From Spizellomyces punctatus DAOM BR117 (Eukaryota): a stretch of DNA of 64,000 nt. Made by a program: the position numbers and the translations under genes. Below the pieces are notes generated by a model. The model saw nothing but the letters and a program-made list of their open reading frames with translations, did no database searches and had not been told where the DNA came from. Positions 1 to 64,000 of the stretch are shown here, piece after piece (within the stretch, counting starts at the first letter, position 1; each line of letters begins with the position of its first letter). The stretch lies in NCBI GenBank assembly GCA_000182565.2, contig KQ257461.1. The stretch is one strand, 5' to 3'.

Positions 1-389
1 TTGATGGCCACCAAGGGGACTGCGAATTGTGATTATCACCGTTGATCAGTCACGGGCGTTAGGAATTAAAACTACTATTCACATACATCGTAGAAGAGTT
101 CGAATGGCAGATATCAGATTGATAACTTTATACTTGACTGTGTTGCTTTTGTCTCCGAATTGCGTCTGATGTGAACTTTGCCCTAGACCAACTTGGAGCG
201 AGAAAACCATCATGGTTGAGCCTGTGGTTTCGGTAACGGGCCCTCTGTCTCCCTTCGACGACTAAATTTCAATGAGCTTGGCTGCTACATACTTCGTGCC
301 AGAAACCTCTCCTCGTGTAATATTGCTATAGCGTTGATGAACAGTAGTCCAACGTACAAGAGTGTACCAAGCGAAAGCATGAAAGCCAT
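1..389 (-). CDS. YOS1: Yos1/IER3IP1 ER-Golgi trafficking membrane protein; 3' end runs off the window; missed by the ORF track
   Basis: Hand splice: MAFMLSLGTLLYVGLLFINAIAILHEERFLAR|IGLGQSSHQTQFGDKSNTVKYKVINLISAIRTLLR|FPLVAI.. The NAIAILxEERFL and LIxAIRTLLRxPL motifs are typical of the family; GT-AG introns. Confidence 0.9.
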
Positions 390-848
390 GATGGTGTCAG
401 CTATACAGCGGTTAGCGCGTTGGAAGTTGGGTTAACGTTTCGTGGTCGATGACTGTGCCAAAAATGTTGCTATGACAGTGTTATGCAACTCTACTGTACT
501 AGCATCCCCATTACGTTTCCTTAAGGCGAGTAAAATATGGCCAAAACCTTGAATGTTCCGACATTTCAAGCTCGAAAGCTACTTGTAGAACATATCAAGG
601 AAAGTGCAGCACGATGAGGACTCTTTTCTGGAAGTTTATTTTTTAAGCCAACTGCTAGCCATATCCTTTGATGTGGTTCGATATCCGGCTGGAATGCTTG
701 CTTCCTTCTCTGTACGTGCTCCAACTTTGCTGATCTGCACTTGCCCGGTCGCTGCAGTATTTGCAGAAGTACGTAAGTTTACAAAGTACAATGTTTTCGG
801 AGAAGCGGTGCTGACGGTATTGCCCTGCAATGTATTCAGTTGTTCAAA

Positions 849-2579
849 ATGGAGGTGAACTCCGCGAACGTTGAGGTGGAGAGTGAGGTTCAGCCCGAGA
901 CCACAACGACACCGCTCAGTGACTCTGCACATGCAACCACGCCCACTCCTCCAGTTCCAGTGGAGACTTCGCAGCCTACTGTTCCCGTGGACGAGGTTAC
1001 CGTACCAGTACCAGTAAACCTTGAAACTGCGAGTGATGAGGTCAAAGCAAAGATACTCAAGCAAGTGGAGTACTACTTTGGAGGTGAGGAGTCCGTAGCG
1101 CTGCATATATGGTTGTGAAATCATGCTGATGGCTTTCCGTGTAGATGCGAACCTTCCGAGAGACAAGTTCCTGATAAGCACCATCAACGAAAACCCCGAG
1201 GGATGGGTCTCTATTGAGACTCTATTGAAGTTTAACAGACTCAGGTCAATTTCTGACGATCCCCTGGTCATCGCTGATGCGCTGAGACAGAGTGCCGAAC
1301 TTCTTGAAGTATCGGACGACGGAAAATTGGTTCGTCGTCGTACTCAGCTGAAGCCAAGGTTTGCCGTTCATAGAAAGACAATATACGTGGTACGTTAGTG
1401 ACGATCTTGGTAAATCCTTGGCAATAGTGCTAATTTTCACATAGAAAGGATTTCCACCAGAGCTCAGTAACATCATCGACGAAATCGAAGGCTTCTTTTC
1501 CAACTTTGGTAAAGTGCACAATGTTAGAATTCGTCGAGATGAGAATCGCGCTTTCAAGGTTTGTGGCCAAAGGCTGCGTGCTGTGTATGATGCGGGTTCG
1601 TTAACCTGCTCTCCATATTAGGGTTCAGTTTTTGTTGAATTTAAGGAAATTCCTGCCGCAGAAAATGTTAGCCAAATGCAATTGGAGTTTCAAGGACATC
1701 CTCTAGTCATTATGATGAAGTAGGTTCAGCTGTTTAAGCATCTTCGATAGTTTCTTTCCAAACTCTAATTGTTTTTAGAGATGAATATGTAAACATGAAA
1801 TTGCGTGAAGGCCCGAAAGATCAGGATGGCAGCCACATGCATGTACAGCGTCCTTATGAAGAGTTCCCACAACTGAATTATTTGGAAAGGCATGACTTCC
1901 GTCGTCCAGGTGCCCACTCCAACTATGGCAATCGGCAACAGGGTCCAGCACTTTTGGAGCGACCAGAGGGTGCTCTGGCCTTCTTTGAAGGCGTAGCGCC
2001 TATGACGCTACGGGAGGACATTCAGGTACTTGCTTCACCACCAGTAGCTACTTATTGACCTTGTGTTTAACCACATATCTTTTTCAGCATTTCTTTGCTC
2101 GTCATGAGCGAGTACGCTGGATTAATTTTAATATCGGCGAGCAGAAGGGATCCGTTATGTTCAGCTACCCAGATGCAGCGGCTCGGGTCGTAGAGAAACT
2201 TGGTAATGGCGGTGTGGTACAAGCACCAAATGGGATTGGGGGTGGAACTACCACGGTTAGAGCAGCCACCAAGGACGAGGAGATGAACTACTGGCTGATG
2301 TCTGAGAAAGCTAGGACGAGTCTGCGAGGCAAGCGGGGCGGCCATAGAGGCAGAGGGGGCGACCGAGGTTCGAGGGAGAGGGGTGGAAGGAGGAATGATC
2401 GTTTTCAAAGGCGCCCAGAGAAGGTGCAGATGTCCACTGAGGTACCCGGTGTCGAGAATGGAGAACCCGAAACATCAGATCTCAAATCAAATGGCGGCGT
2501 AAAACGCAGTGCGGAGGATGAGCCAACTACGGATGCTTTCTCGGCACCCCCTCCAACGAAAGCAGTCAAGATGGAATAA
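849..2579 (+). CDS. LHP1: La protein (La motif, RRM1, C-terminal RRM, RGG-like tail), 6 exons
   Basis: KILKQVEYYFG|DANLPRDKFL...GWVSIETLLKFNRL La motif; TIYV|KGFP and FK|GSVFVEF RRM. Introns 1084-1144, 1390-1444, 1559-1621, 1720-1778 and 2026-2087 all keep the frame. Confidence 0.92.
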
Positions 2580-2781
2580 GTGGGTACTTTGACGGGTTGT
2601 GAACATCAGCGGGCTGAAACAGTTTCTTTTGCATTAGCTGTATATATCATAGTTTTATTGCAATTACACTTTGTACAATAATGCCTGGAGAATGATGCAT
2701 GAGAGCAGTCTGTCACATCGATGAAACTCAAATGTACATTATTTATTACGCAAAAATAGGACGGCTGTTTATACATGTTTG

Positions 2782-5700
2782 TCACTGCATCTGGTCCTGC
2801 TCAACATTGTCTTTCAATACCATCAATAGAAATTTGCCCGCGGCTGACACCTGTTGGGTGATACTCGCATCCGCAGCAAACTTCCCCAAAAGTTCGTTCG
2901 CAATTGCACTGGGAGGCAGAATTTTCACGTTTGCGCCATTCATATATGCGATCCCGCCAGTCTCTTTTGAGGCAAAGTAGTCCACAATCCAGCTAAAATG
3001 GCTGGAATCTTCGCCAGGGGCAGCCAGAGCAACTCCGACCGACCACTGACTCGCTTTATCAGCAGTGAGCATAGGTTCCCATTCTTCAATAGTGCTGGAA
3101 GCAATGACGAAACGCTGCGTCAACTTTATGAAATCTGGTGGTGCCGGGAGGGAAGAAAAAAGCGCAGGATTGCCACTCAATAGATGAACATCTACTGTGG
3201 CTTGCTTTGTTTTCAATGCAATGCGGATCTGATGTGATGCGGGAGGAAATGCGGAGGGAGAATAATGTGGTGGAAGGGATTCCGTCGATGTGATTTCCAT
3301 TGCCGTGGGTTCAGAACCGTTCAGTACCTGTAGTGCAGCCTGAGAATCGTTGAGAGATTGTATCGGAAGTCCGTTGCCATTTTCTGGCAAATTTGGCTGT
3401 GGTGCTGGGAAAGCAGGAGCCTGTGATGTTGAGGGGCTCGGCACGTTGCTGCTGACGGAAGTTTCGTGCGAGGCCACTGGTGTGGGCTGCTGCTCGTAGT
3501 CCATATCCGTGGCCATGCCACCAACGGGTTGATGGGCAGTGTGTTCGAGCGCATCTACCGTTGCAGGTTTCTCGTCTACAAAGAGTTGAAGCGTATTCAC
3601 AAGACTGTTTTAGGCTACTGTGGATTACAATGCAACATACCTTCAGATGGCATCCCAACTGCTGGACCTTCCGAGGGGTTCATGACAGGAATGACGTGTC
3701 CCTCCATGATCACCTCACCATCGTCATCGTCCTCACCAGGCTCGTACCAGTTCTCGCCATTAGCTGCCGTAGCTTCCTGTCCGCCCTCCGATGATAGACC
3801 CGCTCCTTGAAAGCCCCCAGCATTGGCAGCTTCCACTCGCGAATCGTAGTAATCTACTGCAAGCTCATCCTGAAAGCCACCAACAGTCTCGCCGCGCATC
3901 CCTCCCACGGCTCTTTGAGCACTTTCGACAGTGTCATACTGTATGAACGCGGATCGCAGGTCATCCAGCACATGCAATTGATTCTTGATAGTGCCGTATC
4001 GGCTGAAAACTCGCGTAAGTTCCTCCCGCGGAATGTGTCCGCGGGTACGGATACGAATTAGGGATGTGTGCGTCTCCGCATATTCTATGTGAACGGGTCG
4101 TTTATCAAAACCTGGTACTTCAAGTTCGGTATTGTTCATTTGAGCTCTGGCGCTGACAGCTGCATCTTTGGTTCCAAACCCCAGGAAAGCCTCAGCTCCA
4201 ACACCGTCATGGATGGTCAGTTCACAGAACAACACCGGTGAAATCTTGCCAAATTCGGTTGTAAGAATGTTTTGGGTGATACTTGGAGGCAAGTTCGTTA
4301 CATGCAGAACGCCATACGTTATCTTCTCAAAGATGTCCTCTGACGCCGGCTGGTATGTAACAATCGGAACGATTCGATGAACTTCGCTCATGCTAACGAG
4401 AATATTGGCAGTGTTGAGATCATTTGATGCTCCACTCATTGCATCTCGGACGGTGGACAACTGGGCAGAGAGAGGCGACCCAAAGAACTCCATGTTGTCC
4501 AAATCACGGACAGTATTTTCTGCTTCCCATTGATTCAATGGAGTCACTACCGCATAGCAATTCTCGAGAGAAGCAATATTGAAGAGGGCAATATCTTTCT
4601 TCGCTGAGAACTTTGAACCAAGAACTTTGTGAAGATTCTCGGAAATTTCACGACCACTCAGCCTCTGACTGAAATTGCGAATTACAACTGCCGGCGCATC
4701 TGGGGACTCAGTCTTTTGTGACGGCTCATGGGAAGCACCATCTCGGGGATTGGTAGAAAATCGGCTTGTCTGTGCTGGTTGCCCAGCATTATCGCGGCGT
4801 CGCGCACCTGTGCTCTGGGCGAATTCCACTTTCATTGGGTCGCGCATACCAAACAAATATTTCCCGGTCAAGTCTTCCAGCGCGCTCTTGGCAGATTCAA
4901 TGCTAAAAAAGTTGACAAATGCCATGGAGTGCTGTGTATACCTTCCGGGAATAATACGTAAGGACTCGATTGGCCCAAATGGCTCACAAACCCTAGCAAG
5001 TTCCCCACGGTCCAAGTCAGGAGGAACCATTGGAAGATAAAGTGATGCCGTTTCATGTTGTGGGCGTTTTTCGCGGAACGTCCGTTGCATTGGCTTAGAT
5101 GTGTCGTCATTTCCCCTTGATGATCCAAATTGACGGTGTGGAACAGATCCGGACTTCTCTACAATGTGAACAGCACTCTTTTGTCCCGGACCGGCATCTG
5201 GACCACCGCCAAATCTTGAAATCTGGGAGTCAGCACCAAAACTCAAAAGCTCAACGCCAGCCCTTGGACCCCATAGTTCAGTGGCCTGTGAGCATGAAAT
5301 CAGAAGGTTAAATTTTATGGCTTCTCATGGCTTGCCCACTGCAGCATCCTTCAGAAGTGGCAGAAATGGACAATAACATACCCTGACAAGGTTCCTGGCT
5401 TTTGTTGCGTCAGCCGCTGATTCAAATTCAACGATGGCTTGGTCAGAGTCTGGTTTCTTGCGGACCTCCACCACTTTTCCGAATTTATGGAACTCTTGCA
5501 TCAAGTCTTCCCTGGAAATGCCATGCCTCAATCCCCGCACATGCAAGTAGCCCTGAGCAGCATTTTGTTCCCGGAAGCCAGCTGATTTAAAAAAAGAACA
5601 AATGATTGACGTTGGCATCATGTATAAACGTTGGCTGCCAATCGGCAAATACGGATGTGGATACTGGATTTTGGGCGTACAAACCTTGCTTGTGTTTGAG

Positions 5701-7002
5701 CTCATGCTCATCTGGCTCAACAACGTTGAGGAATCTGCTATTGATACGACATACTGTGGGTCTGCCGCGAATCACATTTTCTGCTGCCATGCATTTAGTC
5801 GCACTTTGCTTTGTGGCATATGCTAGAAAGCAGGACGATCGCCCGCCCTTCTTAGTAGGTAAGATTTTGATTTCGGAAATGGCTCCATGTCGCTCAAACA
5901 CTTGGCGCAGCTCGGCTTCATTTGCGTCAGGTGGTAAATCGCCAATCCATAAATGACGTGTTTGCAATGAACCTTCTTGCATATCCGACGAAGGGGGACT
6001 TCCTGGCCGCCTTGAAGATGGCGAAGACTTCCGGCCGCGCTCCCGGCTGCTCCTTCGGGAACCATACCTGGAATCATAGTATGAGGAATCGGAATCACTA
6101 TCGCTGCGATAATCTCGCCTGCGGTCTGAGCGCCGTCTGCCTCGATCAGGACTTCTTTCCCTGCTTCGGTCTCTGCGACCTTTTCGGTCCCTACTGTCAT
6201 CCCGGTAATCTCTCTTACGATCTCTATAATCACCATCGCCTCGGGCACCTCGACCACGTCGATCATCCACACTACCTTCACTGTGTGCAACTGCAGTGCC
6301 AGGCATGCCTGGCTGTTGTGCACCGGTCAGGTTGAGCATGGCAGCATTCTGACCCGCTCCTAAAGCCTGGCCCAGAGGAAGCTGCTGATTTTGCACTCCC
6401 AAATTTCCCCCCTGAAGAGCATTCGGAAGCAGCGCCACGAGAAGCCGTGCCAATTGCTGCTGCTGTTGGAGTTGTTGAAGTTGTTGGAGCTGCGCTTGTT
6501 GGAGTGGCGTCAAATTCTGAACATTTGTAGCGGTTTGAGTTTGGGCAGCAGGCTGCAATCCTGTTGCGGTGGCACCTGATGCCCCAAATGGAGAGCCTTG
6601 CACGGCAGCTACTGGTGCTTGCTGTTGACCAAATGCGGGGTGCCCTTGCTGACCGAAAGTCGCGGTCTGCTGTGTGGCAGGAGACTGAGGCCTCTGCATT
6701 TGCTGTTGCTGTTGCTGAAGCTGTTGAAGCATCGCTTGCAGAGCATTGGCTTGGGATGGAGCTCCAGCAGGAGCTGATGTCGGCATGACATTTGGTAATG
6801 GATTGACAGCGCCAGCTAGAGCATTACCGAGAGGACCCAATGGATTCATTCGCTGGTTTCCGGGTTGACCAAGGCCGATTTGATTGCTTAAGAATGGAAG
6901 GGCGTTTTGGAGTTGCTGTTGGATTGGCTGCTGGCTCTGATGACCAGGTTGTTGTTGGCCTTGTTGGCCTGGCAGATTTCTCTGCCACGATTGATTCGAC
7001 AT
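2782..7002 (-). CDS. Spen/RBM15-family-like RNA-binding protein: Q-rich N-terminus, RS/RD region, about 6 RRMs, C-terminal SPOC domain; 4 exons
   Basis: Introns 5582-5684, 5286-5381 and 3576-3640 join the ORFs in frame. RRM motifs (HLWIGDLP, SLYLPMVP..AFVNF, LHVTNLPP, AFIQYDTVESA). C-terminal IALKTKQATVDVHLLSGN..IKLTQRF..IVDYFASKETGGIAY..VKILPPS parallels the Spen SPOC domain. Confidence 0.8.
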
Positions 7003-8534
7003 ATCTATAATGGGTAACTTTGCCGGGAACAACTGGCAGTCACTTGGGGAGAAAACCTTTCGATCGAATATGGGTCTTTTGACAAAACGTCTTTTGATAA
7101 AACGATGCTATTAAAAAGAGAACGCTCTTTTAAGTGGTTTCCTGAAATATGAAAAAGGTACACTTGGTAAGCACATGAGCCAGCGCGCTTGCTTTGTGTG
7201 GCAACGGGGACGTGCACGACGTGCACACTTGCGTTCAAGTTGGGTACTTGCTCGGTCACTTGCCGACTGCTCAACGAACCTTCAAGCTAATGAATTGTGG
7301 GGCATATGAGAATGGACACGCACGCCAGTTCTCTTCTGATGAAGGCAAGTGGATGGATAAGCGGAGACGTGGGACACTTGTGGACGTGCTCTTTCTACTG
7401 TCGTTCACCAATAATGCGTCTCACTCTGCACAACACCAATGTCCACACCAATGTATGATTTCCTTGAAAAAAGATTGGAAATTGGGGAATGGGCGGTGGG
7501 GGGGAAATCGATAACGCAGGGTTCCCGGGAGCAGTTGAAACTTTTAAAGGAAAACATCACGTGCGGGGCGTGTCGGTCTTTCGTAAGCAACCCGCCAACG
7601 AGCGATTCCGTTTGCTTTTGGAATCGTTTTGCTTGAACGTGCGCACTGCATTACAAAAGTGTACATACAGATGAATTCAACTCCATAGCAATCAACTGTT
7701 TTTCAAAAAGCTCCCATCCTCAACCAGCACCCAAAGAGACGTGTGGAATAAGCACAAAAACATGAGCAAAAGACCATCTCGGAATGCGCAGAGATGCTGA
7801 CCTGCAAAATATCTGCCATGTTCCCATTGCCGCCATTTGACGTTTGCCTTTGCGCAAAAGTGACATCTCCACCCTACAAAGCGATATTCCACCAATGCAA
7901 ATGTCGATCGTAAAAAACCTGCAGGGGATGATAAAGTTCATTAAAGACTCATTTAACCTGATTTGGAATAACGTTTCTCGTGTCGCGCCTCCCTTCTGCA
8001 ATTTGCAAGTCGGCCTGGCTGCTCTTCCACCGAATATTCCCCCCTTGTTGAAATTCCTTTTTTTTTTATTATTCTCCATAGCCTGCCTTCTTCCCATTTC
8101 TCTTGTGGGTGAACGGCATCGGCAGACCACAAGACTGCAAGTACTGTCAACAACGGGCTGACGTCCTAAAAGGTATGCTCGCTTAACCACCCGGAGAGTT
8201 GTCTCTGTCCCGCTTCCCATGTCCATGCTCAAACCATGCCCTTGCATTGTCTCTTTCAAAAGCCACCCGTCAGCTCGCTACCAAACTGGATGTTTTATGG
8301 TACTTGGTGGAATACTCAAATCAAAAAGCAAAGCTTGATTCGTGATATCCAGCTTTCTCAAAAGATTCAGCCTGCCGGATATTCATGAATGGCCACCGCA
8401 AAGTGACCGTCGAGTTCGGCATATTGGCGGAATCTTGATCGACCCGAGGCGAAAAGGAGTAGCATCCCTTTTCATACCTGTCCTGTCCACCCCGTGTCAG
8501 ACACAGGAGCGGTGGGAAGGAGCGGGAGTGCGCT

Positions 8535-11500
8535 ATGACAGCGGCTGTAGCCGTGACCAATTGTCTAGTGAACTTGGACATGACTGATCCCGCTAAATGG
8601 CACGGTACTGTCCCCGGCAAAATTGAGACACGGGTGGAGCGAAATGGGCAGTCCTCTGAAGCAGAAAGAGCATCCGATTTAGAAAGCCCGCATACTCCTC
8701 CGATCTTACCTGATCTGACATTTGGGAAGGAATCACTAGCGCAGATGTTGACCGTCGGCTATGGAGAGGTGTCAAAGAAGGATGTGTCAAAACGAAGAGA
8801 ACGGGCGGCCCAGATCACTCCCATATCAACACATCGTCTTAGCCACGACCACGACACTCGGCGGACGAGCGGAGGCTCTTCCATTTCGGGCTCCTCCGCT
8901 GTCCCCAATCAGCGAGTACTCGCGAGGGATTTGAGTCAGAAACGACCACAGTCCGTAGCAGTCGGATTCACGCTGGGGCCTCCGAGTGAGGATTCGCCAG
9001 AAGAAACTGTGGCGGAGACGATTTTAGATGTGATCAGAACACGCCGTCTCTCCTTCAATGGACATCAAGACGATCATCTCGCTGCTCTTCAAACATTAGC
9101 AAAGAGTTCTTCGTCATCCGCAATTGTCAATCTTGCCGCCCCTTCGACTTCGCCACCAGGATCACTTGACAACTCGACTCCCCTTGTCGACGAGCCGAGG
9201 GAAATCCGCCATGCTGAGGCGCCCTATGTTGGTCCTATCTTACCCAAGAGCATAGATCCAATATTACCGACAACGGTGGCTGTCAGGGCTCCGTCAATAC
9301 TCAGTGAAGGAAAATCTGAGGATGATCGGACCATAAAGCGAGCAATGATAGTTAACGAATTGTTGGAGACGGAAAGGATGTATGTGAACGACTTGCGGAC
9401 TTTAATTGAGGTATGAAATCTCACTGCTTGACGTTTGATATACGAGCTCACCATGGACTTGCAGAGCTTCTTTGATCGCTTGAATGCCGTTTCCTGGCTT
9501 CCGAACGACAAAAAATTCTCTTTGATGCGGAATGCCAGCGAATTGTACAAGTTTCAGCAAGAGTTTCTATTATTGCTCGAAAGCGCGATTAACACTGCGA
9601 ACGAAGCTTCCGAAGATGCGATTCTTCCCATGTCTCAAGTCTTTCTTGAAATGGTATGTTCTTGAAAGGTTTCTAAACGGACAACTCTGAGGAAGTTAAT
9701 CACTATTGTATGATAGGAACAACGGTTTGATGTATATTCCCAATACTGCACCCACCATGACGGAGCAATCAAAATTTTGACAGAATATGAGAACCGACCG
9801 GAAATGGTAACGTTTCTTCGGGACTTTCGCGGACTAGCTCAAACGAAGCTGGACGTCAAGGATTATCTTATAAAGGTGGGAATGGACGCGCAACAGTTTA
9901 GGTCCAGCAGTCATGACTAAGCAACTCGCTCGAGTAGCCGGTACAAAGGCTATGTCGATATCCCCTCCTCCTCAGTGTAGGTCACCACAGCTTTGTGGGT
10001 CCAATTTGGAACAATGATACTGACGTCGGAAACAGGAAATGATTAAAGCGACACCGGTAGACTCTGATCAGTTTAATGCTCTTCTTGCTGCGCATACAGT
10101 TATGCAGAATGTCGCACTGGAAATCGATTCTGCAAAGGTATTGTTGGTTCCGATTTGCCCTTCATATGACGGCAATTGATAGATTACAATTGTAGTGGAG
10201 GATGGAAAACATGCAGAGGACTGATCGGTTTTTTTCAAGACTGGAGAGTGCACATGCTGACCTCCCAAGTCGCTTGGAAGTCGGAGATCTGGTTCTCAGT
10301 GGAGCGCTTTATGTAGTTAATCACGATCAGTACACCGTCAAGTTTCGCTATCGGGTAATTTACTCTATATGCAACAAATGGACGCAGCCCTACTATGTTG
10401 CTAACAGCCGCGTAGGGTGTCTTCTTGTTTCCCGAGTACATATACGTAGTGAAACCGCGGAGAATGACGGCATATACCCTAAAGTTCTGTCTGTCGCTCT
10501 CTTCTTGCGAGTTCATACCTCTGGGTAATGGTGAGAGTGAGTATCATGTCATATCCCAACATCACGTATCCATCATTAAGCAGATTCCCTCTGCAGGCGT
10601 TTTGCCAAATGCGTGGCGTCTAAAGAACAGCGAGGGTGATCAGTATTACGACTTTTGTGCAACGAGTGAGAAGGAGCGTGCGGTGTGGGCAGAGACCTTG
10701 AGCCGATTAGCCCGTGCAGCGTGGGCTCGACGGTCAACACCAGACACACCTAAGGGAGAAGGCGACGCCTCCGTCGAATCTTATATGGATCCACCGATGG
10801 ACGCCTTGGACTTGAGACGTACCAGTTCTGCAGGATCAATAAACACCATGAACTCTATTATTTCAAAAACTGATGCGTTTGTTGGGCGGGAAAGGTCGCA
10901 CTCTGCGCAACAGACGCAACAGACTGTCTCTAACGCGCGGAAGAAAGAGCGTCATTTTTGGCGGCAATCGAGCGTGGATTTGCGGTTTGACATTTTTGGG
11001 GAGATTCCAGCGGGCCCACCAAATACTTACGGTACGGTTGGAACCGAGCAACAGCATCCCAAGGGAGCGCTCAACAGAAGAGGGTCTGTGGATTTGCGCT
11101 TATTGGACGTTCTGACGCCCCTGATTGAGGCAGGAGGCGTATCACCTCTCCCCACTACAAAATCTGTACCTGACCTTCAAGGGGTATGTCCTTCGCTGGG
11201 CATGTTCTGGCAGCATCGTTTGGGTTCGGGTTATGCTGATTTAATCTTGGCTCCCTTAGTTCCGCCGCAAATCCTCCGCCTTTGATCCAGACTTCCGAGC
11301 CACCGACGAGTATCAGAATGTCCGTATTGCACCACACTCTCCTGTGCACCACCATTCGATACCGCCGCCCGTTGTACCCAGTCGAGGTTGGTCTGATCCT
11401 GCAGTGACCGGATTGAGCAGCGGAGGAACAAACTCGTCCTCTTCCCTGCATCGCCTCTCCGAGGATGGTAGCACTGACGATCCAGACTCCCCCAAAAAGG

Positions 11501-11934
11501 CGTCGGACAAGGCTCAGGATGACTCTTGGTTGCAATCACCGGGAGGTACAAGTCGAATGAATTCCGGAAGTGGACACGTAGGTAAATACCCTCACAGAAA
11601 CGAAAATGGTGCCACGTATCTACCTCCCCGTACATCGAGTTTCAGCAATTCGGCCCCGCTTCTGAACCGGTATCCGTCGCGATCCAGTATATCATCTTGG
11701 GTGAGCGATCGTAGTGAATGGAATGTACCACTCCCATCGTCTCCACCTGCACGGCCGGGGGTGCGATCTAGTGGAGGCTACGCGACGGTAGGACCTGGGT
11801 ATACTCCTGAAAGCGATGACCAGAATCCTACCAAGCAACGCCGCAATAATTTGATGCGGAGAACTTGGAGCCAATTTTTCCAGGGTGGAAAAGGCATAAA
11901 AGGGGCGTTCAGAATTGGGAAAGGAAGGGATTGA
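8535..11934 (+). CDS. Dbl-family RhoGEF (DH-PH) with long disordered termini, multi-exon; start uncertain
   Basis: KRAMIVNELLETERMYVNDLRTLIE, FDVYSQYCTHH, DYLIK|PVQRLCRYPLLL (39-nt exon 9938-9976); PH motif YYDFCATSEKERAVWAETL. Confidence 0.85.
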
Positions 11935-12252
11935 AAGTCTTTTGGACAATTTTGTTGCATGTCAAGTATTAGCTTTTTTGTTGGATTTTCTGACGTTATT
12001 ACCTAATTAGTTTTTGTAGGCGGTTTGGAGGTTGTCTTATTATATTCTTCTTGTCTTGGTTTGGACTGTAGAGACGGTTGGGATAGGAGATTTATGCCGT
12101 CAATGTGTTTTTCCTTTCTGTGTACAAACATGTTTTGAGACGTTTTCTTAAATTACTATACTTTTGAACGGCACCAGAAATAACAAGACTGTGCGCGTTT
12201 ATTAATGTAACGGAAGCTACTACTATTAACGGTTAAACAACAATATAAATCA

Positions 12253-14146
12253 CTACACTATAGGACATAACATATTCATGAATACCACATTTTCCATGTC
12301 GACGATATCCCTTCCCGCATGTCCACTCGGACATGTCACCGCTTTTTCTCTGGCACCCACATCCAAACTTTCACCAATTGAGTACACATCCCAAACCTTT
12401 GCTCCAAATGCGTCCACAAGGGCCTTCTCCATGACGGTATTGAAGGCCATCACTCGCAGTCTGCTGAAGCGTCGTCTGCTGTCTCCTTCGGTTGTATCCG
12501 CCCTACCACCAAAGTATTGTCCAGGGCGCCATATGATTGGAATGTTGCGCTGGGCATAGGTGGTTTTAAGCAGATCTATAAGGGTCGGGATGGACGCAAC
12601 GTATGAGGCATAGGACCCATAGGCTGCGTCCCAGTTCGTCAGGGATATGACCACAGACGTTGGTGTCTTCTTGGGAATCTGGTCGTAGTTTGGGATGGCA
12701 GAAGGCTGGTGTTCCAAACTCAGAGCTTCCTTCCAGTTTGGACCCCAGTCATTGAGACCTTTCCACAGAAAAACGTAGAGCCAGCTCGAGACGTCTGTGT
12801 GAGGTCCTTGGGTTGGTAGATGAAGGGAGTTGTCAGGGCGACCAGGGTCAAGTCTGGAAAAAGGAGACGCACCAATGTTAGCTATCAGGTACAGACAGGG
12901 AACGTAGAGCGACATGCACCTACCCCTCAATTCCTAAATGCCAGTCAGTACATTGGCAGTTGCTAGACTCTTCATCAAACCATGTTTTACACCATGCTCC
13001 ATCGGTTCCTATAGCCTTGACTGCACGGCGAACGTTCGAGTCGCCAAACAGATGGACGAATGGGTGATGAGGCTCCAAACAATCTTTGCGGAAATCTGGG
13101 TAGGTCTTGGGTACATAACGACATGTGTATGGGAGGTAGGTGTACGAAGTGTACGATTCCATCACCAAATCGGGTGCATTGGGCGACGAGAGTTCGGATG
13201 TCAGGTTCAATGACGTTGTAGGTTTAAGGAAAGGAACTGGCACCCAGCGTCCAGGATTGTTGCCGGTGGTGCAAGGGGGGAGTGACGTGTAGACCTCGTG
13301 GTTAACGGCGGGATGGGTTTGCGGGCTTGTAGTGAAGACGAGAGCGGGGATATAGCGGAGGGATTTGCGGTCTACATAAATAGGGAGGGGGGTTGGGGCC
13401 CAGAAAACGTGTGCAGGTTTTTCGTAATTCCACAGGTAGTCGGTGTCTGGGAATTACCATGCTTTGAGTGACAGTCTCAAGAGGCAAGCAATCGCCATTC
13501 TATACTTACATTCTAATACCACGTCCAATGTAAAAGTGTCCTGATCCTTTAAATCAAGCACCACATTGTACACTCTGTAATCGACACTATGCCTTCCGGA
13601 ACCTTTTACTACAACATGGCTGTTATCCATGTGTACTGGTACCGTAAAGTGTTTGCCAATCGCACGGATTTCCACGCTGTCTGGGGGCCACAGCGGTATG
13701 GGCTCAGGAAGAGAGGACATGTCCGTCCCATTCGTATAGTATGGTGCTTCTACCAAACCGTCACCCCAGTCCACCACAACAAGCCAGGCACACACAGTCG
13801 CCGCTTCAATAACAAGCTCGTCCTGCTGCGCCCAACGCATTCCAGTCATTTCGGGAAAGACAAGAGCCCCTCTTTCTCCGCTTTCAGCAATAGGAGCGAG
13901 TTCCCAAGATTTCGGCAGTCGCCCGCGATCTGCACAAAGTGATTGACCTGTGCTGTGTACCGTCCATGGTCGTTGCCGTACTGTTGGTCGAGTCTTTTGG
14001 GGCTCTGGTCGCGAAGGCCAAATGTCGCGGAATGTGTCTGGTCGATACGAGAGAAACAAGAGGAGACAGAGCTGGACACCCAGTGCTGCGGCGATATAGC
14101 AAAGTCGTCGGTGTAAAATTCGTGTCGTAAACTGCAGTTTACCCAT
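12253..14146 (-). CDS. Type II membrane NXPE/PC-esterase (SGNH-like) protein, 3 exons
   Basis: N-terminal signal-anchor (LCYIAAALGVQLCLLLFLSY), beta-rich Ig-like segment, PGRWV, YTYLPYTCRY, HLFGDSNVRR (GDS motif), LTNWD, C-terminal CPSGH. Confidence 0.6.
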
Positions 14147-14534
14147 GACTGCGCAGCGTTCGCTCAAAAGGAGCTCGCCACAAAGATCGTTATCAACACA
14201 ATGCAAAAATAAACAGAACGTAGGAGATATCTCCAATACTCTGGCTAAAGGAATCCGTTCAAGTTCCTGGCATGTCCCGTTCACGCCTTCCACGCAGTAA
14301 AAGGAAGTGCGCCCCTTCCCCCGCAAGCAAGCTGCTGCAAAAAGGTAAACAAAAACCTCGTTCCAAAAATAAACGGAAACTACTGTTCAACGTCATTTGT
14401 TCATTTACCATTTTTGGGATAATGAATCACACAATAACGTGATATTGTCCCTTCCTCCATCGCTCTTTCCAAAGCAACTACAAGATTACAGATTTGGGCG
14501 GAATTTCCTACTTGGATATACACATACCCCTGCA

Positions 14535-16124
14535 ATGGGCAGCGACTTGGACAGGTGAGGAAAGCCAAGATTGTTTGTCTATGGAGGGCGTTTACTGACT
14601 CGGTTCATGGGTAGACAAATAGAGCAGCTACGGCGGTGTGAGATCATAAGAGAGAGCGAGGTCAAAGAACTCTGCATCAAGGCGCGAGAGATTTTGGTGG
14701 AGGAGAGCAACGTCCAGAGAGTGGACGCGCCAGTTACGGTAGGGATTTGCAATGTTTGGTGATTGCAATATCAGAGAATACAAGTCTGGATCCTCCTTGT
14801 TTATAAAATGTCCGAACGTGGACCCAACCCAACAAGAAGAGAGATCACGCTGTGTTCACCTGCTACAGCATTTCCTGTATATTGATCTCAGATTGAACTA
14901 GATATGCGGGGACATACACGGACAATTTTATGATTTGAAAGAACTATTCAAAGTTGGAGGAGAATGTCCTCAGACAAACTATTTATTTATGGGTAATCCA
15001 ACTGATGGGCTACCGTTTGGAATTTTGGGTTAAAGTCTGATGTGTTACTCCTTGTAGGTGACTTTGTCGACCGAGGGTTTTACAGCGTCGAAACATTCTT
15101 ATTGCTTTTGGCTTTAAAAGTCCGATACCCAGATAGGGTATGTGCCGATTTCCATCACTCATAAAGAAAGTTCCACCAAACTCACATTTTTTTTGCGTGA
15201 TCAGATAACACTCATCCGCGGCAACCATGAAAGCCGACAAATTACCCAAGTATATGGGTTCTATGACGAATGCCTCCGAAAATACGGTTCTGTGAATGTG
15301 TGGCGATATTGTTGCGAAATATTTGATTACCTGAGTCTGTCGGCGATTATCGACGACAAAATTTTTTGTGTGCATGGTGGTCTATCACCTGCTATTAGCA
15401 CACTGGATCAGGTTGGTAATCTTGCCTTGCAGCAAATGATCGTGGCCTCCGTTAACCCGAACCTTTGTTCAAAGATACGAACAATAGATAGGAAGCAGGA
15501 AGTCCCACATGATGGTGCGATGTGTGATCTATTATGGTCTGACCCAGAAGGTATGACTGATCATTTGTCAACGACTGTGTTTACGATCCTGACATTTTCA
15601 TAATAGAAATTGATGGGTGGGGCCTAAGTCCAAGAGGTGCTGGCTATCTCTTTGGAGGTGATATTGTCGACAACGTGAGTTCTCACTGTGCTGTTGGTCA
15701 GGGCGTTGCACTAAATAATAAGCAAACTTGAAATAGTTTGTACACAACAATAACCTCGAGCTAATAGCTCGAGCACATCAATTAGTCATGGAGGGTTATA
15801 AATTAATGTTCAAGAACACGATTGTTACAGTATGGTCGGCGCCAAATTACTGCTATAGGTAAGTCAGATACCTACGCTGACGCTGGTTCAAAGAATATTA
15901 AAACTGAGTTTGGAATCTGGTAGATGTGGGAATGTCGCTGCCATTCTGGAACTAGATGAACTCTTAAATAAGAACTACAAGATTTTTGAGGCGGCGCCGC
16001 AGGTAGGTTGAGAAGCCAGAACCCAATGGCATAGGTCTTGTGCTGATGCAAGGTTGATTTCCCCTGGGGACAGGAGGCACGAGGGATTCCAAGCAGAAAA
16101 CCGGCCCCTGATTACTTCTTGTAG
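14535..16124 (+). CDS. PPH3: Ser/Thr protein phosphatase PP4 catalytic subunit, multi-exon
   Basis: [77 protein letters not shown]-terminus ..PAPDYFL*. Confidence 0.93.
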
Positions 16125-16358
16125 ACAAAGATTATTTTCTTTACTACCTCCCACGTCATTCAACCAGCATCTGGTTTATATGATGTGGTCGTATTTGTTT
16201 GTAATGTACAAACTGACCAGAAGATTGTCTATATTTGTATTTATGTTGTCTGATGCGAGACTAGCAAGATTCGCCGTTACATAATGTCGAAGAACTCAAT
16301 CTCTCCGGAACAGATCTCGAACAAATACTTCAATAAACGGACCAAAGGTATATCTGGA

Positions 16359-17031
16359 TTAAGCTGCAAGCCGGGTTGCTATCCGCCTGTACTGCTCTGT
16401 GGACATGAGCCGCCGTCTCCAAAGTACTACAATACCCGCCACTAACAAAATCATTATATTTACAACCTGTATCGACGTTCACTTAGCGCACAAGATCACA
16501 AACTATCAAGCCTTGAGGCCAATAACTCATACCTCAAACATGAAAAATCGAAACGATTCGATACCAGCCACTAGATCACACTCTCTCCATGTTGGTAAGA
16601 TTGGGTCCTTTCCTGGATCAAGTGGTATTACGTCTTCTGGAGACCACCATATATTCTTGTCATGCTCTTTCGTATCATTGAGGTTGACTGCATCGATTGG
16701 CTTGCAGGCTATCGGCTCCTTGTTTCCTGTAGGTTTACATACATCGAGGGACTAAAAAAAGGAGAATTCGGATATATTAATTAGAAGATAAGCATGGTAT
16801 TATCTTTCAGATGCATGCACAAACTTTTTCTACTGGGGAACACGCCTCGCAAGCGTCTTCCGCATTGCAGGCGTACACAAGTAGAGTGTTGTTGGGAGTT
16901 CTATATAGGAGTTTTTCCTGTGCCGCAGCCGTGGGAAGGATTGCGAGGAGGAGGATAATGGATATGAGGATAAAAGCGGTGGTTGCTCGGCCTTGTCGGC
17001 CTTGGGATCTGGACGGATGGAGTGAGGGCAT
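16359..17031 (-). CDS. JTB (jumping translocation breakpoint)-like single-pass membrane protein, 3 exons
   Basis: Signal peptide; Cys pattern C..CEACSPVEK|SLDVCKPTGNKEPIAC...WREC; FRFFMFE|VVNIMILLVAGIVVLWRRRLM..YRRIATRLAA*, matching the JTB layout. Confidence 0.7.
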
Positions 17032-17195
17032 GCTGAAGGGAAGGAAAGGAGAGCGTCCAAGTTGTCGCCTGCCTCAGCCTAGGTTTTCAAGTGACTATTT
17101 TCTAACGTGACTGCGCATTGAGGATTAGGTCTTCCGGCCGACCAAACTTGGTAGGTGATTGGAGATCTACCTGGTTGCATGCTTTGATCGCAAAA

Positions 17196-18984
17196 ATGGC
17201 TACATCCCAAACTCAAAAGCTCAGTAGGGAGGACTTTAAAAGACAGAAGGTTATTGAGGAACAGCGTAAGGCGTAAGTGCAAAAACTTATGATTTGTTGG
17301 ACTCTTGGCCGTTTCTGAACCCCCAAATTGCAGTGGTACCCTACCTGCCGAAGTCGACCCAGAAACCGGCCGTGACATCAATCCCCACATTCCGCACTAC
17401 ATCTCCCAAGCACCATGGTATCTTGATATCAACCATCCAACACTCAAGCACCAACGGTACCAACCGAAACAAGAGGGATCCATTAATGACTGGTACTCAC
17501 GGGGGGCACGACAAGGACCTGCAGCAACCAAATATCGAAAAGGCGCCTGCGAGAATTGCGGCGCCATAACGCATAAAACAAAGGATTGTGTGGAGAGGCC
17601 GCGAAGGACGGGTGCAAAATGGAGTGGAAGGGATATTCATGCTGATGAGGTTATTCAGGAGGTGTCTCTTGGGTTTGAGGCCAAGCGGGATCGGTGGAAT
17701 GGTTACGATGCGGAGGAACATATACGTTTGGCTGAGGAGTGGGAATTGGTTGAAGAGGAAAGGCGGAAGCTTAGGGAACAGCAAGTAAAAGAGAAGGAAC
17801 GGTTGGAAGCTGAGGGAAATGTTCCAGAGCAGCCAAAGGTGGAAGCGACTGTCGCGAACGACAAAGCGGCAGATTCATCCACCAAAGCCGGGTTGGCAGC
17901 TGCTGGGGACAGTGATGACTCTGACGAAGACGAAGATAAATACGCTGACCGAGCCGACATGCCTGGCCAAAAACTTGACACCAAGACACGCACAACGGTC
18001 CGCAATCTTCGTATTCGAGAGGACACGGCAAAGTACCTTCTCAATCTTGATGTAAATTCCGCATACTACGACCCGAAAACTCGCTCCATGCGCGATAATC
18101 CTCTCAAAGATAAGGATCCCTCTGAACTTACCTACGCTGGTGACAATTTTCTCCGATGGACTGGCGATGCACCCAAATTGGGTCATTTGCAGGCGTTTGC
18201 ATGGGAAGCTGAAGGCCGCGGCAAAAATGTTCACATGCAAGCCAATCCCACGCAAGCCGCCCTCCTTTATAAACAGTACCAAGAAAAGAAGGGGACCGTT
18301 TCGGAAACCCTCAAATCATCCATTCTGGACCGCTACGGCGGAGCCGAACACTTGGCGGCACCACCCAAAGAACTCCTGTTGGCCCAAACAGAGCAATATG
18401 TAGAGTACTCCCAAACTGGACGCGTCATTAAAGGCCAAGAACGAGCGGCAGTCAAATCCAAATACGAGGAGGATTATCATCCTCTCAATCATACCTCCGT
18501 TTGGGGCTCCTGGTGGAAGGATGGACAGTGGGGATATGCTTGTTGTCACAATATGACGCGAAATGCGTATTGTACTGGTCAAGCTGGTATTGAGGCTGCT
18601 GAAGCATCCAGTAAGCTCATAACAGCAGAGGAACCGGTACAAGAGAAACAACCGCAGAGTTTATTGGAACAATATGTCCTCCGCGCCGCTAAAGAAGGGG
18701 GACCCACCGAACGAACACAAACCATTAAACCACGCTCTGAGCGATTGGGTGAAGGTGAGATCAAATTGGATCCAAAGAAGCTGAAACAAGCTGTGGCAGA
18801 GGAGCGAAAACGGAAGATTCTGGAGGAAGAAGAAGATGATAGGAAGAGCAAAGGGAAGAAGAACAAGTACGGGAGTTCGAAAGGGGGTATGGATGTTACG
18901 GAGGAGGAGCTGGAAGCTTATAGATTGAGTAGGACCATGGGGGAGGATCCTATGGCAAATTATGTCGATAAGGAAGAGGATTGA
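17196..18984 (+). CDS. SLU7: Pre-mRNA splicing factor Slu7, 2 exons (intron 17273-17333)
   Basis: SREDFKRQKVIEEQRK|AGTLPAEVD..INPHIPHYISQAPWY; zinc knuckle CENCGAITHKTKDC; RNLRIREDTAKYLLNLD; WGSWWKDGQWGYACCH. Confidence 0.95.
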
Positions 18985-19179
18985 TGTGGTTTGAAGTAAT
19001 AATATAAAGTGAACAACCAGACCCTTGTCTCTGTCTCATGGCTACAAAAGATATGACTTTTCAGGTCACCAAATGTGGACTTTGCAATCAGAGCCAAGAC
19101 TAGTCTGAATTACTGCAATTAATCAACCAAATTCAATAGCCGGACCAGCACTATCTCCAAACACGCGTCGTCCCCCTTT

Positions 19180-20079
19180 TCACCGAGCACTGGATCTCCT
19201 CCGATCAAACCCTCTTTCCTCGTACCTCGGAAGATCCCTCGACTCTGTTCCACTCCGTCTTCCTTCAAACGAACTCTTTGGGCGTCTATACGGATCAAAC
19301 CTCCGCTGGTCACGATCAGAACTAAATCGGTCACCCCTAAATCCGCCAAAACCTTCATCCCTCCCACTCGGTCTCCTAAACGGAACAGCAGATCCGCTCT
19401 CTCTTCTCTCCGGATGCCCAGGCTCCGTAGGTGCAATACTAACTAATACCGCGTCCCCAACCACAAAGCGCAGGTCACTTAGGGTTTTGGTGTCGTCGTA
19501 CGAAGACCGAAAATTGAATACATTGCCTAGAGGAATGCACCGGAATTGGAGGGGACGGGTGGATACGCGGCTTATTGCCCGGAAGCTGATACGGACTTCG
19601 CGGGGTTTCGCGGCAGGGTACGTTGTTTGTAAGAGGGACGCAAGTTCCCGTAGCGTAGCATCTTTCCTGAATGTAAAGTTTAGACTCAGTTGTGACAAAC
19701 ATAATGGTAGAAAGCTACCAACCAGGTGTAAACCAGATGTTCGTCTCTCTCGGGCAAACCATCCCGTTCCAGATCTTCCACACGCAAATCCCCTTTCGTG
19801 CTAACATACATGCGCACCAAAAACGGACACGTCTAAATAAACGTTCACAGAGAGCCCAAATATTAGCGATACAGTTCCCGCACGTTGAAAAACGAAGCAA
19901 CTATCCACCTTCTCCCTATCGACCGTCAATTTCTTTCGTCCTCGGCTCTCCTTTGTTTCCTGCGACTGCTCCTCTCGCTCCTCGCCCCGTTCGAGTTCTT
20001 TGTGACGATGCTCTTCCGTTGCATCGGCCTCGGATTGTTTCTCCATCTCCTCAGTCGGCTTTGAGGCTTCGGTAGTCAT
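19180..20079 (-). CDS. SAP18: SAP18 (Sin3/ASAP complex subunit), 3 exons
   Basis: VDREK|TCPFLVRMY...LVYTW|KDATLRELASLL...DDTKTLSDLRFVVGDAVLVSI; R/G-rich tail. Confidence 0.9.
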
Positions 20080-20270
20080 TGCGCTGACGTAGGTGGATAT
20101 TTTGGATGAGATCTCACGAGAGCAACCCCTTCGATTTTGTGATGCCAACTGATTTTCAACCAAGCCGGTTATTGATTGGAACCGCGTTATTCATTCAATT
20201 TTAATGAGGTGAAATCAACATTCAATGAGCTATTGCGCTAAATAACTAAACGATGCACCACTATAAGCTA

Positions 20271-22182
20271 TCATGCATTGAATGTTCTCACTATCCTTGA
20301 AATACGTTCTGCAAAGTTAAACAGAAATGATTATCTCATTCACTGCTCTACGATCACAATCTGTAGATGCTCACCTCGGCATATAGGACACTCACGCGAA
20401 GTCCTTTCGAGTGCCTTTCCACATTCCATACCTGTGATAAAAACTTTAAATTATAGATCCAACTATCAACAACTGAACAATGGGTAGCTTACATGTAACA
20501 AGATGCCCACATTCCAAGAATACGCAGTTTATGGGTGCATCACAGCATATCTTCATAATGAGAGTCAGAAAAAAGCCAGCTATCGCAATTTTTGAACCTA
20601 AGAGAGCACTCCACCAACCTTACACAACCCATCTTCATCATCTCCACCATTCTTCTCCATCTCGGCCTTTTCGCTGTCCAACAGACGTTTGACCCTGGTC
20701 ACCAGTTCACTCTTTTCCAGGACGTTCCCAAACTCAACTTTATTATTCTTTAGAATCTGCTTCAGGGTTTTGGCCGAAAGACCGGATGGGTCAGTGTTGG
20801 TTTGAAGTAGGGCTTTTAGACTAGGTACTTCTGCTGGCGGCGTGGTTTGGGAGCCGGAAGGCTGAGGTGGTGGTGTGGGGCGTTGTGCGGGATTCTGCTG
20901 TGGATGCTGGGGTGCATTGAAGGGATGTTGTGGCGGTGGGGCGTGGGGGGTTGGAGAAACGAAAGGCGGTATGAATTCCGATCCAGGAAAGTGCGGTATA
21001 GTGCCTGGTGGCACAAAAGGGAATCCAGGTCCGAATGGCTCTGCGGAATTCCACCCTCCACCATTGGGCCGTCCGCTGTTGCGCCCACCTCCAAACATAC
21101 CCTCAAACATGTTTTCAACAGCTTCAACTGCGTTCTGACCCGGATACCTGGAACCATTGTCCTCCCTCCATCGTTCGCTTTCCCTAGCCCACTCCCGCCT
21201 TTCCCGCTCGCGTTCCCTCGCTTCTCGTTCATGTTCGCGCATTCTTCGTTCCCGCTCACGTTCTCTCTGTTCCTGCTCTCTTGCCCGTGCTCGCTCACGC
21301 TGCACCCAGTCTCTCTCTGCTCGTTCCCGCTCACGTTCTCTCCGTTGCTGCTCTCGGGCCTGTGCCCGATTACGATTCCAGTCTCCCTCCGGCCGTTCTC
21401 TCTCCAATCTGGACGGAGCGCTCCCTTCTCTCCTCCGACCTTCCCCAGATGAACCCTGGTCAGCTATTGGGGAGCTCGGCGCGGTACTTCGAAAAGCGCG
21501 CTCTTCCGTCTCGCCCAACTCAGTCCCGGAAATCAACCTTATAAGTTCAGACTTTTCAATCAGGTTTGCGGCATTAAGGTTGTATGCTTTTATGTAGCTT
21601 TGGAGTTGCTTTGTTGGAAGAGATCCTAGCTGTTCACGGGACATGCGGGTCACTGGCGAGGTGAAAACATTGAAGATAGGCATTCCTAAAGCCGGGAGAT
21701 GGGCACACACGTACTTTGTATGAAGGGATAGCAGTACGTGCAAATGGCAACTGGCGTAAAGTACCCAAACTGTGGAAGGGTCAGCCGATTGTCACCCAGG
21801 CATGTTGGACACTTTACTGGAAAGCAGACGAGGACTGTGTCAATGCATGGTCCACCGAGACTTGGGAAGTTTCAGCTTTACCGTTGCCGCAATAATAACA
21901 ATGTCCCTTCCTCTTCCAAAACCCAAACCTTGTTCTACAAAGCAAAATCATTTAGACCAAACGGAAATACTCCAGGGTACCTCACTCTCGACCGCTCCCT
22001 TTCCACTCTGTCAAACGGCAAGGTACCTACCCACAAACACATTGATCAACATCCCCTTTTGGCTTTAACTTTGGTATTGATCGAGTCAAGGGAGCATGTC
22101 CTCTGCCTACAGGGGTAGATCCATTCCTTGAAGACGAGTTCGGGGGCGAGGAGGATGGTCCTAAAGATGGTCCAGCGGACAT
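20271..22182 (-). CDS. RNF34/RFFL (CARP)-like FYVE-like plus RING E3 ligase, multi-exon
   Basis: Spliced FYVE-like RFGFWKRKGHCYYCGN|VKCPTC..AICTYC; two helical LxxKxLxxxL..N...EKSEL repeats; RING CK|ICCDAPINCVFLECGHLVT|CMECG..CPICR|ERISRIVRTFNA*. Confidence 0.8.
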
Positions 22183-22906
22183 GAAGAGTGGTAGCTAGTC
22201 CCTGTGCAGAAGGTGAACGCAGATTTGGGAAAGACCCAGATGGTATATCACGTGACCGTATGGACGATCTTTGGTCGCAGTTGCAATCCTTTGTTTTTAC
22301 TTCCTTTTCCAACCTGGAAATAAATGAAAGACGCTGGTAGTCTCAAGCTGAATTTCTCATTGGCTTAAAAGAGATATACGAGAATCAAGATGGTCGAACA
22401 TCTGTGGATAGCTGCAGAAAATGTACCAACCGTTCCTACGAACTATCCGAACGTCCAGTTAGATTCAGATATAAGTTAGATTTGTTTGAACCTAAAGGTT
22501 TTCTTGGGCTGAGAAAGCCGAGCTAGCAGCTGTAGACCTGTGACATTGTAGGATAGCTTCAAATACTTGAAATACGTATTAGCCGCAAAATGGCACAAGA
22601 TATTATAAATCATGCAAGAAACCAACAGTTGACCATGCATGGAGACCTGCCGTCTCTTCTGCAGCGTGCGCCCAGGGCAAATGTCCCATTCATGCTTTAT
22701 CCAGCATGGGGTTTAAAGATCCATGGGACATAAGCCCCTTGTGCATTGCATTCTCCCAGTATTCACAAAACTCGAAAGGTTAGAGCTCATGTTGATCTAT
22801 TATCGGATATAAGCTAGCAACCTTGACATTATTTTTGTCCACGTACATTAATAAAAATTCGTAGCATAAGACACCGTAGTAAACCCCTTCGTCAGCCATC
22901 TGTATT

Positions 22907-25434
22907 CTAAATCTATATCCATGTATCTCCAAAAACTTTCCACACCCACCCGCATCGACAATTACATGCTTCTTACATGTGGGACTGACCAGCTTGCGGC
23001 AGTCCGGCCCGGTTCAGCTGACCCAAACATACCTGGCCCCGCACCCACAGGTCGATCTCCAGAGTCTGATGACCCAGCACCAGTAGATGAGGCCACGGAC
23101 AATCTATTGGCGCCTGCTGTTCCGCGACGCTCCGAAAAGAACTTTGGATTTTTTGCGACATTCGATAGGGACGAGAGAGACGGGTGAGAGTGGAGTGACA
23201 AGCGTTCAAACGATCCACTGATCGGAATCCGCGATAAGCGGTCGTTGTTCTTGATTGGGATGAGCGGAACCGGTCCTGCACGCCCTTCTATAATTGCGAT
23301 ATTACGATTAGAGCCGCCGTCTCTCCACTTGGATAAGATGCTGACACTTACTGTGTTGTCCAGCTCGAACCATAACATTAATCCAGCTGACCATTGCTAG
23401 TTGTGTATCCGCGGAAAAGTGAATAGTAGGGGCATCACGATGCATTGCCATAAAGGCAAACCGAGCATGTGCAGAATTAGCGTCTGGTAGAATCGTATAG
23501 TTATCACCAATAGGAATATCTGCCACGACATGAGGGTTACTCTGCGCAGAATAAAAGTAGTTAGCATGACATGATCCAGTTTGATTTTCTCCACCTAGTG
23601 CAATTACCTGACCCTTCAAGATGTGCAAGATTCCAGCATTCAAAACACACCATCGCTTCTTCCAGCCCTTCGCATGACCAACTCGAACATGAAGCCACCC
23701 AGCATGATCTGGATTTGGAAACTGGCGATCCAGATCAACAGACTGTGTTTTGCTATGTTTGGATCTACGATGGCCTCGTGTCAAATTTCGTGCTAAGCCA
23801 CGGAAATCCGATCGTGACTTGGCAAGGAAACTATAGCAGGGCGGTCAGATGCTTGTCGTGAGCATATGCAATACGTACCAAAAACGTACTGTAAGAAGTT
23901 GGGTTCGTGTTCCTTTGGAGAAGTCGAGGGAGAAGTCGGCGAAGACGGTGAAGTCGGTGAAGTCGGTGAAGTTGGTGACGTGGGTGACCTTATATCCTCC
24001 AGTGAAGTTTTGCTTTCAGGCTCGGCAGGTTGGCCAACGATTCCACCGACAGACCTGCTCGCTGGGGTATTTTCATGAACCTCCTCGTCCTGTTTCCAGA
24101 TTTCAATACATGTGATAGTGTATGTGCTATTCAAATTGACAATCGTACCGAGTCGGATGATTCAGCTTCTTCCTGTGACAACGGATTTGGGGAAAGAGGA
24201 ATGTCTGTAGTACCAACAGGTGACTCTTCGGGTGACTCTGGGGAGTCACCAGTATCATATAAATAGTCGCTTAGAGTGAAATATGATACTGTCCTCCGCA
24301 GCCGCTCCTCCCTTTCCTGCTCGTCGTCCGGATTATGGACTCGGTACGACCACTTTTGTTCAATGTTCTGAGGAAAGGTCCACATGTGATTGTCAACAGT
24401 CTGCCGCGCACATCATTAACCAGAACATCCAACTTACACCAACTTCATCTTCCTCGGCAAATCCCGAATCCTGGGACGGTACGTTGGATGGGGACTTTTT
24501 AGTGATGCTGGTGCGGACAGACAGTGATTCCTGCGATCTTTTGTCCTCCGGCGCATCCGGTAAGGACTGTGCTGCACGAATTGGCAGTTCCGTTGAGGTA
24601 TTTGCAAAATCCTCCTTCAGTGCCAGAATGGAGTGAAGAATGTTGATACGGTCGCCCAATGATTCGAGACCCAGCTGTCGAAGACTTGACAAGTTGAGTT
24701 CCAAGAGCGTTTCGCCATTCACTTGTTTCTCTGGATGTTGCCGACGAAAGGTAAATCACTCGCGATATACATCATACAACTAAACAAATACCAACCTGTA
24801 AAGATTGACACCGCAAAGGGAAAGCCAGATTCGTCGAGCCACTGTCCAACCTGCTCCACATTCCATGTGATGGGGTGTGACCCTTCGGTGACCGATGGCT
24901 CTTCGACAATTTGATTTGTGTCCGTGTTGACGTATGCGCCTTTTCCAAATTGACCATCTTCATTGGGAACAGGGGGAAGAGGAGTCGAGGGAGCTCTCGC
25001 AGGTTCGTCGTACGACATTTCGTATTGGCTCACATGGATGTGATTCATATTTGCCGAAGAGAGACCCGCCGCTGGTTCGTCCATAACAAAGTTCATCGGA
25101 AAGAGGCCAACCAATCCACGGACGTTCCTTCCCTATAACCATGTCGGTATTGAGCATCACCGTCTGCCCACCAAATGGGAAAAACTCAACATACCCGCCA
25201 CCAGCCGTCATTGTAAAGCTCGTCGCGTTCCAGCACAACAACAGGCTCGGAGGCATTGAAGCTGATCTCGTCCTCTTCCTCCTGTCAAGGGTTTTTTTTT
25301 TATGTGGTGAGCACAGGCGCGTGAGGGCTAGCAGTACTTGTGCCCTGTGTACCTACAGCATTGAAGTTGTGTTTGCCATACACAATAAAAGGCAGGTTTC
25401 TCTCGTAAAAGTTGGGTTGCGTGATCGCAATCAT
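22907..25434 (-). CDS. Boi1/Boi2/Pob1-like SH3-SAM-PH polarity scaffold; stop at 22907 if the last intron is used, otherwise 22962
   Basis: SH3 VYGKHNFNA|EEEDEISF..NDGWWR|GRNVRGLVGLFPMNFV; SAM WNVEQVGQWL..NGETLLELNLSSLRQLGLESLGDR; PH PDHAGWLHVR..WKKRWCVL..MVSWINVM. Confidence 0.85.
23920..23990 (-). repeat. 9-bp coding tandem repeat encoding SPTSPTSPTSPSSPTSPS
   Basis: gaagtcggt/gaagttggt units on the + strand. Confidence 0.7.
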
Positions 25435-25890
25435 TTCCGCAATGTCCCAGTTGAAATAAAGGAGTAACTGCTCGAAGAAGGGGGATAGGAAAGGAGATTG
25501 CTACGCGGGAAAGGCGGCGGCGCGTTCAAACACGGCTTATGGAGGGAAGGCCAGTTCCGTTGGATGCTTCCTCTTGCGATATGCCTTCCGATATAAACAA
25601 GGGAAGAACAAAAGGCCCTTCAGGGTAAAAAACAAAAAAAAAAGATAAACGACGACGAGACGAACGAAACGACGACAAAAACTAGCCAAGAATGTCAAAG
25701 TTAAAAAAGCCTCCGCAGCAGAAGCGAATGATTTTCTCGCGAAAAATCTCCTCGCGTGGCAGTCTTTGCTGCAAAAGCAACCCGCAAGCCTTCCTTCTTG
25801 TTGGCATGGCAATAGTGGCACAGTTGAACACGCTAGGTAAGCGACCTTTTATGTGAGATATCCAACCAGATGCGTATCTCGTTTTCGTCC

Positions 25891-28800
25891 ATGGAAGAGC
25901 TACAGCTTGAAGATGATGGACGACGGGAGGCGTCGGCATCAACTTTTATGTCATCGAGATCATCCGTGGTCAATTATGCATGGAAAGCAAAAGATAGTGT
26001 TTCTGAACTTGGGCCAGATTCTCCCTGCCATTCAGCTTTAGCGTTGCGAGCAGATTTTATGCCACCAGAGCACGATCCTGCCTATCTCAAAGCAGAAGAA
26101 GATATTAGGAATGCTTACAGAGAACTCAACAATGTAATTGGAGATCATCCGCCACCTGCACCACCTGAACCACCGACAGGGTTTCCTTCAACAGGCGCTG
26201 AGGGCACATTCGTCAAGAAACGGGTGAAAAAGAAGCGTCTCTCAGCAAGTGCACTGGCCCAAAGGAAGAAGGTGAAGCAAGCAGCCCGTTATGAATCCGC
26301 ATTACCAAGTAATCGTTTACATACACGACCGCAAAGCGCTGGTCGTCGACCAGAAACGCCTGGGCTGCCGGGGTTGACAGGGCTGCAGTATGATTTACAA
26401 GCCGTTACCAGGGTCCTTGCTCAGCATATACATCCAGAACAAGAGCCTGCAGTTTATGACAACACACAGATATATACGCCACTATTGGAATCTCCGGATT
26501 TGAGAAGATCATGGAGATCTTCGTCCACCCTCCCGCTATCGAGACCAACATCAGCACGCGTAGGAGCACCCAAAAGTACGGCCACCACCAGACCTCAGTC
26601 GGCAAGGACTTCAGGCCAAACATCTGGCAAGCCCACTCGACCGAGTACTGCCAGATCAAATCGGACGGGATCTGCAATCCGTCTCCACAATGGCCCAAGG
26701 CGGCTTTCTGCAGGAAACGCGCTTCAGCGACGACTAGAGACTGAATTAATGGCACTTGCTCCTAACGCCGAACCCAGCCCCTTCACCGGGGGCCTTGTCA
26801 CGAGTGCAATGCCAGACTGGGTGAGGGCCTCCACACCTCCGCCTCCCAACGAAACATTTATAGAAGCTTTCCGAGATCCGTACAGGGAGGTTGATGACCA
26901 CCTGGCGTCCAAAATGCTTCTCGAATGGTTTGATGATCCCGAGTTCGAGGTGAGACCTCTTGCTACAACCGTCAACGAAAGGGCCGTACATAACTTAGTG
27001 CATATAAAAGACGCATACAACAGAGGAATGGTTAGCTATGGGTAGACAAAGCGGCCACAAGGGAACGCCAGCTTTCAGTCGCTATTTTAGACACACGGAT
27101 ACCGAAACCGAATGGGATTGGCTTGAATGCCTGGTCCTCGACTATGATCGGGAAACACAACGCTACCTTATCGAATGGCTGCCATCAGGCCCGCAAAAGT
27201 TTGTCAAACGCCTCAATCTTGTCTTTAAAGAAGAGAATCGCGAATTATTTTACAAGCGAATCGAGAGTGCCATCAGGGCACGATCCCTGGCAGCAGAGGA
27301 AGCAGCGTACCTCGAATCCATTGATAGAGAGGATAACAGCGTGGTTTGTCCTCTTCCACGTTCCTTCAAACGGTCTATTCTCAAAAGGCTCGGCTGCTCA
27401 ATCAGCTCGAACCAATTGAAAATGGTGGATGCAACTATGGAGCAAGTTGAACGGGATTTCTTGTTCAGCATGAAACGCGCTACTAGGGAATTCTCCCACG
27501 GGCCTTTTGCGCATGTACTCCAGCAATCAACAGCAAGATCGGAGCGCTTTGCCGAGCTTGCCATGATGCGGTCGGGGACAAGCGCAGATGACCCCCAAGG
27601 ACACATTTTTGCACAGGTCGCGATTGCCACTCGGGATCTGTCCACGTACATGTTCAGCGCCAATGCCAATGTACAGAAAACTATAGTGGAGATTCTGGCT
27701 GCTTTGCGAGAGGTCCTACCAGTGAATGAATCATTTTATCGAAAAGACTTTGGATTTCCGTCTTTATTTGCAACCTTTTGTGAACGTGCCGAGACTCATG
27801 TTGACCTTGTCGTCGCTCGTCTTACCAACGAGTGGACAAGAAAGATTTGTAATGTCATGGAGGCCATGTTGGGCGATTTCTTCAATTTTAGAGAAACAAA
27901 TGAAGCCGTGTACAATTCCAGTCGTCTCAAGAATTTTTTGCGACTCGTAAATACCATTATGGAATCACAACTGAGGAGTCTGTTACTGGACAGTTTCAAG
28001 ACGTTTTTATCTCTTTTTAATGTGAATGTCACATATCGGAATGCTTCAGAAGAAGAAAAACGTAAATACACCATCAAGTCGCCATTTAATACCCCTGGTA
28101 TTCCGATACCTCTGTTATTCATTCTCAATGTCACGGCACACACGGGAGATGGCACCCTTGTACCTCCTTCGCGGCAGGTGGATGGGTTTGCAGTCGGACG
28201 CCAGGCGGGCGTCGTGTTGGATCACTCTTTGTCCGTGGTGGAAGAAGCACTCAAAGCGGTTTATTTGATGCCCGCGACAAAAACCATCAAAGCAATTCCT
28301 CATATCGAGGTGGTTGCGATGTACGCTTTGTACTCTGACGTCTCTACAAACTGGCTACACACATCTTTACGGAACGAACTCATCATAGATGATGGGATGG
28401 CGTTGATGATGGAAATCTTGCAACAAGCTTATGCAGAAATCGATAAAGTCGTTGCAGGCTACAAAGAATACGAATTCCTGCTACAAGAAACACTAGATGA
28501 AGGAGTTTGGGACGAACTGACAATTGATCTAAACGACTTGGAGGATTACCTCCAACGATTCTACAATGCGTCCAAAAAGATTGACAGCATTTCACCCGCA
28601 CAGATCGAGATACCCCCGTTCCTCCTCAACTGTACGATGATCAAGAAACTCTACCAACATTGTACTCAGACGGTTCTGGAGAACCTCAAACAACGCATTT
28701 TGACGCGTTTGGTAGAGAGTTGCAGTTTTTTGGCAACGGCCTATAGTGATCTATATGGACAAGTCTTGAATGATCCGGGACAAGATGCTATCCAATGGCA

Positions 28801-31800
28801 AATGCTCAAGACAGCAGTTGACACGTGCATGGAGCAGATTGGGCACTACGATGAGCAGGTTGGTGCCACGTCCTGGAATTCGATTGATCATGCATAGTGA
28901 TTCAACTGGTCTCTCCACAGTTGGACGAATTGAAAGCGATATGGCAACTGATGTACGATTACGAAATGCCGTTGGATGAGGAGATTAACGATCTGTACTG
29001 GACAACATGTGCATGGCCAGTCAAAGTGGCTGATGAACTGGACCGGGCTTCGGAACGGTTGACCAATGCTCGAGCACGGATTATGAGCCAGGTAACAAAG
29101 TTAAAGCTGACATCCATTTCTCTTTCTCAATTCTCATGTGTGCGTAGATCGAGATTGACAAGGAGTTTGTCATTAACTCTGTTCAAGCTTACCGAGAAGA
29201 AGTCCAAACGTACCTTGCATCCGCGGATAATATTGAGCGGTACAGCGATATGGTCAATCGCGTTCACTACCTTCGCGAACGCATTGACCGGGTGAAATCT
29301 CTGGGAGAGGCTATTCCATTGCAAGAACAACGAATTGGACTACCAGTGACCTCCCTTATCGAACTTAAGACGTTAGAGAATGACTTCCAGCCATACGAGG
29401 AACTATGGAAGCTAGTGGGTGGTGTTCGGGACCGTTTGGCAGAGTGGCTGGACTCGTATTTTGCGGATTTGGATGCACAGACGATGTTGGAGAATGTCGG
29501 AAGTTGGAAGAGTACTTTGAAAAAACTGTCTCCTGTTTTCCTGGATGCACCAAAACCCCAGAGTATTACCATGAGCATTGAAGCCGAAATCCTGGATTTC
29601 GATCGGTATATTACTATTATTACATCGCTGCGTAACCCGGCCCTACGTGACAAGCACTGGATGGAAATGTCCAAAATTGTTGGTATTACGCTGCGGGATA
29701 TAGCGGGGTTGAAACTCCGGCAAGTGCTAGAGCTTGACTTGGAATTGGTCCAGGATATATTAGCAGAGATTAGCAGGGAAGCCAGTTCTGAGTGGGAATT
29801 TGAGCATGAGCTGGATGTGATGCGCACAGAGCTGTCTTCCCGGAAATTTGTCGCTGTCCAGTATGTTACGCCAGAGTATTACCTTATCGAGAATTTTGGG
29901 GAGGCCATGTCGGTTTTTGAAGACCTTTTGATACGCTCAGAAAGCCTGGCGCGAAGAGCGTACGTTGAAGTCCTCCGCACGAAAATCGACGGATGGATGA
30001 AACGACTCTGCAAATGCCAAGAAACCCTCCAAGAATGGCAGAACTTGCAAATGATCTTTGCAAAGCTGTACCCGGTTCTTCGCCTCTCTGGTGAAATATC
30101 GGCTCTCACTCGTGACCAAATAGAAAACTTTATTGCCATCACAAAACTGATGAGCATTCTTTCGGATGTGGTCACCAAGAACAGGAAATTCAGCACGGTT
30201 CTTCTTCGGAGTGATCTACATGATATGATTGCCGGTGGACTGGCAAGAGTGGACATTGTCATGAAGGGCATCATAAAACTCATTGAAGCAAAACGGGAAA
30301 AGTTCCCGCGGTTTTGGTTTTTGACCAACGATCAGGTGTTGGAGATGGTGTCCTGTTTACCGGATGTCCGAGCTTTGAATCCCCTTTTGGGCAGGTGTTT
30401 TGATGGAATATCGCAGTTGGTGTTGGGCCAAGTTGAAAGAGAGGCTGCATCTCTATATCCTACCGTAATTGAATTTGATAGTGGAATTCCTGAAGATGTT
30501 GCTGGTGGTTCAGACCATGATATTGCGGTTGATCGGTCAAGGGAGGCTAGTTACCTATCAGCTGGTGCAGGACCAGAAATCAAAATAGGGGAGACGCTGA
30601 CCTCCATTCCGAGTTTTTACACGAAGTTATCCTCATCCTTCTCCATTGGGTCACGGAGACGAACGATGCAGCGTGTACAAGAACCCGAAGTTCACGTCCC
30701 AAGAAACCTCAAGTATGTTTTGAGCGAGTCGATGGGTATCGAGATTCTGGGTGTTGAGAGCTTTGAAGGGGAGCAGTTGATGCTTCGGACACCAATTTCA
30801 GTGACGACTAAAGTCGAGGACTGGTTAGCAGAGCTGCAAGATGGTTTACGGGACAACCTCCGCAAACAGATTGCATTGGCGTTGGACAATTCGTCCGAAA
30901 CAATTCCTCTTGCCTCATGGCTTCAGTCATACCCGCTCCAAGTAATCCTGGTCGCCGCCAACATCAAATGGAGCACATATCTCAAAACATGTATATCCCA
31001 AGGAACGGATTCTGCTATCAAAGAATTTCGCAAGAGCTTGTGCAAGGAGCTCGATGACATTATTGGACTGTTGAAGCATAATACACCGCCTCTTACTCGC
31101 CAAGTAATCGAAACCCTCATCCTTGCCCTGTCTTACGTGATTGAAACGACAAATGGAGATTTACCCAACCTCACTGCACCGGACTGGATCAGTCGTCTCC
31201 GATATGAGATGAGCGAGGATGGGATTGTGAACGTCCACATGATGCATCATACAGTCAAATACGGGTACGAGTACAATGGAACATCGCCGAGGCTGGTTAT
31301 CACACCGGGTATCAACCGATCCATGGCACAGATCATGACCTTGCTTCGGTACGCTGCTAGTCCTGTGCTCACGGGTTCGGGTCTACAACGTGAGACTCTA
31401 TGCGAGTTGTCAAAGGCCGTCGGTGTACGATGCGTTTTGGTAGAGTGCGCAGCAGAATGGGTTCCTGGTATTCTCTCCCGGATTATATCGGGGATGCTGA
31501 GTACGGGGTGCTGGCTCTGTTTGGAACATCTTGATCGACTTGCTGAGGAGGATCTGTCAGTAACTGCGCACCATATCGGAACGGTGTATCGAAACTTTGG
31601 TATGGCTTCCAAAGCACGGCGCTTCAAGTTTGCCTATGATGGAAGAGAGTTTGATGTACATGATACTACAGCTGTTTTTGTCACATATGGGGGTCAAAAG
31701 CCCTANNNNNNNNNNNNNNNNNNNNNNNNNNNNNNNNNNNNNNNNNNNNNNNNNNNNNNNNNNNNNNNNNNNNNNNNNNNNNNNNNNNNNNNNNNNNNNN

Positions 31801-34800
31801 NNNNNCCCGACCTGTGGCGGATAGGGATGCCCGACATGAAAGTGTTTGTTGAGACGGGCTGATTGCGCGTGGATTCCAGCGTGCTTCTATCCTTGCCAAG
31901 AAGATAGTTGCCGTTTTTAAGAGTCTTGGAGGGATATTCCCCACCTCCAATGAGTATGATTTTTCGGTTAAGAAAGCGGCGGCTGTTGTGCACGCTGCCG
32001 GGACGCTTCTGGTGAGAAAGGGGTACGAGGTTGCGAAGGAGGTTTCGACTATTGTGGAGGCGCTGAATATGGTCGTGGGACCACAATTGCGAAAGAGGGA
32101 TACGTCGCTTCTACAGGATGTCGTTCGGGAAGTCTTTGGCGAAGATCCGAAAGGCATATCCATGATAAGGATAGAGCAAGCTGTCCAGAAAGCAGGATTG
32201 GAGCTCGGAATACCCATATCAGACTACCTCCTCCAAAAATCTATCCAGTTATACGAATCTCTCACACATTTCCAAACTATTTTCATTGTCGGCGATGCTA
32301 TGTCTGGCAAATCGACGCTGATCCACCTTCTCCACCATGCCTTGGATTCGTTGGACAAGGACTCTATCGTAAAGTCATTACAAGTCTATGACTGTCATGC
32401 TGGAGCCATGGACGAAAAACAATTGGGCGGATACTATGATGAAGCCACCAGTCAGTTCATTCAAGGCGTGCTCCCCACCATTGTATCCAAGGCCAACGAG
32501 CATGCAATGACGGTGGAAAGAAACCAGGAAGAGGACGACAGATCTGAAAATCTTGTCGGATCATCGTGGATTGTAATGGACGGTGACGTACCCGCCCATG
32601 CAATGGAACGAGTGGGTGAGCTAGAGAGAGATAAAACCGTTTTCTCATCCATATCAACCGCAATGCATCTCGGCAAGTCTGTCAGAATTCTACATGAAGC
32701 AACGTCTCTTAAACACGTATCGCCCGGAATCGTCTCCCAAAGCGCCATCATACACATGAACGGGGATCAAATCTCGATGGACCATATTCTCCAAACTGAG
32801 CTCAAAGATCTCCGACCACATCTAGAGACCCACTACAGTTTTATTCAAGCCATGCAGCGTCACATTGGAAACGCCATACTGGATTTCATATCCTCTACAA
32901 CCACGCTCTTGGCCTCCAAGCGGATTCTGGTCGCCCAGGCTTGGCGTATATTTGCTTCAGTCTTTGATGAGTTGACCGTGGACGGTTTTGGGCGGTTCAC
33001 GGTGTCGGAAAAGCTTGCATGGATCGTAGCAAGCTATATTACGGGAATATTGTGGTCTGTTGGGTGTTTTCCGGATATGAAGACGAGACGAAAATTGGAT
33101 GCGTTTATCAAGACGCAGGTACTGACGACGGCTCTTACCGAGCTGCGCGAAGAGGCTAAATTAGACGACGGGTGCTTCAAGGTCGTGGTGGAGGTTCCTA
33201 CAGATGGGACCGTGTACGATTATTACTTTGATGCACGGCTCTTGCGCTGGAAGCCTTGGAAAACACTCCCCAATGAGCAGGATCTTGCTGTGACTGTACC
33301 GCCCGGTCTGGAAGGGGCAGTCGCAACGGACGACATTATCCGAGTTTCCTATTTCATGCGACTATTGACCAATCGAGGACATCGGGTGATGGTGGTTGGT
33401 GCGCCGGGAACAGGAAAATCTACTGCTGTGCGATGCGGGTTGAATGAGGAGAACTTGGAAGGATATAATGGTGTACCAGTCTTGGTATCCCTGGTGAGTG
33501 AAACGCGAGCTAAGGATCTGAAAGCACAGTTGGAGAAGAGGTTGATACAGAAACGCCGGGGAACGATCGGATGCGTGGCTGGGAAGAGGCTATATGCATT
33601 TATAGACGATGTTGGGTATGAGAATGACGGTGCTGATTCTGTGTTGGAGTTCTGGAGGACGTGGATGGAGCGGGGAGGTTGGTATGGTGGCCAGAATGGG
33701 ACAGACTGGGTGACAGTTGAAGGGCTGTCGATCGTTTCTGCCATGAACTTAAATCCAGGGACAAGCACAAGGATTTCCCCGCGATATCTTCGTCACTTTG
33801 TTCCTATTGCCGTTCACGACGATTTTTGCGCCAAGTTAGAAGAAATGACCGGCAATCTTTTAACGGATTCATTGGTGAACATTATGGGTCCCGCGCAGGA
33901 TGGATTCCATGTATCACTCCTAAAGGCGACCCAGGAACTCTTTACAACCGTTCAAACCCTCTTTCTCCCCACCCCCGTTACACCGCAATACAGATTCAAC
34001 CTTCGGGACGCTTTGAGCGTCCTGCGCGCTGTGGCAAATCAAGCAGAGACAGAAACTCTGACTACTGCTATCGTGCATATGTGGGGACATGCGTGCCATC
34101 GGGTGATGCGTGATCGCTTAGTGGAAGAGGATGCAAAAAAGCGTTTCGACGGCGCATTTAAAGAGGGTATTGAGAAATGGTTTGATGGCATCGCCTATCG
34201 CGATGTGTTTGCAGAGGATGATCCAACGATTTATATGCCGAGTCATACGGGGTGGAGGGGAACGTTAACGCAGCTGAGAAAGTCCTGGAAACCCATTGAG
34301 AGCATCTACGAGTTTAGTCAGCGACTCTGTTTTGATTTGCCAAGTTTGGGGGATACCAGTCCAGAAGACGTTCGCTCCATCATGCATGTTGATGGTGTCG
34401 GAACCGCGCTACGGATCTGTCATGGGTTACGTGAGGGACATGTCGTCCTCTGTGGGTATCATCATGGGGACCGGTTCCTGCTGACCCAACTTGCAGCTTG
34501 GATGGCGGGGATGGTGGCGATTGAGCACCGGTATCCAATGCAAATAAACGAAACGCTGGCATCCGTCTTCAAAACTGCAATTCAACAAGACCAGTCTATT
34601 GTACTCTATCTAGAATGGAATGAAACTATTGCAACGTCATCTGAACTCTGCTCGGTCCTGAAATGGGGATATTCGGACCACATCTTCGAAACCGTTCTTA
34701 AAGGAAATATACTGGAAGGTTTTAAGGAGCGGTTAAAACGTGGACGTGACTCGGCACCAGTGACAGACGACACTGTTTACCATCGCTTTGTCTCTTACAT

Positions 34801-37800
34801 CTGCTCCAAAATCCACATTATCCTTTCCATTCCTCAAGATCACCCAAACAACGAAGGCACATTTGTACGTACGATGGTCAAGTACCCCATTCCCTTTGCC
34901 ATGAGTACTCTGCAATGGATCCCGCCTCACAGCAACGAAACCCTCCAATATAAATTCAAGCCCATTACACAACTCCCCATTGCAAAACACCACCTCGACC
35001 TGCTCCCAGGACTGTTTTCAAAAATCCACAATGAAGCTCCTGTACCAGTTTATTCCACACCCATCCTACACAACACATCCCTTTATACTGCCGTGCGTAT
35101 CTTTGTGAGGTTGTACACGGAAAAGCATGCGGTATGCATGGAAGAAGTCGACGGGGTGCAAACGACGTTGGAGAAATCCGCTTGGGGAATGAGTGTTGTG
35201 AAGGGATTGGAGGAGGGGCATCAAATGTGGAAAAAGACGTTCGAGGAGACCACGAGGCGGACAAGGGAGTATTTGAAGGATATGGAGGATGAGAGGGAAG
35301 GTAATCAAAATAACGTGAACTAATAATGCATTTTTCTCAAACATGCTGAAAACGTTTGTTTTATAGCGTTGGATAAGGCCAAGGCGGATATCAACAAGGA
35401 AACAGACGGACTGGATAAACTCGTCACAGAGTGGACGGACCTCAAAGCCGCTTATGGTCGACAAATTGAAAAAGTCTTGCCAGCCTTGTCGGCTGCCCAG
35501 AAAGCTGTGGAAGCTATATCCCGAAACGAGCTTTACGAGGTATCCAAAAAGGCTGCATTTAAATTCTACATTCAAACATTATTTTTGACCAATATTTTAT
35601 AGATTAAATCCATGATCAATCCCCCACGGCCCGTTCAAACCCTCTTTGAAGCCCTCTTGATTCTCTTTCGATTTGACCTCCGTCCCAATGAAACGCTGTG
35701 GGAGGCCTCCCGTCGCTTCCTTTCAGACCGATTCACATCCCATATAGCGGCATTCGACCCAGAAAGCGTCTCAACACCACACATGTTGCGAGTTGAAGAG
35801 TGCATATCGCAGCCAGAATTTCATATTGCAGATTTAAATCGGATTTCGAGAGCAGTGGGGATTTTGGCGGGGTGGGTTATTGCAGTGCAAAAGTATCATA
35901 CAATGATGGTATCGCTCGCTCCGCTAAAGAAGGAGGTGCAAGGCCTTGGGGTGCGAGTGGACGAAAAGAAGGCCTTCGTGGCAATGGCGACGGGACGTGT
36001 CAGTGATATGGAAACGCGATTGAGCACCATGCGATGCGAGTTTGATCGGCGGATACGCGAAAAGGAGGAAGTTTTGGCCAAGTTTCGGGAGGCGGAAGCG
36101 AGGCAAAAGGAATCAATGAGGATAAAGGAGGCGTTGGAATTTTGTAAGGGGGTTTGGGAAGGGGAGGTGAAGGGGTTGGCTGAGAAGCAAAGGGTGCTGC
36201 TTGGGGAGACGTTGTTGGCAGCCTGGATGATAGCATACTTGGGGGGCCACGACCTCCAAACCCGACAGTCACATCTCACACACTGGAAAAGCCACCTCCA
36301 ATTATCAAATATCCCAATTACGACCTTTTCGCTTTCAAGTTACCTTTCCGACGGGCGTATACACGAAATGTGTCTTACCGCGCGTGCATATCTGGATGAG
36401 AGTACTTTCGATGCATTGTTTATCAGCAAGTACACGGAAGCATTTCCATTGTTGTTTGATCCGCTGGATCGTGTATGGCCTCCCTTGCAAATGGTGGAAA
36501 GAACCGTTGATGTCGTGCGGGACGGAAAGCAGCTGGTACGCGCAATGCGAAAAGGGATGTCTGTTATTGTTGAAGACGGCCCTGATATCGAACGAGTGGT
36601 TTGGGATGGGTTTGGAAGATTCGGAATGGGCTTTGAGACGGTTGTCCAAGGGGAAAAGGTGATCGTTGATCCCGGGTTTCGAATGTACGTGTTGATGCAT
36701 CGGAACATGGGCATCGACGCGGAGTGGCAAAAGTATTTGGCGCATATTGACGTGTCGGTTTGCACGGATGGAATATACGCGCAACTCTTGGACGCTATCC
36801 TCCAAAAAGAGGATCCACGCTTGTTTGACAAGAGAAATGAGCTCAATACAGAGTTCCTGGCGAATAAGCACAAATTATCGACCCTATCCAAGCGAGGCCG
36901 TGAGTTTTTGGTCCAGTTTTCGGAAGCAGACATTTGGGGAGGGAACTTGTACGCTTCCTTAGTGGGTGTTCACGAGCAAAGTATGGCAATCCTGCAAACA
37001 GGCAAATCGCTCCGCCAGCTGGAACGGGATCTACGAACGCACTTAGAATGGTATGAGAGTATAGCGCGGTTTGGTGCCACTTTATGTCATGTCGTCATCA
37101 AGATGGGACGAGTCAAGCCGTGGTGGTTGATGCGTATGGAAACGATTATTGAGTCCTGTGTGAGGGGGTTGGGATCCATACCAGAGGGGAATGCAATGCG
37201 ACTTGCCGAAGCGAAACGCGCGTGTGTGGGTGAAATGCTGCGGTTGGTGAAAGGGCTTGAGAGAGGGGAGAGGGTACTGGTAGGGTTTTTGATGGCCGTG
37301 AGCACAGAGGGTATACACCTCCCGGATGCTTATCGGTACTTTATAATCAACAACCGTGCTCCGCCGACACATAAATCTCACGAGGAGATACCCAATCCGT
37401 CACCGATCTGGCTCGCACCCCAAAAATGGAACCAAATCCAGTCATTGTCGAAACTTCCTCCTTTTGATGCCGAAAAGTTTAGTTTGGATTTTGTTCGGTT
37501 TGCGAATTTGGCAACTACACCAGAATTTGAGTCAAGCTGGGAGGCAGTATATAGAGCACATGAGCCGTGGACGGCGAAATTTCCGCACAAGTGGGCGAAA
37601 TTGGGGATCGTGGAGCGGTTGCTGGTGCTAAAGTGTTTGAGACCAGATGCAGTGTGGAAGGTCATGGAGGAAATTGTTGGGCGAGTGTTTGGAGATGTGG
37701 TGGATGTTGAGCCTGGTGTTGTTGCAGAGGTTGTCGAAGCGTCTATTGCCTATAGGCCGATACTCTATGTGAACGTAGGTTGCGAGGAGGATCCCATGGC

Positions 37801-39576
37801 TCTTGTGAGGGCTGTGGCGAGCCGAAAGGGAATGAGTAGCTCTTGCTTCTTTGTGGCGGTTGGGAGAGGTGTGGATGTCGAAGGGATTGTCGAGGAAGCT
37901 ATCGCGAAGGGCCGATGGGTAGTGCTATTGAATGCAAACCTCTTGGACGGACGGACCTTGCAAGTCCTTGGAAACCGGTTCCAAAATATGACCGACAAGA
38001 CTGTCCATGCTAATTTCCGATTATGGATCTGTGTCGATTCCACTACGGCCCTTTCTCACTGGTATTACCTCCACTCGTTGACCTTGATCTCCAATCCCAC
38101 ACATCTTCCCCGACGGCTCCTCGAATCCCTCTCAGCCATCGCAGACCATCTCAACCCGTTTGAATTTAAGGCAACCCCGGCATATCGAACAGCGCTCTTT
38201 CATCTTGCCCTCTTTCACACTGTGATGCCGATGCGGTACCGATTTGGAGGATTTAACCAAGAGTATATGTTCCTTTTACCAGATTTGAGTGTCGCTGTTC
38301 AAGTCCTTCGTACTGTCTTTGCGTCCAAGAGTGGTGGAAAGAGGGTTTTACATGCGGTGGGTGAGATGGTTTATGCGGCACGAGCGGAGGATAATGTTGA
38401 TCGAAGGGCATTGATGGCATTGCTTGGGGACGTTATTGCTAGCGGATGGGAAGAGGCTTGGGTCAATGTCGTGGATGAGGCAATCCAAAAGGGGGACGTG
38501 GGTCCGGGCTTATTAAGAACCGTTCAAAGTGAGGACATCGTGCCGGAAATGGTGGGATTGAAATCGAATGCCATGGTGCATTTAAATGACGGAATATCAA
38601 GCAATCTGCTCGAGACACTTTGTTGTGCCTATCCAGAGGTTTTGGATGTGCCAATGACACGATTCTCGAGCCTTGTGGCAATGGTACTCGACAGCCTCAC
38701 GCAGTTTGTATCCCGATTGAATGCTGCGACAGTTGGAACACTACTAGATCCTTCGACGCCTATGCCAAACCTGCCTCCCAAATCCACTGAAAAATACCTA
38801 GACAAACTCTTGGTAGATAACATGGTCCAATACCGTGGAATGATCCTCTCCCTCTGTGCCGATGTTACCTCCCTCGTGGCCCAACTCTCTGGACACACGC
38901 CCATTACTCACCGTACGATCAACTTTGTCATGCTTTTGAACGACAACCATCTCCCAGACGAATGGAAAACAGGGCCATATTATGAGTTTTTTGGAGGGCT
39001 TGAAAGGTGGATGGAGGATCTCTTTGAACGAATCAAGTACATTAAGGGGTGGTGGTTTATCCGCTACGAGAGTCATGACCATCCTTTGCGTAATTTAGTG
39101 CTACATGATATGAGCAAGGTGTTTTCTCCACGGGCGTTTATAAATGCCATCATGCTTGACCACACCCTATATCACGAGACACCGACCGAGCTCGAAGCTA
39201 CCATCCTATCCTCTAAGCAAACTTCACCTCCCGATACCGGCTGCTTTGTCTCGGGGTTGGTGTTGGTAGGTGGGGGGTGGGACAAGAGTAAAGGGGGATT
39301 GAAAGAAGGCCGGGATGGGGATGTGGGGATGAACGTTGGTTGTGTGAGTACATGGCGTTATTGGTCTTTTATTCGTTTATGTATTCACTGGTTGTTTTTA
39401 TCTAGCTTTGGATTACCCCCATCCAAAAATCATCCGCCAAGCGTGCTCACCGATATAAGTGTCCCATCTACCTATCACGTCCCATGGGTTTCATCGCGAT
39501 GGTAGAAATGCCTAGTCAAGTATCTTCCAAAACATGGATAAAATGCAACGTGCATTTCCAGTGTACGGCGATATGA
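25891..39576 (+). CDS. Divergent axonemal-type dynein heavy chain (DNAH1-like N-terminus) with degenerate AAA1 and AAA4; spans an assembly gap
   Basis: Six visible introns (26950-27010, 28859-28920, 29092-29147, ~35301-35366, 35540-35602, 39344-39405). Motifs LRNPALRDKHW, REKFPRFWFL, YGYEYNG..RLVITP, GDAMSGKS, GAPGTGKS, QYRFNLRD, MTBD NPPRPV..GWVIAVQKY, C-terminal YKCPIY. Confidence 0.9.
31706..31805. other. Assembly gap (100 N) inside dynein AAA1
   Basis: Run of exactly 100 N, typical of an unknown-size placeholder. Confidence 0.99.
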
Positions 39577-39764
39577 ACGTAGAAAAGTGAACATACAATC
39601 AAAGTGTGTTGGGACACTTTTCCTGGGAGCTGAAAATACCTCTATTTGTCAAGATGCGACTATCCATACTATGCTTTGCTGCTGTTTTCTCTACCTCTAC
39701 CTAAACCAAGCTGTGCTACCAACAATCACTGACTACACTACGCTACAGCGACCTAAACGATACC

Positions 39765-40603
39765 TCAATAATACAACGCTAAATGTGCCATACGTCGACA
39801 CGCCCGTTTATCCGTAAACAAATCACCAGCACCGAGGAGTTTACGAAGTTCCGCGAGTTGCGTCTTGTTCTTCTCGTCTCTCTACAAAGCCAACCATTAA
39901 CCAAAGCCAGTCAAAATCACGAGAACGACAATGAGCTTTTCATATACTTTAAGGATTTTATCTGACTTGTAAATCCGGAACCTATCATCATTGAACACAT
40001 GTCGGCCGATTGCATAATTGATATCATATGTACCTAATAAAACAATCAACATCTGAATCATTACATACAAAATGACAGGGACATACCAGGGCCAGGAACC
40101 ATTGTGAAAGTCTTCAAAAAAAATATAAATAATGACATATGCAAACCAACAAAAAAATTGAAGCCTACTTGAGTCAGTTGTGATTCGAGGCTACTTTTGG
40201 GCGATTTGGATGCTAGGATGCCTAATCTGCTGACAGCTGGTTTATCTAGTGTGTTCAAAAACGGAGGATCGTAGGTGCCTACACCAGGGGACTAGGGTAT
40301 AAACGCTGTCAGACAAGTGCTCTTAATGAGTGTAAAAGATGATTGGTATGGTACCTCAGCGGAGGGTGTCCGAAACCGTTGACCTGTACGAACACATAAT
40401 CCGAGTTTGGAAATGGGTTTATGGGCGCTTGTAAAGGTGGTTGTCTAATCGTACTTTACACACATGCCATATTGTGCGATTTTAGCATTTTGTGAGTGAC
40501 TTACTTGGTCAACGTCATACCCGCCTGGTCCAATATCGCCTGTGACGGGTGGAAGAGTCTTGAAACGTGCCGAGCGGGGACCGTGGAAGGACGTTGTGTG
40601 CAT
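39765..40603 (-). CDS. Pitchfork (PIFO/CIMAP3)-like SHIPPO/PGP-repeat ciliary protein, 6 exons
   Basis: Repeats IGPGGYD, SPGVGTYD, VPGPG|GTYD; spliced C-terminus LFTDKRACRRMAHLALYY* resembles the remembered PIFO ending (..TDK..R.R.AYLSLYY). Confidence 0.7.
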
Positions 40604-40744
40604 TGTAGTTGTGAACAAGAGATGAAAGTGCGTTGCAGGTTTAGTGGCGGCTTTCGCTGGTGTAGATTGCATTTTTGAGGGCGTTTAGGGGTCTTGCTGT
40701 ATTTTATGGTTACGTTGCGTTTTTCATTTGCATTGAGAGTATCA

Positions 40745-41103
40745 ATGCGTGGCTTTCGCTATGCGCTTGGGATGTACGTACAACACGCTCCGTATGGCAC
40801 ATCTTTTAGGAGAATTTACGATGGAGAGCGACTTCTAGTAAGCTTGCCTTCCTTGGATGTGGTAGCCGTTCCTCAGAGTCTCTCCGCAATCGAACTCTAA
40901 TTCTTCGTTACCCGTTAAAGCAATAATAGGCCTCTATCCTACCATGGAAAGTTGATAGGGCAGAAATTCGAATGACCATCATTGACACAAGTCCAGACGA
41001 TTTGGAAAGTTATTGTCCTCAGCACGGCGAAGTCTCAGAAGATTACCCATGCACAGGACGGTGCTTAGCTTCGCGTCCCGGGATATGTCGGGTCCCTACC
41101 TAA
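40745..41103 (+). CDS. Candidate 2-exon orphan small ORF (88 aa)
   Basis: ATG 40745, donor GTAAGC 40838, CTAAT branch ~40897, acceptor TAG 40929; the second exon stays open for 57 codons to TAA 41101-41103. No recognised homology. Confidence 0.3.
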
Positions 41104-41352
41104 CGATAACGTAAAATACTGCTGTTGTTCATATTCAAAAAATCCATATGGTATCTCGCTTTGTCCAATATCCCATCACGACTACTATTATGCTGTACAG
41201 ATGCATAAATCTCACCATACCCACACACATAATCTCCACGCCCCAAACGTACAATACCAAAACCACGACGTAAAGGATATTTCGTACACATGTACATTCC
41301 ATATATCCCCTATAACACAACCATTAGAAGCCATGCAAAATGATGGCGACTC

Positions 41353-42557
41353 CTACTCCTTGGACCGTCGGCGTCGCTTCTTGGGTGCATCAGACAGACT
41401 CGTCCTCGGGGTCATTCTCTGAAAGGACGGGTTCAAGACCACGTTGGGACGGGATGTACTTGTTGGCGACGTGCCCATCATAACGGGTGGAAGATTGAAC
41501 TGGAGAACAAAGGATTGGCCGCTTGTGTCGCTGCGCTGGAGTTTGAGCATGTGCGAGCGGTAGTGCTGATCAACAGGTGGGCAGCGTAGAATGTGAGACG
41601 TGGTTGTACTTTGGGACCAGCAAAACGGAAAAACCTACCTGCATCATGTTGTCCTGACGGGAAAACCGAGAAGAGCAGCCTTCGAGAAGACAGGCAAAAG
41701 GTTTGACGCCCGTGTGAATCCTGTAGAGACGTGGATGGTTAAGAAGGAGTGTCCGTGACAAGTGAAAACTCGGAGAAAACGCGCCTGAAATGTCGTGCCA
41801 GGTGGCCACTACCATCAAAATCGTTTAGTTGGGAATATGCGACAATCCAAATGGGGGTATTTGAAGACTCTCACCTCGTCGTAAACGCCTTGTCGCACTC
41901 CTTGCAAATGTATCGCCTCTCCTTTTCTTCATTCTCAATCGAATCATCCGAGATGGTATCCTTGTTCAGTGCCTCTCCACGACTGGTGCGAGGCATACCG
42001 TGCCGTATACCGTGAGGCATACTTTGAGGCATACCTTGAGACATGCCATGAGCCATGGCATGAACCGATGTCGACGACTTGACAGGTGACTGCACGATGG
42101 GACCCGCGGGTGCCGTCCGTTTCCCAGTTGATTTTGTGGGTATATCAAACAGGGGACAAGTGTAAGAGGACGGAGACGAGCAAGACGAGACCGAGCCTAA
42201 CGAGGAGTTAAGACTGATGTGTCAAAAACCTTCCACGCCGTACACAAAACGAAAAACGCGACCAACGCGCAAAACGACCATACCCAAGAGCGAGGTCGGC
42301 GTATCCATCAGTGGAGTCTCTCTTAAGGAAACAGGTGAAGCGGAGTGAAAGAGAGCGGGCGAGGCTGGAGGTGATGAGTCTTGAGGGGGCGTGGGAGAAG
42401 AGCAAGACGAAGTATGGGTAGTGGTGGGAGAAGGAGAAGGATTGTAGCAGCAACTCGTAGTCGTAGTAGAGTGCAATCGGTCTGAAGGCGTGGAAGAGGT
42501 ATCGCAAAGGAGATTGACCAGATGGCCTCTGGATGAGCGACCTGCAAAAAAGGCCAT
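41353..42557 (-). CDS. Nrg1-like two-finger C2H2 transcription factor, 5 exons
   Basis: RRYICKECDKAFTT|SGHLARHFR|IHTGVKPFACLLEGCSSRFSRQDNMMQ|HYRSH; S/P/T-rich N-terminus joined in frame by the intron at ~42198-42283. Confidence 0.85.
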
Positions 42558-43840
42558 GTCTAAAAAAGTGGGTTGCAAAAAGCAGTGAGAACCACAAGGG
42601 AGAAGGTGAATGCCACACATTATTCTTATATCCTACCTCCAACCTGTCAATTGCAGTTGTGTCTGCGGAGACGTGCGAAAAATGGATAATGAAAGGGAAG
42701 GGAATCAAGTAACGCGCGCTACGGAACCTGGTGCACCTGTGGTCGAATCCTTTGCAATGAAAAAGGGTAAAGTAAACTCGTTCACACACTTTAGACAGAT
42801 AGACAGACAGATGGACGCGTGTGTGTCAATGCACCCAAAAGGCCGAAAATGCAACGCAGAGCAAGGATGAAATAGAAAGAAGGGCGCAAAGTGTGGAGTG
42901 AATCTCAGGGACCCTCACAGCTGTGTGTAATGTCTGTGCCCTCTCCGCCCGTCTGTAAGCGTGCGGACGTGCGTGCGTGGGCATGCGTTTATGTGATGTG
43001 ATGAGCAACTTGTCAAAGTGACCCCAAGGGAAATAGGAAGAAAAAAAGCGAGACCCTGTCAAAATGTAGAAATTTACTAATCTACTATACACATAGCATG
43101 TGAGCGAATGTCAGTCCCCATGGGTTATGGATAGAGATGAATTGGAAGAGATGATGATATAAAAGAGGGAGAAGAAAATGAATGGCCCCTTTACGCATCG
43201 CTGCCTCTTCACGTTCCCTCTCGTTATCATTGCTATAGTGCAAGAGTGGCGAGGATGAAATGCATTAGCGACTGGAACGAATAGGTGAGAGTCCTGTTTA
43301 TGCGACCCATGAGGACACCATTCGTCTCTATTGTCTGTTGCACCTGAACTTGAGTGAAGGAGCGAAGGAGTTTAAAGGCGATAGAATAGGCCTTCTGGTT
43401 ATGTCTTTGTCTAATGGTTGTAAAGGCTTTTGCAAGAGTGTTCTTTGTCGTGTTTCGCCGTGCTTTCTCCATTGAAGCATACGTCTTCTGATGGTTGTCT
43501 CGGGCTTCTTTCCTTCTCGATTCCCTGCTGAAAAGTATCGAAGTAAAATAAAGGAGTTCATTCTTCTTCCTCGTCTTTTTCTTCAATTGAATCTTTCTTG
43601 TATGGCAACCAACCCGCTTCCTTTTGACAGCTCGAACACTGCGGGGGGATTTGATCGCAGATTACGTGAGACACGCGCAGAGCGATGTGGCTTGTACTGT
43701 TGCCATGACATTCACCGCTCTCCTCGTCGCTCTGCACACGGCTTCTTCCTAATGAGCTTTTGCCTCTTGATAGATTCCGACACTCCAAAGCTTTATCCCC
43801 ATTCGGGCTTCCTCCTTTGGGCTCATACTAAAAAACCATA

Positions 43841-45503
<1,663 letters not shown>

Positions 45504-45824
45504 ATTAGAAGTAATGGTATATTTGGATCGAAGGGAGCACACTAGGTGCAGAGAATAGGCTACTTATAAATTTTTTGATTATTAAACAAAAAATAATGAT
45601 TACACTGAATGGTCAGTCCGTACACAGTCTACAATGTTCTCTACCACTGGGAAGGTTGATGCGTTTTCTGATTGTGTACGGCGTGTGTGTGTGTGCACTT
45701 TGTGTGGCATTTGCTTGTCTTAGGCTTGTCTCTCTTTATACGTGTTACACTTTTCACTTTCATTTTGAACCTCTTCCAATTTCACCATTACACCCTATCT
45801 TGACACCTCGCTGCCACTTGTGCT

Positions 45825-46538
45825 TTACTCATTCCCCACTTCCACCTCACAGCACTCTGGTTCAGCTGCCGCGGCAAACCCAAATTCCTCCTCCTCTTCC
45901 TCCTCATAGCCAACTTCGAACCTTTTTCGATTCTTACTCCTCGAGTTCCTCGGCCGACCTCGTCGCTTATGCTCCACATCCATACAATCCTCCTTGCCCA
46001 AATGCTTACACCTCCGACAGGGCCGTTGATCATCACATGCCAGATGCGCCTTTTTGCAGTGATTGCAGGCTCGGGTAACTTGTTTGGAGCGTTTGGTGGA
46101 TGGGGAGGGGGACTTCTTTTTTGTGTAAGGTTTTGGTAGCAGTTTTTTCAGGGAAAGGGTCGTACGGAGTTTTTGGCGGGTATAGGTTGAGGGAGCTGAT
46201 GGTGGTGGGGGTATGCGGTGTTTGTGCATATGTTTATGAATGTGGTCTGGATGAAGGTGCTCGGCGTGGACGTGCTCTGGGTGGATGTGCTCGTGAATGT
46301 GCTCATTCAAGTGGTTGTGTAAATGTTCGGCATGTAAATGTTCATGAAGATGCTCAGCATGCAAATGTTCAGAAACATGTTCTTGCATATGAGATTCAGA
46401 ATGCAAATCTGGGTGCATGTGGTGATGATGCTGTTCAGGATGCATCGTGGGCTGAGGAACTTGTGGATCTGGATGTTCGTGTATTCCGTGAGGGGTATCT
46501 GACGATATGGAGGCTAGCCCTCCAATCCTGAACGGCAT
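45825..46538 (-). CDS. Zn(II)2Cys6 transcription factor (Ert1/Gsm1/Rds2-type cluster) with His-rich repeat; may have an upstream exon near the gap
   Basis: VTRACNHCKKAHLACDDQRPCRRCKHLGKEDCMDVEHKRRGRPR; a polypyrimidine/AG acceptor-like sequence lies just upstream (~46560-46580). Confidence 0.82.
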   Translation of the reverse strand: MPFRIGGLASISSDTPHGIHEHPDPQVPQPTMHPEQHHHHMHPDLHSESHMQEHVSEHLHAEHLHEHLHAEHLHNHLNEHIHEHIHPEHVHAEHLHPDHIHKHMHKHRIPPPPSAPSTYTRQKLRTTLSLKKLLPKPYTKKKSPSPSTKRSKQVTRACNHCKKAHLACDDQRPCRRCKHLGKEDCMDVEHKRRGRPRNSRSKNRKRFEVGYEEEEEEEFGFAAAAEPECCEVEVGNE

Positions 46539-46624
46539 TGTAGGTGAATATGGAGGGGGCTTCAAAGAAAAAAAGAAAAAGGACGATATAAATACCAACG
46601 GTACACATGATCAGTGTACATGAA

Positions 46625-46724
46625 NNNNNNNNNNNNNNNNNNNNNNNNNNNNNNNNNNNNNNNNNNNNNNNNNNNNNNNNNNNNNNNNNNNNNNNNNNNN
46701 NNNNNNNNNNNNNNNNNNNNNNNN
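46625..46724. other. Assembly gap (100 N)
   Basis: Run of exactly 100 N. Confidence 0.99.
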
Positions 46725-48081
46725 TCATGTCATGTGTGATTCGACCATCTTGCAATATTGGACGTTTTGGACAGGTTTGTCACATCCAGATCCACCCAGT
46801 CTGGTGGTTTCGCTTATAGAGTTGGTATATTTCATATTTCATCCTCAAAGAAACAGAGTGTAAAGTAACTCGCTGGCATGTTACAACGAGCGTTTCTATT
46901 ACACTTTTTTACCAACCCCATAGCTCTCCTTAATACCCGACCCGGTCTGCTTGATCCATTCTTCTTTTGCCTATTTGGAAAGTGTGAAAAGCGGTCCAGG
47001 TGTCCCACCAATTGGCAAAGCTCTACCTTTTTATCATTTTGCTCAATCACCTTTTTACGCAGTTCTACAATAAACGTCAGTAGGTGACATTAGCAAAAGC
47101 CAGGGTACGACACGCACCCTCCATATCTTCAAGCTGCTTTTCCCCCCTCTCAACCGTCTTTTGGTTTCCCCATCGTTGGTTCTTTTCCGAAACGTCGTTG
47201 ATGAACGTTGGGTCTGCAATAGACCTTTTGTGTGAAAAGGAGATAGTTAAATGGTGATCTCATATGAATACCTGAATCCCAGTCGTCCTCAACCGAAGGT
47301 GTGGGCTGAATCGATTGTCCTGTAGTCGATTTCCACATTAGCGACAAAAAGCTAAAGGTGAAAAGTCCAAAGCCACGATGAGGGAATTCCGGTATCCCTC
47401 CTAAACAATACAAGTTCAGATCCTGAATGTTCCCATACCCAAAGATGCTATTTTTATGAATACGTATTAAAAAGAGATCCCCGATTGTTGCCTTGCTACA
47501 TTCTGAATTTGTTATTTAGCCTATCGGGAAATTACTCCAAATGTGCATATGTGCGTTGAGGGTCCTCTTGCGGCTTTGGCACAAACGAGTGGTATTGGCG
47601 AGCTGCCTAGTCAGAAAGGTTCCGCCGATTGGGATACTTGGCTTTTACATATTTTGGCGTCAATTGCTGTGTTGGGTTTTCGCACATTCGTTTGTTTTTT
47701 TTGTTTTTGGATGGGGAGCTTGGATTGATTGGCAAGACAAGTATTGTTATTTTCCAGCCTGATTGTCGAGCACTCGTGAAATCGAGCTTGGGGGAAGAAA
47801 AGGATACCAGCGTGCTTGATCGTGTGTGCGCTTTGGGTTTTTTCCCGCTTATCATCAATCGTGCTGAGAGAGGGTCCTGCCCTATTGTTGTGTATTGGGC
47901 AGCTGGTTCCTATTTGGTGGGTTCCAATTCTCCCCCTTGTTGCAAAAGATGAATTCTCAGCGTGCCGGGTAAGTTGTTACATATTGTCAATTAGATTCAT
48001 TGCATCTAACAATCAGGGTGCCGCGCAAGGTCCCAAGACCCCTTTGCCCATCCCGGCGGCCGCCGCAACGTCTTCGGGAGC

Positions 48082-51000
48082 ATGCCCGTCTCATCCTTTA
48101 TCCACGACCTGGACCCACCTGACTATACCGACGCTGAACCAGAAACCGAAACCATCTACGAAGAGTCCCCAGCATCGTCTGCCCTCCGTAGAGACCTCGG
48201 TGCCCCTCGTCGACCCATCCCGCAGAGTCCATCATTCGACCGTGTTGCAGAGAGGTTTGGGATGAAACGAGGTGACTCAGATGGGGGATTGGCTGAACCA
48301 GAACATGCGAGGAGTTCGAGTATGGATGCGCTGAGTGCTCGAGAACAGGCTTTGAAGCAGAAAAAGGGGGGAATGACGATTCGGCAGACGATTGTTAAAA
48401 AGGGAGGCAAGTATACCTTTACCACCCATCTCGCACATCTGTTCACTCTCTCATCCACCCTTTTGAACTCGGTAGACTCGTTAGCGTCCCTCTTCCGCCT
48501 AGCAAAAGGCCCACTCTCGGCGGGTACCGAAAATGGAACGACCCTCTCGACGCCTACACTCCACCAGCCTCCCTCAATTCCTTCCGACGACCGCCGCGCA
48601 ACCGAGGCAAATCTCTCTAGCTCCACGATGCGACGAGGCGGGTGGGGTGCCATTATGCGGAAAGCAACACGTGCGGTTACGCCAGAAACGACGCAGGTGT
48701 TTCCGGGGCTTAATATGAGGAATATGGCAACGTTGAAAAAGAAGGGTATGCTGTTGTTCCTGTGTCGTGGGATTTGTGGTAGTTCTTGCAAAGAGTAATA
48801 ATGAGATGATAGGTTCCACGACGTCTATATCTGGTCTAGCTAATATGGGACGAAACTCGATCTCCCGAAACCCGTCATCATCCGAATTCGGCGAAACAAG
48901 CACTTCAACAAGAAAAAGTGATCATTCAGATGATCTCGATGATGGTACGTATCCATTATACAAAATCACGAGTATAAAAGACAATATTCATAAGAATTCT
49001 GATATCAGACCTAGATTCAACCGGCGAAAGTAGCATGGACGACCTCTCCCTCTGGGTCTCAACCACATCCCTCACCTCCCTCTACACGCCCAAAACCCTC
49101 CAACTCTCTGTCGAACACCGTGCAAAAACCCTTGCTGTCCGCGTTCTCTATCACGGAACAGTCGCAGACGCCATCCAAAGCATTTTGATCGATTTTGCGC
49201 AAGCCGAAATGCACCAGCCTAAAGACTGTAAAGAAGAGGCCGTTGATAGGACTGGGTACAGGCTTTGCAAGCTGGATCGAAATGTACCTGGTGTGAGGGT
49301 TTGGATGGACCCACAGGCTATTTTGGGGAGTTATGATTTTATGCAGGGGGTACGTTACCCATCCCGCTTTCTTCCTTCAAATCATCCCCTTCTTATACCA
49401 TTATTTCTATTAGGACGAAGTGCGCCTTAAACACATTAACGACATTGAAACTAGCACCATCACCATTCCCCCCTCCACCACACCCCACCATTTCGCATAT
49501 TCTTTCACCGTCCTCGTCAAAGACGCTGTCGCGCAACTCCGGGAAGAGCATTTGACAAAAGAAGAAAAGTATGGATTATACTACCCGAGATTGGGGATTT
49601 GGTTGGATGATGGGCGAACATTGTTTTCCTATGATTTGCAGCAAGAGGTACGGTGATCTTTTGTTTATCAGGACTCTGGGAGTAGATTTTTGGTAAGTTA
49701 ACCTCAAAAAACCATCAGAAAAATCTGGAGCTGCGAGCGCTTGCGCATCAGTTCTTGTTGCGGATCTATTTACCAGAGTTTGACCAAAAGATTGCACTCA
49801 AAGTCCTGCCCAGTCTACGTGTCTCTGGTAAGGAAAGCCCACATATGTAGCTCTTGTTTATTCACTTTTATCCTAACTAATCGATATAATTAAAAACCAT
49901 CCAAGACGTGATTGCCATGATCCATTACCAGCTCAGTAACCGAAAATTGACCCTCGGACACCGCGGAGGGAAATACGGGCTCTTTATCCCTTCCCAAAAT
50001 ACATGGATGAAAGAATCTGTAACATTGGGTGAATACGCAACAATTCAAACCGTGAGTCTTCTTCTGAATTTATATATTAGACCATTTCGTATATGAACGC
50101 ATTGAATACAGGAAGATGTTCAATACAAACTCCAATACGAACTCGTATCCGTTCTCCTGGACCTCCCACACATCGAGTCCGCCCCCATCAGAATCCTCGT
50201 GGACCAAACTACAACTGTCGAGACGCTTTTGGAGACAGTTGGACTTGTTAACCCCGATGCGGAAGCCGATGTTTATTGCCTGTTTTCACCAGCTGGGGAT
50301 CGGTTGAGTGATCGGGATATTGTTTGGACCGCTGTCAAAGATTTTGCGCATGAGGTTTGTTTCTAGTGTTTATCTTTTGTCTTTTGGACCGGTGAGTAAA
50401 ATCAACAAACGAAACGCTTTAGGACTCGTTACGTTATCGCGCCATTCCAAAGCGCATCATCCTGTCGAATACTGCCGACGCAGACGTGAAACTGGACCTT
50501 GATATTGACTTTACGCTCCCCTTGTCTCGGTCGATACCGTTCTTGTGTCGAAGGTTTGGAAGGCAGGTAGATGAGGTGGATGGAATTGAAACGGATGCAG
50601 GTGTCGGTACGTCTCAAATCCAAGTCAATTTTGGAATAAGAGAAAAAAAAACCGTAGCACTGATGCTGGTATTCTTAGCCTTGGACGTGACTCAATCCCT
50701 TCAAGACCAGCACGTTAAACCCGGTACACAACTGTATCTCCAAGTCACAAATCGTCATATCCCAGTAAGCACATATCCATTACCATGGGTGATACACGGC
50801 CCTAACCTTATTAGATCCAGCAAACCCAGGGCTCACCATCCATGTGGGACGAACCCGACACTGACGAAAATATTCAAATGATGAAAGACCCGTCTGGAGT
50901 GATGATGGTTGGATCGGGAACGTTGAACAAGTTGGTGGAGAGATTGACGGATGAGCGGGGAGAAGGAACGTCACAGTGTAAGCGCTCATGTCATATTGAA

Positions 51001-52749
51001 AAATGCTTTGTTTATAACTGTTTCTGGTGAGAGCAGATTTGGATTACGTCAAAACCTTTCTCCTCACATATCAATCCTTCACAACGGGTGCAATTCTCCT
51101 CCGCAAACTTATCGAACGGTAAGCACAAAAACTCACCGTATTTGCAAATGTCTCCAATAACTAACTTTCTTGATCAGCTACCACGCCCCTCGCTCCCGAA
51201 AAGCAACGTTTGCCTCCTACGACCATTTTCGACTCACGATCCAACTTCGAGTTTGCAACGTTATTCTCCAATGGGTTAAACGCCATCCGGCCGATTTCGT
51301 CGTTGGAAAAGACTTTTGGGCGGATGCCATGCGGTTTGTGGAGGATGTCCTTGCGTATGATCATCCGAGTATGGGGCGGCAGATTCGGAGGAATTTGGTC
51401 AAGATTGTGCGTTTTTTACTGTTGTGTCCTTTTTTGACGTTTGTTACTTACGGCTTTGTGAACTTCGTAGAAGGATAACACGCACCCAGCATTGGTAAAA
51501 CATCTTGTTCTAAAATCCCCACTCCGAGCCACCGACGGCGATCCCCGACGTTTCAACGTCTTCCGACATCCCCCCGACGAAATCGCCCGACAATTGACAC
51601 TCATTGAACATGCCTACTTCGCTGACATCCTGGTAAGCACACGCATAACTGATCACATCGATTCGGATAGATATTTATACCCTATTTCTAGCCATCCGAG
51701 CTACTCAATCAAGCATGGTCAAAACCCGATGCGCCAACCAAGGCACCCAATGTCGTCGCATTGACGAGGAGATTCAATGCAGTGGCGTGTTGGACCGCAA
51801 AGGTACGTGATTATCCCTTCACCGTTTCATATGCAGTTACTGACCATCCTGTAGTCCATCCTGGAAATGAAAACCCCACGAGCAAGAGCAAAACGCATTA
51901 CAGGCCTCGTTGAAATCGCCAGTGTACGTGTACCGTTCTCCACTGCATCCTCAACATACATTAACAGCTCCCCTTACACAGCAACTCTTGACACTCAACA
52001 ATTTCTCAACCCTCATGGCCATCATTGCTGGACTCAACAAAGCGGCCGTGATACGCCTAAAGCAGTCATTCAAGGAAATCGGATCAAAGACACTAAAAGT
52101 AAGATATATCTGAATAAGATTAAAATACTTGCAAAACACTGATGGGAAACGTACGCAATAGAAATTGACAGAGTTGGAGAAGTTGATGACGGCTGAAGGG
52201 TCTTACAAGGGTTATCGGGCGCACATGAGGACGGTTGGTATGCCCTGTATTCCATACATGTAAGTGCTGGTTCAAACAATTACCCTGGGGCGGATCTGCG
52301 TTTGGCAAATGGAGTCACTCACGCTAATCGGTTTATTTCGCTTCCCATTGGCAATTGTTATGTTCCATAGCGGTATGTATCAGTTTGAATTCCAACGCCA
52401 TGTACTGACCATTTCACTCATCATCTTTATTATCATTCCATCCCAGGCGTGTATTTAATCGATTGTAAGTTATCTATACATTACACAACTGCACTTTCCC
52501 GCAATTCTAACATTCCATCAAACAGTAACCTACATGGAAGATGGAAATCCCGACAACATTGGCCCCCGAATAAACTTTACCAAACGGCTCATGATCAGTG
52601 GAGTCATAAGTGAAATGGTTGGGTACCAACAAGTAGGATACAAGGACTTTAAGCCCGTCGATGAGTTGTATCAAGTCCTTGCGCGCTTGCCTGCCGCAAC
52701 AGAGGAGTACGAAAAAATACTATGGAGTGAGAGTAAGAAACGAGAATGA
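48082..52749 (+). CDS. RasGEF (REM + CDC25) preceded by about 5 tandem ubiquitin-like/FERM-F0-like domains; many exons including microexons
   Basis: GTLNKLVERLT, YVKTFLLTYQSFTT, IQLRVCNVILQWV, EIARQLTLIE, LNNFSTLMAIIAGL, PCIPYIGVYLIDLTYMEDGN, INFTKR. Confidence 0.88.
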
Positions 52750-52810
52750 CGGCCGGGCCACACTATGGTAAAGGGTGGATGTTTTTTTACCTTGGCATGT
52801 CGCATAGTCC

Positions 52811-55574
52811 TTATATATCTCGCTCTTCCTTCATAGGTGGAAGGTTCTTGCGTAGAAGATACTTCTCTTGCAGGTCAAGAGGAGACGACTCTTGCGCTAC
52901 GCGTTCGTCAATGGGGACATAATTTCTGGGTTCTTCTCCCTCATACGCCTATCATAATGATGTATATAGAATATTGAAATGCGTTGTAAGCTCTTTAATG
53001 AATTGAAATCGTAGTCTATAACAGATTAACCAAACCTGCTTTGGCCGGAAAATGGGAATGGGGTTCTATGAGGGTGTCAAGGTTGAGTTACGGTGGCCCA
53101 TTGAGCGGATATGTTATGATTGTCAACGTACCTGTAGCTGTTCGTGCCAGTGTGCTACGTCGGAACAGTCAGAAATACATGGGCAAGCGATTAAAGATCA
53201 TCATTCAACGCCTACCTAGCCATCCAGCAGTCCGGGCAATGCAGAAGAGTACGGGGAAGAAATCAGTCTACCCAAGGCGATATGGACTGTGAGAGACATG
53301 TGCACAGTATCTGAGATGACATGGAACCTACCGGGAAGCCCATTGCTTTATAAATAATTCCACTATCTGCAGGAGAAACGTTCATGTTACTTAGAGTCAC
53401 ATGTCTCCTAGCTGCGAATTCCATCCAGCCGTCTTACAGAAATCCACGTTTGGATATAGGTTTCGCTTGATAAAGTATTCTACAAATATAAAACTCAATA
53501 TCGAGCACACGATACAGCTCAAAACGTAAAGTGACATTACCATCACTAAGAGCAATTCTCTCAAGTTCAATCGCAACGTCAATCAAGTTATTGCGACCCA
53601 TTATTTCAAACACCTCATCCGCAATCTATGTATTTCGCCGCTATCAGTACCACGTCGTGGACTGCGACACGTAAGAGATCTAACCTGCTTCAGGATCTTG
53701 GCACGAGGGTCATAGCTCTTGTATACACGGTGTCCGAAACCCATGAGTCGCCGCTTTTTCGCTTTGACCTCCTATGCACAAAAAGTGTAAAGCGACTGCA
53801 AGGCTGACAAATAGAGCCGTTAGAACCGCGCACCTCAATAAAAGCGGGAATGTGGTCGACAGATCCGATCTCTGCAATAGTATCGATGAGATTTCGCAAA
53901 GCACACGCTCGCCAATCATGAAGGCATACCTTCTAGCATCTTCAAAGCGGCCTCATTGGCTCCGCCATGTGACTGAAATTTGCATATTCACGACTTTCAT
54001 CATCCCAAAGATATTCGAGAGACAGAACACCTACCGGTCCATACAATGCCGAAGCCGCCCCTATGTAAAACTTTAGCTTGCTAGCGACCTCCCGTAACAT
54101 ACCCTGGAAGCTTACCTGTCAAGCAGATAAACGGGTCAACACCCGTTGATGTCATTTGTCGCATCGCAGCTGTACTACAATTCAGCTCATCTAACAATAG
54201 TCTCTCGTCAGCAATTCATGATCACAGGATGGAAAAATGGTACACATACGATCGGCATGTAAAATAAATATAATGTCTAATGCACGTGAAAGTCGAGGGT
54301 TCGGTACATAATTGTTCTCTGAAAGACGATCCAACATGTAAAGAAAGTTTTCCGTATATCCAAACTCGTTAGATGGAGAGTTGTAGGCACGTCCAATGCG
54401 GTGCCGATAGGCCTGGCAATGTCGATGAGTATACCCCTTGCGAGTTTTACGGTAGGCAATCCACTTACACATGCTGCCAGGGTAGGAACTTTGCCGAGAC
54501 ACCGAAAGATTTGCTTATTGACCATATTCTCGTTTTGATAGATATGCTATATCAAACCGTAAGACGGGGATACGGCTGGCGGTAGTAATCAAGTCAACTC
54601 ACCTCCCCTTGCAGCGCCGTGTTGGCCTCCGGATGGAATGTCGACATTGCCTGTGGGCGGTAGTTTATATACGGCTTCTAGCATTCGTAGAACGCAGGAA
54701 CTACCTACCGCAAGTGCTGAAGTTACCATACCCATAGGATGAGCATCATACCGGAAGCTCTGGTGTCAGAAAGTAGGCAATGAGTATGACCGACTCGCCT
54801 CGATGAAAGTGTCAGGTTGCGTACCCTCAAGTAATCAATCATGTTTTCGTGAATAAAGGTGTGTCGCATGATTCGGGTCGTCCACATCTGCAATCGTGAG
54901 AGTTAGCTATATAATAGATTGCAACAAAAGTGAGAACACAAATGTACATTTAATTGGTCAGCTGTAGGGAGATCTCCGAAAATGAGCAGGTAGGACACCT
55001 CGAGAAATGATGAATGCATGGCCAGATCCTCAATGTTATATCCTCTGTAGCGGAGTATTCCCTATGAAATATGGAGCAAATCAACATATGCTTTGAATGG
55101 GTCCTGGAGCACCAAGTCAGCATACCTTATCACCATCAATATAGCTGGAAATTGAAAAGCAGGGTCAGCAGTCCATTTGGCCTTGGCGAGATCAAAGAGC
55201 AGGCGCACCTGATGGAAGACCGACAGACGGCCGTGTTCAAATAGCCATTGTCATAAACAGAGAGTCCAAGTTGAGCAAAGATGCTTGCGTCGATGGTATC
55301 TTCTTCCACTGGAATCATGTGCTTTTTCCCAGTGCGGTGGTCAACGACCTCCAGGCTGGTACAGAGACGGAGATGACAATGAGAGATCACCACAGTTCCT
55401 TACTATCTTACAATATACATACAAATGCTGCTCCGGATTAGCGGAACGATGCACAGACATTTCGAGTTGCTTCTCCTCTGGTAGAGATCGTGGTATTTCT
55501 TCCGAGAATATAGGTGGAACAATCAAATCGTCCCCAATCTGCCAAAGTGTTGAGTCCGTCCCAAAACTCGACAT
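52811..55574 (-). CDS. Citrate synthase of the bacterial/plant-peroxisomal-like type, 21 exons
   Basis: [92 protein letters not shown]. All 20 introns traced as GT-AG with frame conserved. Confidence 0.92.
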
Positions 55575-56694
55575 GTACCGTGGAAGACACGGGTCCCAGC
55601 TGTATTATCCAACGGGAGATGCAAGTGCAGTAACGCTAATGACAAACCGTTGGGCAGTTAGCGAGTCTTGACGATCCGATGCTTAGTAGAGCTACCGTAC
55701 CGCCGGGCACGTTGCCGACGATCAAGGAGCGGCAAGGGCTCGTCAGCCGTCGCTGTTTTGACTTTTAATCTTCTGTGCAATCTCATCCCCAAAGCAGTCT
55801 TTACGTTACATACTGCTGAATGCCTTTTGCATCATGGCTGCGTTTCCCAACTTTCGCCGAATCTATCAAGACTTTCGCACGCCAGATGAGGAAAAGTCAA
55901 CCGCCAACTCTGCAGTGTTTACGTTCTGCGCATTTTGCGTCATGTGTGCTCTCATGACAGCGGCGAGGAAGGCTTCCTTTGCCGGTGCATGACTTATTAT
56001 CCGGTCGTCCTCGGGTTGTAATGGAAGAGCCATGCAGTGGAAGATTGATTGCGACCGCCTGAAAGCTCTACGGTACCCTGGCATAGCTGTGCGGTTTGTA
56101 GTACACATGAGCCACCTAAGGCCTATTTGATGAAAATCTCTCTGGGCACGCTTTCTGCTTGTGGATATGGTTATACCATGGGTTGCAAACGGTTCTTGAA
56201 GATTCAAATACTATTCTCTCCTCGACACGTTAAAAAAGACCCGTCGCCATTATGTGTATGGTTCACCGCTCATAAGTTCTAAAGTCCCTCCCATGTCAAC
56301 TTTAAGCATTAGCCTACATGTGCTCTTCCTGATCCAAAGTGTTGGACGTCATCCTAGATTGTAATGTCGCTAATTGAAAAAGGATAAAAGTGTAAAATGG
56401 TCGCCGTTGTGAGCAAGCGACTAAGCACCACCAGCCAGCGCGGTCGCTTCTCGTGGCCCAAATTTTTGGGAACTCGGGCACCCGTTTTTCCCTTTGCTGC
56501 TTTCTCCCAGCTCCAAATTGCCATTAAGCAAGGTAGTCTTTCAGCAAACGCTAGACTCGCGTGACGCTGTCACGGCGAGAACAAAACATTCAAGTTTAAC
56601 TGAGAAGATACTCGGAATACACCTATTTTCATTCCCGCAGTTTCAGCCAAGTTTCGCTGAATTGTAATTTACTTGGACCGACTGCGCGATCGCA

Positions 56695-58623
56695 ATGTCG
56701 GCAAACTCTCCATTCAGGTACGTTTCTCATCCCTCAAGCACCACCATGCGAGAAGCTATGGTTTTGCATGTGGTTTAACTCTGCATATTCTTGGATCGAC
56801 AGGTCACTCTCCGTCCAAAAGCTACAAGATGAGTTACGGTTTCGAAAGGTTCATTGTTGTTTTGCAAACAGCTATCATCGAGGATTTTTGGAGACTGAGG
56901 CCGTTTGCTTTTCTTTCTCCTAGTTGCCCATAGGAGGGACGAAAAGTGTGCTAGTTGCGCGGTTGGAAGAATACGAGGGACAACTAAATGCGGATACAGC
57001 ATCAGAGGATGACTCGGATAGAAATGCAAGTAACGGCGCTGCGATAAATCCTGAAGTGGCTGGAGATGCTATTGAAGCTCGTCGAAGAGAGCTTGCAAAA
57101 CAACGAGTTGGAATATCCATATGGAACTCGCCGCTAGTAATCCTTAAATACCTGATATTATATATAAGCGATAGCCTCGTTCTGGGATTGCAGACCATGG
57201 TCGCACACGTATGGGTCGTGGTAGCAATGTTGTGTCTGTTGGTGGCGGGGGTAGCAGTATACCTTGCAGAGGGGCCACATCAAGGGGTGAGCTGTGTTGG
57301 TTGCTGCTAAAAAAGAATTTGCCTAACCATCCCGCATCTATAGACTGTTGCGGTATTGGAATCTCAAGTCTTGTGGTACGGGTGGTGGTTAGTGTTGGGA
57401 ATCGCCTCATCTATTGGACTGGGAACTGGATTGCACACATTCGTCCTTTTCTTGGGTCCTCACATTGCCCATGTTACTTTAACGGCATACCAATGCCACA
57501 GTCTAGACTTTGAAACTCGAGGGCCAGATAGGTATTTACCACCTATCGAATGTGTTCAATGACATTCTACTGACTCCGATCTCTCGTAGTTTTATTTGCG
57601 AGCCATCGGTTGGTCAAGCCGCCACTGCCGCTGTCACTGTATGGCAAATTGCAAAAAAGGTTCGATTGGAGAGCTTTTTCTGGGGGTTGGGAACGTCGAT
57701 CGGAGAGTTGCCTCCATATTTTGTTGCAAGAGCCGCAGCCGCAGCGGGACGTGACGATCAAGGATTTGCCAGTATTGAGGGCCTTCTGGCAAGACCAAAA
57801 TCCGAACGGACAGTTGGGGAGCGTGTACAAGTGGCCATGTACAATCTGATGCAATCGTTAGGCTTCTTTGGCATCCTGCTTTGCGCGTCGGTAAGTTACT
57901 GGACTATACAATTTGTGGCGTTCTTAACCCGATACTTATGATCTGGTGCAGATTCCGAACCCCTTATTTGATCTCGCGGGCATTGTTTGCGGGCATTTTG
58001 GAGTTCCGTTCATGACATTTTTTGGCGCAACGTTCCTGGGGAAAGCAGTCTTCAAAAGTAGCATACAGGTTCGAACGACTGATTTCTCTTGGTTCTTCGC
58101 GAGTCCGGCTGACATTTTGATCACAGACGATATCCGTAATTTTAATGCTTTCGGAAGACATTTTGGCCTTCATATTGACGGAGCTTCAATCTTATGCACC
58201 TACATTACATGACTTCGTGCAAAAGCTCCTGGACGAGCAAGTAAAACGATACCAGAAACGGCCAGATGGCGCTCATGAATTGAAGGTATATAAGCATCAC
58301 ATATCGGTTTGTTTGATGCTGTACGATGCTGAGTAATTTGCCCTGTAGCCTTCCAAATCCAATTATCTTGGCGCTCTATGGAACGCCCTTCTAGTCTGCA
58401 TGATTGGTTATTTTATTGCATCCCTATTAGAATCTTTGGCGATTGCCCAAATGAAGAAGGAGCATGAGCGAGAGCTGCAGCGACTACAAAAACGGGCTCT
58501 GAAAGAGGTATGTGCAATTTGCAAGTCCCTACCACTAAATCCATCATCCTGTGCTGATGCTGACGTTGCTAGCACCGAAAACAAGTACAAACAAATACAG
58601 AGTCGGCTACTAAACTGGAATAA
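56695..58623 (+). CDS. VMP1: VMP1/TMEM49 lipid scramblase with an N-terminal SAP domain
   Basis: [81 protein letters not shown]. Confidence 0.92.
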
Positions 58624-58942
58624 ATGCATCAGTTTGAAAGAAAGGAGTGAGAAGTTTTACCACATAGAGGAGGGGTTTGGATTGTAGCGGAGGCACCTAG
58701 TGCGCTGAGGTTTATTTTGTTTACTTTATTCTCGTTTACAACCGCAATTATCGATCTCGTTTCATTGTGAATATATAGACTAGCCCATTCATGGGTATAC
58801 AAGGAAATGTTGAATGTGCGTTACGATTTTTTTGAACGCTGGGACACTCCTTTCAGGGCGTGCCCTGTACTCGATGATCGGGATATACTGGCTGCTGTGT
58901 ACCCATCTATCTAACCTGATCTATCAACCATTGGGTGCGCCA

Positions 58943-60197
58943 TCATCCGCTGTTTCCATACAGATTCGGATTGGTCACCGGAACGAAAAGCAGCCCAAAA
59001 AGTATAATCCCAAGGATATACGACCCTATCAACACTGTTGCATTATTAGCGAGAATCACCCAGAATGCAAAGATATCTAGCGAATACCAACCGGTTTTAT
59101 AGCGCGGGTATTCATCTATTGCCGAGAAATCAGGGAAGCCCATAACATTGCAAAATATGTGTGAAATGGTTGGAGCTACAACGTGGCCAGTTCTTAGAAA
59201 GAGGAAGGTTGAAAACCAGCCGAACAGCGTCGTGTAGAAGAACTGAAAGACTGAATCCGGAGGGTGAGTTGGCGAAGATGCATGTACAACCAGGAAATAT
59301 TGACCAGTAGAACAGCACACGCACCACCGGATAACAGCGCTTGCTTCAAAGCACGATTTGTTCGCCCTAGTCTGTTGTAGACCTCGTACCCGTGATGTAT
59401 ATGGGCTAATAAACAATTTAGCGATCAGAATGAGCCTGACATCCAACCAAAGTGGTCCTGGACCTACCGATACCAAAACACAGGGGGAGCATGAAAACAG
59501 TCGTCACCGTTTTAAACCCAGCTGCTTGGAACAATGGGACCATACAGGCACGAAAGACAAACTCTTCTGTCAACGGCCCCTAAATTGATTCCTTCCATCT
59601 TCAGTTGACTATATATGCACGGGATGTGACGAGTGGAGTAGCGATTGCCTACTAGCTTGCGAGTGTCGGATCCTCACCACTATGTAGTTCCTCCAAGCCA
59701 ATATGTCGTTCAATTTGTCAAACAGATGTTCTTGAAAGGAAAACTTTCTTTGAAAGGGAAGTGACTCGGCAATAAAGTCGACAGCGAGCGGCCCGAGGAA
59801 GAGGGTCATGGTAAGAAGTAAGGGGAGAACAGCGGCTAGTAGAAAGCCTTTCGGTTTAAGTCCAAGGTGAGCAAGTAGCACTGGTAAACCCTGTGGAAGT
59901 GTGAGTGCTTCATCGGACCATATCTGCGTCAACCTAGTTTTCAGCTACCTCTGTCCCAGTAGGCACAATGCCCACTGAACTCAAGACAAACCCCACAGAC
60001 ACGAACCCCACAGCGCATGTTCCAGCGGCAGCCATGAACCTCCTACGCACAACCCGTGGGTCATCTCGCGGGACCTGTCGTGGAATACCTCCGCGAAATA
60101 CATAGAAAGAGCCGACGAATGTGAGTGTGAGGAGAATGCATGCGAGTATGCTTGTTGTCGCGGAGAGGCGTTGCGAAGCAAGATCCGCGTTGGTCAT
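58943..60197 (-). CDS. RCE1: CAAX prenyl protease 2
   Basis: RDDPRVVRRR, WRNYIV|GPLTEEFVFRACM, FGI|AHIHH, QFFYTTLFGW, HIFCNVMGFP. Confidence 0.92.
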
Positions 60198-60374
60198 GAT
60201 CTGTTCATGCTAATGCTACCTTTGTTTTCAGAGATGGCTTTATTACAGTGTTGTGCCCTCGTTAACAATTATTAAACTAACTAATCGACAAATGCCTATA
60301 CTTTAACCTATTACCCTCTTTTACAAAGAACAACAATAACTAAATAGTATTATACCTACGACGCAAGTAATATC

Positions 60375-61244
60375 TTACAAATGCTGGTTATACCAGGCAA
60401 CACACTGCTCAAATGCATCCTTTCGAGCTTTCTGGACTTTCTCGTCCTTGTCATTACCCCGGACCGCAAACCCATGCGCCATCCCTTCATAGCAAACAAA
60501 CTTGTACGCGGGGCCGTTCCCAGTCTTCACTTTCTCTTCTAGTATCTCCTCGCTCGTTTTCCTGTCCGCCGCACTGAAGACATTGTCATATTCTGCACAG
60601 AGGAACAGACCGGGCTTTGTGATTGAGTGTATGTCGGCGGGAACGGAAACTCTGCTAGGGTGCGCAGCGACAAAGCATTTGATCAGGTCCCCGTGGGATT
60701 GGAGAATCGTGTATCGACCTCCCCAGCAGTACCCCACAACCCCGATATCATAACCGTCGTTTTTGAGGCCACCGAGAAACGCATTCCCCAATGGCACAAT
60801 CTTTGAGTCCCCATTTCTCGCCATGAAAGGGATCCCAGATGGGATCACCTTGAGGATAGCCAGTCCACGCTTGATCTGCTCTCCAAAAGTTTTAGGTTGT
60901 TGATAGTCGAGGAGGTCATCACGACCTTCGACTGATATGGCAGTACCCGTGAAAAAGTCGGGAAGGTAGGCGGTGTACCCTGCCTATGCAAGATGTTAAA
61001 CACCTCAATGGCATCAAACGGGCAAACCGAATCCTACCTTGGCGAACGAATCAGCAATCAGTCGTAAATTGACCAGTTCCCATCCGAAAACATCACTGTA
61101 AATTACAACGGCCTTCTTTGGCTTTTCATTTTCGGGAACAGGACGAGCAACGTAGACGTCTAATCCATGGAGCTTTTCGGTGGTACCAGTTGGTGTGCCT
61201 TCGTGAAGGAAACCAGTTCTGCAGCATTCGGGAAGTTCTGACAT
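60375..61244 (-). CDS. Dienelactone hydrolase family protein (Aim2-like), 2 exons
   Basis: ECCRTGFLHEGTPTG, SDVFGW..NLRLIADSFA, GYCWGG nucleophile elbow, AEYD, HGFAVRG. Confidence 0.9.
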
Positions 61245-61470
61245 GAGTGTTTACTCTCTAGTCGTTCTGTTTGTAGAGTCTTTGGAAGACAGGGAGAAAG
61301 CTGTCCTCGAATGGCTCTTTTTATACAGTTGCAAGCTGTTTGTTTTTAATGCTGATCTTAATGTACGTCATGTGATCTGTGCCATATCGGAGTCCCGAAG
61401 GTTGTGTCACCAGCTAATAAAACTAAATAGACTAGCAAATAGATGGTGAAGGCGCAGCGTGCTTTTTGGT

Positions 61471-62010
61471 ATGGGGATGAGCAACGTTTCCTTGTCTGAT
61501 TTGGTGGAACACCTTCGGCATCCGGTGTGGGTCCGACTCTCGAATGGGGAAAGTTTGAATGGCTACCTCCTGAACGTCGATCCAGAAACTCTTCACCTCA
61601 TCTTGGTGCAAGTAAGGAATGCGGAGCCCACCCTAATTAAGAGATAAAATATCTCAAAAGAAACTATCGTTCTAGAAAAAACCGACCGCAGACAATGAAG
61701 AGGACGACGGTGAAGAACACGACTCTCCAGGACACGCCCGACCGATAGGAGGTCCGCCACCAACCCCAACAGGACCAGACCACCAAATAGTTGTCGTTAT
61801 GCACCATTCCATAACGGGGATTGAACGTAGGTGGACAGGTAGTTGGCACCTAAACGATGCCCTTAACAAAGACTTGTTTTTCATTTCCAAGCGGACCTGT
61901 ATAGCGATAATGGACCAGAGCCTCTTTCAGAAAGTCAAGTCGAAGTGATCTTGAACAAAATATCGCGACGGTCCTGTGGAGATGACGCACAAGCAGCTGA
62001 CGGTTCTTGA
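61471..62010 (+). CDS. Gemin6-like / Sm-like (LSm) domain protein, 3 exons
   Basis: VWVRLSNGESLNGYLLNVDPETLHLILVQ|..acidic/Pro loop..IVVVMHHSITGIE; introns 61612-61675 and ~61827-61890. Confidence 0.55.
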
Positions 62011-62638
62011 ATGCTGTAATCTGAGCATCTTGACGGCTTATTTTGAGCAAGTTGTTCTCCAGTACACATAAACGTCGTAGGTCATTACAGATTGAGACGC
62101 CCAGCAACGGGTGAGGAATGCCATAGGATCCGCAAGCTGCATGGCAAGCCGGACATGCTGCTACAGTACAGGATGATATCGGCACATTCCCAAATGCTGA
62201 TAATATCTAGCAATGACTAGGTACTCGTTTTCAATCATGTCTGCATTGTATTTTTCTTTAGAAGCCTGAAGTAGGGTGAAATAGGGGCTATATATGTCCA
62301 ACAGGTAGAGTCCTGTATAAATTGCTTCCAGACTTGAAATAATTTTATTATCGAGAGATTGTACCAATGTTCAATCTGGGACGTTGAGAGGATATCACAG
62401 TTTATACTACATGTGGCTAACAGAAAACAGGAATGGTCGTCATGCAACTTCAAATTAGCCTCACACTGAAGACGTAACCCGGTTCAGACTGAGAGCTTAC
62501 GAACAGCCCAGATAATTTGGTGCCTTCACCGGGCATTAGAACAACTAGACATGCGAAACATAGTAATTTATTCAACCACAAGTGTATATAACATCCACCC
62601 TCTACATACTTATCCAACTTGTTGGTAGCGCTCCGCCA

Positions 62639-63107
<469 letters not shown>

Positions 63108-63362
63108 CTAGCAGTCGTTCGTGACGCCGTCGCAACAACCGGCGATCAGAAATCGCAAGCTCGTCCTAGGCTGGATCCCATCCGCTAAGCCGAGGTGTGC
63201 CTGATCCACGCGACGTACCTTGCGCAGAATCAGGGAGAAAATATAGGACGTAGAGAGGTACAAAGACAGAAAAGTGTCGAGACAGAGGCTAGTAAACCAA
63301 GAGGTGATCAAGTGCTGTTCTTGCTGACGACGGGTCCCAGTGTACAGTCTCTTTGAGAGGAT

Positions 63363-63894
63363 TTACGCGATGTCCCAAGTGAAGCTCTGTGCAGGCGCGA
63401 AGCGGAGTTGAACGCCTGGACAAGGAACGGTCTGTCAAATTTCGAATGCACATGACTGTGCCATCTGTAAACCAACCGTGCCACGGCGGGGCCATATGCT
63501 GTCACGCACGTGATACCTGTGGAGTCATCCAATTCCCGATCACCCAACTTGCGCTTTGGTCTGCATCTGCAGAACGAAACATTGTAGGAAAGCTACAGCC
63601 GAGTTCTGCCTATGTCCTTGCGAATTAGATGCAGTCAGCAGCAGCGACCTTTGACGGTCTAGTGGTGGAGTTGACGAAATGTGCTCCTCCAATCGCCGGT
63701 CAAGCTAACCAAGAATCAAAGAGAATTTCGATATTGGGGGATCTAGTTGCGCTATCATATCCAGTGAAGGCCTGTTCAGCGGAGGTGGGTGAACACAGGC
63801 ATTTTGAATGCAAATTGTTTAGATTACCTGGAATGTGGTAGTGGAGATCTGTAGTATATGCCAATCATGCCAACATCGCCTATTTTGCTGCTTT
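63363..63894 (-). other. Possible 3' exons of an unidentified spliced gene entering from the right edge
   Basis: Frame-compatible GT-AG pieces (SSKIGDVGMIGIYYRSPLPHS|RPSLDMIAQLDPPISKFSLIL; RPKRKLGDRELDDST|GVQLRFAPAQSFTWDIA*). No recognisable homology, and the joins are incomplete. Confidence 0.2.
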
Positions 63895-64000
63895 CTGTTC
63901 ATATATTTTATGTTTGAATAGAATGTCCGAAAATTGGTAGTTTACGGTCGCAAGTACTGGAATCATCCACCGGCCAATGGCCTCTTCACTGATCTGCTAT

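Follow-up and report, generated by a model that had tools for sequence, protein, structure and literature searches.

A chytrid family of dynein heavy chains with a lost AAA1 catalytic site and a conserved inner-arm tail: a candidate non-motor cross-bridge of the axoneme

A dynein heavy chain gene with a degenerate AAA1 site lies in a 64,000-nucleotide stretch of contig KQ257461.1 of Spizellomyces punctatus DAOM BR117 (hereafter, the window). With moderate confidence, we regard it as a member of a chytrid-wide family, probably class 17, that keeps an inner-arm tail, linker, stalk and MTBD, has lost AAA1 catalysis, and would serve as a non-motor axonemal cross-bridge. The dead AAA1 is common to the chytrid relatives, and the protein is therefore probably a non-motor structural arm.

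By its linker, six AAA modules, stalk/MTBD and C-terminal domain, the locus can be assigned to the dynein heavy chain superfamily. Pfam domains were found in canonical order (DHC_N2, AAA_6, Dynein_AAA_lid, AAA_7, AAA_8, MT, AAA_9, Dynein_heavy, AAA_lid_11, Dynein_C). The gene gave no Pfam match to DHC_N1, which the single-headed arms compared likewise lack, nor to WD40 repeats, and it stops just past AAA_9/Dynein_C. Over five tblastn blocks, identity between the window and the annotated protein P0169 of S. punctatus DAOM BR117 is 98.3-100%. The original prediction placed the start at 25891 and the end of the stop codon at 39576, both correctly, and described a frame open for more than 4000 codons. 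The latter is true after splicing, as 4381 codons are open with no stops when 31689-31858 is left out; it is not true of the raw sequence, where the gene is not a single open frame but five stop-to-stop pieces, with six introns and an N gap. The gene model comprises 7 exons and 6 short introns of the GT..AG type:

25891..39576, + strand: whole gene, ATG at 25891, last base of the stop codon at 39576 (tblastn queries: orthologue P0006, annotated P0169)
25891..26949, + strand: exon 1, low-complexity N-terminal extension; no Pfam matches, S. 'palustris' orthologue 88% identical
26950..27010, + strand: intron 1, 61 nt, GT..AG (spliced contig, run X2)
27011..28858, + strand: exon 2, tail, the part most conserved across the family and a homologue of the tails of dynein-a type inner arms
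28859..28920, + strand: intron 2, 62 nt, GT..AG (spliced contig, run X2)
28921..29091, + strand: exon 3, tail/linker junction (tblastn with P0006)
29092..29147, + strand: intron 3, 56 nt, GT..AG (by homology only)
29148..35300, + strand: exon 4, linker, AAA1 to AAA4 and first part of the stalk; contains the N gap and frame breaks
35301..35366, + strand: intron 4, 66 nt, GT..AG (spliced contig, run X2)
35367..35539, + strand: exon 5, stalk coiled coil 1 (homology, tblastn with P0006)
35540..35602, + strand: intron 5, 63 nt, GT..AG (an X2 contig with a loose end at 35539 runs on into the opening bases of exon 6)
35603..39343, + strand: exon 6, MTBD, stalk, AAA5, AAA6 and C-terminal domain
39344..39405, + strand: intron 6, 62 nt, GT..AG (spliced contig, run X2)
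39406..39576, + strand: exon 7, C-terminal end with the dynein Tyr-x-Cys-Pro-x-Tyr motif (YKCPIY, 39454-39471)

Part of AAA1 is affected by damage in the assembly, located as follows:

31689..31693, + strand: G run, one G short in the assembly (extra G in 4/5 DNA reads, run X20)
31706..31805, no strand: 100-N assembly gap between what is left of sensor I and of sensor II, hiding about a dozen codons by comparison with P0006
31806..31860, + strand: error-rich contig end, where the frame changes near 31819 and again in the GGG run (31856-31858); position 31832 is G, not C, in 4/4 DNA reads

The frame is thus broken twice within 55 bases after the gap. At least two of the errors around the gap, the missing G and the wrong base at 31832, are assembly errors according to the DNA reads. 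Assembly damage aside, the gene is intact, with the limit that the proof from the reads covers 31689-31693 and 31832; the two frame changes at 31806-31860 could, strictly, still be a genuine lesion of the sequenced strain. The gap went without remark in the original prediction. In the public S. punctatus gene model it is masked as a false intron and 31 AAA1 residues are missing, so that the locus also exposes an annotation problem.

The catalytic motifs of AAA1, the AAA2 arginine finger and the AAA4 P-loop had been reported as degenerate from the letters of the window. All the motifs quoted were found at exactly the places given, and HMMER alignments with solved dyneins confirmed the losses, as each remnant faces its canonical counterpart (Walker A and B and sensors I and II of AAA1, the AAA2 arginine finger, the AAA4 P-loop):

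31260..32314, + strand: AAA1 module, matched by Pfam AAA_6 in two parts, with the gap taking up profile positions 142-176
31371..31397, + strand: AAA1 Walker A remnant TGSGLQRET, lacking Gly-Lys-Thr
31512..31538, + strand: AAA1 Walker B remnant WLCLEHLDR, Glu-His in place of Asp-Glu
31674..31694, + strand: AAA1 sensor I remnant VFVTYGG, lacking Asn
31955..31975, + strand: AAA1 sensor II remnant YDFSVKK, Lys in place of Arg
32720..32749, + strand: AAA2 arginine-finger remnant SPGIVSQSAI, Gln in place of Arg
34451..34474, + strand: AAA4 P-loop remnant CGYHHGDR

Such losses are well beyond chance: in a 60-row table, ordinary dyneins showed AAA1 G-K-T in 45/45 cases and D-E in 44/45. It had been proposed to check whether orthologues share the substitutions, and the loss of the Walker B proved common to the whole family: the Asp-Glu pair is intact in none of 22 family rows, against 16/16 ordinary rows. 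Other elements are lost less uniformly, with Gly-Lys-Ser/Thr present in only 9/22 family rows and the AAA2 arginine finger in 7 of the 20 rows aligned. In the Spizellomycetales members of the family, the AAA1 P-loop is absent altogether. The former catalytic positions vary even between two Spizellomyces species; the Arg of TGSGLQRET is Cys in S. 'palustris' and hence no conserved substitute for the missing Lys. From these motifs, AAA1 is predicted to be incapable of working as a hydrolytic site.

The linker, AAA2, AAA3, stalk and MTBD had been described as retained, a view borne out by the Pfam domains, the intact P-loops and the normal length of the stalk:

29364..30437, + strand: linker, Pfam DHC_N2 (E 1e-71)
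30426..30749, + strand: insertion in the linker, about 100 aa long and specific to the family (query 430-530, unaligned against DNAH1 1352-1354)
32291..32314, + strand: AAA2 P-loop GDAMSGKS, intact; present in 22/22 family rows
33398..33421, + strand: AAA3 P-loop GAPGTGKS, intact; present in 14/15 family rows
33593..33616, + strand: AAA3 Walker B YAFIDDVG, of the axonemal Asp-Asp type, intact; Asp-Asp in 13/15 family rows
35606..36280, + strand: stalk/MTBD, Pfam MT (E 8e-9), of the same length as in ordinary dyneins

AAA3 is the only site where both Walker motifs are conserved across the family, and the conserved loop past its sensor I is lost. Stalk and MTBD together span 309-331 residues in the family versus 318-344 in ordinary dyneins. 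The linker insertion is a family trait, with 52-201 residues in 12/12 family rows compared with 10-14 in 11/11 ordinary rows. When mean pairwise identities were compared, the tail was more conserved in the family (32%) than in ordinary dyneins (20.5%), while the opposite was found for AAA1 (23% vs 67%), the AAA3 domain (24% vs 45%) and AAA4 (16.5% vs 46%). At the sequence level, constraint in the family is thus inverted: it is greatest on the tail and linker, and least on the AAA ring.

The family evolves fast and comprises 16 named chytrid species or strains, all the named holders being chytrids. In a tree of tail and linker with 45 rows, it forms one clade with full support (1.0 / 100). The best solved matches of the tail are the 'IDAa heavy chain' 9y6s_6k (9e-27), 9e5c_6a and 8glv_JG; its alignment with dynein-a type chains of the axoneme covers about 330 residues, and it scores about 100 bits against proteins of that type and about 36 bits against DNAH1-like ones. 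As far as these comparisons indicate, the tail is closest to the dynein-a / IAD3-type arms (9y6s_6k, 8glv_JG, DNAH7/3/12), active motors that share the lack of DHC_N1 and differ in having a fully canonical AAA1. The grouping of the family with IAD3 (DNAH7/3/12, dynein-a) received support of 0.888 / 96 in the 45-row tree. A free tree of 62 rows places the family at the base, whereas IAD3-constrained trees, in which it lies within or next to that group, were the best found and were not rejected; the branching point is unstable. An immediate sister relationship with the chytrids' own IAD3 genes is rejected (AU p 5e-5), and live IAD3-type dyneins coexist with dead family members in the genomes of Terramyces (P0322 and P0091) and Globomyces pollinis-pini (P0326 and P0168). 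In a motor-domain tree, the family falls outside all nine ancient classes.

Chytrid-specific dynein classes were already listed by Kollmar (2016, Mol Biol Evol, PMC5100056), whose domain figure includes S. punctatus. One of them, class 17, is limited to Chytridiomycota and Neocallimastigomycota. What is described of it resembles the family studied here: restriction to zoosporic fungi, full-length dynein, a divergent motor outside the nine ancient classes and a tail alignable to an axonemal class. The family is most probably class 17, an assignment made by elimination. Class 10, likewise a chytrid class, is described with a C-terminal tail of about 1500 residues with seven WD40 repeats and an aberrant AAA5 (Kollmar 2016); it was discarded, as our gene lacks the WD40 tail and contains AAA_9 and Dynein_C. 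In the main text of that study, 'Walker' occurs in the reference list only and 'P-loop' never, hence loss of AAA1 is not described there.

Regarding function, homology suggests that the conserved tail would dock the protein on the axonemal A-tubule as an extra inner-arm-like arm, and that a stalk of normal length could reach the neighbouring B-tubule. The protein might then be a non-motor cross-bridge (a tether, a brake or a spacer) rather than a force generator, with nucleotide at AAA2 or AAA3 playing a structural or, at most, regulatory role. Homology is what points to an axonemal site and to a role as a tether. Roles that need one fixed conformation are disfavoured because the AAA1 P-loop varies across the family, which implies different locked states.

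A different role, unlikely in our view but with a precedent, is that of an assembly or transport chaperone: the inactive chain would pair with active single-headed dyneins in the cytoplasm and hold them inhibited for delivery to the flagellum, without forming a stable arm. Such a role is proposed for the sea-urchin sperm protein DNAHX, a non-motile heavy chain whose AAA1 motifs are degenerate and whose insertions are numerous (Chai et al. 2025, bioRxiv 10.1101/2025.01.18.633724). DNAHX is an animal chain that originated from the outer-arm alpha chain; it keeps the Walker B and holds ATP without hydrolysing it, and has disrupting insertions in the stalk-MTBD and in the AAA4 small domain (Chai et al. 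2025). The chytrid chains resemble it in being full-length, in having a degenerate AAA1 as a subfamily trait and in their lineage-specific insertions, the family-wide linker insertion among them; furthermore, about half of the members have an AAA1 P-loop without Walker B, which recalls the ATP-bound, non-hydrolysing state. They differ from it in their single-headed inner-arm tail, in the loss of Walker B in all members and in the normal length of stalk and MTBD. In the S. punctatus gene, an ATP-locked pre-powerstroke state is unlikely because the Spizellomycetales members of the family have no AAA1 P-loop. The chaperone role is also at odds with the fact that conservation peaks in the tail, by which the protein would dock. 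Identity with DNAHX, compared by description, was rejected, given a tail that matches single-headed arms and an unchanged stalk/MTBD length.

Quite unlikely is a nucleotide-driven machine, in which AAA3 drives or gates microtubule affinity and the protein acts as an ATP-regulated brake or a re-wired motor. Its attraction lies in the AAA3 Walker motifs, which most family rows keep, and in the presence of linker, stalk and MTBD; however, the AAA3 domain shows the same relaxation as the other parts of the ring and has lost the loop past sensor I. No dynein is known to move on AAA3 alone. A similarly low credence is given to a related view, that of an ancient extra inner-arm chain of chytrids with AAA3 as its only complete nucleotide site, acting as an AAA3-switched, ATP-gated microtubule brake.

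Restriction of all 16 named holders to chytrids would also suit a chytrid-specific role outside the axoneme, such as retraction of the flagellum at encystment or organisation of microtubules in the cytoplasm, and so would the long low-complexity extension encoded by exon 1, which has no counterpart in the matched solved inner-arm chains. We consider such a role improbable, given the alignment of the tail with axonemal dynein-a type chains over some 330 residues, and given that tail homology leads Kollmar (2016) to regard every one of the new classes as axonemal.

Descent from a DNAH1-like inner arm had been proposed in the original prediction, together with a relationship to animal DNHD1. In favour of a diverged DNAH1 (IAD4, dynein d) orthologue, the best solved match of the linker piece is DNAH1 (6e-83). 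As for a fungal orthologue of DNHD1, this animal 'orphan' dynein, needed for sperm flagella, is reported to have a poorly conserved AAA1 devoid of catalytic Walker B residues, as well as many insertions (Chai et al. 2025), a likeness by description only. Either orthology is very improbable. A clade of the family with DNAH1 is rejected on tail and linker, with delta lnL of 142 and 134 and AU p of 1e-101 (45 rows) and 3.5e-105 (62 rows); chytrids own separate, ordinary DNAH1-type proteins, P0171 and P0170, which group with DNAH1 (support 99.6 and 99.2); and the solved relatives of the tail are of the dynein-a type, not human DNAH1. DNHD1, in turn, is a separate, metazoan-specific class (class 11) in Kollmar (2016). 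DNAH1-like descent is therefore abandoned.

The proposal that the gene is maintained rather than decaying withstood scrutiny. Between S. punctatus and its S. 'palustris' orthologue there are 359 amino-acid differences; neutral evolution would be expected to bring some 20 nonsense changes, and no stop was observed (P ~2e-9). The replacements are conservative (mean BLOSUM62 +0.21, versus -0.43 for random missense), and family frames of 3900-4600 residues are preserved in other chytrids. In contigs of run X2, 4/6 introns are spliced out at GT..AG and a fifth is indicated by a loose end. The gene is expressed according to the spliced contigs of this one public run, which is cDNA-like although its kind is recorded as a guessed 'DNA?'; if it were DNA, the contigs would be no sign of expression. 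RNA run X19 yielded only 153 reads across 14.3 kb. The absence of stops, the conserved tail and linker, the unchanged stalk/MTBD length and the spliced contigs therefore indicate a selected gene, not a pseudogene. A decaying pseudogene could account for the broken raw frame, the fast-evolving AAA ring and the catalytic positions that differ between two Spizellomyces species, but this reading is close to refuted: the stops between pieces lie in GT..AG introns, five of them seen removed in X2, the spliced frame and those of other chytrids remain open, and the indel and the base error beside the gap are assembly errors.

To our knowledge, non-motor dyneins have so far been described in animals only (DNAHX and DNHD1), and their roles are still guesses. 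A transformation procedure for S. punctatus has reportedly been published, and tests of localisation, knock-out and flagellar waveform are therefore feasible. The chytrid family looks like a case separate from DNAHX and DNHD1, compared by description, with an inner-arm tail as opposed to the outer-arm alpha origin of DNAHX. Dead dyneins were already known in animals, and the AAA1-dead chytrid family adds a fungal case: one derived from a single-headed inner arm, in which some members still have the AAA1 P-loop and others have lost it.

The dynein heavy chain gene and the other features of the window that bear on it are as follows:
25891-39576, plus strand, dynein heavy chain gene with a dead AAA1
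30426-30749, plus strand, insertion at the linker site
31689-31693, plus strand, run of G
31706-31805, assembly gap of 100 N within AAA1, after the sensor I remnant and before that of sensor II
34451-34474, plus strand, dead AAA4 P-loop
39343-39406, plus strand, last splice
46625-46724, second assembly gap of 100 N
3615-7107, minus strand, RRM proteins
17293-18984, plus strand, Slu7 splicing factor
45825-46610, minus strand, Zn2Cys6 factor
The neighbour frames are ordinary genes that show no functional connection with the dynein gene.

Five long stop-to-stop frames on the plus strand together carry all the motif strings quoted in the original prediction, and translation showed that strings and coordinates were exact. 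When aligned by HMMER with solved axonemal dyneins, TGSGLQRET fell opposite the AAA1 P-loop, WLCLEHLDR opposite the AAA1 Walker B, TYGG opposite the Thr-Met-Asn-Pro of sensor I, YDFSVKK opposite sensor II, and SPGIVSQSAI opposite the AAA2 arginine finger. Opposite the AAA3 sites lay GAPGTGKS and an Asp-Asp Walker B, and opposite the AAA4 P-loop CGYHHGDR. A search of 1.84 billion protein representatives supplied a table of 60 rows, 45 of which were ordinary (canonical) dyneins: AAA1 Gly-Lys-Thr was present in all 45, and Asp-Glu in 44. Because retention of these motifs is near-universal in ordinary dyneins, the AAA1 pattern of the S. punctatus gene is a real, striking departure and not noise. 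The Arg of its P-loop remnant is matched by Cys in S. 'palustris', and the Walker B and sensor II remnants are not the same in the two Spizellomyces species either. Hence, these positions are drifting, without conservation of any substitute catalytic residue.

The structure of the gene was examined by comparison with P0006, an orthologue from Spizellomyces sp. 'palustris' with 90% identity, and by inspection of the junctions. The predicted stop ending at 39576 on the plus strand was found, while the single open frame gave way to a gene of seven exons, whose six introns measure 56-66 nt and are GT..AG throughout. The N gap within AAA1 had escaped the original prediction. At the G run, four of five DNA reads of a public run contain one extra G, with which the frame runs on in agreement with the orthologue; at position 31832, the assembly is contradicted by 4/4 reads. 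Directly 3' of the gap there are two frame changes within about 40 bases, each at a G run, and the segment between them translates into the orthologue sequence. Depth in X20, a public ChIP run, is about 3 at 31806-31860, a level that neither confirmed nor corrected these frame changes. Since two errors are proven within the same 130 bases and the frame is clean elsewhere, we consider it quite probable that they are assembly errors too.

The annotated protein of the same gene, P0169, which is labelled S. punctatus DAOM BR117, matches the window in five tblastn blocks with 98.3-100% identity. Its model contains a false intron at 31692-31852 that covers the gap and the frame breaks, so that 31 AAA1 residues are missing from the deposited protein. 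As a 'variant', P0169 also reads through the last intron. At the last splice, contigs from the public run X2 disagree with the model behind P0006: the last exon supported by cDNA leads to the usual dynein C-terminal motif YKCPIY, while P0006 ends in another frame and its C-terminus is probably mis-annotated.

Four introns are precisely removed in X2 contigs, and the loose end of one contig continues across the fifth into exon 6; in contigs of another run, X1, introns are crossed unspliced. The X2 record carries the guess 'DNA?'; however, its contigs are spliced and its depth is 8-16 although the whole run comprises only 16.8 million letters. Both points are in keeping with a cDNA library, and we infer that it is one. 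The RNA run X19, of which about 6% was read, contributes only 153 reads across 14.3 kb, 98 of them overlapping the stretch only partly, which is not enough to assess expression, splicing or the frame breaks. Its only appreciable depth, in both read directions, lies at 39333-39800, just past the last intron, and may represent the 3' end of the gene, a convergent neighbour, or both. A pile-up of about 50-fold was seen in X20 at 25500-26453, a region that spans the promoter and first exon (depth of about 48-50 per direction compared with about 1 in the gene body).

Selection was assessed by ORF maintenance and replacement quality between S. punctatus and S. 'palustris'. Excluding 31689-31858, the spliced model has 4381 codons and zero stops, and 359 aligned residues distinguish its product from P0006. 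As calculated from the codons of the gene itself, nonsense changes should arise at about 5.6% of the missense frequency. Neutrality would thus predict about 20 of them, and none was observed (P ~2e-9). The replacements are conservative, with a mean BLOSUM62 score of +0.21 vs -0.43 for random missense. The possibility that the locus is a pseudogene, in line with its lost AAA1 motifs, is therefore nearly excluded. The proposal of a selected non-motor protein is well supported.

The next-best matches after P0006 are proteins of 3900-4600 residues scoring 300-680 bits, compared with about 200 bits for ordinary dyneins. All named holders of this family are chytrids: Geranomyces, Thoreauomyces, Borealophlyctis, Rhizophlyctis, Quaeritorhiza, Nowakowskiella, Polyrhizophydium, Batrachochytrium, Globomyces, Polychytrium, Gorgonomyces, Entophlyctis and Terramyces. 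Motif retention is shown below.

Motif retention in the family and in ordinary dyneins. AAA1 and AAA2 counts are from a 38-row table (22 family and 16 ordinary rows); AAA3 and AAA4 counts are from 15 family rows.
AAA1 Walker B Asp-Glu: family 0/22; ordinary 16/16
AAA1 P-loop Gly-Lys-Ser/Thr: family 9/22, none of them Spizellomycetales rows; ordinary 45/45 (60-row table)
AAA2 arginine finger: family 7/20 aligned rows
AAA2 P-loop: family 22/22
AAA3 P-loop: family 14/15 (one row unaligned)
AAA3 Walker B Asp-Asp: family 13/15 (Glu-Asp in the other two)
AAA4 P-loop: family 0/15; ordinary 11/12 (gap in one row)

Chytrid relatives thus share the loss of the AAA1 Walker B in every row, and that of the P-loop in part. 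The motif counts show that AAA1 is unable to hydrolyse ATP in any family member; in S. punctatus it is very likely unable to bind ATP as well. By the same criterion, the AAA2 and AAA3 sites persist. At the dead AAA4 P-loop, the pattern Gly-x-x-x-Gly-Asp-Arg recurs in four of 15 family rows and Asp-Asp-Arg is found in a fifth, which hints at a conserved non-nucleotide role of the loop.

When identity was compared by region, the usual order of conservation, with AAA1 highest, was found to be inverted in the family.

Mean pairwise identity in 12 family members and 11 ordinary single-headed dyneins. The ordinary set mixes classes, which depresses its tail figure.
Tail: family 32%; ordinary 20.5%
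Linker: family 32.5%; ordinary 37.4%
AAA1: family 23%; ordinary 67%
AAA2: family 24.0%; ordinary 43.6%
AAA3: family 23.9%; ordinary 44.7%
AAA4: family 16.5%; ordinary 46%
Stalk plus MTBD: family 24.5%; ordinary 39%
AAA5: family 21.6%; ordinary 47.4%
AAA6: family 23.3%; ordinary 52.9%

The two Spizellomyces species are most alike in the tail (95%), stalk/MTBD (94%), AAA6 (93.6%) and linker (93.5%), and least alike, among folded parts, in AAA1 to AAA3 (89-91%). Stalk plus MTBD length is unchanged, 309-331 residues in the family vs 318-344 in ordinary dyneins. The constrained parts are the putative docking end and the end that would reach the microtubule. An insertion of 52-201 residues is found at the linker site in 12/12 family members, while ordinary dyneins (n=11) have 10-14 residues there. 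In the window the insertion is of about 100 residues and low complexity, and sequence conservation across the family is 18%.

A DNAH1-like descent had been proposed, and DNAH1 is indeed the top-scoring solved chain for the linker piece. The tail, however, matches dynein-a type chains only (9y6s_6k 'IDAa heavy chain', 9e5c_6a and 8glv_JG, among solved chains). The best ordinary tail match of the family is a Leishmania protein, a close orthologue of 9y6s_6k whose next relatives are DNAH7, DNAH3 and DNAH12. A motor-domain tree (53 rows x 1873 columns, FastTree) was uninformative on origin, as the family formed a long-branch clade outside every class. Tail plus linker trees came from FastTree and from fast IQ-TREE searches under the site-homogeneous LG+F+G4 model; long branches are present, and their effects are less well controlled in this analysis. 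In the 45-row alignment (1083 columns), the family was monophyletic (support 1.0 / 100) and joined the IAD3 group (0.888 / 96), while DNAH1 proteins and an ordinary chytrid protein formed their own clade (0.994 / 99.6). Forcing the family together with DNAH1 cost 142 log-likelihood units (AU p 1e-101), and the same grouping was rejected with 62 rows (p 3.5e-105); DNAH1-like descent is therefore wrong. In the 62-row free fast search the family took the basal position in the single-headed arms, next to a long branch (support 47.8). Constrained trees grouping it with the IAD3 group or the dynein-a group had higher likelihood than the free tree and were not rejected, while a sister relationship to the chytrids' own IAD3 genes was rejected (p 5e-5). 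Tail matches and tree tests thus place the predicted origin among, or close to, the single-headed inner arms of dynein-a / IAD3 type, and rule out recent copying of a chytrid IAD3 gene as far as such trees can tell.

Terramyces sp. JEL0728 and Globomyces pollinis-pini have an ordinary IAD3-type dynein with canonical AAA1 alongside a family member, indicating that the dead dynein is an additional paralogue. An IAD3-type protein with fully canonical AAA1 is also present in Fimicolochytrium, a genus of the same order as Spizellomyces. The IAD3-type proteins P0320 (Boothiomyces) and P0322 (Terramyces), of 4596-4660 residues, carry ankyrin-repeat Pfam domains in a precomputed list, either an unusual heavy-chain addition or a gene-model fusion.

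Seventeen dynein classes were defined by Kollmar 2016 (PMC5100056), among them class 10, with a WD40 C-terminal tail, and class 11, the metazoan DNHD1; its main text does not discuss ATP-site motifs. The S. punctatus gene has no WD40 tail, which speaks against class 10, and its home is likely class 17, the other chytrid-specific class, an assignment by elimination. A link to DNHD1, also suggested originally, is unlikely. A Protein Atlas look-up of P0004 returned generic dynein clusters alone, with nothing pointing to DNHD1. The literature searched contained no description of a chytrid dynein that has lost AAA1, nor was anything relevant on dynein heavy chains apparent among the zoospore proteome papers listed; the accessible text of a fungal-flagellum atlas of 2026 (PMC13358043) does not mention the S. 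punctatus dead dynein. The family is, however, already catalogued, and a non-motor dynein is a known kind.

Several functions may be considered. The Chai et al. 2025 preprint (10.1101/2025.01.18.633724) describes DNAHX as a non-motile heavy chain with a degenerate AAA1, and DNHD1 as lacking Walker B; one rival is a DNAHX-like transport chaperone. Another is an AAA3-gated brake or a re-wired motor, in keeping with the persistent AAA3 site. Some family members have an AAA1 P-loop and others lack it, a split which suggests that the nucleotide state of AAA1 no longer matters and favours a structural role over one locked in a single conformation. A non-axonemal role is a further rival; Kollmar 2016 argued from tail homology that all new classes are axonemal.

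In dynein, the power stroke depends on hydrolysis at AAA1, and inner arms are anchored to the A-tubule by their tails. On these grounds an axonemal, non-motor arm is our preferred reading: the protein would form an additional, inner-arm-like arm in the axoneme of the zoospore, where it may serve as a cross-bridge or spacer, either passive or modulated by nucleotide, and not as a force generator.

What the first reader, a model, noticed from the sequence alone, without database searches (positions are those of the whole stretch)
56695..56985. SAP DNA-binding domain fused to the N-terminus of VMP1
Two small exons invisible in the ORF track (56695-56717, 56803-56848) splice in frame to give [41 protein letters not shown], a canonical SAP signature (LxVxxLxxELxxRxLPxxGxKxxLVxRL). 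The animal VMP1 proteins I know are ER scramblases for autophagy and contact sites without a SAP domain. Inference: a nucleic-acid or chromatin-tethered scramblase, perhaps at the nuclear envelope or the ribosome-rich zoospore ER.
Basis: partly seen in the sequence, partly recalled or inferred. Interest (0 to 1): 0.7.

Follow-up and report, generated by a model that had tools for sequence, protein, structure and literature searches.

The report
SAP domain on chytrid VMP1
A chytrid fungus gene for the ER lipid scramblase VMP1 really does start with a small DNA/RNA-binding SAP domain, but the same fusion is already annotated and occurs widely in early fungi and invertebrate animals, so it is old and overlooked, not unique.

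Summary
Exons 56695-56717, 56803-56848 and 56924-57286 have GT-AG borders and join in frame. The 9-exon, 468-aa product is letter-for-letter SPPG_06717 of Spizellomyces punctatus DAOM BR117, which UniProt already names "SAP domain-containing protein". Pfam SAP scores 42.5 bits against a cutoff of 23.9, at residues 7-41. The second half of the SAP and the first conserved VMP1 helices lie in one exon, so the fusion is not a merged gene model.

The fusion is widespread. 38 of the 120 best VMP1 homologues carry PF02037. So do named proteins from Rozella, an aphelid, chytrids, Blastocladiomycota, Mortierellomycota, two ichthyosporeans, a coral, two bivalves, an annelid and a flatworm. A tree of the VMP1 core follows the species tree, with SAP forms on both the animal and the fungal side. 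One fusion at or before the opisthokont ancestor is the simplest reading. Some "SAP-less" models are truncated annotations.

No paper describing the fusion was found. Its function as a nucleic-acid or chromatin tether for an ER or nuclear-envelope scramblase is inference only. RNA reads did not cover the two small exons.

The parts
56695..56717 (+). Exon 1: start codon plus 7 codons and 2 bases. It encodes the short leader and the first SAP residue.
   Evidence: ATG followed by the donor CAG|GTACGT. The leader motif MSxxSP[FY]R recurs in the Spizellomyces, Powellomyces and Geranomyces models. It is part of the annotated protein P0121.
56718..56802 (+). Intron 1 (85 nt, GT..AG)
   Evidence: No RNA read covers it.
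56803..56848 (+). Exon 2 (46 nt): first SAP helix
   Evidence: This frame alone hits Pfam SAP positions 4-18. The borders are AG| and |GTTCAT.
56849..56923 (+). Intron 2 (75 nt, GT..AG). It ends in an in-frame TAG, so read-through is impossible.
56924..57286 (+). Exon 3: the SAP loop and second helix (to 56977), an acidic disordered linker, a basic juxtamembrane helix and the first hydrophobic helices of VMP1, all in one open frame.
   Evidence: Pfam SAP positions 20-36 at residues 2-18 of this exon. Other VMP1s align from query residues 64-87 onward. RNA depth is 1.2-4.6 on the + strand across this exon.
57344..57531 (+). Exon 4 (VMP1 core)
   Evidence: Model identical to P0121
57590..57890 (+). 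Exon 5 (VMP1 core with the near-invariant G-E-L-P-P-Y-F segment)
57952..58068 (+). Exon 6 (VTT/DedA segment, P-N-P-L-F-D-L-A-G)
   Evidence: Pfam VTT_dom 22.1 bits on this exon alone.
58127..58285 (+). Exon 7
58349..58507 (+). Exon 8
   Evidence: Its donor is confirmed by RNA reads.
58573..58623 (+). Exon 9 coding part, with stop codon 58621-58623. The 3' UTR runs to a poly(A) site near 58807.
   Evidence: The joint across 58508-58572 appears in 15 reads with 10 start places. 22 reads carry A-run loose ends at 58807.

Best explanation
This is the VMP1 orthologue of Spizellomyces punctatus (SPPG_06717). VMP1 is a multi-pass ER membrane protein of the VTT/DedA kind, and its animal relatives scramble phospholipids. 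This protein carries a genuine, conserved SAP helix-loop-helix module at its extreme N-terminus. The order along the protein is SAP (residues 7-41), a flexible acidic linker of about 25 residues, a basic juxtamembrane helix (66-86), then the membrane core.

Shown: the architecture is real, is encoded partly within one exon, and is shared by VMP1 orthologues across Opisthokonta. The fusion therefore most likely predates the animal-fungal split and was later lost, or missed by annotation, in many lineages.

Inferred: the N-terminus faces the cytosol, or the nucleoplasm if the protein reaches the inner nuclear membrane. The SAP acts as a nucleic-acid anchor. The small extramembrane domain (about 86 residues) would let the protein diffuse from the ER through the pore membrane and be retained on chromatin. 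That would concentrate some scramblase at the nuclear envelope, by the same logic as HeH/LEM inner-nuclear-membrane proteins.

My odds: real and ancient fusion about 0.9; SAP binds nucleic acid in vivo about 0.45; chromatin or nuclear-envelope retention specifically about 0.25.
For: **The gene model.** It has 9 exons with canonical GT-AG borders, and its product is identical to P0121 over 468 of 468 residues.

**The SAP domain.**
- Pfam SAP scores 42.5 bits against a cutoff of 23.9.
- The two SAP halves score separately and abut at the splice junction.
- The SAP C-terminal half and the VMP1 N-terminal helices share exon 3.
- In the AlphaFold2 model (mean pLDDT 87.3), H12-21, an 8-residue loop and H30-47 have pLDDT 94-96. 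Residues 50-62 fall below 50, and a helix follows at 66-86.
- The only PDB sequence hit is the MKL1 SAP domain, 2kvu, E 0.0014.
- The Tho1 SAP domain (4uzw) is at Foldseek rank 7 with probability 0.99, although its E-value is 1.1.

**Purifying selection.** None of the 18 differences from the S. 'palustris' orthologue falls in residues 1-57.

**Spread of the fusion.**
- 38 of the 120 listed homologues carry PF02037.
- All 12 new cluster representatives tested pass the Pfam SAP cutoff.
- Named SAP-VMP1s come from Rozella, Amoeboaphelidium, Batrachochytrium, Polychytrium, Paraphysoderma, Sorochytrium, Linnemannia, Chromosphaera, Sphaerothecum, Porites, Argopecten, Mya, Owenia and Macrostomum.
- In the 52 SAP-bearing rows of A1 (140 rows) the SAP starts within residues 4-78 and a 5-188-residue linker follows. 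One listed model left out of A1, P0020, has its SAP at 401-431.
- The core tree mirrors the species tree, with SAP forms in the early branches on both sides.

**VMP1 function.** The scramblase role is taken from PMC8077175 (listing and abstract only) and PMC8386813 (passages).
Against: - No RNA read spans the junctions 56717/56803 or 56848/56924. The run that was laid is 3'-biased and only about 6% of it was read.
- No binding or localisation data exist for any SAP-VMP1.
- The S. punctatus linker is acidic (1 K/R against 5 D/E) and has no obvious NLS.
- The cytosolic orientation of the N-terminus is recalled knowledge about animal VMP1, plus the basic patch before the first hydrophobic helix. 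It was not tested here.
- Pfam VTT_dom scores 28.8 bits, below its cutoff of 33.9. Every VMP1 tested, including the marsupial one, also scores below it.
- Parsimony needs at least 16 state changes on 67 rows and cannot by itself tell gains from losses.
- SAP domains in other proteins also bind RNA or proteins.
Confidence: 0.55

Rival explanations
1. The SAP stays on the cytosolic face of the bulk ER and binds RNA (ER-bound mRNA or ribosomes) or other cytosolic nucleic acid, not chromatin.
For: The best structural neighbour is the SAP of Tho1, an mRNP protein. The function of Tho1 is recalled, not taken from a call. The S. punctatus linker is short and acidic with no NLS-like cluster.
Against: No data either way. 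Many other SAP-VMP1 linkers carry basic clusters (N-termini printed), which fits either nuclear import or general nucleic-acid binding.
Confidence: 0.2
2. The SAP is a protein-protein or regulatory module that does not bind nucleic acid. It might recruit a partner or gate the scramblase.
For: The domain is small, sits on a flexible tether, and has a net charge of only +2 (7 K/R against 5 D/E).
Against: Rozella, Amoeboaphelidium and an unnamed relative have tandem SAP copies (two matched stretches each). That pattern is typical of avidity for a polymer. The Pfam match is to the canonical SAP profile over its full length.
Confidence: 0.15
3. The SAP was fused to VMP1 several times independently in fungi and animals, not once in an opisthokont ancestor.
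For: SAP is a mobile, very short module. At least 16 state changes are needed on the tree. I did not test whether VMP1 SAPs form one SAP subfamily.
Against: In the SAP-bearing rows of A1 the SAP has the same position (extreme N-terminus) and the same order of parts. SAP forms occupy the early branches of both Holozoa (Ichthyosporea, Cnidaria) and Holomycota (Rozella, aphelid). Several 'absences' are truncated gene models.
Confidence: 0.1
4. The fusion is an annotation artefact: two neighbouring genes (a small SAP gene and VMP1) were merged by gene prediction.
For: RNA reads do not cover exons 1-2.
Against: The SAP C-terminal half and the conserved VMP1 start are contiguous in one exon and one ORF, 56924-57286. 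Exon 3 has no start codon of its own before the first hydrophobic helix. The same architecture appears in independent annotations, in a record whose name has the style of a transcriptome assembly (Sphaerothecum), and on unnamed contigs barely longer than the coding sequence.
Confidence: 0.02

Closest known systems
Vertebrate VMP1 (TMEM49; EPG-3 in C. elegans), the ER phospholipid scramblase needed for autophagosome, lipid-droplet and lipoprotein biogenesis
   Same: The core is orthologous. The marsupial VMP1 P0116 matches the near-identical S. 'palustris' protein at E 9.3e-91, 40% identity over 86% of the query. The near-invariant VTT/DedA motifs are present. In the core tree the animal SAP-bearing forms group with it.
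   Different: The marsupial protein has no SAP and only about 43 residues before the conserved juxtamembrane segment. The window protein has 86, including the SAP.
HeH/LEM-domain inner-nuclear-membrane proteins (yeast Heh1/Src1 and Heh2; animal MAN1 and LEM2). Recalled, not tested here.
   Same: Same design logic: an N-terminal helix-extension-helix nucleic-acid-binding module, a disordered linker, then transmembrane segments. From recall, SAP and HeH/LEM belong to one Pfam clan.
   Different: The membrane part is unrelated, being a scramblase core and not a two-TM scaffold. No HeH or LEM profile hit at E <= 0.01. The S. punctatus linker is short and shows no NLS. Localisation is unknown.
Soluble SAP proteins with solved SAP domains: MKL1/MRTF-A (2kvu) and S. 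cerevisiae Tho1 (4uzw)
   Same: These are the closest solved relatives of residues 9-45 by sequence (E 0.0014) and by fold (probability 0.99, TM 0.67 on the target).
   Different: They are soluble nuclear proteins. Here the SAP is tethered to a multi-pass membrane protein.
SPPG_06717 / UniProt A0A0L0HBS1 and its annotated orthologues (for example B. dendrobatidis BATDEDRAFT_37041, Rozella O9G_001712, Linnemannia K457DRAFT_143278)
   Same: SPPG_06717 is the identical protein. The orthologues have the same SAP + VMP1_C + VTT architecture, and UniProt already labels them 'SAP domain-containing protein'.
   Different: None. This is the same entity, known only as automatic annotation.

Membership tests
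SAP domain (Pfam PF02037) | Profile HMM score above the curated gathering cutoff over the whole motif | tested here: met
   P0121 scores 42.5 bits against 23.9, residues 7-41 on profile positions 2-36 of 37. The halves also score separately from the raw exons.
SAP domain (Pfam PF02037) | Two amphipathic helices separated by an extended loop that holds the conserved glycine | tested here: met
   The AlphaFold2 model has H12-21, loop 22-29 and H30-47 at pLDDT 94-96. The alignment to the MKL1 SAP keeps the L..EL..R.LP..GTK..L..RL pattern. Tho1 SAP is a Foldseek neighbour. This is a prediction, not a solved structure.
SAP domain (Pfam PF02037) | Binds DNA or RNA | not testable with these tools
   It needs EMSA or anisotropy with residues 1-65.
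VMP1 family | Full-length similarity to named VMP1 proteins and placement among them in a tree | tested here: met
   (query P0001, 450 of 468 residues identical to the window protein) gave named VMP1s at E 1e-90 to 1e-112. Phmmer with P0121 found 404 representatives at E <= 1e-30. In the core tree the window protein sits inside Chytridiomycota.
VMP1 family | VTT/DedA domain (PF09335) and VMP1_C (PF27639) | tested here: inconclusive
   The local Pfam VTT_dom score is 28.8 bits, below the cutoff of 33.9. The marsupial VMP1 (29.6) and every other VMP1 scanned also fall below it. Precomputed PF27639 and PF09335 hits are listed for the cluster representative P0001. PF27639 is not in the local library; its name VMP1_C comes. 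The near-invariant motif columns are kept.
VMP1 family | ER localisation and phospholipid scramblase activity | not testable with these tools
   Known for human VMP1 (PMC8077175, listing and abstract; PMC8386813, passages).
HeH/LEM inner-nuclear-membrane proteins | HeH or LEM profile match, and the MSC/MAN1-type C-terminal domain | tested here: not met
   Only SAP and VTT_dom were reported for P0121 at E <= 0.01. The resemblance is one of design, not membership.

The most novel reading that the evidence does not exclude
The ancestral opisthokont VMP1 was a chromatin- or nucleic-acid-anchored scramblase. Its N-terminal SAP retains a pool of the enzyme at the inner nuclear membrane or the re-forming nuclear envelope. 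There it would equilibrate lipids between leaflets during nuclear-envelope growth, repair or nucleophagy. Vertebrates, the fly and the tardigrade sampled here, and several fungal lineages later dropped the anchor. This would give VMP1 a nuclear-envelope role that has gone unseen because the usual model organisms lack the domain.
Probability: 0.2. Interest if true: 0.7.

Novelty: new variant of a known kind. Interest (0 to 1): 0.4.

Why it matters
VMP1 is studied intensively in mammals (autophagy, lipoproteins, viral replication organelles), and the mammalian form lacks this domain. A nucleic-acid-binding module on the orthologue of many fungi and invertebrates, probably ancestral, points to an unstudied link between an ER scramblase and chromatin or RNA. 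From recall, S. punctatus can be transformed genetically, which would make the idea cheap to test.

There is also a practical lesson. Tiny 5' exons make automatic annotations drop the domain. One B. salamandrivorans model starts at a methionine inside the SAP. Presence/absence tables taken from proteomes will therefore undercount the fusion.

For this window itself nothing new is added to the public annotation.

Tried and rejected
- **RNA support for exons 1-2.** No RNA holder was listed by the index. The one raw-read RNA run of the same species label (X9) was laid. It is 3'-biased, about 6% of it was read, and depth is zero over 56648-56821. It confirms only intron 58508-58572 and the poly(A) site.
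- **DNA runs.** X3-X5 are genomic contigs that are colinear with the introns, so they say nothing about splicing.
- **Animal SAP-VMP1s by N-terminus.** A search with residues 1-120 of the scallop protein returned only the query itself. The N-termini diverge too fast for a word-seeded search.
- **A second VMP1 copy in this organism.** No whole genome is held for the window, so this was not tested. Only one Spizellomyces cluster appears among the 120 best hits.
- **Fold search.** Foldseek of the whole model against the PDB gave no match at E <= 0.001, and no VMP1 or DedA structure appeared.
- **ESM Atlas.** The feature search gave no usable hit. The structure search gave a lead only: a 69-member eukaryote cluster, mostly Arthropoda, with VMP1_C in 88% and SAP in 57% of members. 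This was not verified.
- **Earlier findings of this scan.** None exist for this genome.
- **Literature.**
  - VMP1 + 'SAP domain': 0 papers.
  - 'vacuole membrane protein 1' + SAP: 9 papers. None concerns a SAP domain by title or abstract; in the pancreatitis papers SAP stands for severe acute pancreatitis (listing only).
  - VMP1 + chytrid: 1 paper, on Volvox RNA-seq.
  - 'SAP domain' + scramblase: 2 unrelated papers.
  - Synonym search: none of the 10 papers listed, out of 23 found, holds 'SAP domain'.
  - The DedA-superfamily preprint has no SAP-domain mention; the two 'sap' matches I could see in the passages are 'sapiens'.
  - Limits: subscription journals and supplements were not searchable.
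- **Read-through of intron 2.** Rejected, because the intron ends in an in-frame TAG.

Full report
**1. What is in the sequence**

The region 56695-58623 (+ strand) holds a 9-exon gene. The exons are 56695-56717, 56803-56848, 56924-57286, 57344-57531, 57590-57890, 57952-58068, 58127-58285, 58349-58507 and 58573-58623 (stop included). Every intron is 48-85 nt and has GT..AG ends.

The 468-aa product is identical, residue for residue, to P0121. This is SPPG_06717 of Spizellomyces punctatus DAOM BR117 (XP_016606364.1), and UniProt A0A0L0HBS1 names it "SAP domain-containing protein". So the window comes from that chytrid or a near-identical strain, and the public gene model already contains both small exons.

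**2. Is the SAP real and really fused?**

- Before any joining, the exon-2 frame alone hits Pfam SAP at profile positions 4-18 (12.6 bits). Exon 3 alone hits positions 20-36 (16.7 bits). The two halves meet at the predicted junction.
- The whole protein scores 42.5 bits, E 4.4e-11, against a gathering cutoff of 23.9, at residues 7-41.
- The only PDB chain found by sequence is the SAP domain of MKL1 (2kvu, E 0.0014, residues 9-45).
- An AlphaFold2 model was built on a 140-row alignment that I selected from the 256 proteins then held. Its mean pLDDT is 87.3. It shows helix 12-21, an 8-residue loop and helix 30-47 at pLDDT 94-96. A low-confidence linker follows (50-62 below 50), then a helix at 66-86, then the membrane core.
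- Foldseek against the PDB found nothing at E <= 0.001. The Tho1 SAP domain (4uzw) appears at rank 7 with probability 0.99 but E 1.1.
- The fusion does not depend on splice prediction. Exon 3 is one open frame that encodes the SAP second half, the linker and the conserved start of VMP1 (other VMP1s align from query residues 64-87).
- Exon 3 begins right after an in-frame TAG and has no ATG before the first hydrophobic helix, so it needs an upstream start exon.
- The exon-1 peptide motif MSxxSP[FY]R recurs in the Spizellomyces, Powellomyces and Geranomyces models.
- None of the 18 differences from the S. 'palustris' orthologue (450 of 468 identical) lies in residues 1-57.

**3. RNA evidence**

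The index listed no RNA holder. I laid the one raw-read RNA-seq run with the same species label (X9) and three DNA-like runs.

X9 is strongly 3'-biased: depth is 31-106 at 58388-58822 and 0-5 upstream. It confirms the last intron, with a joint that skips 58508-58572 in 15 reads from 10 start places. It also shows a poly(A) site near 58807 (22 reads). There is low + strand coverage of exon 3 (1.2-4.6). There is none in bins 56648-56821, so the two SAP junctions remain untested. This is neither support nor refutation.

**4. How widespread is the fusion?**

*Homologue search.* A search with the S. 'palustris' protein gave 2654 hits at E <= 0.001 among 8000 scored candidates. Of the 120 best that were listed, 38 carry a precomputed PF02037 together with PF27639 and/or PF09335.

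*In-box check.* An HMM that I built from 8 VMP1 SAPs is fitted to this group. It recovered all 38 of these plus P0121, and added 7 more. On a Pfam re-check of those 7, one reaches the cutoff (P0035, 24.0 bits). Three miss it narrowly (22.8-23.8), two are weak or partial (17.3 and 14.7), and one has no Pfam SAP hit.

*Exhaustive search.* Phmmer with P0121 against 1.84 billion cluster representatives gave 2110 hits at E <= 0.001, and the best 150 were listed. Of those 150, 14 scored at least 15 bits on my HMM. All 12 new ones that I put to Pfam pass the SAP cutoff, at 32.4-80.0 bits.

*Named SAP-VMP1s:*

| Side | Group | Organisms |
|---|---|---|
| Holomycota | Rozellomycota | Rozella allomycis |
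| Holomycota | Aphelida | Amoeboaphelidium protococcarum |
| Holomycota | Chytridiomycota | Eight Spizellomycetales models, Polychytrium, Batrachochytrium dendrobatidis, B. salamandrivorans |
| Holomycota | Blastocladiomycota | Paraphysoderma, Sorochytrium |
| Holomycota | Mortierellomycota | Many species |
| Holozoa | Ichthyosporea | Chromosphaera perkinsii, Sphaerothecum destruens |
| Holozoa | Cnidaria | Porites lutea |
| Holozoa | Mollusca | Argopecten irradians, Mya arenaria |
| Holozoa | Annelida | Owenia fusiformis |
| Holozoa | Platyhelminthes | Macrostomum lignano |

An ESM-Atlas structural neighbour is a 69-member, mostly arthropod, cluster with VMP1_C in 88% and SAP in 57% of members. 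This is an unverified lead.

*Without a SAP on Pfam scan:* marsupial VMP1, Sycon, Ramazzottius, Capsaspora, Drosophila willistoni, barley, Rhizophagus, Zopfochytrium, Synchytrium and Gaertneriomyces.

*Position.* In the 52 SAP-bearing rows of the 140-row alignment the domain starts at residues 4-78, and 5-188 residues of linker precede the conserved juxtamembrane segment. P0020, which I left out of that alignment, has its SAP at 401-431. Rozella, the aphelid and one unnamed relative have two SAP stretches.

**5. One origin or many?**

I built a quick maximum-likelihood tree of the VMP1 core only. It has 67 named rows that I chose from the 256 proteins held. I dropped unnamed, partial and near-duplicate rows, and I excluded the SAP and linker columns. 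The alignment has 373 columns, the model is LG+G4 and support is SH-aLRT.

The tree recovers Holozoa (support 93), Metazoa (97), Holomycota (89) and the main fungal phyla. The SAP-bearing animal proteins sit with the marsupial VMP1, so they are orthologues and not a separate paralogue. SAP forms occupy early branches on both sides (Ichthyosporea and coral; Rozella and aphelid). The SAP state needs at least 16 changes, and parsimony cannot tell gain from loss.

Some "losses" are clearly annotation artefacts:

- One B. salamandrivorans model (P0025) begins at a methionine inside SAP helix 2 of another model of the same species (P0131). The two share 322 of 337 aligned residues.
- Mortierella sp. 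GBA35 (P0051) matches Linnemannia elongata residues 187-637 at 426 of 448 identical, but lacks the N-terminus.

Unnamed SAP-bearing proteins fall inside Metazoa (P0114, and P0119 as sister to the marsupial protein with support 98) or among the fungi. One fusion at or before the opisthokont ancestor, followed by losses and under-annotation, is the simplest reading. I did not test it with a SAP-domain phylogeny.

**6. How it probably works**

*Established.* Human VMP1 is an ER phospholipid scramblase (PMC8077175, listing and abstract only; PMC8386813, passages).

*Shown here.* This is its orthologue, with a SAP on a flexible tether.

*Inferred.* The N-terminus faces the cytosol. This rests on recalled topology of animal VMP1 and on the basic helix 66-86, which has 5 K/R before the first hydrophobic helix. 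The extramembrane part is small (86 residues). An ER protein of that size could reach the inner nuclear membrane by diffusion and be retained by SAP-chromatin binding. This is the diffusion-retention logic known for HeH/LEM proteins (recalled, not tested).

*Alternatives.* The SAP could bind RNA on the cytosolic ER face, or it could mediate protein interaction. The S. punctatus linker is acidic and shows no NLS, which weakens the nuclear reading for this species. Other lineages have basic clusters in the linker.

**7. Novelty**

The architecture is visible in public databases for this very gene. Eight literature look-ups found no paper that mentions it. For these I saw listings and abstracts, plus passages of the DedA-superfamily preprint. 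Subscription journals and supplements were not searchable.

It is an under-noticed variant of a well-known protein, and it is not a new kind of system.

**8. Verdict**

Interest is moderate (0.4). The lead is real, ancient and testable. It is already annotated, far from unique to this organism, and has no functional evidence.

Noticed in passing
window 55762-55989 (+): A short open frame just upstream matches Pfam Emr1 (ERMES regulator 1, PF17237) at 38.4 bits against a cutoff of 25. It is another small ER/mitochondria-contact protein next to VMP1. I did not work out its gene model.
   Followed up: partly
window 58946-59503 (-) and 60378-60983 (-): The downstream neighbours lie on the minus strand. 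One is an Rce1-like type II CAAX prenyl endopeptidase exon (34.9 bits). The other is a dienelactone hydrolase family exon (74.8 bits). Minus-strand RNA reads (depth 16.5) begin right after the VMP1 poly(A) site, so the two genes converge.
   Followed up: partly
window 58608: In RNA run X9, 18 of 81 reads have G instead of T. The change is synonymous (third base of an alanine codon, 5 codons before the stop). It could be an allele or a strain difference. No DNA run of the same strain was compared.
   Followed up: no
window 31706-31805 and 46625-46724: Two runs of exactly 100 N, which are assembly gaps.
   Followed up: no
P0025, P0059 and P0131 (Batrachochytrium salamandrivorans): Three different public gene models exist for the same VMP1 gene. 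One starts at an internal methionine inside the SAP, and one skips part of the core. This shows how small 5' exons make the SAP vanish from proteomes.
   Followed up: yes
P0020 (Phlyctochytrium planicorne, 790 aa) and P0205 (Drosophila willistoni, 725 aa): These are over-long VMP1 models. P0020 has the SAP at residues 401-431, after a 400-residue extension. P0205 has ankyrin repeats before the VMP1 core. Both look like mergers with an upstream gene. I did not check this.
   Followed up: no
P0199 (Rozella), P0089 (Amoeboaphelidium), P0152 (unnamed): These have tandem SAP copies (two matched stretches) ahead of the VMP1 core, where most lineages have a single copy.
   Followed up: partly
window 56474-56560 (+): There is low + strand RNA depth (1.4) about 135-220 nt upstream of the ATG. 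It may be the 5' UTR or an unrelated transcript. There is no coverage between it and exon 3.
   Followed up: no
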